Shown here: positions 1 through 64,000 of the stretch, piece after piece | Position numbering within the stretch: the first letter of the stretch is position 1 | Layout: each line of letters begins with the position of its first letter | DNA from: Candidatus Spongiisociaceae bacterium | GTDB lineage: Bacteria; Actinomycetota; Acidimicrobiia; Spongiisociales; Spongiisociaceae | DNA length: 64,000 bases | Assembly (NCBI GenBank): GCA_965219685.1 | Contig: CBDCOH010000002.1 | Location: 3,616,001-3,680,000, forward strand | Direction: 5' to 3' | Notes under the pieces: model-generated | The model's database searches: none | What the model was told of the DNA's origin: nothing | What the model saw: the letters and a program-made list of their open reading frames with translations, nothing else | Position numbers and translations under genes: made by a program

Positions 1-2
1 CG

Positions 3-1034
3 GTGCCGGCGGATCAACTAGGACCCACCCTGATGCACGAGCACGTCCTCGTCGACCTCACCTGCTACTGGAGCGAGCCCGAGGATCCCGCCGACCGCCA
101 ATTGGCCCGGGTCAAAGTGGCCGAGGTGAGCCGTTACACGATCCTCGGTACGCCGGTGGGGCGCTCCACGATGATGATCCTCGACAACCTGGTGTGCGAC
201 GATGTGCGGATGGCCGCCGAAGAACTCCGGCACTTCGGGAATGCCGGAGGGGGGACCATCGTCGACCTGACCATGGACGGGATCGGCACCGGCCCGGAGC
301 GCCGGCGCGATGTCCTGGGGGTTCGGGAGGTGTCTTCCCGCTCCGGTGTCCACATAGTGGCGGGGACTGGCTACTACGTACACCTGTCCCATCCGGATCA
401 TGTGGCCTCGTCGAGCGTTGCCGAACTCGCCGGCGGGATGGTGACCGAGCTGGAGGAGGGCATCGCGGGTACCGGGGTGAAGGCGGGGATCATCGGGGAG
501 ATCGGCCTTTCGGCTGAGCCGCACCCCGACGAACTCAAGGTCCTTGACGCGGCCGCGGTGGCGTCGCTGGAGACCGGGTTCACGATCAACCTGCACATCG
601 AGCCGGGTTCTCCCACCGGGCATCACGCCGCCCGGCGGCTGCTCGATCGATCCGTCCCGCCCGGGCGTATCGTGGTCGGCCACGTGGACGGTTTCATCGA
701 CAGGGACTACCTGTACACCCTCCTGTCGCTGGGAGTCACGATCGAGTTCGAGGGTTTCCATCTGGACGGATGGCAGGGAGGCCGGTTCGGTTTCGACAGC
801 GCCACCGACGCGGAGCGGATCGACATGATCGCCCGCCTTGTCGAAGAGGGCTACGCAACGCAGATCGTCCTGGCCCAGGACCTGTGTACCAAGCAGATGT
901 ACCGCCGCTACGGCGGTGTGGGCTACGACTTCGTACCCGCCGGGGTGGTGCCCCGCCTGCAAGACGCGGGCGTTCCCCCCTCCGCCATCGACACGATGCT
1001 GATCCACAACCCCGCCAGACTCCTGAGCCGCTGA
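3..1034 (+). CDS. Phosphotriesterase-family (PTER/PHP-like) amidohydrolase #1, probably 5'-truncated by the window edge
   Basis: LGPTLMHEH, GGGTIVDLT, GVKAGIIGEIG, GHVD, LAQDLC and YGGVGY...NPARLL motifs; the usual N-terminal 'TVxG' is missing, so the start is likely upstream of base 1. Confidence 0.9.
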   Translation: MPADQLGPTLMHEHVLVDLTCYWSEPEDPADRQLARVKVAEVSRYTILGTPVGRSTMMILDNLVCDDVRMAAEELRHFGNAGGGTIVDLTMDGIGTGPERRRDVLGVREVSSRSGVHIVAGTGYYVHLSHPDHVASSSVAELAGGMVTELEEGIAGTGVKAGIIGEIGLSAEPHPDELKVLDAAAVASLETGFTINLHIEPGSPTGHHAARRLLDRSVPPGRIVVGHVDGFIDRDYLYTLLSLGVTIEFEGFHLDGWQGGRFGFDSATDAERIDMIARLVEEGYATQIVLAQDLCTKQMYRRYGGVGYDFVPAGVVPRLQDAGVPPSAIDTMLIHNPARLLSR

Positions 1035-1414
1035 CGGGTCACGGTCACAACGCCTATACCTGCTGTCGTAATCGCTTCTACAGCTGCTAAACGCCCACCC
1101 CGTGAGATGCATGGTCCTTGATGGAGGCGCCTCCGAACTGATGCAAATGAAACATTCCACCGGGTACGTAACAGCTGCCAAAGCGGCCTGTGCTAACCGT
1201 GAAGGGTGGAGATGGAGTGAAAGTTCCTCCACGGCTTCATCCACCCTTGTTTGGGAACGCCTCCAAAGTTAGATGCTGTCAATATCGCGTCACCGGTGAC
1301 GACATAACCGAGAGTTATGCACAAGTTTTTTTGGGCATTCCGGGACCCGCCAGCAAGGGCGACCGTATACTCGATTTCGTGTCCCTAGAGGCGTCACGAC
1401 GATTGGAGGATGCC

Positions 1415-3406
1415 ATGGCAGACCACCGGAACCGACGATCTACACAGCGCGGACGGGGACGATTCTCCGGCCCGGTCTCCATTCTGGCCCTGCTACTGGC
1501 GCTAGCGCTGGTGGCGGCGGCCTGCGGCGAGGACGCGTCGGTGGACGAGGTGGCCGACGCGCAGGCACAGGCTGCGGCCGCCCAGTCTGAAGCGGCGACG
1601 GCTCAGGCGGAAGCGGAAGCGGCGGCGGCGGCGCTGGCCCAGGCTCAAGCCGACCTGGAAGCAGCCGAGGCTGCGGCCTCCGCAGCCATGGAGGGGGACG
1701 AGGCCTCCCAGTCGGAGTTGGCCGCCGCGCAGGCTGCCCTTGAGGAAGCCGAGCAAAGGGCCGCGGAGGCGGTTGAAGCTTCCGAGGCGGCGCTGGCCGC
1801 CGCGGAGTCCGCTCTCGAAGAGGCCGAGCAGATGCTCGACGAGGCGATGGAGGAAGAGGAGGCGGCGCCTGCCACCACCGAGGCGATGATGGAGGAGGAG
1901 ATGGGGACGGTCACCATCGCGGTGCCCACCGACATCGCCACCTTCGACCCCAACGGTGTGACCGGGGTCCGCGACCTCGACATGTACATCAACCTGTACT
2001 CCGGCCTGACCCGCCACAGTGTGATACCTTCGGCGCTCGCCGAGGGCCACTACGAGTGGGACCGGGTGGAGGTCGATCCCAACCTGGCCGAGTCGATCGA
2101 CATATCCGACGATGGCACCGTCTACACCTTCAAGATCCGGGAAGGTTTGAGCTTCCCGAGCGGGAACCCCTTGACAGCCAAGGACTTCCACTACTCGTGG
2201 GAGCGCGGCCTGGCCCACACCGGCAGCATCACGGACTTCGAACTCGGCGTGATCGAAGTATCCGACATGAACCAGGTGGAGGTGCTCGACGACTACACGC
2301 TGCAGGTGACCCTGCCGCGGCCCAACCCCAGGGTTCTGCGGGTGCTGTCCCTGTCGGTCATGTCGGCCGTCGACTCCGAACTGCTCAAGTCGGAGGCCAC
2401 CGACGACGACCCCTGGGCGGATGAGTACGCCCGGAACAACCCGGCCGGGTACGGCCCGTACGTGCTGGTGGAGCGGGAAGTAGGCACCCGGATGGTGTTC
2501 GAACCCAACCCCGACTGGTGGGATTCCGAATCGGCAGGCCAGTCGAGGATCGTCTACCAGGTGGTTCCGGAGGAGGCCCAGCGGCTGCTGCTGGTCCAGC
2601 AGGGCGCCATCGATCTGGCCTACGCCATGTCGGCCCGGACCGCCCAGCGAGCCGGAGACGACGTGCAGGTCCTCGACTTCCCGACCTTCGCCCAGCGGTA
2701 CCTGGGCCTGAACCAGACCAAGGCGCCGTACAACATCCTGGAGGTCCGCCAGGCGATCGCCTACGCGATCGACTACGAACGGATCATCGCCGAGGTCTAC
2801 TTCGGTAGCTCCCAGCGCCTGCTCTCGCCTTTCCCGACCGGCCATCAAGGCTGGAGGGATTCGTGGCCGTACAGCCCGGACATCGAAAGGGCCAAGGCCC
2901 TGCTGGCCGAGGCCGGCTATCCGGACGGGTTCGACGCCGAGATGCTCGTTTACGGCGACCTGCCCGAGATCGAGGCGTCCACGGTGCTGATCCAGAGTGA
3001 CTTGGAGAAGATCGGGATCAACCTCGGGGCCCGCAGCGTCACCGGAGCGGAGTTCTTCGGGCTGGTGACTCCGGGGACCGACGACTTCGACATGGCGATC
3101 ATCCCGTGCACGCCCTGGCTGCCCGAGGTCTGGTACACGTCGAACCTGCTGCTCCATTCGGGCACGACCTGTTCGATCACCTACAACAATCCCGTGGTGG
3201 ACGCGCTGGTCCAGGACATGAAGGCGGCGGCCACGACCGAGGAAGCCATCCCTCCGGCCCAACGAGCCCAGGAACTGTGGGAGCAGGACGTCGGGTTCAT
3301 CCCGATCGCCCAGCCCAACCAGGTCCAGATCCTGAGCAAGGACCTCAAGGGCTTCCTGCTGACCAACGAGGACGAGTCGGTGTACTTCGCCTATCTCCAT
3401 AAGTGA
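1415..3406 (+). CDS. ABC transporter substrate-binding lipoprotein, family 5 (Dpp/Opp-like), with an Ala/Glu-rich N-terminal stalk
   Basis: ATG 1415 with GGAGGA RBS at 1405-1410; lipobox LVAAACG; PNLAES..SDDG.VYTFKIR, GYGPY and VRQAIAYAID signatures. Confidence 0.9.
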   Translation: MADHRNRRSTQRGRGRFSGPVSILALLLALALVAAACGEDASVDEVADAQAQAAAAQSEAATAQAEAEAAAAALAQAQADLEAAEAAASAAMEGDEASQSELAAAQAALEEAEQRAAEAVEASEAALAAAESALEEAEQMLDEAMEEEEAAPATTEAMMEEEMGTVTIAVPTDIATFDPNGVTGVRDLDMYINLYSGLTRHSVIPSALAEGHYEWDRVEVDPNLAESIDISDDGTVYTFKIREGLSFPSGNPLTAKDFHYSWERGLAHTGSITDFELGVIEVSDMNQVEVLDDYTLQVTLPRPNPRVLRVLSLSVMSAVDSELLKSEATDDDPWADEYARNNPAGYGPYVLVEREVGTRMVFEPNPDWWDSESAGQSRIVYQVVPEEAQRLLLVQQGAIDLAYAMSARTAQRAGDDVQVLDFPTFAQRYLGLNQTKAPYNILEVRQAIAYAIDYERIIAEVYFGSSQRLLSPFPTGHQGWRDSWPYSPDIERAKALLAEAGYPDGFDAEMLVYGDLPEIEASTVLIQSDLEKIGINLGARSVTGAEFFGLVTPGTDDFDMAIIPCTPWLPEVWYTSNLLLHSGTTCSITYNNPVVDALVQDMKAAATTEEAIPPAQRAQELWEQDVGFIPIAQPNQVQILSKDLKGFLLTNEDESVYFAYLHK

Positions 3407-3424
3407 TAGGACGCATGCATGAAC

Positions 3425-3458
3425 GGAATGGGTTCGGGCTGTTGCCCGGGCCCATTCC
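3425..3458 (+). terminator. Hairpin after the SBP gene (attenuating or mRNA-stabilising)
   Basis: GGAATGGGTTCGGGC-tgtt-GCCCGGGCCCATTCC inverted repeat directly after the SBP stop; no U-tract. Confidence 0.5.
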
Positions 3459-3578
3459 TCCATTGCGTGAGAGTTGATCTGTCCGCCGAAAGCCGGCGCG
3501 CCTGGCTCCGGAGCGCGGATTCACATCGCAGGCGGGATGGGCCGCGGGTCGCGCATGCGGACCGCTAGCTTCTAGCCG

Positions 3579-4598
3579 ATGAGGAACCTGGGTGTCTTCA
3601 TAGCGAGACGATTGCTGATCGTCATCCCGATGCTGTTCATCGTCAGCATCCTCACCTTCGTGATCCTGCGGGTGATCCCGGCCGATCCCGTGGCTCTGAT
3701 CGTCGGCATAAACCGCACTCCCGAGCGGGTCGAGTTCGTCACCCGCCAGTTGGGTCTGGACAAGCCGATGCCGGAGCAGTTCGTGATCTGGATGGGCGAT
3801 GTCCTGCGGGGCGACCTGGGGACCGCCTGGCACACCGGCCAAGCGGTCACCACCGATCTCGCCGACCGCATACCCGCATCGGTCGAACTTGCCTTCCTGG
3901 CTCTGCTCATCGCGGTGCCGGGCGGCCTCGCCACCGGGGTCATAGCGGCCCGGTACCGGGACCGCTTCGCCGACTTCGGGCTGCGTTTCTCGTCGCTGCT
4001 GGCCATCGCCACACCGGAGTTCCTGTTCGGGATCTTCGCCATCTGGCTGTTCTTCGCCGTGCTGAACTGGGCGCCCGCCCCCCTGGGGAGGATCGAGTTC
4101 GGGATCTCGGCGCCCGAGGCCATCACCGGGCTATACATCGTCGACAGCATCCTGACCCGCAATACCGAGGCGCTGGTCTCCTCGCTCCGCTCGATCGCGT
4201 TACCCGCCATCAGTCTGGGGGTCATCCTCTCGGGAGGCTTCCAACGGTTCACCAGGGCGACGATGGTCGAATCCCTGAGTTCGGATGCGGTGCTCTCGGC
4301 GCGAGGTCACGGCTTGCCCAACCGGCTCGTGTTCTACAAGTACGCGCTGAAGCAAGCCCTGTTGGTGGTCGTACCGGTTTTCGGCATCGTGGTGGCTTAC
4401 GCCATCGGTGGCCTCGTGGCGATCGAGAGGATCTTCTCGTGGCCGGGGGTGGGCCGCTACGCCCTGGAGGCGGCCGGCAAGGCGGATCTGAATGCCGTCC
4501 AGGGTTTCGTGCTCTTCTCGGTGGTGCTCTACGTCGCCCTGAACCTCCTCGTGGACATAGTCCAGGCGATCATCGATCCGAGGATCGAGTACCGATGA
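3579..4598 (+). CDS. Dpp/Opp-type ABC permease (DppB-like)
   Basis: PADPV..LGLDKP..QF..W..GDLG, EAA-like loop ARGHGL, ERIFSWPGVG. Confidence 0.9.
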   Translation: MRNLGVFIARRLLIVIPMLFIVSILTFVILRVIPADPVALIVGINRTPERVEFVTRQLGLDKPMPEQFVIWMGDVLRGDLGTAWHTGQAVTTDLADRIPASVELAFLALLIAVPGGLATGVIAARYRDRFADFGLRFSSLLAIATPEFLFGIFAIWLFFAVLNWAPAPLGRIEFGISAPEAITGLYIVDSILTRNTEALVSSLRSIALPAISLGVILSGGFQRFTRATMVESLSSDAVLSARGHGLPNRLVFYKYALKQALLVVVPVFGIVVAYAIGGLVAIERIFSWPGVGRYALEAAGKADLNAVQGFVLFSVVLYVALNLLVDIVQAIIDPRIEYR

Positions 4599-5464
4599 CA
4601 GCCGTCGGCGCGACCCGGGAGAGGACCGGTCTGACCGTTCGCCTCAAACGGATCTGGCGGTACCCGTCGCTGGTCGTCGGGCTCGTCATGTTCTCCCCGA
4701 TCCTGCTGGGTTCGATCATCGTGCCCTTCATCAGTCCCCACGGTCCGACCGAGTCGGTGGCGGGCCGCCAATTGCTCCCGCCCAGTTCCGAACATCTCTT
4801 CGGCACCGACCTGTTCGGCATGGACATCATGACCCGCATCTTCGCCGGCGGGCGCTACGACCTGGGCGTGGCCATGGTTGCCGCGGCGATCGGCATGAGC
4901 GTGGGGGTGATCATCGGGGGCTTCTCCGGATACATCGGAGGGCGCTTCGACGAGTTGGTCAGCCGGGTGATCGAAGCCCTCCAGTCGTTCCCCCCCTTCA
5001 TCATCGCCCTGGCGGTCGTGTCGGTGCTGGGCAATTCGCTAGCGGTCCTGACCGGTGTCATCGCCCTCATACAGCTCACCTACTACGTGCGGACCATGCG
5101 GGCCCAGGCCTTCTCGATTCGCGAGCGGGCCTTCGTGGAGAGTGCCCGTGCTATAGGGCTGCGCACTCCCGCCATCGTGTTCCGCCACATCATTCCCAAT
5201 GGGGTCCGCCCTCTGATCATCCAGCTGATGATCAATGTGGGAGGCGCCATCCTGATCATCTCCCTGCTGGGTTTCCTCGGACTCGGAGCCCAGGTGCCCA
5301 CCCCCGAGTGGGGCTCGATGATCTCGATCGGCCTGGAGACGGCCATCACCGGTGAGTGGTGGGTCTGGGCCTTCCCCGGCTCGGCGATCATCATCACGGT
5401 TATCTCTCTCAACCTGATCGGCGACGGCCTCCGCGACGTTCTCGATCCACGGCAGGGCGGCTAG
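4595..5464 (+). CDS. Dpp/Opp-type ABC permease (DppC-like)
   Basis: ATGA overlap with the upstream stop; HLFGTD.FG.D, FVESARAIG, HIIPN, LGFLGLG..PTPEWG, GDGLRD.LDP. Confidence 0.9.
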   Translation: MTAVGATRERTGLTVRLKRIWRYPSLVVGLVMFSPILLGSIIVPFISPHGPTESVAGRQLLPPSSEHLFGTDLFGMDIMTRIFAGGRYDLGVAMVAAAIGMSVGVIIGGFSGYIGGRFDELVSRVIEALQSFPPFIIALAVVSVLGNSLAVLTGVIALIQLTYYVRTMRAQAFSIRERAFVESARAIGLRTPAIVFRHIIPNGVRPLIIQLMINVGGAILIISLLGFLGLGAQVPTPEWGSMISIGLETAITGEWWVWAFPGSAIIITVISLNLIGDGLRDVLDPRQGG

Positions 5465-5468
5465 CGCG

Positions 5469-6422
5469 ATGCCCCTTCTCTCCATCCGCGATCTCGACAT
5501 CGAACTGCGGCACCAGGAGCGGTTCGGATACGCAGTGCGCCGGCTGAGCCTCGACATCGAGGCCGGCGAGATCGTGGGCCTGGTGGGCGAGTCGGGTTCC
5601 GGCAAGAGCCTGACCGCCCGGGCCGTGATGGGGCTGCTCCCGAGCGCGGCCTCGGCGGCCAGGGGCCAGATCATCTTCGACGGTGTGGACCTGCTGACCC
5701 TCGACGAGGAGGGGATGGAACAGGTACGCGGGCACCGGATCGGCGTCATGTTCCAGAACCCCCGGGAGAGTCTCAACCCCGTGTTCACCGTGGGGGACCA
5801 GCTGAGGACCATCTTCCGCAGGATCCGCGGTCAGGACAGGCGCAAGGCCCGGGAGGAGGCGCGCCGGATGTTGCTCTCGCTGGGCCTGCGCGAGGTGGAC
5901 CGCGTGCTGGCCAGTTATCCGCACCAACTCAGCGGCGGCATGGCCCAGCGGGCCCTCCTCGCTCTGACCTTGGCATGCGACCCGGAACTGCTCATCGCCG
6001 ACGAGCCGGCCACCGGTCTCGACGCCGCTACCCAGACCCGACTGTTCGTCGAGATCGGCCGGGTCATCAAGGAGACCGGGAAGACGGCCATCGTGATCAC
6101 CCACGACATCAGCCTCGTGAGCGGCATCTGCGACTCGGTGGCGGTCATGTACAGCGGCCAGGTGGTCGAGCGGGGGACGGTCACCGACGTGGGCGCCCGA
6201 CCCCTCCATCCATACTCGAACGGCCTGTTGAAAGCGGCCGATTTCGCCGACGAAGGGGGGAGGGCCAGCTTCATCCCCGGCGCGCCGCCGGACCCGTTCA
6301 CGCCCGCCGGCGGGTGTCCCTTCCATCCCCGCTGCCCGCAAGCGTTCGAGCCCTGCCCCGACGTGGTACCCGTGGGAACCACGACCGATGGTCGCCAGGT
6401 GAGATGTCACCTGTATGAGTGA
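5469..6422 (+). CDS. Oligopeptide-type ABC ATPase (DppD-like)
   Basis: Walker A GESGSGKS, YPHQLSGG, LIADEP, HPY and C-terminal GCPFHPRC cluster. Confidence 0.92.
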   Translation: MPLLSIRDLDIELRHQERFGYAVRRLSLDIEAGEIVGLVGESGSGKSLTARAVMGLLPSAASAARGQIIFDGVDLLTLDEEGMEQVRGHRIGVMFQNPRESLNPVFTVGDQLRTIFRRIRGQDRRKAREEARRMLLSLGLREVDRVLASYPHQLSGGMAQRALLALTLACDPELLIADEPATGLDAATQTRLFVEIGRVIKETGKTAIVITHDISLVSGICDSVAVMYSGQVVERGTVTDVGARPLHPYSNGLLKAADFADEGGRASFIPGAPPDPFTPAGGCPFHPRCPQAFEPCPDVVPVGTTTDGRQVRCHLYE

Positions 6423-7431
6423 CCTGCTCGAGGTCCAGGGTCTGACCAAGGTCTTCGCCGGGGCCGGTACCTTCTGGTCGCGCCGTTCCCCGACGATTGC
6501 GGTGGAGGACGTGTCGATCCGCCTCGCCAAGGGCGAGACCCTGGCCGTGGTGGGTGAGTCCGGCAGCGGGAAGACGACGTTGGGCCGTTGCATCCTGCGC
6601 CTCGTGGAGCCCACCGCCGGAGTGGTCGTCTTCGAGGGAACCGACATCCTCCCCCTGCGGACCAAGGAGCTGAAAGGGTTCCGTCGCAAGGCGCAGATGG
6701 TGTTCCAGAACCCGCAGGGTTCGCTTGATCCCCGGATGCGGGTCGCCTCCATAGTGGCCCAGCCGATCAAGCACCATGAGGGGCTCTCCGGTTCCGAGTT
6801 GGAGGGCCGGGTGCTCGAGGCGCTCCGGGCGGTGGGTCTGGGCGAGTCGGAACTGCCCAAATACCCCCACGAGATGAGCGGCGGCCAGCAGCAGCGGGTG
6901 GCGATCGCCCGGGCCGTCGGCACCCGTCCCGACCTCTTGGTGCTCGACGAGCCGACCTCGGCTCTGGACGCCTCCATCCAGGGCCAGATAATCGCCCTGC
7001 TCGACGATCTCCGGGATGCGTACGAGATGAGCTACCTGTTCATCTCCCACGACCTGCGGCTCGTGCGGGCCCATTCTGACCGGACCGCGGTCATGTATAA
7101 GGGGAGGCTGGTCGAGTTGGGGGCCACGGCCGACGTGTTCGCCAACCCGAGACACCCCTACATGCGGCTCTTGGAGGAACTTATCCCCACCGTGCCGGCC
7201 AATCCCGTCGCCCCCGCGGCCGCGAGCTTCCTGATGGACGACACCTCGGACCGCCCCGACGTGGGCTGCGTGTTCAGGAACCGCTGCCCGGCCGCCACCA
7301 TCGAGTGCGAATCCCCCCAGGAACTGGTTCCGTCCGGTGCCGACCACCGGGCTGCCTGCTGGCGCCACACCGACCCGGCCTTCGACCAGGAGTGGGAACA
7401 CCTCATAGGAGACGCCCTGAAGGATCTCTGA
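6415..7431 (+). CDS. Oligopeptide-type ABC ATPase (DppF-like)
   Basis: GESGSGKT, MSGGQQQR, LDEPTSALD, HPY, GCVFRNRC. Confidence 0.92.
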   Translation: MSDLLEVQGLTKVFAGAGTFWSRRSPTIAVEDVSIRLAKGETLAVVGESGSGKTTLGRCILRLVEPTAGVVVFEGTDILPLRTKELKGFRRKAQMVFQNPQGSLDPRMRVASIVAQPIKHHEGLSGSELEGRVLEALRAVGLGESELPKYPHEMSGGQQQRVAIARAVGTRPDLLVLDEPTSALDASIQGQIIALLDDLRDAYEMSYLFISHDLRLVRAHSDRTAVMYKGRLVELGATADVFANPRHPYMRLLEELIPTVPANPVAPAAASFLMDDTSDRPDVGCVFRNRCPAATIECESPQELVPSGADHRAACWRHTDPAFDQEWEHLIGDALKDL

Positions 7432-7497
7432 TCCGTCTTTGGGCTGGCGCTCGCGGGCGACCAACTGGGCTCTACACCGTGTTCTGAGAATTTGTCC

Positions 7498-8310
7498 CTA
7501 GCCCTCGGCCAAGCAGTCTGCGAGATACAGGGTTATCCAGAAGACACCAAGACCGAGATCATCCGGGGCCTGGACAGCGCCAACTCCAACAAACCGGAAG
7601 TGAGGGTCAGCGATGTAGGGGACTCCGAGTTCTTGCCTCTTCTCAACAATGTATCCAACAACTCCATCCGCTGCTTCCCCTGCGGTCTTGTCGTAGTCGG
7701 TCGGAGTCACGTCGCTGGGTGCCGCCAAGAGACCGCGGTAGCTGAATTGCCTCACCTGGGGAGATTCGACGACGTGAGCAGCCGTAGCCCCACATGCGGT
7801 GTCAAGTGATGGTGCTACAGCCAGCACTTGACTCTGCGCCATCGAGCGGCTGTGCTGAGTCGCCGGATCGTCCAGGCTCGGAGCGCGAACGAGCCTCTCG
7901 AGGCCGCCTGCCGATCGCGCCTGATTGATGTGCGCCACTATCTCGTCTTCCAGTACTCCGGCGTCGATCAACGGGAGAGCCTTCCCGTGTTTCGTGATGT
8001 AATGCGAAGCCGAGGTGGAGGTCGGCGTAGGAGCGGGATCCTCAGCCGGCGGGACAGTAGGACGAGCGAAGGGGAGGGTAGACGTAGGAAGGGGCTGGGC
8101 CTGCGACGAGGGCTGCAAGCCAGAGATGATCGGGGCAACTTTGTCCCGCGCCGACTAGACGCCCCATCCCAGCGCTACCAGCAGGATGAGTACCCCCATC
8201 CGCCCCCATCCGCCCCTGGCCGGGGGAGTCCCGCCTGACCCATCCCTCTGGCACTTCACGCAGGTACAGGCAGGCGGATGGTCGTAGTACCAGTGAGCTC
8301 GGTTCGCCAT
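7498..8310 (-). pseudogene. Membrane-anchored CAP/SCP-like domain protein interrupted by one in-frame TAG (8155-8157)
   Basis: The frame continues upstream of the listed ORF: ATG 8310 MANRAHWYYDHPPACTCVKC...MGVLILLVALGWGV*SARDK...Pro/Thr linker...INQAR..GL..L...A.QHS.SMA...F..VGVG (CAP-like). Confidence 0.6.
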
Positions 8311-8466
8311 CTGCTAGTCCTGATTTCTCCATGTTTGCCGTCATATCCACCGGCAAAGAGCCACGTTAAAGACTCGTTCCGCGTCAACCTTGCCGGTGAA
8401 GGTGCCTGTACCAGGTAAACACGCCGAGAAGCTCTCTCCCGGCCTATTAACCCCGTACCAGCCTCC

Positions 8467-8859
8467 TGATTCGGTCTGGTCCAGCCGAGCCTGCTCGCGT
8501 GGCCGCTGGAGTCTGCACCAATCCAGGCATCGTTCCACCGTCCGGCCTCCTCGAGGACGACCTGGCTCGGTACTTCGGTAGCGAGCCGGTGTTGGCGGCT
8601 TCGACCATCTCGTTGGCGTCGGCCAGGGTGAGAATGTCCGGTGAGGCTGCCTAGACCTCCATGTGGTTGGGCAGTGCGGCCCGCATGGTCCTAACCTGCT
8701 CCACCGTTTGCAAAGAGGTCGTTGGCGGTCTTGCCGGAGTCGGCACCCGACCCAACCACCACCCGCCAGGCATCCTCCAGCGTCCCCGGACTGTGCCCTA
8801 TCTCGGGGACTCGATTGATTGTCTTGGGTTCATCACATCAGGGTTCTCGCACTTGGCCC
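8467..8859 (-). pseudogene. Decayed duplicate of the 3' ~390 bp of the deoC-like gene
   Basis: Colinear with 12327-12729 (hand count about 17 mismatches in a ~113-nt core); VKAAS has become V*AAS (TAG 8651-8653); small indels. Confidence 0.85.
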
Positions 8860-8860
8860 A

Positions 8861-10489
8861 ATGACGTGGAATCCGAAAACGCTCGACTTCAAATCGGATC
8901 GTGGCGGATCCACCAAGACTCTCCGGCGACTCGCCAGGGCAGCAGCTTGCCTGGCGAACGGTCGAGGCGGAACCTTGGTTCTCGGCGTCGAGGATGACCG
9001 GGGAGGGACCGAGGCCTTCTCGGGTACGGATGTCGATGTGCTCAGTGCCCGTCGGTACATCTTCGAGACCGTGGATCCACCTCTCACCGTTTCGGTCGAT
9101 GAGCACTCGTATCGCGATACGAGGCTCCTGATCATTGGGGTTCCGGTCGGGGCGGATGTCCATGGCGTCGCCGGGCGGGTCACCCGACGCGTCGGACGTA
9201 GTTGTCTTCCGCTCGCCCCCGATCAGATAGCTGCACTCCACTCGGAGCGGGAGGGTCGTGACCCTTCGGAGCAGGTATCCGGGCGATCGGTTGACGAGTT
9301 GGACCGGTCGGCGGTGGATCTTGCGCCTCGACACCTGGGCCGGCTCACCGATGAGCGCCCGCATTGGGTGAATCTGTCGGATGCCGAGCTTGCACGAGCT
9401 CTCGGTGTGGCAACTCCGGACGGTGAGTTGCTGATCGCCGGCGAGCAACTCTTCTGCGTGCCTCCGGTCGAGTGCGTCAGCTACCAGCACAGGGTCAGCG
9501 CCGGAAGTCCGCCCGACGCCAGCGAGCGTTTGGCCGTGCCCCTGGTAGTGGCCTTCGACCGTACTCTCGCACTCATCGCAGTCCGTAACCGTTGGGAGCC
9601 CCTTTTGCTGCCGGATGGCCAACAGCTCCAACTGCAGCAGTATCCCGATGATGTGGTGCGGGAGGCCCTGGCCAACGCCCTCGTACACCGCAGGCTCGAC
9701 CTCTCTGATCCGGTACAGGTGGAACACTTCGATGACTCGTTGGCCATCACCTCGATGGGGCCCCTGGTTGGCGGTGTGACAGTTGACAACATCTTGACTA
9801 CTGCTTCACGGCCTCGGAACCGGCTGCTGGCACGGGCGTTTCGCCACCTCGGACTGATCGAGGAACTCGGTACCGGGATCGCTCGGATGTACCGGTCGAT
9901 GTTACGACTCGGCAAGCCGCCGCCCGAGTTTCTGGAGTCGGCGAATTCGGTCCGCGCCTCGGTATCCGGTGGTCCGGGCGGCCAGGCCTTCGCCCGCTTC
10001 GTCGCCTTGCTGGACGCGCCCGAACGGGACGACGTGGAGGTTCTGTTGGTTCTCCGACACCTTTGCATGAACAGCAGCGCCGGGGTCGCCGACATCGCGC
10101 CTCTACTGCAGCGTGGGCAGACCGGCGCCGCTCCCGCCTTGGCGCGGATGGCGGATGGCTCCTCCCCACTCATCGAGCCGGTCAACGCGTCGGCGAGTGG
10201 GCGCCGGATCCGCTACCGCCTTTCGAAGGCCGCCTCCGCCGGGCTCGGGTCAGCAGTCGAGCATCGACGCAACACCGTTCGTGATGTCGAGAGATCGGTG
10301 GAGGCGTATGTAAAGGAGCACGGTCGCATCACCAACCGGGTGGTCCGGAGCTTGTTCGGAGTCGGCACCCCGAGAGCCTCGGTGATCCTCCGGAACCTCG
10401 TCGCACGGCAGATACTGGAGCGGACCAGCGACGCAACTCGAGGGCCCACCGTCGAGTATGGACCCGGGCCGCTCATGATCGACTCATGA
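8861..10489 (+). CDS. AlbA_2 (Schlafen-like) + HATPase_c_4 (RecG C-terminal-like) + HTH protein; 5' end probably damaged
   Basis: TLDFK, ACLANGRGGTLVLGV, REALANALVHR, SRPRNRLLA, IEELGTGI, C-terminal GRITN HTH. Confidence 0.8.
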   Translation: MTWNPKTLDFKSDRGGSTKTLRRLARAAACLANGRGGTLVLGVEDDRGGTEAFSGTDVDVLSARRYIFETVDPPLTVSVDEHSYRDTRLLIIGVPVGADVHGVAGRVTRRVGRSCLPLAPDQIAALHSEREGRDPSEQVSGRSVDELDRSAVDLAPRHLGRLTDERPHWVNLSDAELARALGVATPDGELLIAGEQLFCVPPVECVSYQHRVSAGSPPDASERLAVPLVVAFDRTLALIAVRNRWEPLLLPDGQQLQLQQYPDDVVREALANALVHRRLDLSDPVQVEHFDDSLAITSMGPLVGGVTVDNILTTASRPRNRLLARAFRHLGLIEELGTGIARMYRSMLRLGKPPPEFLESANSVRASVSGGPGGQAFARFVALLDAPERDDVEVLLVLRHLCMNSSAGVADIAPLLQRGQTGAAPALARMADGSSPLIEPVNASASGRRIRYRLSKAASAGLGSAVEHRRNTVRDVERSVEAYVKEHGRITNRVVRSLFGVGTPRASVILRNLVARQILERTSDATRGPTVEYGPGPLMIDS

Positions 10490-10677
10490 CGGTTAGTCGT
10501 GCGACGTCCGGCCAAGGCCGGGGGGTTCTCGGGCCCGGTGCTCGAAGTTTTAGTCCTCCGCGGGAAGTACGAAAGGCTAAAACTAGTCTTGTATTCGATG
10601 AAACGTCTTGAGGTTGATACGGGGTTGGATTCTTGGGCACGGCGTTCGAAGGCTCGTCGAGTTGGGACCGACCGCCG

Positions 10678-10740
10678 AACGGGCAACGGTCAACTGGCAA
10701 CGGATTACGGGCAACGGGCACCGGATTACGCGCAACGGGG
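10678..10740. repeat. Degenerate heptamer tandem repeat (AACGGGC-like) just downstream of the Fic stop
   Basis: gaacgggcaacggtcaactggcaacggattacgggcaacgggcaccggattacgcgcaacggg, 7-nt period. Confidence 0.65.
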
Positions 10741-10748
10741 ATGAAGGG

Positions 10749-12248
10749 TCAACCACCCGGCGTGAGGTGCATGAACTTCCGAAGCGCCATTGCCAGCGAT
10801 TGATCGAGCCAGTCGCACAGTTCCTCGAAGCGATCTTCGGCGTCGTCGGTGTGGCAGAACATGAAGGGTTCCCACGAGGTCTCGACGAAGATGCCGTCGC
10901 GTCCCGAGAATTCCTGGCCGCGGATGCGGATTCTCCCGAACGACGTGATGGCCATCACCCCGGTGTAGGCGCTGGCCACGTGGTGGATCGAAGTCACGAA
11001 CCGGAGATCCACTCCGTTCACCGACATTCCCAGCAGCGACCACCACGTATTGGGTTTGAAGCAGGCGTAGTGCTCGGCTGCCTTCGCCGTCCTGATTATG
11101 TCGCGGCGCCACCACCTATCCCGGCGGTCGAGGAACGTCGGCCGGTCCGTCCACACGCGGGCCTGCTGTCCGGCCTCGGCGAACTCCCGGTCGATGTCGA
11201 AGCAGGCGTCTTGTAGCCAGTGCCATACGTGGTCGTGGAACCGGTCGGCGCGCATCTGGGCCTCGGTCCTTTTTTCCATCGCTTGGTCGATCAGATCCAG
11301 TTGCTCGGGATCTGCCGCCTCGCCGAGTAGCCACTGGTCCTCCATGGCGATGTCCGCGAGATGGTCGAGAGTCGAGTCCGCGAGTTCACGACGCACAGAC
11401 CGCAGCGCCAGTCCGGCGAACAGCCTGGCGAGCGGTGCCAGGTCTCCGTTGTTTGCCTCGTCCAAGGCCAGGAGATAGGCATCCCGCCGGCTCCCATCCA
11501 CCACGATCGGTGGATACTGTGCCCTCTCGAGAGGGAGGGCGGCCAGCGCTCTCCCCACCCGGCCGTTGCCGTCCTGGAAGGGATGGATCTGCTCGAACCG
11601 GTGGTGCAACCACGCGGCCACGACAACCGGATGCACGTCGTTCATCGACTCGTACAGATCGATCAGGCGCCGGATCTCGCCGTCCACCTGCTCCGGCGGA
11701 GCAAAGCTCAGCATGGTCCCGTCGGCGCGTCTCGCCCGGTTGGGAAACTTCTTGAAACTCCCGTGGTCCATCATGACCTGGGCGAAACGCCCCGTCGGGT
11801 CCGTGAGGAAGCAGAAGGGCTGAGCCCGGGTGATCAGGGCATGGAGTTCCCGGATGAAGGAGGAGGTCAGGGGACGACCCGCTCGGGCCAACTCGACGAC
11901 CATCTCGAGCCCTTCCTTGTGGGCGCTCAGCATCTGGAGGACCCCTGGAGGGACCTCCTCGTCGGCTGTGTCCGCCCCTCTGGTAATCCCCTTGATCACC
12001 ATCACCTCGGTGGTGGGCCGCTCCAGTTCGTACAGTCCCTCGATGATGCCGGTTTCGATGGCGTGCTTCCGGTAGGTCCGATGCAACGGGTAGGTGTGTT
12101 CGGCCCGACCGAACTCGGTCCGGTGCTCCTGCCACGAACGATGCACGGCGTCCAGCGTGGTCAGGTCGCGCCCCAACGCCGTCTCCACCGCCCGGTCGAG
12201 CGGCTCGATCGGACGCCAGCCCGTATTGCTCATCGCTGAGGTCGACAT
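10749..12248 (-). CDS. Fic/DOC-family protein with a C-terminal extension
   Basis: Canonical HPFQDGNGRVGR motif; N-terminal TGIIEG matches the (S/T)xxxE(G/N) auto-inhibitory motif. Confidence 0.9.
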   Translation of the reverse strand: MSTSAMSNTGWRPIEPLDRAVETALGRDLTTLDAVHRSWQEHRTEFGRAEHTYPLHRTYRKHAIETGIIEGLYELERPTTEVMVIKGITRGADTADEEVPPGVLQMLSAHKEGLEMVVELARAGRPLTSSFIRELHALITRAQPFCFLTDPTGRFAQVMMDHGSFKKFPNRARRADGTMLSFAPPEQVDGEIRRLIDLYESMNDVHPVVVAAWLHHRFEQIHPFQDGNGRVGRALAALPLERAQYPPIVVDGSRRDAYLLALDEANNGDLAPLARLFAGLALRSVRRELADSTLDHLADIAMEDQWLLGEAADPEQLDLIDQAMEKRTEAQMRADRFHDHVWHWLQDACFDIDREFAEAGQQARVWTDRPTFLDRRDRWWRRDIIRTAKAAEHYACFKPNTWWSLLGMSVNGVDLRFVTSIHHVASAYTGVMAITSFGRIRIRGQEFSGRDGIFVETSWEPFMFCHTDDAEDRFEELCDWLDQSLAMALRKFMHLTPGG

Positions 12249-12326
12249 AAGGTGTGTCCTACCGCGGGCCGGCCGATACCGCGTCCAATCGACCGGCTAC
12301 GCGATCCGCACACCAGTCACCAGCCC

Positions 12327-13076
12327 CTACTCGGGCTTGGTCCAGCCGAACTCCCTCACGTAGCCGCTGGAACCCGCTCCGATCCGGGCGTCTTCCAGCC
12401 GTCCGGCCTCCTCTAGGGCTATCTGGATCGGTACCGGGGTTCCGAGCCTGGTGCTGCCGGCTTCGACCATCTCGATGGCGTCGGCCAGGGTCAGGATGTC
12501 AGGTGAGGCTGCCTTCACCTCCACGTGATCGGGTAGCGCGGCCCGCATCGCCCGCACCTGCGCCACCGTACCGCCCCCGTACACCGACAGGCCCGTGGAG
12601 GTCTTGCCGAAGTCTGCGCCCGACTCGGTCACAACTCGGCAGGCGTCCTCCAGCTTCCCGGGGACCTGCTCCATCTCCGGGGATTCGATGATGGCCTTGG
12701 TGATCACATCCGGGTTCTCCGACTTGGCCGCCTCGACCACCGCCGCCGCGTCGCGGATGGCCGCATCGAGATCGCCGTACAGGATGGCCGACCATGCGGC
12801 CAGGAAGTCGATCTCGGTCGCTCCAGAGGCCACGCAGTCCTTGGTGGCCGCCACCTTGGCTGCCGTTCCCTCCAGCCCGATCGGCATGCTGACAATGCCT
12901 GACGTGGCGACCCGGTCGCCCATCCGCTTCGCCACACGTCCGACCCACCAGGGGTACACGCAGAAGGCGGCGACTCCCAACTCCACGCATTCGTCTGCCA
13001 TCCGGTCGAGCGTGTCGGGCCCGGCCCTCGGATCGATGCACACCTGGTCCAACATTTCCGTGATTTGTCTGGTCAT
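12327..13076 (-). CDS. deoC: Deoxyribose-phosphate aldolase-like class I aldolase
   Basis: FCVYP, GATEID, KAIIE, GADFGKTSTG (Schiff-base Lys), VKAA, AGSTRLGT; GGAGG RBS upstream; divergent member of the family. Confidence 0.8.
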   Translation of the reverse strand: MTRQITEMLDQVCIDPRAGPDTLDRMADECVELGVAAFCVYPWWVGRVAKRMGDRVATSGIVSMPIGLEGTAAKVAATKDCVASGATEIDFLAAWSAILYGDLDAAIRDAAAVVEAAKSENPDVITKAIIESPEMEQVPGKLEDACRVVTESGADFGKTSTGLSVYGGGTVAQVRAMRAALPDHVEVKAASPDILTLADAIEMVEAGSTRLGTPVPIQIALEEAGRLEDARIGAGSSGYVREFGWTKPE

Positions 13077-13516
13077 AAGGCTCTTACCTCCTGGGAACAG
13101 CCTACTTCGTTGGAGTTACGCGACCTCCCTCGAGAGGTGATCTAGGACTTGAGTCCGGGGCGCTGTACTCCGCGACCTCCCCAATGTTGCCCCGCTCCCT
13201 CAAGGCCACGTCGAACAGTACCCGCTAGGCGTTCTGCTGTGACAGGTTGGAGGCGGGGTAATCGTGGTGGCTCCAGTGGGCCGTTCCAGCGTGGTTGGGC
13301 CTTGTCCAAGCTGCGCCAAGAGCCGGGTATGGAATGAGGGGGCTTGACGGCCCGGTTACGGGCCGAGGAGACCGTAGACCGAGTCCAAATCGCTTGACGC
13401 ACTGTTCCGACGTAGTTAGCGTTATCAGTGCCCGAGAAAATGCGTATCCGTGCCTCGGATGCACACGAAGCGACTCATATCCATTGTGGTCACAACGTGG
13501 CTCGGCACGAGAAGGA

Positions 13517-14737
13517 GTGGGGAAATCGACTGACCGACAGGCCGCCGATAGAGCAAGGTCCGATTCCGGCAACACCGCATCGAATTCTCCCGCGGTCAGT
13601 CTCGAAAACGTCTCGAGGCGCTTCGGTGAATACGTTGCCGTTGACGGTGTCACGTTTGACGTGCAGCAAGGTGAGTTTTTCTCGATTATCGGTCCTAGTG
13701 GCTCCGGGAAGACCACCACCATCAGAATGATCGCCGGCCTTGAGGCCTTGTCGGAAGGGAAGATCAGCTTCTTCGGAGAGTCGGTGGTGGGCATACCCCC
13801 CTATCGGAGGGATTGTCCAATGGTGTTTCAACATTTCGCGCTCTTCCCTCATCTCAACGTGATCGAAAACGTGGCATTCCCGCTCAGGATGCGGGGAGAG
13901 AAGCGATCGGAGCGTTCCGAAGCAGCCAGGAAGGCGCTGGAGACCGTTGGTCTCGCCGGTCTCGGTGGCAGGCAACCGAATCAACTCAGTGGTGGACAGC
14001 AGCAGCGCGTCGCTCTGGCGCGAGCGATCGTTGCCAGACCCCGTGTTCTCCTGCTCGACGAGGCCCTGGGTTCGCTTGATGCAGCTCTACGCATCGAAAT
14101 GCAGGCTGAGTTGCGGCGTCTCCAGCGAGTTCTGGGATGCGCTGTGATCCATGTCACACACGATCAAAGCGAAGCACTAGCGATGGCGGACCGGATTCTC
14201 GTCCTGAACGCGGGGCGCATCGAACAGTTGGCCAGCCCGCAGGACATCTTCAGCCGACCGGCGACCCGGTTCGTAGCCAGGTTCGTCGGCAACAACAATC
14301 TGATCGATGGTCGTGTAGCCAGCATGTCGAAGGATGAAATGGGAATCGAGACGCCTCTCGGGACCTTTGTGTGCCTCGGACCTAGTAGGGATATGAAGGG
14401 ACGGCAAGTGACGTTGGTTATCCGTCCGGACGCTTTGAGACTTGTTGATGCGAGATCGCGCGAGAGTGGAACTCCCAAGCCTGACAGGCCTGGCTTGCAG
14501 TTTCCTGCCAGAGTGGTCGGAGCCAAGTACGAGGGAGCCAGTGTCACCTACAGTGTCACCAGCGAGACAGAGCCAACTCTTTCCCTCTCAATAGAAGAGA
14601 ACGCCTTCGTTAGGGCTATGAACCCACACCATCCTGGGGACGAGGTCATTGTCGAATGGCAGGGTGGTTCACCCCACCTGCTCCCCGGCGACCGGTCTAC
14701 AGATCTGGAAGTCCGCCAAACTCATGAAGGGGGTTAA
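13517..14737 (+). CDS. Polyamine-type ABC ATPase (PotA-like) with TOBE domain; start uncertain
   Basis: GPSGSGKTT, VFQHFALFPHLNV, LSGGQQQRVALARA, HVTHDQSEA, FVARFVG. Confidence 0.88.
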   Translation: MGKSTDRQAADRARSDSGNTASNSPAVSLENVSRRFGEYVAVDGVTFDVQQGEFFSIIGPSGSGKTTTIRMIAGLEALSEGKISFFGESVVGIPPYRRDCPMVFQHFALFPHLNVIENVAFPLRMRGEKRSERSEAARKALETVGLAGLGGRQPNQLSGGQQQRVALARAIVARPRVLLLDEALGSLDAALRIEMQAELRRLQRVLGCAVIHVTHDQSEALAMADRILVLNAGRIEQLASPQDIFSRPATRFVARFVGNNNLIDGRVASMSKDEMGIETPLGTFVCLGPSRDMKGRQVTLVIRPDALRLVDARSRESGTPKPDRPGLQFPARVVGAKYEGASVTYSVTSETEPTLSLSIEENAFVRAMNPHHPGDEVIVEWQGGSPHLLPGDRSTDLEVRQTHEGG

Positions 14738-14807
14738 CCGAGAGCTACTTGTACAACACACATGACCGATCTATCGGGCCTCAACACCGATTAGGAGGAG
14801 GAAGCGA

Positions 14808-16103
14808 ATGAAGGACCAATACCGAACCGATGTACCCCGTCATCTGAGTCGACGGGAGTTCCTACGGAGTGCAGGCTTGGGTGCTGTTGGCTTAGCCAGC
14901 CTTACCATCGTCGGCTGCGGCACCGGAGAGCAGGATGCTGAGGAAACAACCGATACAGCTCCTACTACAACACAGGCACCGACCACGACCATCCAGGCCC
15001 TGACTTTGCACCATGCTGAGCATAGCGCTTTCAACCCTGAGATCAACGCCCAAGAGTTCCAGCGGGTGTCGGGCATACCAACCGAGAGTACGGTTATAAC
15101 TTTCGAAGGCCTCGTCCCGGAATGGGTGCAAGGCGGGTATACACGTTGGGATACGATCGCACCGCAGGGAGCGCAGATGGCTCCCCTGATCGAGGCAGGC
15201 ACCCTACAGGTAGTAAGAGCGTCAGAACTCGAGCACTGGGACAAGGCACTGCCGGTATTCCGGGAGCCGGGAGCGGCCGGGCAAGATGCTGAGATGCACC
15301 CGTATTCACAGATCTATACAGAGGAGGCTATGGACTCGGGGCTCAATGACGAGCTTTGGGTTGTGCCCACGGTTTGGAATGGCGACACGATTGGCTACCG
15401 GACGGATCTGATCGACGAGGACCTCAACTCCTATGGTGCGTTGTGGGATCCGAAGTACCGGGGGCAGGTGGGTATCTTCAACTCTTCGCTGCGTGCTCCG
15501 ATGGAAGTCCTCTCGACCGTATCGTATGACGGGTCGTACCAGTTGGAAGGCACCATCGGCAACCCGAGTCAAGCTGATATCGACTATGCGATCGATTTCT
15601 TGATCGAGCGCAAGCGAGAGGGCCAATTCAGGGTTCTCTGGGACGACTACGGACAAGCTGTTGAGCTTCTCGCCAACGGTGAGATCTCCCTTCTGAATGC
15701 TTGGGAGACCATCGTAACCGAGGTCAGGTCTCGAGGTCTTCCAGCGATCTACGCTCCCGTACGCGAGGGCTACAACATGTGGTTCCACGGGATCTCGGTC
15801 TCTTCCGATACACCGAACCGCGAGGCAGCCATCCAGTTCATCAACTTCTGGCACAGCGGCTTTCCGGCATCGAAGGTCGTCAACTCGGGGTACATGACTC
15901 CGATCCCGGACACCGCTGAGGACCTCCTGAGGGAGACCGAGTCCCCCGACGAAGGTGTCAACGCGTGGGAGTACTGGTATAACGGTGGGGGCCGAGATAG
16001 AGGATCGGCCGCCGATATCGCCTCCAATGGAGGCTGGTGGTGGCAGTTCCCCGATGAGTCCGAGTACCTTGCCAATCGCTGGGAAGAGTTCGTCTCCGCC
16101 TAG
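14808..16103 (+). CDS. Tat-exported PotD/PotF-like substrate-binding lipoprotein
   Basis: SRREFL twin-Arg plus lipobox IVGCG; VPTVWN..IGY, LWDPKYRG, PVREG, AIQFINF; AGGAGG RBS. Confidence 0.85.
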   Translation: MKDQYRTDVPRHLSRREFLRSAGLGAVGLASLTIVGCGTGEQDAEETTDTAPTTTQAPTTTIQALTLHHAEHSAFNPEINAQEFQRVSGIPTESTVITFEGLVPEWVQGGYTRWDTIAPQGAQMAPLIEAGTLQVVRASELEHWDKALPVFREPGAAGQDAEMHPYSQIYTEEAMDSGLNDELWVVPTVWNGDTIGYRTDLIDEDLNSYGALWDPKYRGQVGIFNSSLRAPMEVLSTVSYDGSYQLEGTIGNPSQADIDYAIDFLIERKREGQFRVLWDDYGQAVELLANGEISLLNAWETIVTEVRSRGLPAIYAPVREGYNMWFHGISVSSDTPNREAAIQFINFWHSGFPASKVVNSGYMTPIPDTAEDLLRETESPDEGVNAWEYWYNGGGRDRGSAADIASNGGWWWQFPDESEYLANRWEEFVSA

Positions 16104-16209
16104 CCGTCCCGGGAACCCCCCTTCACATCATGAGAGGGTCATCACCTCGGCCGCTGTTGCGGAAGTGGGCCAACAGCGGCCGAGGTGCACAACGCCGATA
16201 GGGGATGAA

Positions 16210-17166
16210 GTGACGGGTTCAACACCTGATACGAACGGATCCGGTCGTCGACAGGACCATGTTGTCGAGGAACCGCCGAGGCCTTCGATCGCGGAGGTCG
16301 GTCCACCCCTGGAGGTCGGCCTCGAAACCGGGCAGAAGTGGTTGGCGCTGCCGGCGATACTCTGGCTGGCGGTCGGCCTGGGCGGGCCATTGTCGGCGGT
16401 CTTGCTCTTCAGCTTCTGGACGGGGACGTCGTTTGCGATGACCCCGGATCTGACCTTCGGCAACTACCAGTCGATCCTCGGATCCGGCGAGTTCTGGGGG
16501 TTGGTCCTCTGGACGTTGATAGTGCTACTCATCGTTCTAGCATTTGTAACACTACTCGGTATCCCAGTGGCCTACTTCTTGGCCTGTGCCGTTACCAATG
16601 ATGGCCTTAGAGCTGCCTTGCTGTTCGGGCTGTTCATTCCGTTCGTAGTTAGCTACGTCATTCGCTTGATAACCTGGCTACCGATGTTCGGCCGGGCGGG
16701 TCTCATCAATAGATTCGCCGTCAACCTGGGGATACTCGGCGAACCCAGCGATCAGCTGCTTTTCTCGCCGACAGCCATCGTCATAGCGCTGGTGTTCCTG
16801 TCGATAGCCTTCTTTGTCGGGCCGCTCTGCTTCAAGTTGCTACAGATCGACAAAGACTTGATTGCCGCCGCACAAAACTTGTCCGCGACCCCGACCCAGA
16901 TATTCCGGACAGTACAACTGCCGCTAGCCCGGCAAGCCATCTTCGCCGGATGGCTGTTCGTATCGGTCATCGTTCTCACCGACTTCGCAGTCGAGCGCCT
17001 CATCGGGGGAGGTCTGTCTCCGATGCTCGCAGGGACTGTATGGAGAAGGGCGGAGCTACTTCTCTGGCCACAGGCCAGCGCCTATGCCGTTGTCCTGATC
17101 GTGGTGACCTTTGCAATCATCGGTCTGTTCGTGAAGTTCGGGAAGCTCAGCGATGAGATACGGTAA
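16210..17166 (+). CDS. PotB-like ABC permease; start uncertain
   Basis: Six TM segments; IPFVVSYVIR, IDKDLIAAAQNL.A EAA loop. Confidence 0.85.
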   Translation: MTGSTPDTNGSGRRQDHVVEEPPRPSIAEVGPPLEVGLETGQKWLALPAILWLAVGLGGPLSAVLLFSFWTGTSFAMTPDLTFGNYQSILGSGEFWGLVLWTLIVLLIVLAFVTLLGIPVAYFLACAVTNDGLRAALLFGLFIPFVVSYVIRLITWLPMFGRAGLINRFAVNLGILGEPSDQLLFSPTAIVIALVFLSIAFFVGPLCFKLLQIDKDLIAAAQNLSATPTQIFRTVQLPLARQAIFAGWLFVSVIVLTDFAVERLIGGGLSPMLAGTVWRRAELLLWPQASAYAVVLIVVTFAIIGLFVKFGKLSDEIR

Positions 17167-17184
17167 AGCAGCAGGGGCGGCTGT

Positions 17185-18054
17185 GTGAGTAGTTCCCCTC
17201 TCCGGTTGAGCAAGCGAGCCCGCCTCCTTCTGGGAGTCCCGGCGGTCCTTGTCTTTGTGGGCGTGTATGCACCTATCCTACTTTCGATCGTGCTGTCCTT
17301 TCAAGGTCCCCTTGGTGGAGTCACCCTCCCAATCACCGAGCCGACGGTCATGTGGTATCAATCGTTGGTCGACCTGAACGTTATCACCGAGCATCCCGAC
17401 TATCGGGGCCAGCCTCTTACTGACTTCCGCCCGTCGATTATACGATCTCTGCTACTCGCGGTAACGACGGCGTTGGTATCCACATTTTTGGCGTTGATGG
17501 CTGCGCAAGCCTATCGAACAAGATTCCGTGGCCATTCGATCATTGCATACACTATGATCATCGCCCTAGTCATGCCTGGTCTGGCGTTGAGCGTTGGCAT
17601 GGTGTCACTGGCGGGTGAATTAGGTGTCGAGCCGGGACTGTTCGTAACCGGGCTGCCGATCCATGTGACTTGGACCCTGCCGTTTTGCTTCATATTCCTC
17701 GTCGTGATGTTCAGAAGGTTCGACCGGAGGCTGGAAGAGTCAGCGTATACGCTGGGGGCCACCCGTCTGAAGACATGGCTTCATGTAACGGTTCCCGTCA
17801 TGCGCCCAGCTATCGCGGGGTCTATGCTCTTCGCCTTCATGCTTAGTTTGGACGAATTCGCACGATCCATCTTCATAATGGCGAGCGACCGGACACTCCC
17901 ACTTGTTCTGGTATCTGCTGCTCGTATCAGGGTTACTCCCTCACTGTTCGCTCTTGGAATCGTATTCTTCCTGACGGCCGCGGCACTGGTTGCTATATAT
18001 GTTGTGATGACTGTCCGTTCACTACGACGGAATCTACCAACCGCTGGCCCATAA
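17185..18054 (+). CDS. PotC-like ABC permease
   Basis: FDRRLEESAYTLGA, FMLSLDEF, TLP. Confidence 0.88.
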   Translation: MSSSPLRLSKRARLLLGVPAVLVFVGVYAPILLSIVLSFQGPLGGVTLPITEPTVMWYQSLVDLNVITEHPDYRGQPLTDFRPSIIRSLLLAVTTALVSTFLALMAAQAYRTRFRGHSIIAYTMIIALVMPGLALSVGMVSLAGELGVEPGLFVTGLPIHVTWTLPFCFIFLVVMFRRFDRRLEESAYTLGATRLKTWLHVTVPVMRPAIAGSMLFAFMLSLDEFARSIFIMASDRTLPLVLVSAARIRVTPSLFALGIVFFLTAAALVAIYVVMTVRSLRRNLPTAGP

Positions 18055-18236
18055 CCCCCGGTTGTTCATGCGCGAGGTCTGTCGAAATGGACACATTGCG
18101 AGAAAAGCCCGCTGAACCTGGGAATATGGCATCAGGGAGCCCTATTCATGCGGGTCGCTCCGATCGACTGATGCTGTGTTCTACTTGTGATATCAGGCTG
18201 AGGAGGAGATCAGGGCGCTGAGCCGTTGCACCATTC

Positions 18237-19547
18237 TTACGTTCTGGTGGCAAGGGCGATGCTCTGGTCGAGTAGACCGACAGCCTCGTCGATTTCGTCT
18301 CCGGTCACGTTCAGAGGTGGTGAGAGCTCCAGAACGTTCCCATAGACCCCGGCTGTTGTAACGATCAGACCTGCCTCGAAGGCAGCTTCAACGACACGTC
18401 GCGCTATGTGAGGCGCGGGAGCCTTGTCGTTGTGGTCGATCACCAGTTCGATTCCAACCTCAAGGCCAAGACCGCGGCAGTCGCCAACGACAGGGTGGGT
18501 GGCCTCGAGTTCCTTCAGGCCATCCAACAGGCGGGTCCCGGCAGTAGCTGCTCGATCCACGAGTGAGTCCTCAGCGATGATGGAGAGCAAGGTCGTCGAT
18601 GTGGCGCATGCTGCAGGATGCCCTCCCATCGTCGAGTTGATCATCGTGTTGAGATCGAGAATCTCAGATCGTCCGACGACCGCGGACAGTGGCAGACCTC
18701 CCCCTAGCGCCTTTCCGAGGACGACGGCATCCGGCTGGATTCCCGCATGCTCGTAGGCGAACATACGTCCGGTACGGCCGAGGCCGACCTTGACTTCATC
18801 TAGAACGAGCCAGATGCCGTATCGATCGCAGAGTTCTCTCAGGCCATGCAAGAAGTAGTCGTGCGGTCGAACGGCTCCGTTGTCCGCCTGGACAGCCTCC
18901 ACGAAGATTGCACCAGTCTCCTCTGCAGGGCACACGGCCGTCAGCAGGTGATCTTCCAAGAACTGAAGACACAGTTTCGCGCTTTCGAGGTCCGAGCTCG
19001 AGCCCATGGGACACCGATATCCGTTAGGGAACGGGGCCTTCGTGACGAAAGGGCTGTTCATCCCTGAGGCGTGGGTCGGAAAACCGGAGATCATGGATGA
19101 ACCTGTCGTAGTTCCGGCAAAACCGCCGACGAAGGCTATTGCTCGCTGCCTCCCGGATGCCAAGGGGATAGCCTTGAGGAGAAAGTCCATGGCCTCGCTT
19201 CCGGACACTCCGAACCAGACCCGTGATTCGAAAGTCATGGAGAGGAGGCCGCGCAGTGCCTGGGCCAGGGCAAGCACAGGCTTCGACGTTGCCAACGGGC
19301 TCACATGGAACCAATGGGTCGACATGGCCTCAGCTAGCGCTCTGTCGAGTCGCGGATCGTGGTAGCCGGCGAGGGCCACCGCTGCCGCGCCCGTGAAGTC
19401 GAGATACGCATTCCCGTCCTCGTCCCAGACCCGCCTACCCTCGGATCGGGCAATGGAGAGCGGAAACTGAGGGTTCTTGAAAGACGCGGCGAGGAGTCCG
19501 CTCTCAAGCGCGATGAGCTTTTCGGAGGCCGCCCTTGGAGATGCCAT
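18237..19547 (-). CDS. Class III PLP aminotransferase (GabT-like)
   Basis: DEDGNAYLDF, SGSEA, EAVQ, LVLDEVKVGLGRTG, GKALGGG (PLP Lys), STMGG; ATG 19547 with GGAGG RBS. Confidence 0.9.
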   Translation of the reverse strand: MASPRAASEKLIALESGLLAASFKNPQFPLSIARSEGRRVWDEDGNAYLDFTGAAAVALAGYHDPRLDRALAEAMSTHWFHVSPLATSKPVLALAQALRGLLSMTFESRVWFGVSGSEAMDFLLKAIPLASGRQRAIAFVGGFAGTTTGSSMISGFPTHASGMNSPFVTKAPFPNGYRCPMGSSSDLESAKLCLQFLEDHLLTAVCPAEETGAIFVEAVQADNGAVRPHDYFLHGLRELCDRYGIWLVLDEVKVGLGRTGRMFAYEHAGIQPDAVVLGKALGGGLPLSAVVGRSEILDLNTMINSTMGGHPAACATSTTLLSIIAEDSLVDRAATAGTRLLDGLKELEATHPVVGDCRGLGLEVGIELVIDHNDKAPAPHIARRVVEAAFEAGLIVTTAGVYGNVLELSPPLNVTGDEIDEAVGLLDQSIALATRT

Positions 19548-20011
19548 GTTCACCCTCCGACCTTGGAGTAAGGCCGCTGACAACTATACAGCAGATCGGT
19601 TCTGGCCCCGGACGAGAACGAGGTCGACACCCTGCTCCTGACCCGGGTGGTCATTCACCGACCCGCCCTCGAACGTCGACAACGCAAGCCCGGAACCAAT
19701 CCCCGGGTTCCTGTTCGATGAACGATCTCGCATCACACTCGGCATCCGGGCACGTCCGGCGCCGCTTCCGCCACCGCACCGGCGGCCCGGACCCCATCGA
19801 GTCCATCGACGCGACCAACTATGGAGACCCTCATCACTTCTGGCACACTCCGCCTCCCCCTCCCAGATCCGCTACCCCCCTTCCGAATCCGAAGAACCCT
19901 TTGATTGCATGGGGATAACCACCTAGTTAGCATTGCAATAGATGATGACTAGTGCACCACTCTGCAGCACTCGGTGAAATCCACTAATCCACTCTGTGCC
20001 TTGACGAGTCG

Positions 20012-22132
20012 ATGAGGTATCGAATTGCTGTCGACACCGGCGGGACCTTCACCGATGTCGTAGTTGCTGATAGACATGGATCCCTTACGGTGGCCAAGGC
20101 ACCGACCAACAATGCGGATATATACCAAGGCATCAGTTCGGCATTGACCCGTGCTGCCTCGGATCGTGGCATAACGATCGAAAGACTGCTCGAGTCCTCC
20201 GATCTTGTCAACTACACCACTACTCATCCTGTGAACGCTGTGATCCAGAAGAAGGTAGCCAGAACCGCTCTTCTTGTCACCGAGGGGTTCCCCGATATTC
20301 TCACCCTGCGCGGAGGAGGGAAGCTGGGTACCTTCAACCTACACGTTGATTATCCCGAGCCGTATATTCCTCGCAGCTTGACATATGAGATTCCGGAGCG
20401 GATCGATTCAGTGGGGCGAGTAGTCAGGGTCCTAGACGAAGCTGAAGCCCGTAGGACGATAAGGCAACTGAGTACCGAGGCCATCGGTGTCTGCTTCTTG
20501 TGGTCTGTAGTCAATCCCAGGCATGAGCTCATGGTAGGCAAGATCATCGAAGAGGAACTGGGTGACATACCTTACAGTCTCTCCCACAGAGTGAACCCAG
20601 TGGTCCGTGAGTATCCTCGTGCTTCAACGACAGCGATCGACGCCTCGCTAAAGCCAGAAATGGTCGCTCATCTAGTGAACGTGGAGAGTGGTTTGCGGGA
20701 ATCGGGCTTCGGAGGTGAGTTGCTGTTGGGGACATCCTATGGAGGGGTCGGTCATATGAAAGACCTCACCGAGCGACCGGTCTATACGCTGGGAGCCGGG
20801 CCGGCGCTTGCGCCGGTCGCAGGTAGGGCGTATTCCCGGGCAGAATCAGGACGGCCGAATGCGGACATCATTGTCTGTGACGCAGGAGGAACGAGTTTCG
20901 ACGTGAGTCTTGTCCGTGGTGGCTCGATTCTGACGACGAGGGAGAATTGGATTGGCGACCGGTTTAGCGGACACTTGTTCGGGGTGTCATCTGTAAAGAC
21001 GCACAGTATTGGAGCCGGGGGAGGCTCGATAGCTTGGGTCGACGATGGCGGTCTGTTGAGGGTCGGACCCCACAGCGCGGGCGCTTCACCTGGTCCGGCA
21101 TGCTACGGGAACGGCGGGACCATGGCGACCGTAACGGATGCGGCTGTTGTCTTGGGTTTCCTCGATCCCGCATACTTCCTCGGTGGGAGGATGCGGTTGG
21201 ATGTGGAAGCCGCACGTGCGGTCGTGGCCGACGTAGGCTCATTGTTGAGCGAACCGGTGGAGAAGGCCGCTTGGGCGATTCTCACGATCGCCAACCAACA
21301 CATGATCCGGGCTATACAATCGATCACGGTAGCGGAGGGTGTGGATCCCCGTGACTGTTTGCTGGTGGCTGGAGGAGGGGCGGCGGGTCTCAACATCCTG
21401 TCAATCGCCCGCGAGCTCGGTTGTCGGTATGTGTTGGTGCCTCGGACCGCCGGGGCCCTGACTGCATGTGGTGGGCAATTCACTGACCTGGTAGCAGAGT
21501 TCTCGACGAGTCATTTCACATCCTCTGCAGACTTCGACACTGACAGAATCAACGATACCCTTTCTGGCCTGACGAGAACTTTGTCCGAATTCACGTCCGA
21601 ACTGGAGGCTCGACTCGAGATCTCTGACATCGAGAACGAATTCATCGTCGATGCTCGCTACCGTCACCAGGTGTGGGAGCTGCAGATACCGATGAACGGA
21701 GAGCGCATCGATTCGGAGCGAGATGTTCTGGCACTCGTCACGGAGTTCTCGCAACTTCACAAGAGAGTCTTCGGTTTCGAGCAACCGGATGAGGTTGAGT
21801 TCGTGAGCTGGAAAGCTCGGCGGATCGCGAAACTTGGCCAACCGCCAGCTACGCAGACCTGGCCACAGACTCAAGAGAGTGACATGAGCGTGTTCCATCA
21901 CAGGTCGGCCTATTTTGGCTCAGAAGAATATGAACCCGTAGCCGTATTTCAGGGCCCCACACTACATAGAGGCTGTAAGATCGTGGGTCCTGCAATCATA
22001 CAGGAGCCGACAACAACGCTCGTAGTGTATCCGGACTACGTTGTTGATGTGACGGAACACGGGAATTACGTTGCACGTCCGAAAGGCGCGGTTGAGGAGA
22101 CCGGCAGTAGCGAAGGATACAATGTCGATTGA
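20012..22132 (+). CDS. hyuA: Hydantoinase A / 5-oxoprolinase ATP-binding subunit
   Basis: DTGGTFTD, REYPRASTT, DAGGTSFDVS, IGAGGGSIA, VGPHSAGASPGPACYG, TVTDA. Confidence 0.88.
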   Translation: MRYRIAVDTGGTFTDVVVADRHGSLTVAKAPTNNADIYQGISSALTRAASDRGITIERLLESSDLVNYTTTHPVNAVIQKKVARTALLVTEGFPDILTLRGGGKLGTFNLHVDYPEPYIPRSLTYEIPERIDSVGRVVRVLDEAEARRTIRQLSTEAIGVCFLWSVVNPRHELMVGKIIEEELGDIPYSLSHRVNPVVREYPRASTTAIDASLKPEMVAHLVNVESGLRESGFGGELLLGTSYGGVGHMKDLTERPVYTLGAGPALAPVAGRAYSRAESGRPNADIIVCDAGGTSFDVSLVRGGSILTTRENWIGDRFSGHLFGVSSVKTHSIGAGGGSIAWVDDGGLLRVGPHSAGASPGPACYGNGGTMATVTDAAVVLGFLDPAYFLGGRMRLDVEAARAVVADVGSLLSEPVEKAAWAILTIANQHMIRAIQSITVAEGVDPRDCLLVAGGGAAGLNILSIARELGCRYVLVPRTAGALTACGGQFTDLVAEFSTSHFTSSADFDTDRINDTLSGLTRTLSEFTSELEARLEISDIENEFIVDARYRHQVWELQIPMNGERIDSERDVLALVTEFSQLHKRVFGFEQPDEVEFVSWKARRIAKLGQPPATQTWPQTQESDMSVFHHRSAYFGSEEYEPVAVFQGPTLHRGCKIVGPAIIQEPTTTLVVYPDYVVDVTEHGNYVARPKGAVEETGSSEGYNVD

Positions 22133-23888
22133 CGCGATCACGCTAGCCGTTCTCGGGAATAGGTTTGATTCCATTGCACGGGAGATAACGGATACTCTCT
22201 TGCGCTCCGGGCGATCAGCTGTGATTACGGTCGCACGTGACTTCACATGTTCTATCATGACCGCTACCGGTGAGCTGATCGCTGCTCCCGAGGCTCTTCC
22301 GACTCATGTCATAGGCAGTCTGTTGGAAACGAGAGGACTGCATCTCTACTATGACGACGTCGCCCCAGGGGATGCCTTTCTCCACAATGATCCCTATGAC
22401 GGCGGGACACATCATGCCGACTACACGGTCATGGTGCCCGTATTCATAGGAGAGAAGCAACTCTTCACCGTGTGTGCCAAGGCACATCAAGCGGATTGTG
22501 GCAACTACCACCCTACCACTTACGACGCGGAGGCTCAGGACATCTACCGTGAAGGTTCGTTGAACTTCCCTTGTGTGCGCATTCAGAGGGACTTCAACGA
22601 TGTAGATGAGATCATTCGAATGTGCAGGCGGCGGATACGTATACCTGATCAATGGTATGGCGATTTCATGGCTCAGGTCGGTGCCTGCCGTATCGGAGAA
22701 AGGCGTCTGATCGAGTTGGTCGAGGAGTACGGTGAAGAGGCAATCCTAGAGTTTATCGAGGCTTGGTTCCAATACTCGAAGCGGCGAATGATCTCGGCGA
22801 TCCGGACCCTGCCCAGTGGCCGGATCACTGTGCACGGTTCCCACGATGCCATCCCGGCCGTGCCGGAAGGTGTCGATCTCAAAGCTGAGATCGTGGTGGA
22901 TGGTGATGAGGGAAGGATCGAAGTCGATCTGCGCGACAATCCGGATTGCATACCGGCTGGGCTCAATCAGACTGAGGCCACCTGTATGGCCAGCGTTCTG
23001 ATAGGTCTCATGAACGTGTTGGGTGGTGACGTACCCGTCAACTCAGGCAGTCTCGACCGCATCTCGCTGAAACTCCGTGAGAACTGCGTGGTTGGAATCG
23101 TCAAGCATCCATACTCCGCATCTCTTTCGACTACCAATATCGCAGACCGGCTTGTCAACATGATCCAGAGTGCCTTTGCAGAGTTGACAGATGGGATCGG
23201 GTTAGCGGAAGGTGGGCTCGGCTTGGGCGTTCACCACTGCGTCATCGGGGGAGTCGACCGGAGGCCGGGCCGGGAAGGCGACGTGTATCAGAATCAGATC
23301 CTGTTCCTGGGTAACGGAGGGCCTGCGACTAGTCGAAACGATGGTTGGCTTACCTATGGCGTGCCCGTCGCCGCAGGTCTGATCTACCGTGATTCCATCG
23401 AAATAGACGAGCAGAAGTACCCGGTCATCTACTGGGAGAACTTGGTCGAGCAGGACTCCGCCGGCCCGGGGAAGTTCCGGGGCGGTCCGGCAACCCGAAT
23501 CTCGATCGGTCCGAACGGAGGGACGCTGAGCCTCTCTTTCCCATCCGACGGTCATCAGACCCCTCCCAAGGGAGTGCGAGGGGCACCCGAAGGTACGTCA
23601 TGCCGAGCGTTCCTTGTTTCGGAAGGGGATGAATGGCTGCCGCTTCCCGCCGTCGTCTCGTCGCAGGTGGTAGCGGATGGCGAGCGTGTGGTAGGAATAG
23701 GCTCGGGCGGCGGTGGATACGGAGATCCCTATGACAGACCGCCGGATCTGGTCCTGCGCGACTTCGAGGCGGGCTGGGTATCTCGAAAAGCGGCCGAGAG
23801 GGACTACGGTGTGGTGATCGAGCGGTTGCCGGATCGAGGGTGGGCCGTCGACGCGATCGGGACGAAAGCAATGCGATCGAGCCGCTGA
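22122..23888 (+). CDS. hyuB: Hydantoinase B / 5-oxoprolinase catalytic subunit
   Basis: RDFTC, HNDPY.GGTH..D, AHQAD.G, IEIDE, DSAGPGKFRGG, GGGGYGDP. Confidence 0.88.
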   Translation: MSIDAITLAVLGNRFDSIAREITDTLLRSGRSAVITVARDFTCSIMTATGELIAAPEALPTHVIGSLLETRGLHLYYDDVAPGDAFLHNDPYDGGTHHADYTVMVPVFIGEKQLFTVCAKAHQADCGNYHPTTYDAEAQDIYREGSLNFPCVRIQRDFNDVDEIIRMCRRRIRIPDQWYGDFMAQVGACRIGERRLIELVEEYGEEAILEFIEAWFQYSKRRMISAIRTLPSGRITVHGSHDAIPAVPEGVDLKAEIVVDGDEGRIEVDLRDNPDCIPAGLNQTEATCMASVLIGLMNVLGGDVPVNSGSLDRISLKLRENCVVGIVKHPYSASLSTTNIADRLVNMIQSAFAELTDGIGLAEGGLGLGVHHCVIGGVDRRPGREGDVYQNQILFLGNGGPATSRNDGWLTYGVPVAAGLIYRDSIEIDEQKYPVIYWENLVEQDSAGPGKFRGGPATRISIGPNGGTLSLSFPSDGHQTPPKGVRGAPEGTSCRAFLVSEGDEWLPLPAVVSSQVVADGERVVGIGSGGGGYGDPYDRPPDLVLRDFEAGWVSRKAAERDYGVVIERLPDRGWAVDAIGTKAMRSSR

Positions 23889-24070
23889 CCACGAAAGCCT
23901 TCGCCGTTGTCAGGCCGGTCATCTCCTAGGTCGGCGTCTCGCAGTTGGCGGTTGTAGCCAACTGCGCCCGGTCGGCTGCAGCAAGTGGGAAGTTCTCCTT
24001 TCTTGGTCCGGGAGTTCGCGGATGTTGGCAGAAGTGGCACGCCAGGAACAGGTCGCACGAGGAGTCTGGA

Positions 24071-25135
24071 ATGGTTGACACAGCGCGAATCGCACTCTCG
24101 ATTGGCTCACGTTCATACGGGATGGCACGGACCCTTCCTGCGTTCCGGGGATTTCTCCTAGCCATGGAAGACGCCGCCAAGCGAACAGATATACGCCCTC
24201 CAATCGACTGGGTGATGTTCGACGATCACGGCGATCCTGCTCAGGCGGCCCTACTCGCCGAAACTATCGTTGCGGACGACCGTTTCATCGCCGTCGTCGG
24301 TCCCATGAGCTCGACGGAGGCCCTTGCCAATGCCCCGATTTTCGATGACGCTGGCCTGCTCCAGGTCAGCCCGTGTGCATCCCATCCCGATCTATGTCAG
24401 CAAGGTTTCAGGACGTTTTTCCGCCTGGTGCCCAACGAAACCGTACAGGGTTCCGCGCTCGCAAGGTTGGCGCGCCGCGAACTTGTCGCGTACAGAGCCG
24501 CGATCGTGCATGATCGTGATGCCTTCGGAACCACCGTTGCTGACAATTTCGGCAGAGCATTCAGTGAATACGGCGGGATGATCGTCGCACGTGAAGGATA
24601 TGGCTACGGAGCAACGGACTTCTCCGGTCTGGCCGGGGTCGTGTCTGACTCATCCCCCGATGTAGTCTTCTTCGCCGTACACGCCACAGAGGGGCTGCTG
24701 GCCTCGTCGGCAATTCGCCAGGCTGGTGTGGATGCGCCGTTCTTGGGAACCGACGGCCTCAAGACTTCCTTCTTCCTGGGAGGAGGTGAGCCGCTGGAAG
24801 AAGCCTTTCACACGCACTCGGGAGCCGACTTCCGGCGTTTACCGTCGGCGAAAGGACTGAGAGACGCGTACGTCGCTCGGTGGCCCGAGGACAGCACCTA
24901 CAGTCCCGAGGCTTACGACAGTGTCTGTCTCATCGTTGATGCTCTTGCCGAAGCAGGAGAGGCCACGCGCTCGGCGGTGTTGAACGCGTTCCGCTCTCTC
25001 TTCCCCTACGACGGTGTAACGGGAACCATCCGGTTCGATGCCGATGGGGAACGTCTCGATGCTCCGATCAGTTGGTATGAGGTCAAGCGTCGGGGCGGTG
25101 AACGGGTGATGGAGTACCGGGGAACGGTTTCATGA
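24071..25135 (+). CDS. LivJ/LivK-type (PBP type 1) ligand-binding protein with no signal peptide and no transporter partners
   Basis: DDHGDP..A, AVVGP..S, SP.ASHPDL, FFRLVPN...QG, FLGTDG, YDSV, GVTGTIRFD..GE. Confidence 0.8.
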   Translation: MVDTARIALSIGSRSYGMARTLPAFRGFLLAMEDAAKRTDIRPPIDWVMFDDHGDPAQAALLAETIVADDRFIAVVGPMSSTEALANAPIFDDAGLLQVSPCASHPDLCQQGFRTFFRLVPNETVQGSALARLARRELVAYRAAIVHDRDAFGTTVADNFGRAFSEYGGMIVAREGYGYGATDFSGLAGVVSDSSPDVVFFAVHATEGLLASSAIRQAGVDAPFLGTDGLKTSFFLGGGEPLEEAFHTHSGADFRRLPSAKGLRDAYVARWPEDSTYSPEAYDSVCLIVDALAEAGEATRSAVLNAFRSLFPYDGVTGTIRFDADGERLDAPISWYEVKRRGGERVMEYRGTVS

Positions 25136-25249
25136 TGTCGGTTGGCCTTCCGGGCGGCTACACAGATCGGAGTCGAGGGTCTGGCTCGCGATTGGGCTAC
25201 AGTCGGCATCGATGGGTGCGGTGACTGGCAACTGACCACTGATCATTAG

Positions 25250-27598
25250 TTAGATGTTCCCATTTGCCGCAAGGGCCACCAGCGCGCTGTTGACCACCTG
25301 GTCGGCCTGCAATCCGAAGCGTTCGTACAACTCCGGGATGGTTCCAGACTCGCCGAAGTCGTCGACTCCTACCGGGACCACCCGCTGCCCGTACACGGAG
25401 CCCAGCCAGGCGAGGGTGTGCGAGGCCGCGTCATGCGCGGTGACGATCGGCGCTCTCCGCAGTGGTGGCGGGATGAGGGTGGCGAGGTGATGCTCGTCCG
25501 CCGGAGGGATGAGCCGCGACTGCGATCGGCGGAGGGTGCGGATCCAGCCGCTGTAGAGGCGGTCCGGGCTGGTGATCGACAGCACCGTGGCGCCGACTCC
25601 CTCCTCCTCCAGTTCCTCGGCCGCGGCCACGAGTTCCGGCATCACCGAGCCGCTCCCGGCGAGGACGATTGGGACTAGGCCGGCGTCCGACGGACCGCGC
25701 AGCCGGTAACCGCCCGCCACTGCGTCGCCCCGCAGGCGGTCCTCTCCAACCGATTCCAAGACGTCCCGGAACGGCTTCTGGTCGATTGGCCTGGTGCTCA
25801 GGCGGAGGTAGGAGATGGCGCCGTCGGGATCCGACAGCCGATGGAGGGCGTCGATCAGCAACCACTCCAGGCTCTGGGCGTAGGCGGGTTCGACGAACTC
25901 GACGCCCGGAAGTTCCATCCCGACGGATGGGGTGATGGTGGACTGGTGGGCGCCTCCCTCGGGGGCGAGGCTGATCCCGGAGGGAGTGCCGACCACCACG
26001 AACCGACTGCCGTTGTACGTGCCGTAGACGAAGGCGTCGAGACCCCGGAGGACGAACGGGTCGTACACGGTGCCGATCGGCAGCAACATCTCGCCGTGGT
26101 GGTCGTGGGAGAGTCCCAACTGGCCGAGCAGCATGAAGAGGTTCATCTCCGAGATCCCCAACTCGATGTGTTGGCCTTCGGGTCCCGGCTTCCAGCGGAG
26201 GAGGGTCTCGGTGGCCGAATAGTCGGGCCGGTGGTCGGGCGAGAAGACCCCGGCCTTGTTGATCCACCCTCCGAGATTCGTCGATATGGCGACGTCCGGC
26301 GAGGTGGTCACCAGTCGCTCTGCCACGCCTTCGATCTCGGCGAGGCGCACCAACGTCCTCCCGAAGGCATCCTGGGTGGAGACCGGTCTGGCGGACGCTG
26401 CCGGACGAGCGAAGGTGCCGACTGTCGCCGGCAGAGGCAAAGCGGGTCGGGGTGGGATCGGAAGGTTGTTGATCTCGCTGCCCACGCCCTCGCACACCCG
26501 ACCGGCAGGGCTGTCCGGATCGAAGCGGTCCCACTCGGTCTCGGGGGTCAGCCCCACCCTGGATCTGAGATCGTCTATCTGGGCGGGGCCGAGGAGGGCC
26601 GCATGGTTGAGCGGGTCACCGGCGAAGGGAAGGCTGTAGCCCTTGACCGTGAAGGCGAACACGATGCTCGGACGGTCCCGTTCTGCGTCGCACTCCCGGA
26701 AGCACCTGACCAATTCCACGAGGTCGTGGCCCCCCAGATCGTGCACGACCGAGGGGAGGTCGTCGTCGCTGACATCCGCGATCGATTCCGGCACACCTCG
26801 GGCGGCTCCCTCGAGGAACTGCTCACGGAGTTCGGAGCCGCGCAGCCGGAACAGGCTCTGGTAGTGCTCGTTGGACATCCCGTCTATGTGGCGCCGCAGG
26901 GCCGTGCCGCCTGGCCGGTCGAAGAGTCCCTGGAGTCGCCGGCCGTATTTGGCCTGGGTGACGTGCCATCCGGCCGCGGCGAAAGCGTTGGCCATCCGCC
27001 CCACCGCGATGTCTGGCACCACCCGGTCGAGGCTCTGGCGGTTGGCGTCCACCACTAGCATGGCGTTGCCCAGGCCGGCCAGGGCCGGCTCGGCTATCGC
27101 CTCCCAGACGTTGCCCTCGTCGAGTTCGGCGTCGCCGACCAGCGCTATGAAACGGGCCGCGCCGCGAGGACCGAACTTGGTGTCCACGTACCGCCGGGTG
27201 GCCGCCGAGAACAGCGGCGCCACCGCGCCCAGGCCGACCGAGCCGGTGGAGAAGTCGGCCACGTCGGGGTCCTTGGTGCGGGACGGGTAGGCCTGGAGGC
27301 CGCCCAGGCGACGCAACCGGGTCAGGTAGGAGCGGTCCAACTCGCCGGTCAGGTACTTGATGGCGTGGTAGACGGGCGAGGCGTGGGGCTTGACGGCCAC
27401 CTTGTCTTCGCCGCCGATGTGGCTGAACCACAGGGCGGTCATGACGGACACCAGCGAGGCTGACGATGCCTGGTGACCCCCCACCTTGATCTCGGTGCTG
27501 CGGTCCCGGTTGACGTAGTCGACCATCCGCACGGCCAGCCACAGCACCCGCTGTTCTATCTCTTTGAGCGTCTTCTCGACGGCGGCAGGAACCATCAT
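25250..27598 (-). CDS. aceE: AceE-like (pyruvate dehydrogenase E1 / transketolase-like) ThDP enzyme, short form
   Basis: KVGGHQASSAS, KPHASP, FSTGSVGLG, GDAELDEG (ThDP motif), NRQSLD, GISEMN, APEGGAHQS. Confidence 0.75.
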   Translation of the reverse strand: MMVPAAVEKTLKEIEQRVLWLAVRMVDYVNRDRSTEIKVGGHQASSASLVSVMTALWFSHIGGEDKVAVKPHASPVYHAIKYLTGELDRSYLTRLRRLGGLQAYPSRTKDPDVADFSTGSVGLGAVAPLFSAATRRYVDTKFGPRGAARFIALVGDAELDEGNVWEAIAEPALAGLGNAMLVVDANRQSLDRVVPDIAVGRMANAFAAAGWHVTQAKYGRRLQGLFDRPGGTALRRHIDGMSNEHYQSLFRLRGSELREQFLEGAARGVPESIADVSDDDLPSVVHDLGGHDLVELVRCFRECDAERDRPSIVFAFTVKGYSLPFAGDPLNHAALLGPAQIDDLRSRVGLTPETEWDRFDPDSPAGRVCEGVGSEINNLPIPPRPALPLPATVGTFARPAASARPVSTQDAFGRTLVRLAEIEGVAERLVTTSPDVAISTNLGGWINKAGVFSPDHRPDYSATETLLRWKPGPEGQHIELGISEMNLFMLLGQLGLSHDHHGEMLLPIGTVYDPFVLRGLDAFVYGTYNGSRFVVVGTPSGISLAPEGGAHQSTITPSVGMELPGVEFVEPAYAQSLEWLLIDALHRLSDPDGAISYLRLSTRPIDQKPFRDVLESVGEDRLRGDAVAGGYRLRGPSDAGLVPIVLAGSGSVMPELVAAAEELEEEGVGATVLSITSPDRLYSGWIRTLRRSQSRLIPPADEHHLATLIPPPLRRAPIVTAHDAASHTLAWLGSVYGQRVVPVGVDDFGESGTIPELYERFGLQADQVVNSALVALAANGNI

Positions 27599-28284
27599 TG
27601 TTGATCGGCGATGTAGGAGACGTAGATCCGCTTGATGTCTCGGGCGGAGACAACTACTCGCGGAAGGTAGCCGTCGGCCGGACTCTGGAAGGTATTGCCA
27701 TCAGGGTATCTGATCAAGAAGGGTGTTGCGAGGACGATGTCACGGTCTGCGCCTTCCTCAGGATCTGTGTTGAACCAGGCGAGATCGCCAGAGATGTAGC
27801 TACCGTCGTCTAGCTCACAGATAACAAAACTGACGGATGAATCCTTGGGTACACCAGCTACGAAGACTTGGTACCACCCCGAAGTCTCTGTAAGTGTGGG
27901 GGTGAGAACTCGTGATACGTGTTTGAGCGGTCCCAACTCGAGAGCGAAGGCTGCTGAGAGGCTGGAGGTACATAGGACGAGGCCGATCAACCAGGCAGCA
28001 ACGTATAGAAGCCGCGAGTCGTCCAGAAGGATGTACGCGGCTGGCTCACGCATCAACCGAGAAAGATCGAGAGAGTGCTCGCCGATAGGCGGTAACAACC
28101 GGGCTAGGCCGTACAACACCAGCACGGTGGTGTTGGTAACGGCTGCGACGACTATGAACCCTGCAGCTTCTACTGTCCGCGAGAGCTGCCGCGTCGGGAA
28201 GAGCCGTCTCCTCAGGCTGTAGTGGACATAGCCGGGGAGAAGGACGAAGACCGCGATCAACAACCCGGCCAACGAACCGGGCAA
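27595..28284 (-). CDS. DUF6338-like membrane protein
   Basis: N-terminal LLPGY, three TM helices, W..F...V..DG..I.G and C-terminal V.A.DI..I pattern recalled for DUF6338; ATGA overlap with the aceE start. Confidence 0.65.
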   Translation of the reverse strand: MPGSLAGLLIAVFVLLPGYVHYSLRRRLFPTRQLSRTVEAAGFIVVAAVTNTTVLVLYGLARLLPPIGEHSLDLSRLMREPAAYILLDDSRLLYVAAWLIGLVLCTSSLSAAFALELGPLKHVSRVLTPTLTETSGWYQVFVAGVPKDSSVSFVICELDDGSYISGDLAWFNTDPEEGADRDIVLATPFLIRYPDGNTFQSPADGYLPRVVVSARDIKRIYVSYIADQQ

Positions 28285-28287
28285 GTG

Positions 28288-28431
28288 CTAGTCCTTTCTG
28301 ACCTTTCGCGGGAAGTTCGGTCGTTCGGAGACTACCTTAGGCGGCGGTGGCGGGTTCTTCGGGGCCATGCCACCTGTCTCGATTACTTCGTAGCGTTCCC
28401 GGACCCGTTCGAGAAACTTCTTGCGAGGCAT
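28288..28431 (-). CDS. 47-aa basic, Pro-rich peptide (not in the ORF track)
   Basis: ATG 28431 to TAG 28288: MPRKKFLERVRERYEVIETGGMAPKNPPPPPKVVSERPNFPRKVRKD; ends 3 nt before the DUF6338-like start. Confidence 0.55.
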   Translation of the reverse strand: MPRKKFLERVRERYEVIETGGMAPKNPPPPPKVVSERPNFPRKVRKD

Positions 28432-28559
28432 CCACCAAGTCTAGCAGGCAGCAGATTCCACGACTCGTCGGGTGGGCGGGCGATCATGGTCGCGTCGTGA
28501 GCTTGCGTACCTGGTGAACCTGCCGACCTGAGTGCCTGGCGGGTTCTACACTTGTCGCG

Positions 28560-29582
28560 ATGGCTCAGGTGACAACGGTTCGGGGTCCGGTTGAGGGATC
28601 GGAACTCGGCGTGACGCTGTCTCACGAGCATGTCCTCATCTCGATGGCCTACGCGTTCCCGGCAGCCGGCCCGGAGGCGACCAGGCCCATCACGATGGAC
28701 CAGTTGGGCGTGTTGCGCAACGACATGATGCGTAACGTGAACACCATCACCCTGGACGAGTCCTGCGACCCGGTGGGCGAGTTGACCAGGGCCCGGGAGG
28801 CAGGGGTGGACACCATCGTCGACCTGACGCCTCCCGAGTTGAGCCGCAATCCGGCGGGGCTGGCCCGCATCTCCGAGGCATCCGGGGTCAACATCATCTG
28901 CGGGACGGGCCACTACCTGCGGCTCCAGCAGCGCCGGGAGACCAAGCGATTCATCGACGAGTCCCCCCCGGAGGCGATCGCCGAGCCGATGATCCGGGAT
29001 CTCACCGAGGGCATCGGCGATACGGGGATACGGGCGGGTGTGATAGGCGAGATCGGGCTCTTCTCACCGGTCCATCCGGGCGAACTGAAGACCCTGCAAG
29101 CGGCGGTGCTGGCCCACCGGGCGACCGGCGCGCCGCTGTTCGTGCACCTGATGGAGGTGCCGATCGCCGAGTACGCCCTTGAGGTGTTGGACCGGGTGGA
29201 GCCGGTCTGGGAGCGGGTGGTGTTCTGCCACATGGACTTCGATATCCGGGATCTCACCTGGCACCGCCGGGCCCTGGAGCGGGGTGTCAACGTGGAGTTC
29301 GACTTCTTTGGTTCCACCTGGTGGCCTCACGAGTGGTACCTGCACTTCCCCACCGACCCGCAACGTCTGACCGCCCTCAGCCGGTTGGCCGACGAGGGGT
29401 ACGGCGGCCAGCTGCTCGTCAGCCACGACGTCTGTACGCGCCTCCAATTGACGGCGTACGGGGGATTCGGCTATGGGTACCTGCGCTCGGTGGTTCCCGG
29501 GATGATCGACGCCCTGGGCCTCGACCCCGCACTCCTGGACCAGTTCATGGTGGAGAACACACGCCGGATACTCACGGGATAG
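28560..29582 (+). CDS. Phosphotriesterase-family (PTER-like) protein #2
   Basis: TVRGP, LGVTLSHEH, GIRAGVIGEIG, VH, CHMD, SHDVC, YGGFGY. Confidence 0.92.
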   Translation: MAQVTTVRGPVEGSELGVTLSHEHVLISMAYAFPAAGPEATRPITMDQLGVLRNDMMRNVNTITLDESCDPVGELTRAREAGVDTIVDLTPPELSRNPAGLARISEASGVNIICGTGHYLRLQQRRETKRFIDESPPEAIAEPMIRDLTEGIGDTGIRAGVIGEIGLFSPVHPGELKTLQAAVLAHRATGAPLFVHLMEVPIAEYALEVLDRVEPVWERVVFCHMDFDIRDLTWHRRALERGVNVEFDFFGSTWWPHEWYLHFPTDPQRLTALSRLADEGYGGQLLVSHDVCTRLQLTAYGGFGYGYLRSVVPGMIDALGLDPALLDQFMVENTRRILTG

Positions 29583-29640
29583 TGGCTGGTGGCTGGTGAC
29601 TGGTCGTCAGTTGTCCGTTGTCCGAGGAGCGTTAGCCGCC

Positions 29641-29692
29641 TCACCATTCACCATTCACCATTCACCATTCACCATTCACCATTCACCACTCA
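29641..29692 (-). repeat. Heptamer tandem array (RTGGTGA)7 starting at the aminotransferase stop codon
   Basis: (TCACCAT)6 TCACCAC TCA on the + strand. Confidence 0.95.
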
Positions 29693-30955
29693 GGCGAATC
29701 CCCGAGCGGTCGAAACCTCGGCGATCGCCTCCGACAGCCCGTCGAGCATGATGTCGATTTCGGACTCGGTGATGACGAACGGGGGGGATATCTGCAGGAC
29801 GCCGTAGGCGCCCCGCAGGCCGATGGTGATGATTCCCCGCCTCAGAGCGGCGCGGACCACTGCGTCCAGCAGGCCCGGATCCTCTTGGAGGGCGTCCTCG
29901 GATAGGACTACTGCAGCGAGTAGGCCCGCGGACCGTGTTCCGTCCACTACCGGGTGGGAGACCAGCCTGCCGACCCCGTCAGCCAGGACCGGGTCGAGCT
30001 CCGCGACCCGCGATGCGAGGCCCTCCCGCTCGATGATCGACAGATTGGCGAGGGCGGCCGAACAGGAGGCGGCGTGGCCCGAATAGGTGTAACCGTGGCG
30101 GAAGGCGGCCTCGCCCTTCCAGAACGGTTCGCGTATGCGGGGGGAGATGAGGATCCCGCCCAGAGGTGCGTACCCGGAGGTCACCCCCTTGGCGAAGGCG
30201 ATCACGTCGGGCGTGAAACCGTAGTGCTGGCATCCGAAGTCCCGGCCGACCCTTCCGAACCCGGTGATCACCTCGTCGGTGAACAGCAGCACGTCGTGAG
30301 CCCGGCATAGGCGTTCGATCTCCGGCCAGTACCCGTCCTCGGGCGGGACGACACCACCCGACCCGATGACCGGTTCCCCGACGAAGGCGGCTATCCGGTC
30401 GGCCTCCCGTTCGAACAAGTCGGCCACCGCTCCCGTGTCGTGGGTGGGTACATGCACGACATGGGGTACCAGCGGCCCTCCGTACCCCTCGTTGTTGGAG
30501 GGGAGGCCCCCCAGTTCGGTGCCCCAGGCGTTCATGCCGTGATAGCTCAACTCGCGGGCCACGATTGTCCGCTTCTCCGGCCTCCCCACCGCGTTCCAGT
30601 ACCGGCGAATCAGCTTGGCGCCGGTCTCGATCGCGTCGCTGCCTCCGGTGGTCATGAACACAACCGCGTCGTCGATCGGTGCCATGTCCGTCAGCCGGTC
30701 GGCCAGCTCCGCGGTGGGAGGTGTGGTGGTGAAGCCCATGGTGGAGTAGGCCGCCAACTGTGCCATCTGCTTGGCCACCGCGTCGGCTATCTCCCTGCGA
30801 CCATGTCCGACGTTGCAGTACCAGAGCGCAGCGGTGGCGTCGAGGTACCGGCGTCCCTCCGTGTCGTAGATCCATACCCCCTCGCCCCGGTTGATCACGA
30901 GCTCGTTGCCGGGGACCAGGCTCATGTCGGCATAGCCGTGCCAGAAGTTGGTCAT
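29690..30955 (-). CDS. Class III PLP aminotransferase (omega-amino acid:pyruvate type)
   Basis: GRRYLDATAALW..NVGHGR, GGSDA, SYHG, EPVIGSGG, DEVITGFGR, FAKGVTSGY, HGYTYSGH; ATGA coupling to the upstream PTE gene. Confidence 0.92.
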   Translation of the reverse strand: MTNFWHGYADMSLVPGNELVINRGEGVWIYDTEGRRYLDATAALWYCNVGHGRREIADAVAKQMAQLAAYSTMGFTTTPPTAELADRLTDMAPIDDAVVFMTTGGSDAIETGAKLIRRYWNAVGRPEKRTIVARELSYHGMNAWGTELGGLPSNNEGYGGPLVPHVVHVPTHDTGAVADLFEREADRIAAFVGEPVIGSGGVVPPEDGYWPEIERLCRAHDVLLFTDEVITGFGRVGRDFGCQHYGFTPDVIAFAKGVTSGYAPLGGILISPRIREPFWKGEAAFRHGYTYSGHAASCSAALANLSIIEREGLASRVAELDPVLADGVGRLVSHPVVDGTRSAGLLAAVVLSEDALQEDPGLLDAVVRAALRRGIITIGLRGAYGVLQISPPFVITESEIDIMLDGLSEAIAEVSTARGFA

Positions 30956-31998
30956 GTCACCTCCATGGTGAGAAGCCGTTTCGTATTCTCGACGAGGATC
31001 CTGTCGAGCGCGGCATCGGGGATCCCCGCCTTGCGCATCCGGGGCACCACCGTGTCGAGGATGTGCCCGAAGCCGTGACCCCCGTAGGCCCTTAGCTGGA
31101 ACTTCATGCACATGTCGGTGGAGATCAACACCTGATCCGCCCATCCCCTATCGACCAGGGAGGCAACGCCGGCTATGCGGTCACGGTCGGCGGGGAAGTC
31201 CCACCCGCCGTAGGCGTCGGTGGTCATCTCCAGGCCGAAGCAGTCCATCTCGAGCGTGACGCCCCGGCTCAGCAGCCGATCCTGGTATTCGTGATCGAGG
31301 TAGCTCAGGTCCTGGTGGCTGAGGATCACGCGGCTCAATTCGGCACCGGTCTCGTGGAGGATGTCGGCGGCTCGCCAGCAGAGGTCCTCGCGGCCGGGTC
31401 CGTACGGAACATGGACGTTGAGGGGCGCTCCGGTGGCCTGCTGGGCCAGCGCGGCGCCCCTCAACGACTTCTCCTCGGCGGATGTGCCGTTCTGGAACCC
31501 GATCTCGCCGATTATCCCCGCCCGGATGCCGGTCTCGCCGAAGCCCTCTGTGACATGGGTGACGATCTCGCCGGCGATGTCCTCTTCGGACAGATCGGCC
31601 ATCTCCGGCGGATGGCTCTCGTCGATGTAGTACCCGGCGCCGAGGACCACGTTGAGCCTGCTCTCCCGGGCTATCCGGGCCACGGTCTCGGGCCGCGGGT
31701 CGAGACCACGGCTGGTGAGATCGACCAGCGTGCGCCCGCCGGCGGCCGTGAAGGGGCGGAGTTCGTCCAATATCAGGCTCGGGTCGTCCAGCAGGAGGTT
31801 GTCCCGGTTGGTGTTGCAGTTGGAGATGACCCTCCAGCGGTTGTCGACGGTGAAGGTCCGGGCGGCCCACTCCTCGGCCTCCGGATCGGAGGGTTCCTCC
31901 ATGTAGAGGGTCAGATCGCAGAGCAGGTGCTCATGCGGAAGCGTCGTCCCGGCCTCTTGGGGCGGGATCGGTCCGAGCACCGTCTGTATGGCCGGCAT
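30952..31998 (-). CDS. Phosphotriesterase-family (PTER-like) protein #3
   Basis: IQTVLG, TLPHEH, NLLLDD, GIRAGIIGEIG, SHQD, STDMC, YGGHG..HIL..VVPRM. Confidence 0.92.
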   Translation of the reverse strand: MPAIQTVLGPIPPQEAGTTLPHEHLLCDLTLYMEEPSDPEAEEWAARTFTVDNRWRVISNCNTNRDNLLLDDPSLILDELRPFTAAGGRTLVDLTSRGLDPRPETVARIARESRLNVVLGAGYYIDESHPPEMADLSEEDIAGEIVTHVTEGFGETGIRAGIIGEIGFQNGTSAEEKSLRGAALAQQATGAPLNVHVPYGPGREDLCWRAADILHETGAELSRVILSHQDLSYLDHEYQDRLLSRGVTLEMDCFGLEMTTDAYGGWDFPADRDRIAGVASLVDRGWADQVLISTDMCMKFQLRAYGGHGFGHILDTVVPRMRKAGIPDAALDRILVENTKRLLTMEVT

Positions 31999-32018
31999 CG
32001 TTCCCGCGTGTGGCCCGC

Positions 32019-33209
32019 TCAGGCAGCGCCCCGCACGCGGATCGGCAGACGCCAGAGTCCGTGCAGTTCGCCTCGAGGCAGGATCGTCGGCTCGGTGTCG
32101 CCGCCGGTTTTCACCTCCCAGTGGGGGAGGGCGGCGAGGGCTTCCTCGAGCGCGACCCTTATCTCGAGGCGGGCGAGCATGGCGCCGAGGCAGAGGTGGC
32201 GGCCGGTCCCGAATGACAGATGCCTCGCCTTTCGCCCGAGCATGAAGCGCAGCGGGTCGGGGTAGGTTCCGGCGTCGACGTTTCCCCCGGCGTAGCACAT
32301 GGCGACCGCTGATCCCTTCGGGATGACACAGCCGCCCATCTCGACGTCGGTCATGGTCTGGCGTCCCAGGAGGGTGACCGGGGCTCGCAGGCGGAGCAAC
32401 TCCTCGATGGCGAGCGTCATGTTCACCGAGGGCTGCCGCAGCAGGTCCTGGTCGTCCGGATGGGTGCCCAGATGGTGCATGCTGTTGGCGATGCCGTTGA
32501 CCGTCGTCTCGACCCCCGCCAGGTAGGCGAGCGATCCGAAACCCAGGATCTCCACGTCGTTGAGCTTCCGGCCGTTCATACGGCTGGCGGCCAGGAACGA
32601 GAAGTAGCTGGACTCGCCGCCCCGGTCGCCGGACATCCGGTCGTGGACGTACTCGATCAGCCCGTAGCGGGACTGGTCGGCCACCTCCTGGCCGGCGGTG
32701 CGACCGACGAACGTACCCTCGGCGTACTCCATGAACCGCTCCGAGTCGCTCACCGGGACCGCCAGGAACCGGGCCAGCGCCTTCATCACGTACGGGAGGG
32801 CGAAGTCCTGCACGGCGTCCCCGCCGCCGGCCTCGGCCAGCTTGGCGAGCAACTTGCGGGCATCGTTGCGCAGGGCAGGCTCGAGCGGCATCACATGGTC
32901 GCGCCCGAACCAGGGGGCGACGAGAGCCCGGTACTTGGTGTGCTCGGGAGGGTCGCTGCCCACCGGAAGCTCAACGATGGCCGCCTCGGGTGGCCACTGG
33001 GCATGGATTCTGGACGGCGCGAGGCCCGCGGACGAGAAACTCTGCCAGTCGAGCAGGGCAGCCCGGACATCCGCGTAGCGGGTCAGAAGCCAGTAGCCGC
33101 CCTTGGCGCTGGTGTGCAGGACCGGCTGCTCCTGATGGATGCGGGTGAGCACCTCGTGGGGGTTGAGGTAGAAGGAGGGGTGATCGTGGTCGAGGGAGGA
33201 AAGGTCCAT
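32019..33209 (-). CDS. Cytochrome P450
   Basis: DPPEH..YR, AGVETT (I-helix), EELLR (ExxR), HLSFGTGRHLCLG heme Cys. Confidence 0.95.
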   Translation of the reverse strand: MDLSSLDHDHPSFYLNPHEVLTRIHQEQPVLHTSAKGGYWLLTRYADVRAALLDWQSFSSAGLAPSRIHAQWPPEAAIVELPVGSDPPEHTKYRALVAPWFGRDHVMPLEPALRNDARKLLAKLAEAGGGDAVQDFALPYVMKALARFLAVPVSDSERFMEYAEGTFVGRTAGQEVADQSRYGLIEYVHDRMSGDRGGESSYFSFLAASRMNGRKLNDVEILGFGSLAYLAGVETTVNGIANSMHHLGTHPDDQDLLRQPSVNMTLAIEELLRLRAPVTLLGRQTMTDVEMGGCVIPKGSAVAMCYAGGNVDAGTYPDPLRFMLGRKARHLSFGTGRHLCLGAMLARLEIRVALEEALAALPHWEVKTGGDTEPTILPRGELHGLWRLPIRVRGAA

Positions 33210-33269
33210 GAACCAGCATACCCAGAGCGCCCCTCCCGGGGTCGGCCCGGACCGTCTTTTCGTCAGCGG

Positions 33270-33494
33270 TCAGTAACGCTCGGCGCGACCTTCGTCCAAC
33301 GCATCCAGCACGTCGTCGGCCCGGACGCCAAGATCCGGGAGGGTCCCGAAGACGGACGGGTTGAGAGCCAGGCGGGTAGATGCAGCCAGCTCGCGCACCG
33401 CCATCTCGGAAACCGACAATCCTGCCTCCTCGGCGAGCAGCTTCAGATCGTCGACCACGTCATCAGGTACGTATCGCAAGTACAGGGTTCCCAT
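33270..33494 (-). CDS. Orphan RHH antitoxin (FitA/VapB-like)
   Basis: MGTLYLRYVPDDV...L..LA...GLSVS...REL; no PIN-domain toxin gene follows. Confidence 0.7.
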   Translation of the reverse strand: MGTLYLRYVPDDVVDDLKLLAEEAGLSVSEMAVRELAASTRLALNPSVFGTLPDLGVRADDVLDALDEGRAERY

Positions 33495-33597
33495 ATTGCA
33501 CAATGCTAGGAGTAGCCTACGAGTCTGTCAGTCATATCCAACAGTGGCCCCTCTCTACGTTCTATAGCACTATACGAAGCTACGTTCGAACGACAAT

Positions 33598-33698
33598 TCA
33601 CCATTCACCATTCACCATTCACCATTCACCATTCACCATTCACCATTCACCATTCACCATTCACCATTCACCATTCACCATTCACCATTCACCACTCA
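33598..33698 (-). repeat. Heptamer array (RTGGTGA)14 overlapping the PTE #4 C-terminus
   Basis: (TCACCAT)13 + TCACCAC; encodes the final SGEW* of the gene. Confidence 0.95.
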
Positions 33699-34752
33699 GT
33701 ATTCGCCGGGGGTTCTCCACGGTCATGTTGCGGATCTGGCGCTCGGTGACCCCGCGCTCGCGGAGCATCGGGATGGCGTGCTGTAGGACGAACGAGTAGC
33801 CGTCGCCGCCGTAGGACTTCCAGCGGATCTTGATGCCGACATCGTGGGACATCACCAACCGGCGGTCGTAGCCCTCCCGGCACAGGGTGGCGATGGCGTC
33901 GACCCGCTCGATGTCGGTCGGCATGGCGAAGCCCCCCATGAATGCCGACTCGCTGATCCCCTCGCAGCCGAACAGGTCGTACGAGAGGGTGATCCCCCGT
34001 GCCAGCAGGCGCCGGTGGTAGTCGAGGTCGTGCAACGTCATGTCGCAGTGGCTCAGGTAGAAGCGGTCGAGGTCGGCGCCCTCCTCCTCGATCAGGTCCA
34101 CGTACGACTCGCCGACCTTCGCCAGTCCTCCCGAGTCCGGGTCGTGGATCGAGGGGTGGAAGGTGAAGCCGACCCCGGTGCGGATCTGGGCCCGGCAGGC
34201 GGCCCGCAGCACCTTCTCCTCCTCCGGGTGGTGGGGGACGGGTTCGGTGCATGCGCACTCTCCGATCGCTCCGGCCCTGATGCCGGTGTCCTCGATTCCC
34301 TCCTCGAGTTCCCCGACCATGAGCCCGGCGATCTCGTCGACCGTCATGCCGGCCAGCCAGGGCGGATGCACCGTTTGCTTGTAGAACCCCGTGGTGGCGA
34401 TGATGTTGACGCCACTCTGGCGGGACACGCGGCGCAACCCCCGTACATCCCGACCCAGACCCCAGGTCGTGTTCTCGACGACTGTCGTCCCTCCCCACTG
34501 CCGGTAGTCGGCCAATGCCTCGGCGACCCGGTCCTCGTCGTCGAGCATCAGGTTGGTCCGGTTCGGGGCGCCCTTCCGCAAGGCGCCGAGTATCTCGATG
34601 GAGATGTCCGCGTCCCAGAGTTCGTGAGTGCTCGGATCACCATGTTGCTCGTACAGGGCGATCTGATTGCTGATCAGCACGTGCTCGTGTAGCAGCACCG
34701 TCCCGAGATCCCCTGGGGCGACCGGCCCCGTGACCGTCTGAACGGCGCTCAT
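33682..34752 (-). CDS. Phosphotriesterase-family (PTER-like) protein #4
   Basis: VQTVTGP, LLHEH, NLMLDD, VVENTT.GLGRD, GIRAGAIGE, SHCD, SHDVG, YGG.GY; start 34752 or 34767. Confidence 0.92.
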   Translation of the reverse strand: MSAVQTVTGPVAPGDLGTVLLHEHVLISNQIALYEQHGDPSTHELWDADISIEILGALRKGAPNRTNLMLDDEDRVAEALADYRQWGGTTVVENTTWGLGRDVRGLRRVSRQSGVNIIATTGFYKQTVHPPWLAGMTVDEIAGLMVGELEEGIEDTGIRAGAIGECACTEPVPHHPEEEKVLRAACRAQIRTGVGFTFHPSIHDPDSGGLAKVGESYVDLIEEEGADLDRFYLSHCDMTLHDLDYHRRLLARGITLSYDLFGCEGISESAFMGGFAMPTDIERVDAIATLCREGYDRRLVMSHDVGIKIRWKSYGGDGYSFVLQHAIPMLRERGVTERQIRNMTVENPRRILSGEW

Positions 34753-34767
34753 CGCGGGCCCCGCCAT

Positions 34768-34872
34768 TCACCACTCACTACTCACCATTCACCACTCACC
34801 ATTCACCATTCACCATTCACCACTCACTACTCACCATTCACCATTCACCATTCACCATTCACCATTCACCAC
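34768..34872 (-). repeat. Heptamer array, 15 units (TCACCAT/TCACCAC/TCACTAC), between the Ldh_2 and PTE #4 genes
   Basis: Direct reading; supplies SGEW* of the Ldh_2 gene. Confidence 0.95.
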
Positions 34873-35905
34873 TCGGGATCGAGTATTGCCTGAGAACCGA
34901 CAGGATTCCCTGCCAGGTGGCCTCCACCAACTCGATCGGCCGGTCCCGGTTGGCGGCCCGGGCCTTCGCCTCGATCTCCCCCGGGTACATGATGGGCCTC
35001 GACTCGTCGCGCAGCCGGGTGCCTTTGAGGTGGTCGGTCATGATCGATGCCCGCCGCTTCGCCTCCTCGATGGGCACGAAGCGCTCCGGGTCGAGCACGA
35101 TGATCATGGAGTCGTTGCTGAAGGAGTCGGTCGGGTCTCCGGGTATGCCTCCCCCGGACAGGACCCCGCCGAAGAGGTCAACCATGAACGCCAGGGCGTA
35201 GCCCTTGTGGCCCTCCTCCCGGCCCAGCGGAAGGATGGCGCCGCCGCCGTAGAAGTCGTCGGGGTCGGTGGTGGGATTGCCGTCGGAGTCGATGATCCAC
35301 CCCGCCGGGGTCTGCTCGCCGCGGAACCTGTACATGCGTACCTTGCCCTCCGCCACCACCGAGGTCGCCATGTCCATCAGGAAAGGTCCTGCGTAGGCGG
35401 ACGGGAAGGACATGGCCACCGGGTTGGAGTTCAGTTTCCGCTCGGTGCCGCCGAACGGCGCCTGGTTGATGCCGTGTCCGCCCCCGCAGGTGAAGATGAT
35501 CGACGCCATGTCGCAGCCGGCCACCTTCTCGGCATAGCGGCCCAGGCGACCGATGTGCTTCACCCGGCGCATCGTCACCGAGCCGATTCCAGTGGTGCGG
35601 GCCTTCTCGATAGCCAGGTCGGTGGCGAACGTGGCGACTACCTGGCCGAACGCCCAGTTTCCGTCTACCCGCGCCGTCGAGGCGGATTCCGACACTATCC
35701 GGGGACCGGCGTCCGGGATCAACTCGCCCCGGTCGATGGCGTCGACGTACTCGCGCAGGCGCAGGACCCCGTGCGAGTGGTGCCCGATGGTGTCGTTGTC
35801 CACCAGGTGGTCGGCTACGACCCGGGCGGCGGCATCCGAGGCTCCCGCAGCCTGCAGCGCGGTGGCGCACATGTCCTCGAGATGTTCCCTCCGGATCCTC
35901 GGCAC
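34859..35905 (-). CDS. Ldh_2-family (type 2 malate/L-lactate; ComC/AllD/HcxB-like) oxidoreductase
   Basis: GHHSHG, VDG..AFGQ, HIGRLG.Y, PFGG, NP, DMATS, GHKGY.LA, YPGE. Confidence 0.9.
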   Translation of the reverse strand: MPRIRREHLEDMCATALQAAGASDAAARVVADHLVDNDTIGHHSHGVLRLREYVDAIDRGELIPDAGPRIVSESASTARVDGNWAFGQVVATFATDLAIEKARTTGIGSVTMRRVKHIGRLGRYAEKVAGCDMASIIFTCGGGHGINQAPFGGTERKLNSNPVAMSFPSAYAGPFLMDMATSVVAEGKVRMYRFRGEQTPAGWIIDSDGNPTTDPDDFYGGGAILPLGREEGHKGYALAFMVDLFGGVLSGGGIPGDPTDSFSNDSMIIVLDPERFVPIEEAKRRASIMTDHLKGTRLRDESRPIMYPGEIEAKARAANRDRPIELVEATWQGILSVLRQYSIPSGEW

Positions 35906-36017
35906 CGTCCGGCTCCCTTTCGATCGGATCGTCGGACGGGCTGTGCTCCGCCCTGATCAGCCCCAAGTACTGTACTGCCTTGCAGGTTCCGGAGAACGGG
36001 TGTCATGGAGGTGAAGG

Positions 36018-36746
36018 ATGCAGGAAGCGACACCGGTAACCGCTTCAACCCTCGATCTGCTTCGGCGGTTCGACACGCCCACCATCTGCAACGTGATCGA
36101 GCTGTTCGATGTCAGACCCCGCGACCAGGGCTACATGGACCACCGCGTCCGCTGTGCCTTTCCAGAGATGCCCCCGATGGTCGGTCTTGCCGCGACGGCG
36201 GCATTTCGATCGGCGGGCGAGCCGTCGGCGACCGACGTGTATGGCTCCTTCGAGGAGCAGATCGAACTGTTCGAAGCCCTCGACGGCCCGCCGGTGGTCG
36301 TCTACCAGGACCTCGACGATCCACCCGCCGCGGCGGTGTTCGGGGAGGTCATGTGCACTACGTACCGGACCTTCGGAGCTGTGGGCCTCGTGACTAACGG
36401 CGGCGGGCGGGACCTCGACCAGGTGAGGGCGCTCGACTTTCCGGTCTTCACGGGGTCCACCATCAGCGCGCACGGGTACTGCCGCAGCCTGCACGTCGGG
36501 CTGCAGGTCAGGGTGGGCGGCCTGGTTGTCAACACCGGCGACCTGCTTCACGGTGATCTGAACGGCGTCACCAGCATCCCCAGGAACATCGCCGCCGAGG
36601 TGGCGGAGGTGGCCGCCGACTTCGTGGCCGCCGAGGCGATCGTCCTGGACTACCTCAACGGTCCGGGTACCAAGACCCGGGCCGGGTTCTCCGATGCGTT
36701 CGCCGAGTTCCGGGCGGCGGTCGCCGACCTACGGGCGGCCATTTGA
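36018..36746 (+). CDS. RraA-like / HMG-CHA aldolase family protein
   Basis: DTPTICN, MVG.A.T, AVFGEVM, VTNGGGRD, GDLLHGD.NGV..IP. Confidence 0.85.
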   Translation: MQEATPVTASTLDLLRRFDTPTICNVIELFDVRPRDQGYMDHRVRCAFPEMPPMVGLAATAAFRSAGEPSATDVYGSFEEQIELFEALDGPPVVVYQDLDDPPAAAVFGEVMCTTYRTFGAVGLVTNGGGRDLDQVRALDFPVFTGSTISAHGYCRSLHVGLQVRVGGLVVNTGDLLHGDLNGVTSIPRNIAAEVAEVAADFVAAEAIVLDYLNGPGTKTRAGFSDAFAEFRAAVADLRAAI

Positions 36747-36938
36747 CGACGCGTTTCGTCCCCCTGAGTGGTCTCGGGCACCGAAAACGGGGCTCTAGCT
36801 GGTGGGATTCCCCACAGTTTCGGGGATCGCTTAGAGTGCTGCCGGTGGGACGTACGGTGATTGACGTTCCCGAACTGTTGTTGCTGCCGTGACCGGTTTG
36901 CCGTTGAGACTGCCGGGAGAGAAGGCGAAGGAGTGAGC

Positions 36939-39900
36939 ATGACGAGTTGGCGGCCCAGGGGTCGATTGGCGTACTTCGCGGCGCTGGCGATGCTGGTGGG
37001 GATACTGGTCTCGGTCCCGGTGTCGGCCGGTGCCCAGGACGCGGAGGGGGACGACGGGTTCGTCCTCACGATCCTGCACAACAACGATGGCGAGTCGAAG
37101 CTCCTACCCGACGACGGTTCGGATCCGGGCGTGGCACGTTTCGTGGCGCTGATGAGACAGCTGCAGGCCACCGCGGCCGGCGAGGCGGTCGTGACGCTCA
37201 CCTCGGGTGACAACTTCCTGGCCTCCCAGGAGTTCGGAGTCTCGCTGGCGCGCGAGGGGCCCCTTTACGACTCGGTCGCCCTGAGCGGTGTCTACGACGC
37301 GATGGCGCTGGGCAACCATGACTTCGACATGGGCCCGGAGGTCACCGCCCGGTTCATCAGGGGCTTCGATCCGGCCATCCCGTTCCTGTCGGCCAACCTC
37401 GACTTCTCCGCCGAGCCGGAACTGCAGGCTCTGGTCGACCAGGGCCTCATCGCCGGTAGCACGGTGCTGGACAAGGGGCCGGTGCGGGTCGGTGTGATCG
37501 GTGCGGTCACGCCGATGCTGCCGAACATCTCGAGCCCCCGCAACGTGGCGGTCTCCCCGGTGCTGGCGGCTGTCCAAGCCGAAGTGGAGAGCCTCGAGGC
37601 CCAGGGGATCAACGTGATCGTCCTGGTCAGCCACCTTCAGGATGTCGCCGAGGAGATCGAGCTCGTGGCGAGCCTGTCCGGCGTGGACGTGGTGATCGCG
37701 GGCGGCGGCGACGACCTGTTGCGCAACGAGGGTGACACCTGCCTGCCCGACGAGGAGGCTGTGGCTCCCTACCCGATCATGGTGGAGGACGCCGCGGGGG
37801 CGATGGTTCCGGTGGTTACGGCACCGGGCGGGTACCGCTGCATCGGCATGCTCGATGTGAAGTTCGACGCGGCGGGGAACGTGGTGGCCGCCGATGGCAG
37901 CTCCGTCGGGGTCGGTTTCGAGGTGGAGCCCGATCCAGGCGTGCAGGCCAACGTGATCGAACCGCTGACCGCGGCCGTCGCCCGGATCAGTTCCGAAGTG
38001 ATCGGCACCAGCGAAGTCGAGTTGGACGCCCGCAAGCCGATGATCCGGACGGTGGCGACCAACGAGGGCAACCTGATGGCCGACGCGCTGCGGGCGGCCG
38101 CCGTCAACCTGGCGGAGAAGTTCGGCAGCCCCGTACCGGATGTCGCCATCCAGAACGGCGGGGGCATCCGCAACGACTCGGTGATACCCCCGGGTGAGAT
38201 CACGGTGGGGACCACGTGGGACATCGCCCCGTTCCGCAACTTCGTGGTGGTGGGCGAGGTGCCCCGTGACGTATTCCACGTCCTGCTGGAGCAGGCACTG
38301 GACCGCCTGCCGGGAGCCGGGGGCCAGTTCGCCCAGGTTTCGGGCTTCACCCTTACCTACGACCCGTCCGCTCCCGCCAGAGAGATCGCCCGGGACGGCG
38401 ACTGCTCCCTGGTCGGCAATCCCGGCGGGCGGGTGCAGGAAGTGGTGCTCGACGATGGCACCGTGATCGTCACCGGCGGCCAGGTCGTGCCCGGCGATCC
38501 GGTGGCGCTGGCCACCATCGACTTCCTCGTCGGCGGCGGGGACTGCTACCCGTTGACGGAAATCGAGTTCACCAAACTCGGTGTCAGCTATCAGCAGGCG
38601 CTGGCCAACTACATCTCCGAGGATCTGGGCGGGAAGATCACCGCCGAGGACTACCCGGTCGGCGGCGGGGGCAGGATCGTTGCCCTTGAGCCCGAACCGG
38701 AGCCCGAGCCCCAGCCGGAACCCGAACTCTTGCCGGAACCGGAACTGGAACCCATTTTCGAGACGGTGACGGTGAAGCCCGGCGACACGCTCCGCAAGAT
38801 CGCCATGGCGTACCTGGGCGACGAGACGCGCTGGCCCGAGATCTACGCACTGAATAGGGGCGTAGTCCAGGCCGATGGCAGGAAGCTGACCAACCCCAAC
38901 GTGATCCGCATCGGTTGGGTGCTCCGGATCGACGTGGGGCCGGAGCCGTTGCCGATCGATCCGGATGCGCGAGTCGGCACCCTCGACAACGGATTCACCT
39001 ACTACCTGCGTAGCAACGACCGGCCCGGCAACAGCATGACGATGCGGCTGGTTGTCAACGCAGGGTCGGCCAACGAACCCGCTCCGGGTCTCGGGATCGC
39101 CCACTACGTGGAGCACATGGTTCTGAGGGGTACGGAGGAGTATCCCGATGAGGTCTTCAGCGCGACGGTCCGGAACCTTGGCGCGGAGTTGGGTCCCGAC
39201 ACCAACGCGTACGTCTGGTACGACCAGACGGTCTACGAGTTGACGGTGGCAGCCGACGAGCCGGAGAAGGTCAGTACCGCCCTGCACATGCTATCGCAGC
39301 TGGCCCATGCGGCCACTCTCAGCCCGGAGGCTACGGAGAGCGAAAGGGGGGTGGTGATCGACGAACTGCGTTTCAGGACCGCCACCGGCAGTGGCCAGAT
39401 CTCCGCCGAGTTCGACCGTATCTACACGGAGGGCACACCTTACGAGGGCTACTACGCCATCGGCACTATTCCGGCAATCGAGGCGACGACCGCCGAGGAC
39501 CTGCGGGCGTTCTACGAGACGTGGTACGTACCTTCGAACCTGGCCATCGTGGCGGTGGGCGACATGCCAATCGACGAGTTGCAGGCCCTGGTGGAGGAGC
39601 ACTTCGGGCCGATTCCGCCCGGAGAGCCCCCGCCGTTCTCCCTGCCGGAGGTCGTTCCCGATCCCGAACCTTCGTACCACGTGGTCACCCATGAAGAGCA
39701 GGCATTCAACTTCATCTCTCTCGACATTCCCATCCCGGCCTCCTCTCCCGGTTCGTACGAGGGGCAGCGCCTGGCTCTGATGGAAAGGCTCATCCAGCTG
39801 ATGGTGCTGAACCGGCTCGAGGACGCCTACTACCGGGGCGAACTCACCCAGGTCGACCGCCCGTCCTTCATTACGTTCACCCACGGCAACGCGCTGCGGT

Positions 39901-41675
39901 ACTACGGCACGAACTGGCAGGGGGATGATCTCGCGACGGCCTCCGCCGCGTACATGTCGGTGCTGCTCACCATCGGTGAGTTCGGCTTCGCGGAGCCCGA
40001 CCTGGACCGGGCCACGGAGCAGCTCGTGACCGCCTTGGAGCAGGAACTGGAGAGTGCCGCCACCATCAACGACCCGGCGTACGCGGACAGCTACCTGTCA
40101 CACTTCCTGTTCGGTGGCGACATCAGCGCCCCGCAGGATCGGCACGACCGGCTCATCGCCCTGCTGGGCGAGATGCAGGCCGAGCATCTGACAGCTCGCT
40201 ACCGCTGGATGATGGACAGGGCAGGGCCGCTCTTCATCGCGGTCGGCCCCGACCCTGCCGGCCTGCCCACGACCGCCGAACTCGCGGCCGCGGTCTCCGC
40301 CGCCGTCCCCCGCAGCGAGCCGCCGCCGGTGGAGGAGTCGATCGAAGAGCTGATGCCGCTTCCCGAACCGGTGGAGCCGGTGAGGAGCAGCCGGCTGGAC
40401 GAGTTGGAGGGCTTCGAGTGGGAGTTCGCCAACGGGGCGACGGTGGTGTTCGTCCACTCCGAGATCGCGGAGGCAACCGTAGACATCCGGGCGCGGTCGC
40501 TGGGGGGATGGTCGCAACTCGAACCGGGAGCGCGCGCTCTTGCGCCTCGGGCCGTCGAGGCCGTCCTAGGGAGCGGGTTCGGCGACTTGTCGAAGTCGCA
40601 GATCAACCGCTTCCTCGACGAGAGCACCGCTTCGGTGAGCGCGGTGATCGGCGAGCGCGTGGAGGGCTTAAACGGCGCTTCGAATCCAGACGACCTCGAG
40701 ACGGTTTTCCAGCTGATGCACCTGCTGGTCACCGCCCCCAGGGTGGACGACGTCGCCTTCGGCCAGGCCTTCAACGGGGCCAGGATCCGGACGCAGCTGG
40801 CCGAGGTGAACCCCGCATGGCAGGCCTGGGTCGCCTACAACGAGGCCCGTTACGGCTTGGAGTGGCACCGGCCGGTGGCGACCCATGAGCAACTCGCGGC
40901 GATGAGCGCCGAGTCGCTGCTCGATCTGTTCCAGCGTCGCCTCGGCGACGTGGACGATCTCCTGGTCGCGGTGGTCGGCGATGTCGACGCCGAGGTGGTC
41001 GAGCGCCTCGCCCGCTACTACATAGGAACCCTCCCCGCAGGTGACGCGGACACCTTCGTCGACCGCCACCGACCCTTCCCCGAAGGGGTCACAAGGCGCG
41101 AGATACCGGACGGCCCGGAGACGAGTGCGGTTCTGGAGATCTCCCACGAGGCCGAGTTGGCGGTGACCCCGTCCGTGCGGGTCAACGCCCACGTGCTCCG
41201 GGTGCTTCTCGACGAACGGCTGCTCATCCAGGTCAGGGAGGAGTTGGGTGAATCCTACGTGGTGTACTCCAGGATCACCCCGGCTCTGATTCCCAGGCCC
41301 ACGGTCTATTCGGACATCGTGCTGACGGTCGACGCCGAAGGCCTTGAGGATGCCCATTCCACGGTCCTCTCGATCCTGGCGAATCTGGTCGCCAACGGCC
41401 CGACGGCGGAGGAGCTCCAGCAGGCCAGAGCCGTCGCGGCGGCCGACTACGACAAGATCACCAACAGCACCCTGCTCAACGTGCTGACGGAGCGTCTGTA
41501 CACCAGCGATGACAACGTCCTCACATCAAAGGGCTCCGTCGAGGCACTCGAGAAGGTCACCGCAGCCACCGTTCAGGCGTTGGCCGCCGATCTCTACGAC
41601 ACGGAGGACCGGATCGAGATCGTCCGCGTCCCTACCTCCGCGGAGGAGACAACCGAGTCCGGTGACGCCGGCTAA
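36939..41675 (+). CDS. Secreted fusion: 5'-nucleotidase (metallophosphoesterase + 5_nucleotid_C) - LysM - M16 (PqqL-like) zinc peptidase
   Basis: AAGGAG RBS and signal peptide AGA|QD; ILHNNDGES, GDNF, GNHDFD, NGGGIR; (PE)n linker; VKPGDTL..IA LysM; GTLDNG.TYY, HYVEH (HxxEH), ERGVV..E, second M16 half ANGATV..VREELG. Confidence 0.88.
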   Translation: MTSWRPRGRLAYFAALAMLVGILVSVPVSAGAQDAEGDDGFVLTILHNNDGESKLLPDDGSDPGVARFVALMRQLQATAAGEAVVTLTSGDNFLASQEFGVSLAREGPLYDSVALSGVYDAMALGNHDFDMGPEVTARFIRGFDPAIPFLSANLDFSAEPELQALVDQGLIAGSTVLDKGPVRVGVIGAVTPMLPNISSPRNVAVSPVLAAVQAEVESLEAQGINVIVLVSHLQDVAEEIELVASLSGVDVVIAGGGDDLLRNEGDTCLPDEEAVAPYPIMVEDAAGAMVPVVTAPGGYRCIGMLDVKFDAAGNVVAADGSSVGVGFEVEPDPGVQANVIEPLTAAVARISSEVIGTSEVELDARKPMIRTVATNEGNLMADALRAAAVNLAEKFGSPVPDVAIQNGGGIRNDSVIPPGEITVGTTWDIAPFRNFVVVGEVPRDVFHVLLEQALDRLPGAGGQFAQVSGFTLTYDPSAPAREIARDGDCSLVGNPGGRVQEVVLDDGTVIVTGGQVVPGDPVALATIDFLVGGGDCYPLTEIEFTKLGVSYQQALANYISEDLGGKITAEDYPVGGGGRIVALEPEPEPEPQPEPELLPEPELEPIFETVTVKPGDTLRKIAMAYLGDETRWPEIYALNRGVVQADGRKLTNPNVIRIGWVLRIDVGPEPLPIDPDARVGTLDNGFTYYLRSNDRPGNSMTMRLVVNAGSANEPAPGLGIAHYVEHMVLRGTEEYPDEVFSATVRNLGAELGPDTNAYVWYDQTVYELTVAADEPEKVSTALHMLSQLAHAATLSPEATESERGVVIDELRFRTATGSGQISAEFDRIYTEGTPYEGYYAIGTIPAIEATTAEDLRAFYETWYVPSNLAIVAVGDMPIDELQALVEEHFGPIPPGEPPPFSLPEVVPDPEPSYHVVTHEEQAFNFISLDIPIPASSPGSYEGQRLALMERLIQLMVLNRLEDAYYRGELTQVDRPSFITFTHGNALRYYGTNWQGDDLATASAAYMSVLLTIGEFGFAEPDLDRATEQLVTALEQELESAATINDPAYADSYLSHFLFGGDISAPQDRHDRLIALLGEMQAEHLTARYRWMMDRAGPLFIAVGPDPAGLPTTAELAAAVSAAVPRSEPPPVEESIEELMPLPEPVEPVRSSRLDELEGFEWEFANGATVVFVHSEIAEATVDIRARSLGGWSQLEPGARALAPRAVEAVLGSGFGDLSKSQINRFLDESTASVSAVIGERVEGLNGASNPDDLETVFQLMHLLVTAPRVDDVAFGQAFNGARIRTQLAEVNPAWQAWVAYNEARYGLEWHRPVATHEQLAAMSAESLLDLFQRRLGDVDDLLVAVVGDVDAEVVERLARYYIGTLPAGDADTFVDRHRPFPEGVTRREIPDGPETSAVLEISHEAELAVTPSVRVNAHVLRVLLDERLLIQVREELGESYVVYSRITPALIPRPTVYSDIVLTVDAEGLEDAHSTVLSILANLVANGPTAEELQQARAVAAADYDKITNSTLLNVLTERLYTSDDNVLTSKGSVEALEKVTAATVQALAADLYDTEDRIEIVRVPTSAEETTESGDAG

Positions 41676-41687
41676 GGCTATAGCCCT

Positions 41688-41739
41688 GTTATGACATTCT
41701 TGTTTTTCGCGATCCCCGCGGAAACAAGAATGTCATAAC
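41688..41739. terminator. 52-bp near-perfect hairpin after the fusion gene (terminator or REP/MITE-like)
   Basis: GTTATGACATTCTTGTTT...AAACAAGAATGTCATAAC, 18-bp perfect arms. Confidence 0.6.
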
Positions 41740-41874
41740 TATGTTGGGGCTGTGAGGACCGGCGGACATGCCGGCAGGTGATTGACAGACCTTCCGGATG
41801 AGAGTCCATCACTTCCAGTCCGTTCCGCCGGTGCCGGCCTCGACCCCTCTGTGGGGTGAGGGGAGGAGTTAAGG

Positions 41875-42663
41875 ATGGGCGTCGAACGGTTCGAGCTTTC
41901 GGGACGGCGGGTGATCGTAACGGGCGGTTCGCGGGGCCTCGGCCTCGGGATGGGGATCGGCATGGCCCAGGCGGGCGCCGAGGTGTGGGCTCTGGACATT
42001 CTCGAGGAGCGCTTCGACACGGCCCGGGCGGAAGCGGGCGAGGCCGGGGTCGCAATCGAGTTCGTGGGTTGCGACGTTAGGAGCCCGGAACAGGTGGGGG
42101 AGGTGGCCGCCCGATGCGACGACGGCACGCCGTTGGTGCTGCTGAACAACGCCGGGATCGGAGAGCGTACCCCGATGGCGGATCTGCCCTACGAGGAGTG
42201 GTCGAAGGTCTTGGACGTCAACACCTACGGTGTGTTCGTATGCGCCCGGGCGTTCGGTGAGGTCATGCTGAGCCAGGGAGGCGGCTCGATCATCAACATC
42301 GCCTCCGTCTACGGCTTTCTCGGCCCGGATCCACGAATGTATACCTTCTACGACGGGGGCCCCTCGTCGGCTGCTTACGGCGCCAGCAAGGGAGGGGTGA
42401 TCGCGATCACCCGATCACTGGCGGCGGGATGGGCGGCGCGCGGGGTGCGGGTCAACTCCATCTCGCCGGGAATGTTCATCACCGACCAGACATCCGACAT
42501 CGTCGACGAGACCGGCAAGGCGACCATCCTCGGGAGGACCCCGATGGCCCGGTTCGGCCGTCCCGACGACCTGGTGGGCGCCGCCATCTTCCTCGCGTCG
42601 GACGCCTCCTCCTTCGTAACAGGACACAACCTGGTGGTCGACGGTGGATGGTCCATTTGGTAG
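41875..42663 (+). CDS. Short-chain dehydrogenase/reductase (gluconate 5-DH/KduD-like)
   Basis: TGGSRGLG, NNAG, YGASKG, VNSISPG, FVTGHNLVVDGG. Confidence 0.92.
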   Translation: MGVERFELSGRRVIVTGGSRGLGLGMGIGMAQAGAEVWALDILEERFDTARAEAGEAGVAIEFVGCDVRSPEQVGEVAARCDDGTPLVLLNNAGIGERTPMADLPYEEWSKVLDVNTYGVFVCARAFGEVMLSQGGGSIINIASVYGFLGPDPRMYTFYDGGPSSAAYGASKGGVIAITRSLAAGWAARGVRVNSISPGMFITDQTSDIVDETGKATILGRTPMARFGRPDDLVGAAIFLASDASSFVTGHNLVVDGGWSIW

Positions 42664-42702
42664 ACCGAACGCTATCGCACCACCTCAAGTCCCGGAGAGG
42701 GT

Positions 42703-43200
42703 TCAGCGATCAACGCACGAGTAGATGATCTGTACCCTCGTTCCCGCTATCGCCCCGCCGCTCTTGGAGCTGAACGTCGGGGTTCCGTCATCCGCCCAGA
42801 CCGCCACGCCTCGACTCTCGACGTAGATGCTGAACCCGTCCCGAGCGGACAAACGAACGGCGTCGGCCAACCCGTATCCGCGCCATAGCTCTCCCGAAGA
42901 GGAGACCCCCGCAGTCAACGCTCGTTCGACAGCCTCGTGGTCCTTCAGATCGGGGAAGGCCCGTCTCATGGTCTCGGGAATACCGACACCATCATCCTGG
43001 ACGGTGATGATCACCTGCTGTCTGTCCCGTTCCGTGAAGACGTTGCCCGCTGCTTCCGCCCAGTGCAACACGTTGAGGCATAGCTCGGTAACGACCGATG
43101 TCAGAGCCGCCAGATCGTTCGGGGGGGCCGGTACCAACTCAGCAACCCGCCGGGCGGCTTCCGAAGGGGACCGCACAGGGAAGTTGTCCAAGGGGGTCAT
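42703..43200 (-). CDS. Stand-alone GHKL/HATPase-like ATP-binding protein
   Basis: EL..N (N-box), VQDDGVGI (G1), GVSS...RGYGL (G2), GTRV (G3). Confidence 0.75.
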   Translation of the reverse strand: MTPLDNFPVRSPSEAARRVAELVPAPPNDLAALTSVVTELCLNVLHWAEAAGNVFTERDRQQVIITVQDDGVGIPETMRRAFPDLKDHEAVERALTAGVSSSGELWRGYGLADAVRLSARDGFSIYVESRGVAVWADDGTPTFSSKSGGAIAGTRVQIIYSCVDR

Positions 43201-43517
43201 GCGTTGAGTAGTTTGGGCCTCACCTTGCTCTTCGACGTGATCATGGCCAAGTCGATGAAGCGCCAGAGGCGATCCAGCGCCTCCGCTCGCGGTAGCGGTT
43301 CCGAGCTAGACGGATCCAGGGTGGCCCACTGCCAGTAGTTGACGGTGCAATTGGTGCCGATGGCTACGTAGAGCACCGGGTTCTCTCCGAGAGATTCGAG
43401 CATTATCCGGCACGGCAGATCCGGCCGGAGCATGGTCTCCAGAGAGGCGGGACCGACCCTGATCCAATCGAATCTCTCCGCCCTGATCTCGTCGAGCCAG
43501 TCAGTTCCTACCCGCAT
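43197..43517 (-). CDS. Hypothetical protein coupled to the HATPase gene
   Basis: 106-aa ORF with ATGA overlap; TATCAT -10-like sequence just upstream; no recognised motif. Confidence 0.55.
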   Translation of the reverse strand: MRVGTDWLDEIRAERFDWIRVGPASLETMLRPDLPCRIMLESLGENPVLYVAIGTNCTVNYWQWATLDPSSSEPLPRAEALDRLWRFIDLAMITSKSKVRPKLLNA

Positions 43518-43567
43518 GGATCACATGATATAGGGGTACCCAGCGCTGCAAGCGAAAGGCACTCGCG

Positions 43568-43614
43568 TTCGTAACCGGACACAACCTGGTGGTCGACGGC
43601 GGCTGGTCGATCTG
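43568..43614 (+). repeat. Displaced duplicate of the SDR 3' end (direct repeat of 42613-42659)
   Basis: 42/47 nt identical, all 5 differences synonymous at third codon positions. Confidence 0.92.
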
Positions 43615-43690
43615 CCCAGGAGTGGTGGTTGGTGACTTGTGGCTGGTGGCTGGTGAATAGTGGTTAGTGATCACTTGAGGCGGGTGCGGC

Positions 43691-43843
43691 TCAGGTACGT
43701 CTGCTCAGCGCGCTACCCAGCGCTACCCCGACGCCGACTCCAATTGCGATGCCGACAGCGATGTTGCCGACCAGAGCGCCCAAGCCTGTGCCGACTCCAG
43801 CACCAAGTGCGATGGCAAGTCCGAGCCGTTTGTTTGATCTCAT
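43691..43843 (-). CDS. Small glycine-zipper membrane protein
   Basis: MRSNKRLGLAIALGAGVGTGLGALVGNIAVGIAIGVGVGVALG: GxxxG repeats, two TM helices. Confidence 0.65.
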   Translation of the reverse strand: MRSNKRLGLAIALGAGVGTGLGALVGNIAVGIAIGVGVGVALGSALSRRT

Positions 43844-43911
43844 CGATTGTGGATCGTACCTGTCACCCGACAACCGTCAACTGGCTACTGTGAGTCCATG
43901 AAGGTCGGTTC

Positions 43912-45039
43912 GTGAATCAGGAGGGCATCCGGAGCCTCTTTCCGGTGCTGGCGGAGCGGGCGTACCTGTTCAGCGGGGGTCTGGCGCCGGCATCGATCCA
44001 CACCCGGGATGCAATCGCTCGGTTCGCCGACGAGAGTACCTTCGACCCGAACGACCGCTACGACCGCCTGGACGACGAGTACCGGGTTGTCCAGGGGTTG
44101 TTCGCGGCGTTGATCGGGGCGGATCCCGGCGAGGTGGTCATAACCGGCAGCACCGGTGCCGGTTCCAACCTGGCGGTGGAGATACTCGATGCGTTCCCGG
44201 GTTCCAACGTCGTGTTCGACACGCTCACCTACCCCTCCTCGGTGTACCCGTGGATGCTCCATGGTCGAGATGTCGAGTGCCGTTTCGTGGAACCCCGGGA
44301 CGGGATGGTCCACATGGATGACCTGGCCGAAGCGGTGGACGACGAGACCATCGCGCTGAGCGTGTCCCACGTGTGTCACATGACCGGATTCCGGCACGAT
44401 CTGGACGCCCTGGGAACCCTGGCCGCCGACCACGATGCGGCGCTGGCCGTGGACGCCATGCAGTCGGCCGGGGCGGTCCGGATCGACGTGCATCGGTCGG
44501 GGGTCCACTTCCTCGCCTGTGGCGCCATGAAGTGGCTGCTGGGGACGGCCGGGGTGGGGTTCCTGTACGTCGACCGGCGCTACCTCGACCGTAAGCCTCC
44601 CCGGACCGGGCTCATCGGGATCGAGTACGACTATCCGTCGTGGCCAGAGTTCGAGTTGGTTCCCAGGCCCGGCGCAGACCGGTTCCGTCTGGGCGCCCCA
44701 CCCCAGATCGGGCTGGCCGCCACCATCCCCGGGCTGCGGATACTGGCGGATGCCGGCATGGGGCAGGTCGAGGAGTACGTACTGGACCTGGCGGGATACT
44801 GCATCGATGAGCTTCTGTCCCGCGGTCTCGATCTGTTCACGCAGCCCGACCCGCGCCGGCGGGCCGGGATAGTCGCCATCCGAATGGAGCACCCGGGGCC
44901 CATGTGCGATCTGATGAGGGAGAGGGGGGTGGACGGCTGGCACTACGCGGACATGCTGCGGGTGGATCCTCACCTGTTCAACAACCGGGAGGACATCGAC
45001 AGGTTCCTGGCCGTGATCGACGAGGTGAACGAGGCCTGA
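43912..45039 (+). CDS. Class V PLP enzyme (cysteine desulfurase/kynureninase-like)
   Basis: FP...AYL, SVSHV...TGFR.DL, VDAMQSAG, MKWLLG..GVGF, R..PH.FN. Confidence 0.88.
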   Translation: MNQEGIRSLFPVLAERAYLFSGGLAPASIHTRDAIARFADESTFDPNDRYDRLDDEYRVVQGLFAALIGADPGEVVITGSTGAGSNLAVEILDAFPGSNVVFDTLTYPSSVYPWMLHGRDVECRFVEPRDGMVHMDDLAEAVDDETIALSVSHVCHMTGFRHDLDALGTLAADHDAALAVDAMQSAGAVRIDVHRSGVHFLACGAMKWLLGTAGVGFLYVDRRYLDRKPPRTGLIGIEYDYPSWPEFELVPRPGADRFRLGAPPQIGLAATIPGLRILADAGMGQVEEYVLDLAGYCIDELLSRGLDLFTQPDPRRRAGIVAIRMEHPGPMCDLMRERGVDGWHYADMLRVDPHLFNNREDIDRFLAVIDEVNEA

Positions 45040-45075
45040 CCACAGGACGGATCGTGGAGGATGTGAGAGGTGAGC

Positions 45076-47004
45076 ATGAGCAGCCGAGTCGAACGCAACC
45101 AGTTGGTGGCCCTGAGCGACGGCGAGACACTGGCGGTGGATGTCCACCTACCGGACGAACAGCCGTCCCCTGCCATCGTGAGCTACTACCCGTATCACAA
45201 GGACGACGTGATCGGGGGCTTCTTCGAATACGCCAACCGCTACTTCGCCGAGCAGGGCTACGCATCGGTGCTGGCTGACTTCCGGGGACTGGGAAGCTCC
45301 AGCGGGCTGCCCGGCGAGGCGATGAACGCCCGGGAGGCGGACGACGGGGCGGAGTTGGTGGAGTGGATCGCCGCCCAGCCGTGGTGCGACGGTTCGGTGG
45401 GGATGTGGGGACTCTCCTACGGCGGCATCACCTCCTTCAAGACCGCCGCGGTCCGCCCGCCCCACCTGAAGGCGATCGTGCCGGTCATCGGATCAGCCGA
45501 CATCTACCTGGACTGGGTGTATCCGGGAGGGTGCCTCAACTGCCTCGGCCTGATGGGCTGGGGTTCGTACATGGTGGCGATGCAGATGGTGCAGCCCATG
45601 TTCCAGGACCCGGAGGGGCGCTGGATGGAGGTGTGGTGGAACCGGCTCCACAACGCCCGCCCCTACATCCTCGACTGGCATTCACATCCCGAGCGCGATG
45701 CCTTCTGGGACTCGAAGACCACCGCGGTGGAGGACATCGACGTGCCCACCTTCCTGATCGGGGGATGGCGGGACATCTTTCCCGAAGGCATGGTGTCCCC
45801 TTATGGCCGCCTGGCGGGACCGCGCAAGCTGCTGATGGGCCCCTGGCTGCATGGTGCTCCCGACCAGTCGCCCTTCGAACCGGTCGACTACCTGGCTGAG
45901 ATCACCCGCTGGTGGGACCGGTGGCTGCGCGGTGAATCCAACGGTGTCGACGACGAAGCGCCGGTCACCCTCTACGTGCAGGCCGGCGAGGGGAGAGAGG
46001 GCCGCTGGAAGCAGGAACAGGCATGGCCCGTTCCCACGGCCGAGGACACTGTCCTGTTCCTTGATCGAGAAGGACTGTCTCCGACGGTGGCGGAACGGAG
46101 CGGGAGCCGGTCTTACAGGGCCGATCCGACGCTCGGGTCTCTCTCGGTGCTGTGGGATCCGATGGCGTTGGGCCTGGGAAACCCGCAGAACCAGGCGCCC
46201 GAGGACGTGCTGTCCCTTGCCTGCACCTCGGAGCCGCTCGACGCCGCTATGGAGATCACCGGCTCCCCCGAGGCGGTCCTCTATGTGAGCGTGGAGGACG
46301 GTGACGACGTGAATCTGGTCGTCAAGCTGTGCGATGTGGCGCCGTCCGGACACTCGACGCTCATATCCACCGGGTGGCTGAAGTTGAACCACCGGGATTC
46401 CCACCGCCGATCCGTGGCCTTGGTCCCCGGCGAGGTGGTCGAGGCACGGGTCGCCGTATGGGCGACCTCCTACGAGGTGGCTGCCGGACACCGGCTCCGG
46501 GTCTCGGTGTCCTGTGCCGACTTCCCCAGGATCTGGCCCACCATCACCAACCCCCTCATCCGTCTGCACACCGGCGGTGACTACCCCTCGCGAATCACCC
46601 TTCCGGTGGTTCCCGCCGAGGCGTCCGGACCAAGGGTGGACATGCCCCGCCCGGACCCCGGTCTCGACCGCGCGCCGCTGGGAATCGACTACACACCCAA
46701 GCACACTGTGGTCCGCGACCACGCCAAGCAGGCAGTCACGGTGGAGGCAGGCTTCAGTTCTACGATGCACACCCCCAGCATGGACGGCCGGGCCCACGTC
46801 GACACCGAGGCCATCGCCACCGTGTCGCGTCACCGCCCTGACGGTGCCCGCCTGGAAGGCAACACCACCTTCGTGCTCGATACCCCGTCCGGAAGCCGGG
46901 TCGTGGTGGAGGCCCGCACCCGGATCTCCGCCCGTGAGTTGACCGCCTGGGGCCGAGTCGAAGCCGACGGAGTCCTCATCTTCGAGCACCGCTGGCACTC
47001 GTAG
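45076..47004 (+). CDS. CocE/NonD-family serine hydrolase (PepX_C domain)
   Basis: YYPYHK, DFRG.G.S.G, QPWCDG.VGMWGLSYGG, GGW.D, GPW.H, GHRLR. Confidence 0.92.
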   Translation: MSSRVERNQLVALSDGETLAVDVHLPDEQPSPAIVSYYPYHKDDVIGGFFEYANRYFAEQGYASVLADFRGLGSSSGLPGEAMNAREADDGAELVEWIAAQPWCDGSVGMWGLSYGGITSFKTAAVRPPHLKAIVPVIGSADIYLDWVYPGGCLNCLGLMGWGSYMVAMQMVQPMFQDPEGRWMEVWWNRLHNARPYILDWHSHPERDAFWDSKTTAVEDIDVPTFLIGGWRDIFPEGMVSPYGRLAGPRKLLMGPWLHGAPDQSPFEPVDYLAEITRWWDRWLRGESNGVDDEAPVTLYVQAGEGREGRWKQEQAWPVPTAEDTVLFLDREGLSPTVAERSGSRSYRADPTLGSLSVLWDPMALGLGNPQNQAPEDVLSLACTSEPLDAAMEITGSPEAVLYVSVEDGDDVNLVVKLCDVAPSGHSTLISTGWLKLNHRDSHRRSVALVPGEVVEARVAVWATSYEVAAGHRLRVSVSCADFPRIWPTITNPLIRLHTGGDYPSRITLPVVPAEASGPRVDMPRPDPGLDRAPLGIDYTPKHTVVRDHAKQAVTVEAGFSSTMHTPSMDGRAHVDTEAIATVSRHRPDGARLEGNTTFVLDTPSGSRVVVEARTRISARELTAWGRVEADGVLIFEHRWHS

Positions 47005-47152
47005 CCCGCAACCTTCCGAAGAGTCAATTAAGGGGGACAGGCACCTCGGCAGGAGGTGGTGGCCGGCAGCGCCTTCGGTCGTCACAGAGGCCCAGTCTTG
47101 CCGGATGAGTCCTAGTAGAATACAGTGAATACACGTATAACAGAGGAGACAT

Positions 47153-47380
47153 ATGCCCACCTCGGTCCGGCTCTCGGCCGAAACTGAGCGGCGGCTCGCC
47201 TTTCTGGCTTCGCACACGGGGCGCACGAAGGCCTTCTACCTGCGAGAGATTATCGATCGCGGACTTGATGACATCGAGGATTACTACCTGGCCGCAGATG
47301 TTCTGGAGCGGCTCCGAAAAGGCGAGGAGAAGGTCCACACCGCCGCGGACGTGAGGAAAGAGCTTGGCTTGGACGATTGA
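47153..47380 (+). CDS. RHH antitoxin (RelB/CopG-like)
   Basis: SVRL..E.ERRL..LA..TGRTKAFYLRE.I...L.DIED.YLA. Confidence 0.88.
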   Translation: MPTSVRLSAETERRLAFLASHTGRTKAFYLREIIDRGLDDIEDYYLAADVLERLRKGEEKVHTAADVRKELGLDD

Positions 47381-47630
47381 ATACACGGACACTGCCAGGA
47401 CCCAACTGAAGAAGCTCGATAGGAACATGGCGTCGAGCGTCATGGACTTCATGGACGAGCGCGTGGCGCCGACGGACGATCCAAGGCGGACAGGTCTGGC
47501 GTTGACCGGCCCCATGGGTAGGTTGTGGCGCTATCGGATAGGGCGGTGCCGTGTGATCTGTGACATCCAAGATGATCGGGTGCGCGTCCTGGTGTTGAGG
47601 GTCGGGAGGCGAGACAAGGTCTACCGCTGA
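47364..47630 (+). CDS. relE: RelE/ParE-family toxin
   Basis: MAWTIEY..TA..QLKKLD, DPR..G..L.G...LWRYRIG..RVIC.I, VG.R..VYR; overlaps the antitoxin gene. Confidence 0.88.
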   Translation: MAWTIEYTDTARTQLKKLDRNMASSVMDFMDERVAPTDDPRRTGLALTGPMGRLWRYRIGRCRVICDIQDDRVRVLVLRVGRRDKVYR

Positions 47631-47677
47631 CGAGCTACCCCTGAACCACGCGCTACCGACACGGTACGAGAGTCGGA

Positions 47678-48655
47678 TCAAGTGCCAGCGAGGATACGCT
47701 TGGGGGTCTCGACCATGATGGTGTGCCACAGGTCGTCAGTGAGACCGATCTCCCGTTCCAGCAGGTCCCGCCCCATCACGGGGAGCCAGGCGTAGCCGCG
47801 GCCGCCGTTGGTGGCCAGATCTTCGGCGTAGCAGACATCGTGTGAGAGGACGATCTTGTCGACGTGGCCGTTGTCGATGAGGCGCTTGATGCTGCCTAGG
47901 ACCCGGCTGCGGTTGAAGCCGGTCATGTCCGGGAGGCTGCCCATGCGGTCGAACGACACGCAGGCGCCGCGGCGGGCGATCTCGGCATGGTACCGGGGAT
48001 AGGGCTGGCCTCCTGAGTGGGCCAGAACTACCCGGCTGAGGTCCACGCCTTCCTGCTCCAGGACGTCCAGTTGCTCCAATCCACCGATACCCCGCGTAGT
48101 GTGGGTGGTCAGGCCGACCCCGGTCTCGATCTGGGCGCGGCCCGCCGCCCGCAGCACCCGTTCCTCGATGGCGGAGAGGCGGTTGTACTGGGCGCCTATC
48201 TCCCCGATGATCCCCGCCTTCACATCGGTCCCTTCCATGCCTTCACGCAGCTCCGCGATGATCTCCTCCGCCAACTGGTCGGTGGACAAATCCCAAAGCC
48301 GAGGCTTGTAGTAGTTCTCGTGGTACCAGCCGGCGCCCATGACGATCTTCAGCCCGCTCCGCTCGGCGGATCGACGCACCGCCAGCGGGGGCGGCAGGGG
48401 CTCGAGGGTGTCCTGGTCGAACATGATCGGGTTGTCGAACTCTCGGAGCCCGCCGCTGGTGAGGTCTACGACGGTGGCGCCGCCGGCCTGGACGAGCATG
48501 TCCAGTTCGATATCGGCGAGTTCGGGGTCGTTGAGGATGTTGGTGAAGATCCAGGCGTCCCGCATCAGGTCGAGGAAGATGTGCTCGTGCATGAGGGTGA
48601 AGCCCAGTTGTTCCACGTCGACGGGACCGGTCACCGTCATCACCTGATCAGCCAT
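47678..48655 (-). CDS. Phosphotriesterase-family (PHP-like) protein #5
   Basis: VMTVTGP, LGFTLMHEH, VKAGIIGEIG, TTH, AHS, SHDVC, NGG.GY. Confidence 0.92.
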   Translation of the reverse strand: MADQVMTVTGPVDVEQLGFTLMHEHIFLDLMRDAWIFTNILNDPELADIELDMLVQAGGATVVDLTSGGLREFDNPIMFDQDTLEPLPPPLAVRRSAERSGLKIVMGAGWYHENYYKPRLWDLSTDQLAEEIIAELREGMEGTDVKAGIIGEIGAQYNRLSAIEERVLRAAGRAQIETGVGLTTHTTRGIGGLEQLDVLEQEGVDLSRVVLAHSGGQPYPRYHAEIARRGACVSFDRMGSLPDMTGFNRSRVLGSIKRLIDNGHVDKIVLSHDVCYAEDLATNGGRGYAWLPVMGRDLLEREIGLTDDLWHTIMVETPKRILAGT

Positions 48656-48747
48656 CTCCACTCCTCCCGACCATCCAAGTATGGCTTGTGCCATCATGAT
48701 CGACAACGCCGTTCGGAGTGAGGCTACGGCGGCGGGGAGGAGGGGAA

Positions 48748-49707
48748 ATGACCGAGCGCACAGCCTTTTTCAATGGCCACTTCATCCCGGAGTCGGAGTT
48801 ACGGCTGGCGCCGTTCGACGTGGGGGTGCGGATCGGGGAGTTCGTGTTCGAGACCGTCCGAAGCTACGGGCTCCGCCCCCACCGCCTACGCGATCATATG
48901 GACCGCCTCTATGCATCGATGAAGGCCTTGGACATCGAGTGCGGCATGTCAGTCGAGGAGATGGAGGAGGTCACCCACGAGTTGATCGAGCGCAACAAGG
49001 CCACCATCGAGCCCTACGACGACCTGATGTGGAACAACGACTGCTCGCGGGGCATCGCCAAACCCTTCGATCCCGGTCCCTACGACTCGTACGAGAGGAC
49101 CGTGTTCATAGTGTTCATCCCGCTGGGACCGTCCCTGGTCGAAGCACTCGACGGGTTGGAGAACGGGGCACCGGTGGTGATCCCGCCCACCAAGAACATC
49201 CCGGCGAGGTACCTGGACCCGAAGATGAAGAACCGCAACCGTATCCACTACGGGCAGGGCATGAGGGAGGCCCGCAAGGTGGATCCCAGAGCCGAGGCCC
49301 TGTTCGTGGACGACGACGGCTACATCACCGAGGGCGGCGGGGCCAACTTCCTGATCGTGAAGGACGGCGCCATCATTTCGCCAGAGGGACGCAACATCCT
49401 GCGGGGGGTCACCCGGGAGGACGTGAGGGACCTTGCGCCGCAACTGGACATGGAGTTCGTGGAGACCAACATCGAGCCTTACGACGTGATGACCGCCGAC
49501 GAGGCCTTCTTCGCCTCCACGCCGTTCTTCGTGATGCCGGTGACCAGCATCGACGGCCGGACCATCGGGACCGGGAGGCCCGGTCCGGTCGTGCATCGCC
49601 TCATCGACGCCTTCGCCCAGCAGGTGGGCGTGCATCCGATCGAACAGGCTCGCAAGATCGCCCAGCCGTACCTGGCCGACCGCCCGAGGGGCTCCAGACC
49701 TTATTAG
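48748..49707 (+). CDS. Class IV PLP aminotransferase (IlvE/DAT-like)
   Basis: FETVR, H.DRL..S, DPKMKN, ITEG.GAN, IL.GVTR, ADEAF, PVTSIDG..IG. Confidence 0.9.
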   Translation: MTERTAFFNGHFIPESELRLAPFDVGVRIGEFVFETVRSYGLRPHRLRDHMDRLYASMKALDIECGMSVEEMEEVTHELIERNKATIEPYDDLMWNNDCSRGIAKPFDPGPYDSYERTVFIVFIPLGPSLVEALDGLENGAPVVIPPTKNIPARYLDPKMKNRNRIHYGQGMREARKVDPRAEALFVDDDGYITEGGGANFLIVKDGAIISPEGRNILRGVTREDVRDLAPQLDMEFVETNIEPYDVMTADEAFFASTPFFVMPVTSIDGRTIGTGRPGPVVHRLIDAFAQQVGVHPIEQARKIAQPYLADRPRGSRPY

Positions 49708-49750
49708 TGGTGAGTGGTGAGTGGTGAGTGGTGAGTGGTGAGTGGTGAGT
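49707..49750 (+). repeat. Heptamer array (GTGGTGA)6, left part, starting at the aminotransferase stop
   Basis: Direct reading; interrupted by the IS. Confidence 0.95.
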
Positions 49751-49802
49751 TGAACCGCCCCGGTTACCCCGGAGACTCGATTAGTTGGGAGATAATGGAG
49801 TC

Positions 49803-51043
<1,241 letters not shown>

Positions 51044-51074
51044 AACACTCTCCGGCAAACCCGGGGCGGTTCGA

Positions 51075-51137
51075 GTGGTGAGTGGTGAGTGGTGAATGGT
51101 GAATGGTGAGTGGTGAATGGTGAATGGTGAATGGTGA
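51075..51137 (+). repeat. Heptamer array (RTGGTGA)9, right part
   Basis: Direct reading; continuation of 49707-49750. Confidence 0.95.
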
Positions 51138-51193
51138 ATCTGGATCAACCTGTAAGGGTACTCGGCGGCTTACATCCAACGGGCAACGGGCAA

Positions 51194-52015
51194 CTAGTAC
51201 AGGGCGGCTTTGATCTGCGCGACGAGGTTTGGGTCCAACTGATGGAAGGTGCTGGCAAGCGCCCACGGACCGTTTATGGAGGCCACGCCCCCGTCGATCG
51301 GGATGACAGCGCCGGTCACGAAGCGGGAACGGGGCGAGCAGAGCCAGGCGACCAGTTCGGCCACCTCGTCGGGGTTACCGATCCTGCGTCCGGGTAGCAC
51401 GGTGTCGTAGAAGCTCAGGTCTGCCGCGCCCAGCATCGGCGTGTCGATCGCGCCGGGAGCGATCACGTTGACGGTGATCTCGTGTTGGGCGAGTTCGGAG
51501 GCCAACGGACGGGCCATGCCCTCCAGGGCCGCCTTGCTGCCCGTGTAGGGGATGTCACCGGCTTGCCCGCGGGCGGCGGCGATCGACGACCACATGATGA
51601 TCCGCCCACCGTCGCCCTGCCCGATCATCTGGCGGGCGGCGTTCTTGACGCAGTAGAGCGTGCCGAAGGTGTTGATGCGGAAGATCCGCTCCACGTCGTC
51701 GTAGTCCATGTCGACGATGCTGTTCCAGCCCGCCCATACGGCGGCCGCGGTGGCCAGGATGTACGCCGGTCCCAGAGAGCTGCCGATCTCGTCGAAGGCC
51801 TCCGCGACCAGGTCCGGGTCCGAGGTGTCGACCGCCAGCGTGAGCATGTCGTCTTCGAGCGTGGCGAGACCGTCGGTGTTCAGGTCGAGGGCCGCCACCG
51901 TCGCTCCTGCTCGATGCAGCCGGAGCGCAGTGGCCCTGCCCTGACCTGAAGCCGCCCCGGTCACCACGGCAACACGCCCGCTGAGATCGAGTACGTCCAT
52001 GTCGGATCCGCCCAT
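51194..52015 (-). CDS. Short-chain dehydrogenase/reductase
   Basis: TGAASGQG, YTGSK, VNVIAPG, FVTG..IPIDGG; AGGAGG RBS. Confidence 0.9.
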   Translation of the reverse strand: MGGSDMDVLDLSGRVAVVTGAASGQGRATALRLHRAGATVAALDLNTDGLATLEDDMLTLAVDTSDPDLVAEAFDEIGSSLGPAYILATAAAVWAGWNSIVDMDYDDVERIFRINTFGTLYCVKNAARQMIGQGDGGRIIMWSSIAAARGQAGDIPYTGSKAALEGMARPLASELAQHEITVNVIAPGAIDTPMLGAADLSFYDTVLPGRRIGNPDEVAELVAWLCSPRSRFVTGAVIPIDGGVASINGPWALASTFHQLDPNLVAQIKAALY

Positions 52016-52168
52016 AGGGTCCTCCTGTCGCAACTGGGAAGAGGGTACCCATTATGCGATCAGCGTCCTTCGGGAGGAGCCGTTGTCGCCGGGGTCCAGG
52101 AATCGTTCGCAGCAGACTCCGACGCTCCGGAAATCCTGGAGGCGGAAGGGCGCCTACCCTCCCGACAC

Positions 52169-52333
52169 CGCGAAAAGCGCCCGACGGACCTCTGCCGAGG
52201 GCCCTCCCCCAGCCACCACCTCCGTTGGCTCCGGGCGCGTTCCTCTACTCCTGATGAGGGTCGGCCTGGGCGATCTGATCCCTGCCACGGTCCGTCCGGC
52301 GCCGGGAGACGGACCGTCGGTGTTTACGGCTGC
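52169..52333 (-). ncRNA. Putative novel structured RNA, copy A (~165 nt)
   Basis: Homologous to 59456-59622 with covarying stems; own promoter; U-run at the 3' end; matches no RNA family I recognise. Confidence 0.65.
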
Positions 52334-52338
52334 ATATC

Positions 52339-52366
52339 AGTATGCGACATACCTGCGACATGTCAA
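52339..52366 (-). promoter_or_regulatory. Sigma70-type promoter for RNA copy A
   Basis: TTGACA-16 nt-CATACT; overlapped by a TGCGACAT direct repeat. Confidence 0.7.
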
Positions 52367-52533
52367 CCCCCCTCTCTGCGGTGTCGACGAGGCACGGCCA
52401 ATCGGTTGACACCTAGGGGTGGGAGTGCTTGGATAACTTGGAAAATGGGAACGTTCCCAGCCATGGAATGGAGTTCGGTACCGCCTCTCTAGAACGAGTT
52501 CGGAACCCCATTCTCGGAAGAGAAGGAAAGGGT

Positions 52534-53685
52534 ATGAGAAGGGTTGCGACGCATTCTCACGGATCGAGGGTAGGGCGAAGATGGCGAGCGATGGTGATTG
52601 CCGTCGCCTTTGCCATGATCGTCGCGGCTTGCGGGGATGATTCCGCGGAACCTGAAGAGGCTCCTGCAACAACGGCCGCGGCTCCTGCGACAACGGCCGC
52701 GGCTCAGACTACAACAACTGCCGCGCCCACGACGACCGCGGCTCCGGCCACTACTGCCATGGAGGTGAAGGAGTGGCGTGACGGTATTCCTTGCCCGCCC
52801 GAAGGCACGCTCATCGCCTATAGCCCGCTGACACTCGAGTTCGTTTGGTTCGCGGACATCATCACCGCCATGGAGGAGGAAGCGGCCAAGTGCGGCGTCG
52901 ATGTCATCACCGATGACCCCGAAAACGATGCCCAGAATCAGGTAACGAACATCGAGAACATGCTCGAGCGGGGCGTTTCCGCACTGGCGGTAATAACCGT
53001 GGACGAAGTCACGATGGCCCCCGTGGCGGAGCGGGCCCGGGACGACGGCATCATCGTGGTGCGCCATGTCGGCTCGTTGGAGGGATACGACGCCAACGTC
53101 GGGGTTCCCGAGACGGTGTTCGGCGAACTCATCGGAGAGGTCGGCGGCGAGTGGTTGCTCGACGCCAAGCCCGATGCGGCCCCCTACCAGGTGGCGATCC
53201 TCAATGCCGACTCGCTCGGTCCCAATCTGCTCGACCGCAAGCAGGGCCTCAAGGACGGGTTCGATCGCGTCATGGCCGGGGCGGAGTACGAGATAGTGGC
53301 CGACGTCGAGGCGTGGGCGGAGGACACCGCGCTGGACGCTGTAGCTGCGATTCTGGCCGCCAACCCGGACCTCGACGTGATCCTCACGTCGAACGACGTG
53401 GGTGCACTGGGAGGCCTTGCCGCGATCGAGGCGGCAGGCCTCACGCCGAATGTGGACATCGCGATTGTCGGGTCGCTCTTGGAACGGGGGCTCCAGGCGG
53501 TGGCCGACGGAAGGATGCCGGGCGGGATCACCGTCCCGGGTTCCACACACGGGGTGGGCCTGATCGAGGCGTTGTTCCGGTTGCTGGCGGGTGAGGATGG
53601 TGGTTTCAACATGGACATCCCGCCGATCAAGCTGGGCAACGATCCGACCGAGGCCCAGCGGCGCCTGGACGCCGGCGAGTACTAG
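52534..53685 (+). CDS. Sugar ABC substrate-binding lipoprotein (RbsB-like)
   Basis: Lipobox IVAACG, TTAAP linker, Q...IEN....GV, R..G, L.ANPDL..I...ND..ALG. Confidence 0.88.
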   Translation: MRRVATHSHGSRVGRRWRAMVIAVAFAMIVAACGDDSAEPEEAPATTAAAPATTAAAQTTTTAAPTTTAAPATTAMEVKEWRDGIPCPPEGTLIAYSPLTLEFVWFADIITAMEEEAAKCGVDVITDDPENDAQNQVTNIENMLERGVSALAVITVDEVTMAPVAERARDDGIIVVRHVGSLEGYDANVGVPETVFGELIGEVGGEWLLDAKPDAAPYQVAILNADSLGPNLLDRKQGLKDGFDRVMAGAEYEIVADVEAWAEDTALDAVAAILAANPDLDVILTSNDVGALGGLAAIEAAGLTPNVDIAIVGSLLERGLQAVADGRMPGGITVPGSTHGVGLIEALFRLLAGEDGGFNMDIPPIKLGNDPTEAQRRLDAGEY

Positions 53686-53707
53686 CCGCGAAGCGGAATC
53701 GAGTGGT

Positions 53708-53740
53708 GGAGCCGAATGGGGACCGGTCCCGTTCGGCTCC
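53708..53740 (+). terminator. Hairpin after the sugar SBP gene
   Basis: GGAGCCGAATGGG...CCCGTTCGGCTCC. Confidence 0.5.
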
Positions 53741-53770
53741 GGCCGCGCTTCGACCCCGTAACGTAGGAAC

Positions 53771-54811
53771 ATGAAGTCCGAAAGGGAGCCCCGAGGCACT
53801 GAGGTTCTCTCCGAACGGAAGCGGGTGGCCCTACGCAGGTTGGTGACCCAAGTTCCGAGGCCGGGAGGGAAGCGTCGCGGCGACTTCTGGAGCCGGTACG
53901 GCATGCCGGCCGCCTTCCTGCTCATTGTTGTGGCGTTCACCAGCCAGTCCGACGCCTTCCTCACACTCTCCAACAGCCAGAACATCGTCCGGCAGAGCGC
54001 GGTTATCGCCATCGCTGCAATCGGGGTCTCAGCCCTGTTCATAAGCGGTGGCATTGACATAAGCCAAGGGCCGATAATCGCCTTCAGCGGGCTGGCCACC
54101 ATCACCCTGATCAATCTGGGCGTCACCGATTACATAGCGATCCCGATCGCGGTGGCTATGGGAGCGGCCTTCGGGGCGATCAACGCCTTCTTCGCGGAGC
54201 GCGTGAAGATACCGGCCCTCATCGCAACCCTGGGAACCGCGCTCGTCATCCGTGGATCGGCGTTCCTGTGGACGGGCGGGCGGTCGATCGCTCTGGACCG
54301 GGAGGCGGGTGCCGTTCTCAAGTGGCTGGGTCGCGGGCTACTGCTGTTCATTCCTGCGCCGTTCCTGGTGACGTTGCTGGTCGCGGCTGCGGTGGCGACC
54401 GCCTTGAGGTTCACTGTATGGGGGCGCCATACCTATGCGATCGGCGGCAACCAGGAGGCCGCTCGCACGGTCGGCATCAACATAGAGCGACGCCGGACCA
54501 CGGTTTACATCCTCGCCGGGTCCCTCTCCGCTCTGGCGGGCGTCGTCCTGGCGGGCAGGCTTGCCTCGGCGGCCCCCAACGCCGCCACCGGAGCGGAGTT
54601 CGACATCATCACGGCCTCGGTGCTCGGCGGGGTGTCGATCTTCGGAGGTGAAGGAAGGGTGTGGCGAGTCCTGCTGGCCGCCATCCTGCTGGCGTCGCTG
54701 TCCAATGGCCTGGTCCAACTCAACGTGCCGGGGTTCTGGGTGCGGATCGTGACAGGCATCGTCTTTCTGGCCGCTCTCTCCCTCGACCGTCTGCAGAGCA
54801 ACCGCTCATGA
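53771..54811 (+). CDS. Sugar ABC permease (RbsC-like)
   Basis: ISGGIDIS.G, IATLG, GR..YAIGGN.EAA, I.A.VLGG.S..GGEG. Confidence 0.92.
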   Translation: MKSEREPRGTEVLSERKRVALRRLVTQVPRPGGKRRGDFWSRYGMPAAFLLIVVAFTSQSDAFLTLSNSQNIVRQSAVIAIAAIGVSALFISGGIDISQGPIIAFSGLATITLINLGVTDYIAIPIAVAMGAAFGAINAFFAERVKIPALIATLGTALVIRGSAFLWTGGRSIALDREAGAVLKWLGRGLLLFIPAPFLVTLLVAAAVATALRFTVWGRHTYAIGGNQEAARTVGINIERRRTTVYILAGSLSALAGVVLAGRLASAAPNAATGAEFDIITASVLGGVSIFGGEGRVWRVLLAAILLASLSNGLVQLNVPGFWVRIVTGIVFLAALSLDRLQSNRS

Positions 54812-55626
54812 AGCCGAGCCCGGACCAGCCATCGGCCGTGAGCCCCGAGAGCCTTGCGTTCCAAGCCGCGTCCGATACGGCCGAGGTCGAACTGGAGATC
54901 CGGGGGTTGTCCAAGAGCTTCGGGCGGGTCGAAGCGCTGCGGGATGTCACGTTGTCGGCCCGTTCAGGTGAGGTGGTGGGCCTCCTCGGCGACAACGGCG
55001 CCGGTAAGTCGACCCTCGTGAAGTGCCTGGCGGGAACCATCCGACCGGACCGCGGCGAGGTTCTCCTCGACGGCGAGCTGGTCGACATCCAGGATCCGGG
55101 CCATGCTCAGGCACTCGGCATCGAGACGGTCCACCAGGACCTTGCGCTGGTGGAGACACTGGACGTCACCGCCAATCTCTTTCTCAACCGGGAGCTCCGG
55201 AGGCGCGGTCCGATCCTCCGCCGTCTGGGTTGGATGAACGGCCGCGAGATGCGACGGCAAGCCGACGGGCTGCTCGGCACGCTGCGCATCGAGATACCGT
55301 CGATGGATCAACGGGTCGATCTACTCTCCGGCGGGCAGCGCCAGGCGATCGCGGTGGGGAGAGCGGCCGGTTGGGGCCAGAGGGTAGTGTTGCTGGATGA
55401 GCCGGCCGCCGCCCTCGGCGTCGAGCAGACCCAGTTGGTGCTCGACCTGGTGCTCCAACTCCAGCAGCGCAATTTGCTAGTGGTCCTGATCACCCACAAC
55501 ATGGACCACGTAATGGAAGTGTGCACGCGAGCGGTCATCCTGCGTCATGGCCGCGTGGTGGCGGACGTGGGTATCTCCGATGTGACACGAACCGACCTCG
55601 TTCACTTCATTACAGGAGCAGTATGA
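54808..55626 (+). CDS. Sugar ABC ATPase (single domain)
   Basis: GDNGAGKSTL, GIETVHQDLAL, LSGGQRQ, LDEP.AALGV. Confidence 0.92.
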   Translation: MKPSPDQPSAVSPESLAFQAASDTAEVELEIRGLSKSFGRVEALRDVTLSARSGEVVGLLGDNGAGKSTLVKCLAGTIRPDRGEVLLDGELVDIQDPGHAQALGIETVHQDLALVETLDVTANLFLNRELRRRGPILRRLGWMNGREMRRQADGLLGTLRIEIPSMDQRVDLLSGGQRQAIAVGRAAGWGQRVVLLDEPAAALGVEQTQLVLDLVLQLQQRNLLVVLITHNMDHVMEVCTRAVILRHGRVVADVGISDVTRTDLVHFITGAV

Positions 55627-56447
55627 GCAGCCGGACAGCCGAGAAGAGATCGGTCGTCGTAACCGGCGCGGGTCAGGGGATCGGCGCCGCGATCCGTGAC
55701 CGGCTGGCGGCGACCGGGTGGTTCGTGGTGGGGATCGACAACGACCCGGGAGCTTGCGGACTTGCCTCCGAGGCGCTCGGTGCTGCCGGCTCCATGGTCC
55801 ATGGCGACGTGACCGACCGTTCCGTCATCGCCCGGGCCGCACACGTCGCCACCCGGGAACATGCTCTCGGTGGATGGGTGAACAACGCAGCCGTGGCGAT
55901 TCCCGGCACCGCACACGCACCCGACCCGGCCGGGGTGCGCCGCGTGTTCGAGGTCAACCTGGAAGCCGTATTCTGGGGTTGCTCCGAAGCGGTTACCACC
56001 TTCCTGGCCCAGGGCCGGGGAGGTTCGATCGTCAACATCTCGTCGATCCAGGCCCAGACGGCCTTCCCCGGCTGGGCGGCCTACGTCGCGGCGAAGGGCG
56101 GTGTCGAGGGCTTGACCCGCTACATCGCCGTCGAGTACGGACCTGTCGACATACGGTGCAACGCCGTGGCGCCGGGAACCATCCGCACTCCGATGGCGCA
56201 GGACGTAATCGACACGGCACCCGTTCCGGCGGAGATGGAGCGGGCAATGGCGGTCATGCATCCCCTGCTACGGGTGGGCGAGCCTCCTGAAGTCGCACGG
56301 GTAGTGGGTTTCCTGCTGTCGGATGATGCATCGTTCGTCACGGGTCAGATCGTCAACGTCGATGGGGGGGCCACTGCTCGCTGCTACCCGATGCCCTTGG
56401 ACCCCGACGTGGCCGAAGCGCGGAGTCGGCGTGGCGGGTCGGGATGA
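55623..56447 (+). CDS. Short-chain dehydrogenase/reductase
   Basis: TGAGQGIG, VNNA, YVAAKG, NAVAPG, FVTGQ..VDGG; ATGA overlap. Confidence 0.92.
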   Translation: MSSRTAEKRSVVVTGAGQGIGAAIRDRLAATGWFVVGIDNDPGACGLASEALGAAGSMVHGDVTDRSVIARAAHVATREHALGGWVNNAAVAIPGTAHAPDPAGVRRVFEVNLEAVFWGCSEAVTTFLAQGRGGSIVNISSIQAQTAFPGWAAYVAAKGGVEGLTRYIAVEYGPVDIRCNAVAPGTIRTPMAQDVIDTAPVPAEMERAMAVMHPLLRVGEPPEVARVVGFLLSDDASFVTGQIVNVDGGATARCYPMPLDPDVAEARSRRGGSG

Positions 56448-56490
56448 ATACGGATCCGACACCCCTTACCGGGGCTCGAAAGGAGCATCC

Positions 56491-56826
56491 ATGAAGTTTC
56501 TGACCAGCGGCTCGGCAGGTCCGTTCCTCGCCCTCGCCGGAATGGTCGGCAGGGACGAACAAGGCGGTCCGGTCGCCGGACTCCTCCCACAGACCGTCAG
56601 GGCGCTCGAGCGCATCGAGTCGGTTCTGGCCGAGCACGATCTCGATCGGTCCCACGTGATCCGGCTGCGTATCTACCTGGTTGACGTATCGGATTGGCCT
56701 TCGGTCCTGGAAGTGCTCACGGAGTGGTTCGGACCCACACTGCCTGCTGCCACGGTTGTCGGGAATGTGACCCTGGTGGAGCCGTGGATGCTCATCGAGA
56801 TAGATACGGACGCCGTCCGGAACTGA
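56491..56826 (+). CDS. RidA/YjgF-family protein
   Basis: QT..AL..I...L, V....IY, PAAT.V, L......IEI; AAGGAG RBS; lacks the catalytic Arg of RidA proper. Confidence 0.8.
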   Translation: MKFLTSGSAGPFLALAGMVGRDEQGGPVAGLLPQTVRALERIESVLAEHDLDRSHVIRLRIYLVDVSDWPSVLEVLTEWFGPTLPAATVVGNVTLVEPWMLIEIDTDAVRN

Positions 56827-58199
56827 TGTCGCGCCGGGCAAGGATCGGCCTTGTCACACCGAGCTTCAAGCTCTTCGACGAACAGATGCCCGCCTCGTTT
56901 CGTGCCGGACTCGTGGACCGGGCCGAGCGGTTCCGCGCAGAACTCGAGAGCGAGTTCGATGTAGCGTACTGGGGGCTGGTGTCCGACTCCCGCGACGCCA
57001 GGGAGGCTAACGAACACCTCAAAGCCGGCCGGGTAGGAGTCATAGTGGTTGCTCCGACGATGGCGTCTCCGCCGGGCTACACCGAGGAGGCGACCAGCGG
57101 GCTCGACGTGCCGACCGTCATCTGGAACACGGCTTCGACGAGGCGGCTGCCGGCGGGCCTCGATCAGGCGGCGGCGCACGAGGACACGGCTTTTCTCGGG
57201 GCGCTGATGTTCGCCAACACGATGGTCCGCCGCGGAACGACGCCGATCGCGGTCAGCGCCAACCCTGACGACGCCGAACAGGTGCGGCGCGTCATGGAGA
57301 CGGTCAGGGCAGCTGCGGCGGCCGTGGCCCTGCGCAGGGCCAAAGTGATCCGGATAGGGGATCCGATACCCGGCTATACCAATGTGCTGGCAGCCCGGCA
57401 CGAACTCGCCACGCTCGGTGTCACCGAGCACCGCGTCGGCATCGACGAACTCGCCGACGAGTTCGCAGCAGCGGGAGACCGTGGGGCAGGTGAGATCAGC
57501 GACCGAATCGCTGAGCTCGGATGGACCGGCGACGCGGACAGGCGCAGCCGCAGGCTGGCCGCGGCGATCCGACGGCTCGTCGACTCGCTCGACGCGGACT
57601 GCGGTACGGTGAACTGCCACGGACCGTGGTTGAGGTCGTCCCCGGACATCGGGATCGTCGGATGTCTCGGTGTGTCGCTGTGCGCTGCATCGGGCGTGCC
57701 GATGTCGTGCACGGGTGACCTTCCGACCGCGCTCGCGATGAAGCTCGCTCGTGACATCGCCGGAGCGAGCCTCTACTGCGAGATATTCGCATTCGAGAGC
57801 GAGACCCGTCTGGCACTCCTCGCCAACAGCGGCGAGGGCGACCCGGCGACCGGCGACCGCACCCCGCATCTGGAGCCCACTCAGTACTATCCGGGTCTGC
57901 ACGGAAGGGGCACGGCCCTGAGCTTCCCCATTGCAGCGGGTCCAGCGACCCTGGTCTCTCTCACACCCACCGACCGGACCTGGCGTCTCGCCTGCGCGAC
58001 GGGCGAGATCGTCGAGAGCCGGTATCCGGGGCTCGGAGCCCCGAACGGGATGTTCCGTTTCGACGGCGGTGGCCGGGCGGCGATCGACCGATGGCTGACG
58101 GCCGGGCCCGTCCATCACCATGCTCTGGCACCGGGGCGGATTGCCGAGCCACTCGCCGTCGCCGCCCAGGTGCTCGGAGCGGAATACGTGGCGGTCTAG
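56826..58199 (+). CDS. L-fucose/L-arabinose isomerase-family protein
   Basis: RIG.P.PGY, NCH, SCTGD..TA.AM, YCE, NSGEGD, G..HH.AL..G. Confidence 0.7.
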   Translation: MSRRARIGLVTPSFKLFDEQMPASFRAGLVDRAERFRAELESEFDVAYWGLVSDSRDAREANEHLKAGRVGVIVVAPTMASPPGYTEEATSGLDVPTVIWNTASTRRLPAGLDQAAAHEDTAFLGALMFANTMVRRGTTPIAVSANPDDAEQVRRVMETVRAAAAAVALRRAKVIRIGDPIPGYTNVLAARHELATLGVTEHRVGIDELADEFAAAGDRGAGEISDRIAELGWTGDADRRSRRLAAAIRRLVDSLDADCGTVNCHGPWLRSSPDIGIVGCLGVSLCAASGVPMSCTGDLPTALAMKLARDIAGASLYCEIFAFESETRLALLANSGEGDPATGDRTPHLEPTQYYPGLHGRGTALSFPIAAGPATLVSLTPTDRTWRLACATGEIVESRYPGLGAPNGMFRFDGGGRAAIDRWLTAGPVHHHALAPGRIAEPLAVAAQVLGAEYVAV

Positions 58200-58205
58200 A
58201 AACGC

Positions 58206-59231
58206 ATGGACCCTGACAGGCTTCGCCTGCTCGAGTCTCCGGAGATCGTCGTCGGTGTCGACCTCGAGCGTGGCTGCGACATCCACCGCATCTCCCGACC
58301 TTCGGGTCGTAACCTGCTGGCGTCCTACGACTGGTCCAGCCCCGCGCCGGCCGCGGCCTCGTACACGTACGGCTCCAGCCGGCTCGATTGGTTGTCGCAC
58401 TATCGCGGAGGCTGGCAGGAGCTCTTCCCCAATTCGGGACACGACAGCCGGCGAGGTCCGGTTCCCCTGCCTTTCCACGGCGAGGTATCAACCCTGCGTT
58501 GGGAGGTGATGACCGCCGGGGTCACGACCCTCCATGCTCGGACCGGCTCGCGCCTCCCGCTGGTGCTCGACAGATGGATGGAACTGGATGGGGACCGGCC
58601 GACTTTGCGGTTGCGCGAACGCGTGGTCAACGTCGGGAACGAGCCGGCCGACTTCGTCTGGGGGCATCACCCGGCGTTCGCCGCCGTGTCGCCAACGCTG
58701 GTCGACATCCCCACGGCGGCCGCCGTCGTCGACCGCGGAGACATGGGTCCGGCCGCCGATCTCTCGCCCGGAGGTGAGGGGCGCTGGCCGTTGCTCCCCG
58801 TAGCTGACGGGGCGCTCGTGGACGTGAGCCGCATGCCGGGACATCCCACCAGCCGACTCGTCTACCTGCCTTCGATCGGCGAAGGATGGGCTGCGGTTCG
58901 GTGGCCCGACGAGGAGACAGGAATCGCCCTGTCGTGGGATGTCAAGACGTTTCCGCACGTCTGGTTGTGGCAGGAGCGCGGAAGCACCGGTTATCCGTTC
59001 TACGGTCGGGCCGCCCTCGTGGCGGTCGAACCCCAGTCGGCCTGGCCGGCGGACGGGCTGGACGGAGCAGTCGAACGAGGCCAGGCCCACCGGCTGGAAC
59101 CGGGTCAGACCATGACGACCGCCCTCGCCGCGTCCCTTTTCCACGCCGACCGGAGACGCGTTACCGGAGTCGCACCCGACGGCTCGGTGTCGGTCGAACA
59201 GATCGCAGGCCCTCACGCTCCGTCCGCTTAG
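58206..59231 (+). CDS. Aldose 1-epimerase/galactose mutarotase-like protein
   Basis: Y.GGWQELFPN, FHGE, WGHHPAF, FP.VW.WQE, A.EP. Confidence 0.8.
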   Translation: MDPDRLRLLESPEIVVGVDLERGCDIHRISRPSGRNLLASYDWSSPAPAAASYTYGSSRLDWLSHYRGGWQELFPNSGHDSRRGPVPLPFHGEVSTLRWEVMTAGVTTLHARTGSRLPLVLDRWMELDGDRPTLRLRERVVNVGNEPADFVWGHHPAFAAVSPTLVDIPTAAAVVDRGDMGPAADLSPGGEGRWPLLPVADGALVDVSRMPGHPTSRLVYLPSIGEGWAAVRWPDEETGIALSWDVKTFPHVWLWQERGSTGYPFYGRAALVAVEPQSAWPADGLDGAVERGQAHRLEPGQTMTTALAASLFHADRRRVTGVAPDGSVSVEQIAGPHAPSA

Positions 59232-59421
59232 CCTTGGTCCACCGGGCTAGCGTCCCGAGTCTTGGTTTGCTGTGTTACCGGACCGCGGTGGTCCCGCGAT
59301 CGGCATGGCCGACCGCTTCCGGCGCCCGCGCGGAACGGGCCTTTCGTACGAGGGGGTTGTCCGTTGACCGTTGCTGCCGCAACCGGCACGACGGGGAACG
59401 GAGGACGGAGGACGGAAAGGG

Positions 59422-59450
59422 TTGTCCGTGTCACACCCCCGTTGCATACT
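59422..59450 (+). promoter_or_regulatory. Sigma70-type promoter for RNA copy B
   Basis: TTGTCC-17 nt-CATACT, same spacing to the RNA 5' end as in copy A. Confidence 0.65.
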
Positions 59451-59455
59451 GGTAG

Positions 59456-59622
59456 GTAGCTGCAAACACCACCGGTCCGTGTGCGGTACCAATCGGACCG
59501 GGGCAGGGATCCTGTGGGAACCGACCCTTGCGGGGGACGGCGGGACGCGTTCGTGACTGCGGAGGTGGCGGTTGGGGGTGGGCCCGAGGGAGGGATCCGG
59601 CCGGCCGAGGGCGTTTTTCGCG
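59456..59622 (+). ncRNA. Putative novel structured RNA, copy B (~167 nt)
   Basis: Homologue of copy A; no co-directional gene downstream; ends GGGCGUUUUUCGCG. Confidence 0.65.
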
Positions 59623-59770
59623 TTCTCGGGTCCCCGGGGCTAGCTGGTTCCGTGGTCGGTACGTTCGGGGTATTGATGGCGAATCGAGGAGTCAGGACAC
59701 TCGGAGCGTGGCGCGAAACCCCTTCCCCGACACCTCGACGAGAAGGGGGTTGCAGCCGGTGCCGTCGTCG

Positions 59771-61591
59771 CTACGGCGTACGCACGGGGAGGTAGTGGAA
59801 GCCGCGGCCCCTCCGGTTGGGGCGGCTCCCGACCAGGTGCCCGGCATCAGCCAGTGCCGCGAGCACCTGGGCTGCGTGCGACGCGGTGACACCTGCCAGG
59901 TCGGCGGCCTCACTCGACGAGATGCGTCCCCTCACCCGGGCGTATTCCAACATCACCGACTCTCGTCCGGTGCGTGTAGCGAGCCGCTTGAGCTTGCGGG
60001 AAAAGTGGCTACGGAGACCGTTCGACAGCCGGAGCGCAAGTGGGTGACCATCGGGGCTGCCGTGGACTCTTTCCATCATCGGCCTTTCGTTGATTCGAAC
60101 CTCATCGACAAAGCGCTGGAGCATCGGCAGCGTCTCCCGGACAGGTTTCTGGAGAACCGGAGCCGCCGAGTCGGCATCGGCCCAGCCGCGATCGAGCAGG
60201 CGGTATACGAGAAGCAGCAGGTCCAGAATGCCTAGCGAGTGAGGCTCAAGCATGCCGATGAAGCGAAGCCACTCCTGGTCTGGCTCGCCGCCGATCAGTG
60301 TCACCCGTACGTACGGGCCGTCAACCTCTGAGAACACCGGCGGCGGGTGACCCAGAGAGATCATGTCCGCCGTCATGCGATCCACGCCGATCCCCTCTCG
60401 CTCGCCCAACCGCATCGCCGCCATGGCCTCAGCGAGACTTCGATACCGGGGTGCCGCCGGGTGCGTGATGATGTTCGAGGGGGCGACCCCGCCGACGAAG
60501 CCCCCCGGCGACATAACAGTCAGAACGGATCCGACGTGCTCGACGGTGGTCGGTTGCGGGGAGTTCCAGTCGCGGTGGACGACGCCGTTGACCAGCGCCT
60601 CCCTCATGGCTCTGGGCGGGATGGAATCGATCTGATGCACCGCGAAGCCGTCCGGCACATGAACCACAGCGTTCGCCACGTCCATGGCCTGCTCCACCGC
60701 GGCGAACTGCTCCAGCAGCGGGCGGCGCCCCACCTCCTCCCGGCTGTAGGACGGCCCGAACCCTTCGCTGAAGCCACTCGACCAGGGCCGACCGGCACGG
60801 GGCACCCGATGCGTGCTGTCGCCACCGGGGACCTCCCGCCGGACGTAGTCGACTCCGATCTCGGGAGTTCCTACGAAGAGCAGTGATCCTGCGTTGGTCA
60901 GTCGACCGTCTGCGTCGACGAGGTTGAGGCGGCGGATCATGTCCTCACTGGTCGCCATCGCCAGATGGCTGCCGTCACCGCTCCCGGCGCCGTTCTCGCG
61001 CATGTACCGCCGAGCGATCTCGACAGCGGTCTGATCGACGTCGGCCAGAGAATGAGACGACGGCTGTGCCGACCAGTCGAAGCCGCTGCGATGCAGCCTT
61101 CTGTCATTCCACGATGTGAAGTCGAGGTCCACGCAGTTGTCGTCCAAACGCCAGCGATAGCGACCCCTGCAAGGGATCGGCTCCCAAGCCTCGGGCGTGG
61201 ACAGCACCAGCAAGCGGCAGCTATCCAGCACGAACGGTCGGGCAGATACGGTCAGCTTGCGCTCCGTCAGTTGAAATATGCGATGGCGGAGCCACTCCGG
61301 GTCAAGCCCCGTGCCGATCCTTGCACCGTCGTCGGACACGCCCAGGACGATCGCGCCGCCCCCAGGGGTATTGGCCATGCATGCCATTTCGCCTGCGAGG
61401 TATCCGGCAGCCTCCTCGTTCTCGCGGTTTGCCGGCAGGGGCTTGCCTCGCCGATCGCGACGGCCGGGCTCCTCCTTGACATCCACATGGGTCGTTTCGA
61501 CCTCCGCGGGAGCCCGGCCTTGCTGCAAGAGATCAAGCACCAGTTGAATCTGGTCATCAAGTACGGTCGGCGCCCCGAATCCGGTAGACAT
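59771..61591 (-). CDS. AlbA_2 (Schlafen-like) + HATPase_c_4 + HTH protein #2
   Basis: VETTHVDVKEE, ACMANTPGGGAIVLGVSDDG, REALVNGVVHRDW, SPGGF, EREGIGVDRM, GRISS HTH; GAGGG RBS. Confidence 0.85.
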   Translation of the reverse strand: MSTGFGAPTVLDDQIQLVLDLLQQGRAPAEVETTHVDVKEEPGRRDRRGKPLPANRENEEAAGYLAGEMACMANTPGGGAIVLGVSDDGARIGTGLDPEWLRHRIFQLTERKLTVSARPFVLDSCRLLVLSTPEAWEPIPCRGRYRWRLDDNCVDLDFTSWNDRRLHRSGFDWSAQPSSHSLADVDQTAVEIARRYMRENGAGSGDGSHLAMATSEDMIRRLNLVDADGRLTNAGSLLFVGTPEIGVDYVRREVPGGDSTHRVPRAGRPWSSGFSEGFGPSYSREEVGRRPLLEQFAAVEQAMDVANAVVHVPDGFAVHQIDSIPPRAMREALVNGVVHRDWNSPQPTTVEHVGSVLTVMSPGGFVGGVAPSNIITHPAAPRYRSLAEAMAAMRLGEREGIGVDRMTADMISLGHPPPVFSEVDGPYVRVTLIGGEPDQEWLRFIGMLEPHSLGILDLLLLVYRLLDRGWADADSAAPVLQKPVRETLPMLQRFVDEVRINERPMMERVHGSPDGHPLALRLSNGLRSHFSRKLKRLATRTGRESVMLEYARVRGRISSSEAADLAGVTASHAAQVLAALADAGHLVGSRPNRRGRGFHYLPVRTP

Positions 61592-61816
61592 CGTGCCCTC
61601 GCTCCGGTCCTGACAAATGTAGCCAGAAGGTCCCGCCAGAAATGATACCATGTTTTATGACTAAAAAGATAGATTGAGTAGCACGCTGTGGCCATTACTG
61701 AATTATTGACAGCCAATATGTGGCCGGATCGGCAACGCACCCATTGCGGGTTAGTTCGGCGTGGCTACCGGAATAGGATTATGGACAGATGAGCGGACTC
61801 ATGGCGGCGCGGGAGG

Positions 61817-62653
61817 TCACCTGGCGGGGCGGTGCACCTCGAGACCCGGCGAGACGTCGAGTACCTCGCTGATGAACCATGCGCCGATGTTGGCCACCGC
61901 GAGCCTCTCCAGGCGCGGGCCGAAGTAGCAGACGTTGGTCGGGGCGGCGAGGAACCGCCCCTGGGGATCATCGGCGAGGATGCTGAGACCGTCCTCCGAG
62001 AGCCGGTAGACCCGGTCCGGCCGGTAGCACGAGATGATCAGCGACCCGTCTGCTGCAAAGGCCAGCCCGTCCGGGGCGGTCCCCGGCATCCGCACCACGT
62101 CCTCGGGAGGCCCCAGCGCGCCGTCCTCGGTGATCGGGAGCCGGCAGACGCCGGGATCGGCGGTTTCCACCACGTAGAGGAACTCACCGGACTCGTCGAC
62201 GGCAAGGCCGTTCGGGAACGCACTGGGCGCTTCCGAGGCGACGAAGGTCGTGTTGTCGCCGCGTATGCCGAACACAAGACCGTCTCCGGCATCCCAGGAC
62301 GAACCCGAGTCCGACACGTAGAGGATCCCGTCGGGGTGGAAAGCCGGGAAGTTGGGGACGAGGATCGGGCGCTCGGGCGTGCCCGTGCTCACCACGGTAA
62401 CCGTTCCGTCGTCGGGATCGCAGGCGAGCACGGCCTGTCGAGCCATGTCACAGACATACATGACGCCCCGAGCGTCGAGGGCGATCCCGAGGGCGAATCC
62501 GCCGGTATCGGCCAAGACCTGCCGCTCCCACGTCTGCGGGTCGAAGGCCAGCACCTGCCCGCCCTCCGTTCCGCAGATCAACCTCTCGTGTACCGGGTCC
62601 CACGCCACGCCCTCGGGGTGGTCGATCCCGTTGGCGATGATCTCGACGTTCAT
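61817..62653 (-). CDS. SMP-30/gluconolactonase-family protein
   Basis: HPEG, PN, LYVSDS, FPNGLA, PDGLAF, PTNVC.FG. Confidence 0.9.
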   Translation of the reverse strand: MNVEIIANGIDHPEGVAWDPVHERLICGTEGGQVLAFDPQTWERQVLADTGGFALGIALDARGVMYVCDMARQAVLACDPDDGTVTVVSTGTPERPILVPNFPAFHPDGILYVSDSGSSWDAGDGLVFGIRGDNTTFVASEAPSAFPNGLAVDESGEFLYVVETADPGVCRLPITEDGALGPPEDVVRMPGTAPDGLAFAADGSLIISCYRPDRVYRLSEDGLSILADDPQGRFLAAPTNVCYFGPRLERLAVANIGAWFISEVLDVSPGLEVHRPAR

Positions 62654-62660
62654 CGGCTCG

Positions 62661-63140
62661 CTAGCCGGAAGCCGGGATCCGCTCGCCGTCGAGCGAACGT
62701 TCCGTCTGCACGAGTTCGATACGGAAGCCGTCGGGGTCCAGCAGGAGAACAGCTCGACCGCCCGCGTTGGGACCCACGGTCGGGGTGACCGGGCTGGACA
62801 CGAAGTCCGCCCCCTGCTCCCGCAGCGAGGCGTACAGCGAGTCGAGATTCTCGACGTTCAGGCCGAGGTGTGCGGCGCCGGGGTTGGCCGACGCCGGCTC
62901 TATCGCACGGCCGTCGGTCTGGTCGTACTGCACCAGCTCGAGGAGGAGGGGATCGTCGGGGAGTTTCATGATCGCCGTGTGGATCACGGCCCCGGGGTTG
63001 CCCGTCAGGTCACCGATGTACGGCTCGCTCCTGGTCCAAGTGGTCACCTGCTCGAACCCGAGGAGGTTCCGGTAGAAGTCGCGTGACCGATCGAGGTCGC
63101 TCACGGAGAACCCGACGTGGCTTACGGGGCGCTTCGACAA
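62661..63140 (-). CDS. VOC/glyoxalase-family protein; start uncertain
   Basis: SHVGFSVSDLDRS..FY..LLG, LELVQY, HLGL.V, DPDG.RIEL. Confidence 0.88.
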   Translation of the reverse strand: MSKRPVSHVGFSVSDLDRSRDFYRNLLGFEQVTTWTRSEPYIGDLTGNPGAVIHTAIMKLPDDPLLLELVQYDQTDGRAIEPASANPGAAHLGLNVENLDSLYASLREQGADFVSSPVTPTVGPNAGGRAVLLLDPDGFRIELVQTERSLDGERIPASG

Positions 63141-63219
63141 GGTCTTATGGTCCCTGGTATCGTGCCCGGTATCGTAGCTGGCCGTGTTTCGCGTGTCGAC
63201 CCTGCGAGGAATGGGCCGA

Positions 63220-64000
63220 ATGGCAGCAGTCAACACAGTTCTCGGTGAGTTGCCGGGCGACGAGTTGGGTTTCACCCACTCCCACGAGCACCTGCTGATG
63301 GACTCGGTCCGCAGAGCGCTCAACGGCGCCCCGGCCGAGGAACTGGCAAGCCGGACCCGCCGGGACCTGATGATGGATCTCTTCCGGGGCTTCCAGCCTG
63401 ATCGGGGGTTCCTGTTGCACGACCTGGATCTCGTCGTGGCGGAACTCGAACACTTCGCGTCCGCCGGTGGGAACACGTTCGTCGATGTGACCACGGCCGA
63501 CATGGGGCGCGACCCCAAGGGCCTCGTGGAGATCTCCCTCCGCACCGGTGTCAACGTCGTGATGTCGACGGGCAGGTACAGGGAACCGTTCTACGAGGAG
63601 AGCCTCAAGCGGACATCCACGGTCGAGTTGGCGGAGATCTTCGCCGACGAGATCGAACAGGGTGTCGACGGCGTCAAGGCTGGCATAATCGGCGAGATCG
63701 GCACCCACGAGCCTTTCATCTCCCCTGCCGAGGAGCGGGTCCACCGCGCCGCTGCCCGGGCCCACCTCACCACCGGGGTCGCCATCACGACGCACGCCAA
63801 CGCATCCCCTGTGGGGCTGGCACAGCTGGACCTCTTCCAGGATGAGGGAGTGGATCTTCGTCGTGTTGTCATCGGTCACTGCGATACCTACCCGTTCCTC
63901 GACTACCACCGCGCAATCTTGGAGCGGGGAGCGTACGTGCAATTCGACACGGTGAGGGGCAACTTCGAATACGAGACGCAGCGCCAGATCGACCAACTGC
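63220..64000 (+). CDS. Phosphotriesterase-family protein #6, 3'-truncated by the window edge (not in the ORF track)
   Basis: MAAVNTVLG...LGFTHSHEHLL...GG.TFVDVT...GVKAGIIGEIG...TTH...VIGHCD read from the sequence. Confidence 0.9.
   Translation, partial: MAAVNTVLGELPGDELGFTHSHEHLLMDSVRRALNGAPAEELASRTRRDLMMDLFRGFQPDRGFLLHDLDLVVAELEHFASAGGNTFVDVTTADMGRDPKGLVEISLRTGVNVVMSTGRYREPFYEESLKRTSTVELAEIFADEIEQGVDGVKAGIIGEIGTHEPFISPAEERVHRAAARAHLTTGVAITTHANASPVGLAQLDLFQDEGVDLRRVVIGHCDTYPFLDYHRAILERGAYVQFDTVRGNFEYETQRQIDQL

Follow-up and report, generated by a model that had tools for sequence, protein, structure and literature searches.

MITEs are usually dismissed as junk, any effect of their promoters and hairpins being accidental, and the Correia repeats of Neisseria are MITEs with promoters that give rise to sRNAs. 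IS630 targets CTAG, and the TA is duplicated on insertion. HIV-1 carries a self-complementary hexamer in the hairpin loop of its dimerisation initiation site, for which the HIV-1 subtypes use several alternative palindromes. QMITE1 and QMITE2 of Coxiella burnetii are described in PMC5896051 as MITEs of a few hundred bp, present in ~50 or more copies, with sigma-70-type promoters that yield small RNAs. Mobile insertion cassettes (MICs; for example PMC4337579) consist of IS ends around a passenger, without a transposase. LhrC (PMC4132741) is a multicopy regulatory sRNA family, and PMC12286853 and PMC12990946 describe natural bacterial RNAs that homo-oligomerise via kissing loops and palindromic pairing; OLE, ROOL, GOLLD and the HYER ribozymes are RNAs of this kind.

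The family described here resembles IS630/Tc1-mariner-type MITEs and MICs in having terminal inverted repeats identical to those of an IS630-family IS, TA within CTAG as flanks, no transposase, and many dispersed intergenic copies whose numbers vary between close relatives. Its interior, however, is a putative RNA gene rather than a deleted transposase gene, and is better conserved than the transposon parts. Like QMITE1, QMITE2 and the Correia repeats, it is a promoter-bearing MITE of a few hundred bp; the sRNAs of those elements come from the chance juxtaposition of promoter and insert, whereas each copy here carries the same promoter-RNA-tail unit, with covarying helices, a loop palindrome and conservation across three genera. 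LhrC and Qrr likewise consist of paralogous copies each with its own promoter, but families of that type have 2-7 copies at fixed loci, whereas the present copies have transposon ends, number 15 to 100 or more and vary in location. We assign a probability of roughly 0.6 to the reading that the element is a MITE or mobile insertion cassette whose cargo is a complete small transcription unit, with an RNA that is selected and dimerises.

Layout of the two copies in the window

The preliminary description of the window, meaning the whole 64,000-nt stretch of DNA analysed, had reported two colinear homologues, here called copies A and B. Both lie where they had been placed, and a pairwise alignment (A1) confirmed that they are colinear. 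A covariance model built from 27 genome copies matched exactly two places in the window strongly, copy B at 154.6 bits and copy A at 144.1, and a third weakly, at 4387-4516 (18.1 bits, E 0.0047). Copy A and copy B RNAs are identical at 113 of 179 aligned positions (63%), and a 22-nt motif common to them occurs twice in the window versus 0 in 100 shuffles. The count of two is right for the window but not for the genome, a 4.4-Mb assembly (G000) in which nhmmer found 51 matches, 48 of them full-length. The features are:

59249..59261, plus strand: left terminal inverted repeat of element B (AGCGTCCCGAGTC; 13-mer scan, at most 2 mismatches, at C2:3675249)
59262..59421, plus strand: 5' arm of element B (MITE HMM)
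59422..59450, plus strand: promoter-like boxes of copy B, TTGTCC, a 17-nt spacer with GTGTCACAC, and CATACT (read from the sequence)
59454..59627, plus strand: RNA unit of copy B (covariance model 154.6 bits, E 7.7e-35, model positions 1-172)
59485..59490, plus strand: self-complementary hexamer GGTACC in the P2 apical loop of copy B
59628..59688, plus strand: 3' arm of element B (MITE HMM alignment extends to position 394)
59689..59701, plus strand: right terminal inverted repeat of element B (GAGTCAGGACACT; TIR scan)
52367..52443, minus strand: 5'-arm remnant upstream of copy A (MITE HMM 47-321 = C2:3668443-3668162)
52339..52366, minus strand: promoter-like boxes of copy A, TTGACA, a 16-nt spacer, and CATACT (promoter scan, 10/12)
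52298..52303, minus strand: self-complementary hexamer GGCGCC in the P2 apical loop of copy A
52164..52335, minus strand: RNA unit of copy A (covariance model 144.1 bits, E 2.2e-32, model positions 1-172)

Copy B keeps both transposon ends (element 59249-59701). Its left inverted repeat, which matches the terminal inverted repeat of an IS630-family IS in L258, is directly preceded by TA at 59247-59248, and its right inverted repeat is directly followed by TC where TA is expected. Its 5' arm contains an internal duplication of ~55-68 nt in which the -35 region is repeated (GGGGGTTGTCCGT at ~59352 and ~59419), and the MITE HMM aligns the element in two pieces (model 2-119 = 59248-59361; model 110-394 = 59417-59701). 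Within the copy B RNA the order is P1, P2, the junction GGGAUC, the P3/P4 region, GGGGGNGGGCCC, the 3' hairpin and GUUUUUCGCG. A TIR scan allowing up to 2 mismatches found no inverted repeat near copy A, where none is left at either end and which besides the 5'-arm remnant retains only promoter and RNA.

Promoter-like boxes precede both copies, as had been claimed, but only those of copy A pass the scan (0.0 expected in shuffles); copy B, at 8/12, falls below the threshold. Boxes and spacer motif GTGTCACAC are conserved in the set of 48 copies as well as in two further genera. Against the E. coli-type promoter consensus, only 9 of the 48 copies reach 9/12, and 24 have no box pair with 4/6 each. 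A G-rich tail ending in GUUUUUCGCG is conserved at the other end; no terminator at copy A or B passed a simple scan, which leaves the RNA's 3' end to guesswork. With its own promoter, the unit would yield a transcript of ~170 nt. The weak promoter scores of most copies and the lack of a terminator in the scan favour an alternative in which the family is a plain MITE without a functional RNA, its hairpins and boxes being by-products, any transcript noise, and the apparent conservation of the core a result of recent spread, gene conversion or subfamily mixing. We consider this alternative unlikely.

A small protein might start after the Shine-Dalgarno-like box GGAGGUG, which is highly conserved and has a UUG at a suitable distance in copy B, and 38 of 46 copies have GGGCCC and CGCG 33 or 39 nt apart. 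Relative to copy B, however, each of the 45 other copies has one or more indels that break the frame, and of 265 indels 183 have lengths not divisible by 3; the unit is thus not coding, and the earlier claim that indels disrupt any shared frame holds. Between GGAGGTGG and GGGCCC lie 18 nt in 20 copies and 19 nt in 24, conservation is lacking at the putative start codon, and the variable stretch covaries as a stem. We regard a small protein as wildly improbable.

Ends, parentage and spread of the element

The full element measures ~400-450 bp (MITE consensus 396 bp) and is bounded by GTGTCC(T/C)GA(G/T)TC inverted repeats within TA/CTAG flanks. Sharp shared ends with inverted repeats are seen in 12 near-identical copies of a related genome, G002, while in G000 the motif is found at both ends, with up to 2 mismatches, in 3 copies including copy B. 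The G000 copy at C2:3240627-3241020 has TA on either side, and several G002 copies have TG or CA in place of the flanking TA; since CTAG is palindromic, target duplication and repeat are not fully separable. Their dispersal, inverted ends and flanking TA mark the homologues as a MITE, and the two stretches very likely belong to a non-autonomous IS630-type transposon family (MITE or mobile insertion cassette). The promoter-less dispersed MITE that the preliminary description had set against its own proposal thus agrees with the copies in dispersal, repeats and flanks, but not in lacking a promoter: the boxes are present and the core is better conserved.

A same-genus genome holds a matching 1170-bp IS630-family IS (in L258), which carries the 12-mer GTGTCCTGATTC without mismatch at either end, is flanked by CTAG on both sides and contains a 364-aa ORF with DDE_3 and HTH domains. 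The RNA unit would not fit into this IS, and the IS shows no similarity to it beyond ~20 nt at each end. The element itself has no transposase inside, no reading frame being kept across copies. As the element and the IS have the same ends, the elements were most likely mobilised in trans by an IS630-type transposase, by cut-and-paste into TA, to judge from these sequences. DDE_3 gave 14 matches in G002, 1 partial match in G001 and 0 in G003, G015 and G038. G000 also gave 0, under a search that returned matches in control genomes, and its copies therefore look stranded; most of them lack inverted repeats, and ~28 retain only promoter and RNA. The repeated unit of genus g4 is bounded differently and lacks GTGTCC ends, and a search there found no DDE_3 gene, so IS630 cannot account for all of the spread.

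Omega RNAs (TnpB/IscB) and IS110 bridge RNAs are likewise structured RNAs of ~150-200 nt within mobile elements, but the element here is of the DDE IS630 type with ordinary inverted repeats, and G000 has no TnpB-type gene (PF07282, 0 matches, versus matches in 8 control genomes); an omega RNA was accordingly rejected. We identified no variable guide segment in the RNA unit and no special complementarity between it and the IS.

Of 29 genomes from one GTDB family, 22 gave covariance-model matches, more than 1000 in all, with 15 to 96 or more copies per carrier genome, and one 3.0-Mb genome of genus g4 has 100 copies at E<=1e-8. The carriers are Acidimicrobiia-type bacteria of three genera, and the public records with the family include sponge-associated bins; it was absent from the 124 genomes of 11 sister families searched. 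In a 270-contig draft genome, the contig ends hold many family copies. Neither copy in the window reached a gathering threshold in a search of Rfam 15, and when matches with E up to 10 were admitted the best on the two copies did not surpass E 7.9 or 19.7 bits, the sole Rfam match in the window being an ALIL pseudoknot at 50081-50197; the family is absent from Rfam, in line with the earlier failure to match it to known consensus sequences.

In one intergenic region shared by G000 and a second genome, G007, the copies lie at different positions and in opposite orientation, which points to independent insertions; no clean empty insertion site was found. This setting bears on a further alternative, an old host sRNA gene family of trans-acting regulators, one member of which later became enclosed by IS630 ends and multiplied in some genomes. 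The three genera share only the core unit, from promoter to GUUUUUCGCG, with differing flanks; the g4 boundaries, the loss of inverted repeats from most G000 copies and a core apparently under purifying selection would all fit. On the other side, the 100 sharply bounded copies in the 3.0-Mb g4 genome look like proliferation rather than stable genes, synteny between genera was shown for none of the copies, G000 and G007 copies are independent insertions where synteny is checkable, and the RNA has no known target and no Hfq- or CsrA-type partner. We hold this origin to be improbable. The CsrA gene (PF02599) was absent from 5 of 5 genomes searched and present in 3 control genomes, so that a GGA/CsrA-type reading of the proposed protein sponge is not supported. 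The suggested link to catabolic operons likewise lacks support, as the copies are scattered by transposition and 44 of the 48 in G000 are intergenic, in DNA of all kinds.

Fold, loop palindrome and conservation of the RNA unit

Between the promoter-like boxes and the tail lies a unit of ~172 nt in which helices P1 and P2 covary. An alignment-free test showed that cognate strands outpair non-cognate ones in P1 (z -4.3) and P2 (z -6.6), with 0 of 2000 permutations as good in each case; P4 and the 3' hairpin, at 83 and 271 of 2000, were not significant. In an alignment of 93 sequences from 20 genomes, 83.6% of cells pair versus 77.0 +/- 0.4 when shuffled (0/500) and 30-53% when the partners are slid, and 307 cells have changed on both sides versus 125 +/- 16; the cell counts come from an alignment (A4) fitted to the covariance model's structure, and many of its rows are from the same genomes, so the counts cannot be treated as independent. 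There are 345 G-U pairs to 130 A-C, an excess that may come partly from the G-rich composition. RNAalifold recovered P1, P2 and P4 unaided from the 93-sequence alignment, and only 12 pairs from a plain MAFFT alignment.

These results support a multicopy structured unit with its own promoter-like boxes, as first proposed, with amendments to its fold. The two-part P1 stem with its AA(A/G) bulge is supported family-wide as drawn; the P2 stem likewise holds family-wide, but its loops are not unrelated, since both contain a self-complementary hexamer. The GGG/CCC helix drawn as P3 is possible and invariant in sequence, and a different, nested helix shows covariation. Pairing cells amount to 76% in P3, 78% in P4 and 64% in the 3' hairpin. 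The predicted fold is a three-way junction in which P1 would close P2 and a P3/P4 arm around invariant junction bases. Folding energy equal to that of shuffles (single-sequence z -0.13 and -0.14 for copies A and B) suits a plain MITE; the 30 of 38 pairs with changes on both sides, versus 20.3 +/- 1.8 shuffled, argue against one.

The conserved junction bases are also aptamer-like, and by eye the middle segment pairs either upstream (P3) or downstream (P5), so that two helices competing for one UUCG-type segment could form a cis-acting leader or riboswitch-like switch controlling read-through; copy A lies ~130 nt upstream of a co-directional short-chain dehydrogenase gene. The alternative helix P5, however, pairs in 58.9% of cells with no cognate preference (z +1.4), and there is no Rfam riboswitch match. 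Crude gene calls place a convergent gene downstream of 28 of the 48 G000 copies and a co-directional one downstream of 20. Copy B is among the former, its next gene (59771-61651) being on the opposite strand, in agreement with the earlier argument against a cis riboswitch. A cis-acting switch is, in our estimation, highly improbable.

The P2-loop hexamer is self-complementary in 84 of 85 copies (74 strictly Watson-Crick, 10 with G-U), compared with a mean of 52.7 +/- 2.8 and a maximum of 63 in a column-shuffled control. It is spelled three different ways and stays self-complementary throughout, a pattern that counts against a plain MITE. The adjoining bases 51/52 covary as well (CG 60, UA 26, UG 3, other 1). 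Nearest-neighbour duplex energies are -7.5 to -11.7 kcal/mol for homoduplexes and -0.3 to -3.8 kcal/mol for heteroduplexes between classes. This near-universal self-complementarity suggests a kissing-loop dimer, in which two RNAs would pair via the hexamer in several pairing classes (GACGUC, GGUACC, GGCGCC and G-U variants). At the level of sequence we give such a homodimer even odds; the palindrome could instead be a DNA site for a dimeric protein. A second palindrome, GGGCCC, hardly varies and its few variants are not self-complementary, so only one dimer interface is supported. The hexamer recalls the loop of the HIV-1 dimerisation initiation site, but known kissing-loop homodimer RNAs are 255-830 nt long or viral genomes, whereas the RNA here is ~170 nt and its putative dimer is read from covariation alone.

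Conservation differs between the parts of the element. The mean pairwise identity of 7 full-length G000 copies is 0.80 in the promoter and 0.78 in the RNA, versus 0.54 and 0.57 in the arms and 0.35 and 0.60 in the inverted repeats; in this genome, which lacks such a transposase, the arms and inverted repeats have thus degenerated around a conserved promoter and RNA. The terminal inverted repeats, TA flanks and matching IS, the 15 to 100 or more copies differing between related genomes, and the precedent in PMC5896051 of MITEs with sigma-70 promoters yielding sRNAs are all in keeping with a plain MITE. Neutral decay, however, should be even, and neither the 0.78-0.80 kept by old copies in promoter and RNA against 0.54-0.57 in the arms nor the ~28 G000 copies reduced to promoter and RNA are expected of one. 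We judge it probable that the RNA is selected and expressed.

Possible role of the RNA and its significance

For a cassette with a selected RNA as cargo, the RNA would be maintained for its own job, not for transposition. Our best guess is that it or its dimer would act in trans as a structural or protein-binding RNA, to the benefit of element or host. A bolder interpretation, which we think improbable, is that the cargo is a new class of transposon-borne, self-dimerising functional RNA or a domesticated RNA-only assembly that the host needs, perhaps with higher-order assemblies or a catalytic core and a DIS-like loop in several pairing classes. The RNA itself may in that case secure the spread or retention of a DDE (IS630-type) element, and may be to cut-and-paste transposons what omega RNAs are to TnpB elements and bridge RNAs to IS110.

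Without transcription of the unit, this is an ordinary MITE family, if a well-characterised one. The compensating stems, the kept loop palindrome and an RNA that outlives the transposon parts point to an RNA with a job that a cut-and-paste transposon has spread and that is absent from Rfam. If transcribed and dimeric, it would be a compact natural addition, at ~170 nt, to the few known self-assembling bacterial RNAs and a system in which selection on the RNA passenger of a transposon is open to study, with a covariance model ready for annotating unexplained repeats and assembly breaks in these genomes.

Two homologous putative RNA units and the family to which they belong

The alignment of the two proposed RNA units, copy A and copy B, runs from a -35-like box to a common GUUUUUCGCG-type tail, and the central observation of the preliminary description, that these are colinear homologs, stands. 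Using a covariance model built from 27 copies (other-locus and own-locus), we found two strong matches, and no others, across the 64-kb window:

59454–59627, plus strand: copy B RNA unit, 154.6 bits, model positions 1–172
52164–52335, minus strand: copy A RNA unit, 144.1 bits, model positions 1–172

In the model alignment the two RNAs are identical at 113/179 positions, and they share a degenerate 22-nt motif that has two occurrences in the window and none in 100 shuffles. A weak match at 4387–4516 on the plus strand (18.1 bits, E = 0.0047) could represent a family member in an advanced state of decay. The promoter boxes proposed for copy A (TTGACA-16-CATACT) were recovered by a promoter scan with a score of 10/12, whereas those of copy B (TTGTCC-17-CATACT; 8/12) were not reported by it. 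Under the scan's rules there was no terminator at either copy. Minimum free energies from single-sequence folding were at the level of dinucleotide shuffles for A and B (z = -0.13 and -0.14), which is uninformative in a sequence of 70% G+C. Novelty with respect to Rfam was confirmed: Rfam 15 held no family for either copy, the best overlapping match at E values up to 10 being a 19.7-bit microRNA model (E = 7.9), and the sole gathering-level match in the window was the ALIL frameshift pseudoknot, inside the neighboring IS3 element. We found no account of the RNA family in the literature on Spongiisocius, on multicopy small RNAs of Acidimicrobiia, or on sRNAs and promoters of bacterial IS630 MITEs; as far as this search of main texts reached, the family is unpublished.

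BLAST with copy A or copy B returned dozens of matches in the window's genome, G000 (a 4.39-Mb chromosome of 65.3% G+C and a 30-kb contig), and an iterated nhmmer search converged on 51 matches, 48 of which span more than 150 profile positions. Copies A and B are not a pair; they are members of a large dispersed family. By crude gene calls (long open reading frames with high third-position G+C), 44 of the 48 copies are intergenic. The next gene downstream converges on the copy in 28 cases and runs in the same direction in 20, and the upstream gene is co-directional in 31; the intergenic regions that hold the copies are convergent (19), co-directional (21) or divergent (8). This is the pattern expected for tolerated insertions and not for a 5' leader, so the earlier argument against a cis riboswitch is borne out by the family as a whole, while the proposed trans-acting regulation of catabolic operons is left without support. 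In 35/48 copies, the 300 nt that precede the -35 region have no counterpart elsewhere in the genome, which indicates that the repeat starts at the promoter in most copies. A sugar-utilization cluster lies between copies A and B, which flank it in opposite orientations (window 52429–59231, plus strand); it encodes a periplasmic binding protein, a permease, an ABC ATPase, a short-chain dehydrogenase, an L-arabinose-isomerase-like protein and a DUF4432 protein.

The family was detected by BLAST in 13 of 31 relatives, and by a search with R1, a covariance model of the RNA family, in 22/29 genomes of the same GTDB family. Carriers by genus were 7/7 in g1, 3/3 in g4, 11/12 in g7 and 0/6 across four other genera, with 15 to at least 96 matches per carrier genome and more than 1000 in total. 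At E ≤ 1e-8 there were 100 full-length matches in G015 (complete, 3.0 Mb) and 54 in G038 (3.7 Mb). When genomes were sampled at the order level, the family was found in 12 of the 16 Spongiisociaceae and, under stricter filters, in none of the 124 genomes searched from 11 other families. Scanning a single genome of each species for an exact motif returned at least 113 stretches; 41 among the stretches listed, plus seven hits on viral contigs, were checked with the covariance model, and 21 of these 48 matched. All 21 records are labeled Acidimicrobiia, Acidimicrobiaceae or Ca. Spongiisocius, or are 'bacterium' bins, while none of the 16 motif-hit records of other phyla and none of the seven viral hits matched. 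A search of plasmid and phage collections also gave no family match.

Compensatory change and a self-complementary loop

We evaluated the proposed helices without an alignment, by comparing the best duplex energy of the cognate strands in 46 copies with that of 2000 partner permutations.

Alignment-free helix test (z; permutations as good)
P1: -4.3; 0/2000
P2: -6.6; 0/2000
P3, nested helix enclosing P4: -2.7; 9/2000
P4: -1.8; 83/2000
3' hairpin: -1.1; 271/2000
P5, competing with P3: +1.4; not significant
Four unrelated strand combinations: -0.3 to +1.7; not significant

An alignment to R1 retained 93 matches of the 96 loci supplied (45/48 copies from G000 and 48 from 19 other genomes); its rows were fitted to the structure in the model, those taken from the same genome are related, and its cells do not count as independent events. 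Standard pairs occupied 83.6% of cells in these 93 rows versus 77.0 ± 0.4% after shuffling (0/500 as high), and 30–53% when partners were slid by 1–3 columns. Changes on both sides were seen in 30/38 pairs (shuffled, 20.3 ± 1.8) and in 307 cells (shuffled, 125 ± 16). By helix, 91% (P1a), 98% (P1b), 92% (P2), 76% (P3), 78% (P4) and 64% (3' hairpin) of cells were paired. The earlier claim that stems are kept by compensatory change thus holds for P1 and P2 (z = -4.3 and -6.6; 91–98% of cells paired), while the P3 of the preliminary description, a helix other than the nested P3 above, is compatible with the structure but invariant. P5, in which UUCG pairs with a downstream CGGA, looked good by eye and was rejected, with 58.9% of cells paired and a z of +1.4.

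Given the R1 alignment but no structure, RNAalifold recovered P1a, P1b, P2 and P4 and drew the P3 region differently. From a MAFFT alignment of 46 copies, which left out the two most divergent (L086 and L088), it returned 12 pairs only, and from the subfamilies (29 and 17 copies) it returned P1, P2 and more. A brute-force helix search over all column pairs was too noisy in this G-rich sequence and was not used. Over all pairs G-U outnumbered A-C by 345 to 130, an excess that fits selection on the promoter-read strand and to which G-richness contributes. Bases kept at ≥95% comprise the AA bulge and CACC of P1, GGGA..A in the P2/P3 junction, part of ACGCG, AGG.GG.GG, GGGG and GGCC, and UUUUCGCG; GCGUUUUUCGC may fold into a small hairpin and not be the tail of a terminator. 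As the preliminary description had stated, indels break any shared frame. Of the 265 indels counted against copy B, 183 would shift a reading frame, and all 45 other copies carry at least one of these, so that coding is excluded; a small open reading frame was ruled out by motif spacing and these indels.

The apical loop of P2 carries a hexamer that was ungapped in 85 cases, mainly GACGUC (38), GGUACC (26), GGCGCC (10), GGCGUC (7) and GGUGCC (3). We found that 84/85 are self-complementary, 74 strictly and 10 through G-U, versus a mean of 52.7 ± 2.8 and a maximum of 63 in 2000 column shuffles. Positions 2 and 5 (columns 50 and 53) read GC in 40, AU in 38, GU in 7 and any other combination in 0, and the central adjacent positions (columns 51 and 52) read CG in 60, UA in 26, UG in 3 and another combination in 1. 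Since adjacent bases that covary are unable to pair within one molecule, the constraint would lie either in the contact between two RNAs (a kissing-loop homodimer) or in a palindromic DNA site to which a dimeric protein binds. Intermediates are of the G-U and not the A-C kind, and this speaks somewhat for RNA. Copies A and B belong to different classes (GGCGCC and GGUACC), with predicted homoduplex energies of -11.7 and -8.2 kcal/mol, respectively, and -3.8 for the A-B heteroduplex. Self-assembly by way of kissing loops and palindromic pairing has been documented for natural bacterial RNAs (PMC12286853; PMC12990946); the RNAs described there are much larger than the present unit, for which the dimer is predicted from sequence.

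The mobile element around the RNA unit

When the flanks of twelve high-scoring copies from G002, a complete genome of the same genus, were aligned, the similarity was sharply bounded, starting at C-TA-GTGTCCTGAGTC and ending at GAATCAGGACAC-TA-G. These ends form a terminal inverted repeat within CTAG; IS630 elements insert at CTAG and duplicate the TA. Ten of the 12 copies (L249 and L250, whose left part is missing, were left out) gave a profile of 396 positions.

Layout of the element profile
1–15: left inverted repeat
16 to about 105: 5' arm
near 114: -35 box
near 137: -10 box
about 148–320: RNA
321–381: 3' arm
382–396: right inverted repeat

The DDE_3 transposase family has 14 matches in G002. 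At one locus of this genome (L258) the 12-mer GTGTCCTGATTC occurs at 892–903 (plus) and inverted at 2050–2061 (minus), with 0 mismatches, around an insertion sequence of 1170 bp that carries a 364-aa open reading frame with DDE_3 and four helix-turn-helix families and has CTAG on both flanks. Its similarity to the small element is limited to about 20 nt per end, which argues that the RNA unit is a passenger and not the remnant of a transposase gene. DDE_3 had no match in G000, while control genomes gave matches, and none in G003, G015 or G038; IS630-type ends are present on some g7 copies. The mode of spread is that of an IS630-type MITE or mobile insertion cassette, whose defining features, as tested, were all found except a transposase in G000 and a precise empty site. 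Our search for an empty site found none, a 98%-identical paralog of one flank stopping at the junction. By eye the 5' and 3' arms resemble direct repeats of each other, as might arise if the unit had been captured out of a tandem array. In the draft genome G001 (270 contigs) many of the copies are found where contigs break off, as a recent burst would predict. Family copies, in G002 together with an IS630 copy, are often 0.5–4 kb apart (G002:C1:2576743-2578213; G038:C1:1896094-1897436; G013:C43), which would fit local hopping.

The IS3-family element beside copy A was ruled out as the parent, its ends being different (TGAACCGCCCC... at about 49750 and about 51075). It spans 49707–51138, with an HTH_Tnp_1 frame (49785–50126), an rve frame (50123–51043) and the ALIL pseudoknot (50081–50197), and is embedded in a microsatellite with a seven-nucleotide period, which reads (GGTGAGT)n to its left and (GGTGAGT/GGTGAAT)n to its right.

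In G000, a scan for 13-mer ends (≤2 mismatches) found both ends in three copies and one end in four more. Aligned to the profile, about 7 copies are roughly full-length, 7 retain the 3' arm and right end only, and about 28 retain the core only. Copy A aligns to profile positions 47–321 (window 52443–52162) and has no inverted repeat left, and a copy at C2:3240627-3241020, on the chromosome contig, has TA on both sides. Element B, the whole transposon around copy B, is among the roughly full-length ones:

59249–59261: left inverted repeat, preceded by TA
59689–59701: right inverted repeat, followed by TC
59350–59431: internal duplication of the -35 region, about 55–68 nt, with GGGGGTTGTCCGT twice

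The sequence between the duplicates abounds in short repeats of the GGACGGA type, and a related copy (C2:3908216-3908687) has (GGACAAC)n at the same place. The genes around copy B have orthologs in G007 (88–93% identical), where the distance of the intergenic copy from the upstream gene is greater by about 110 nt, its orientation is opposite and its identity is only 81%; judged from these alignments, the two appear to be independent insertions into one intergenic region. Just after element B lies a 626-aa Schlafen/AlbA_2 and HATPase_c_4 gene (59771–61651, minus strand). A gene of this type is absent from the syntenic G007 region (L091), where the family copy directly abuts a gluconolactonase-like gene.

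Between the -35 and -10 boxes, nearly all copies carry a small palindrome, (G/C)TGTCACA(C/G), which is shared by all three genera and could be an operator:

59429–59437: spacer palindrome of copy B
52351–52359, minus strand: spacer palindrome of copy A

Six G000 copies start exactly at it, without a -35 box. About 20–25 nt upstream of the -35 box, 8/17 'type II' G000 copies carry CGCGAA(A)AC, the reverse complement of the 3' GTTTTCGCG motif, which might represent either an inverted repeat inside the element or an alternative type of element end; the corresponding stretch in G015 copies reads GAATGAC-A7. The repeated unit of genus g4 opens with an A-run some 45 nt before the -35 box and lacks GTGTCC ends, and downstream of its RNA, as seen in G015 (L262–L281), a repeat of about 28 nt (GGGATAGGGGCTTGACCGGTGGGTTCGG-like) is present in one to four tandem copies, so another way of spreading must exist. 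Beyond these repeats lies a conserved block with a GTCTTT...AAAGAC hairpin.

Conservation of the cargo and alternative roles

To compare the parts of the element, we placed the seven roughly full-length G000 copies on the profile, counting gaps as differences, which penalizes the arms somewhat.

Mean pairwise identity by segment
Promoter: 0.80
RNA: 0.78
5' arm: 0.54
3' arm: 0.57
Left inverted repeat: 0.35
Right inverted repeat: 0.60

The contrast between the arms and the promoter and RNA is large despite the gap penalty. The preliminary description had set its RNA against a MITE, an opposition that half holds: the copies have inverted repeats and TA flanks, but they carry promoter boxes and a cargo better conserved than the arms. 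A plain MITE without a functional RNA would account for the ends. Some 28 copies reduced to promoter and RNA, compensating stems and the lack of a transposase in G000 together suggest that the transposon parts are decaying while the putative transcription unit is kept, and it is mainly for this reason that we rank a selected RNA cargo above a plain MITE.

Other roles fared less well. The idea of a GGA/CsrA-type protein sponge was abandoned, as no CsrA gene was found in any of the five genomes searched. A TnpB/omega-RNA reading was rejected since G000 has no PF07282 match. As a crude test of antisense action on the IS630 transposase mRNA, the duplex energy (-118.7) was compared with that of shuffles (-115.9 ± 5.2), the 5' end being worse than shuffles, and this candidate was also rejected. 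Mimicry of a CRISPR repeat was dismissed, the repeat of the one clear G000 array (C2:2874220-2876039; at least 26 repeats) being unrelated. A separate locus, C2:3583667-3584045, holds seven copies, at a spacing of about 63 nt, of a unit with TTGACGCCGGCGACGTCGTT and adjoins a partial family match (C2:3584412-3584496).

MITEs with promoters that yield sRNAs are already known (PMC5896051). Compared with MITEs of the kind described there, what is new is a uniform cargo of promoter, RNA and tail, a structure that covariation maintains in three genera, a DIS-like loop with several pairing classes, and a cargo that is better conserved than the transposon carrying it.
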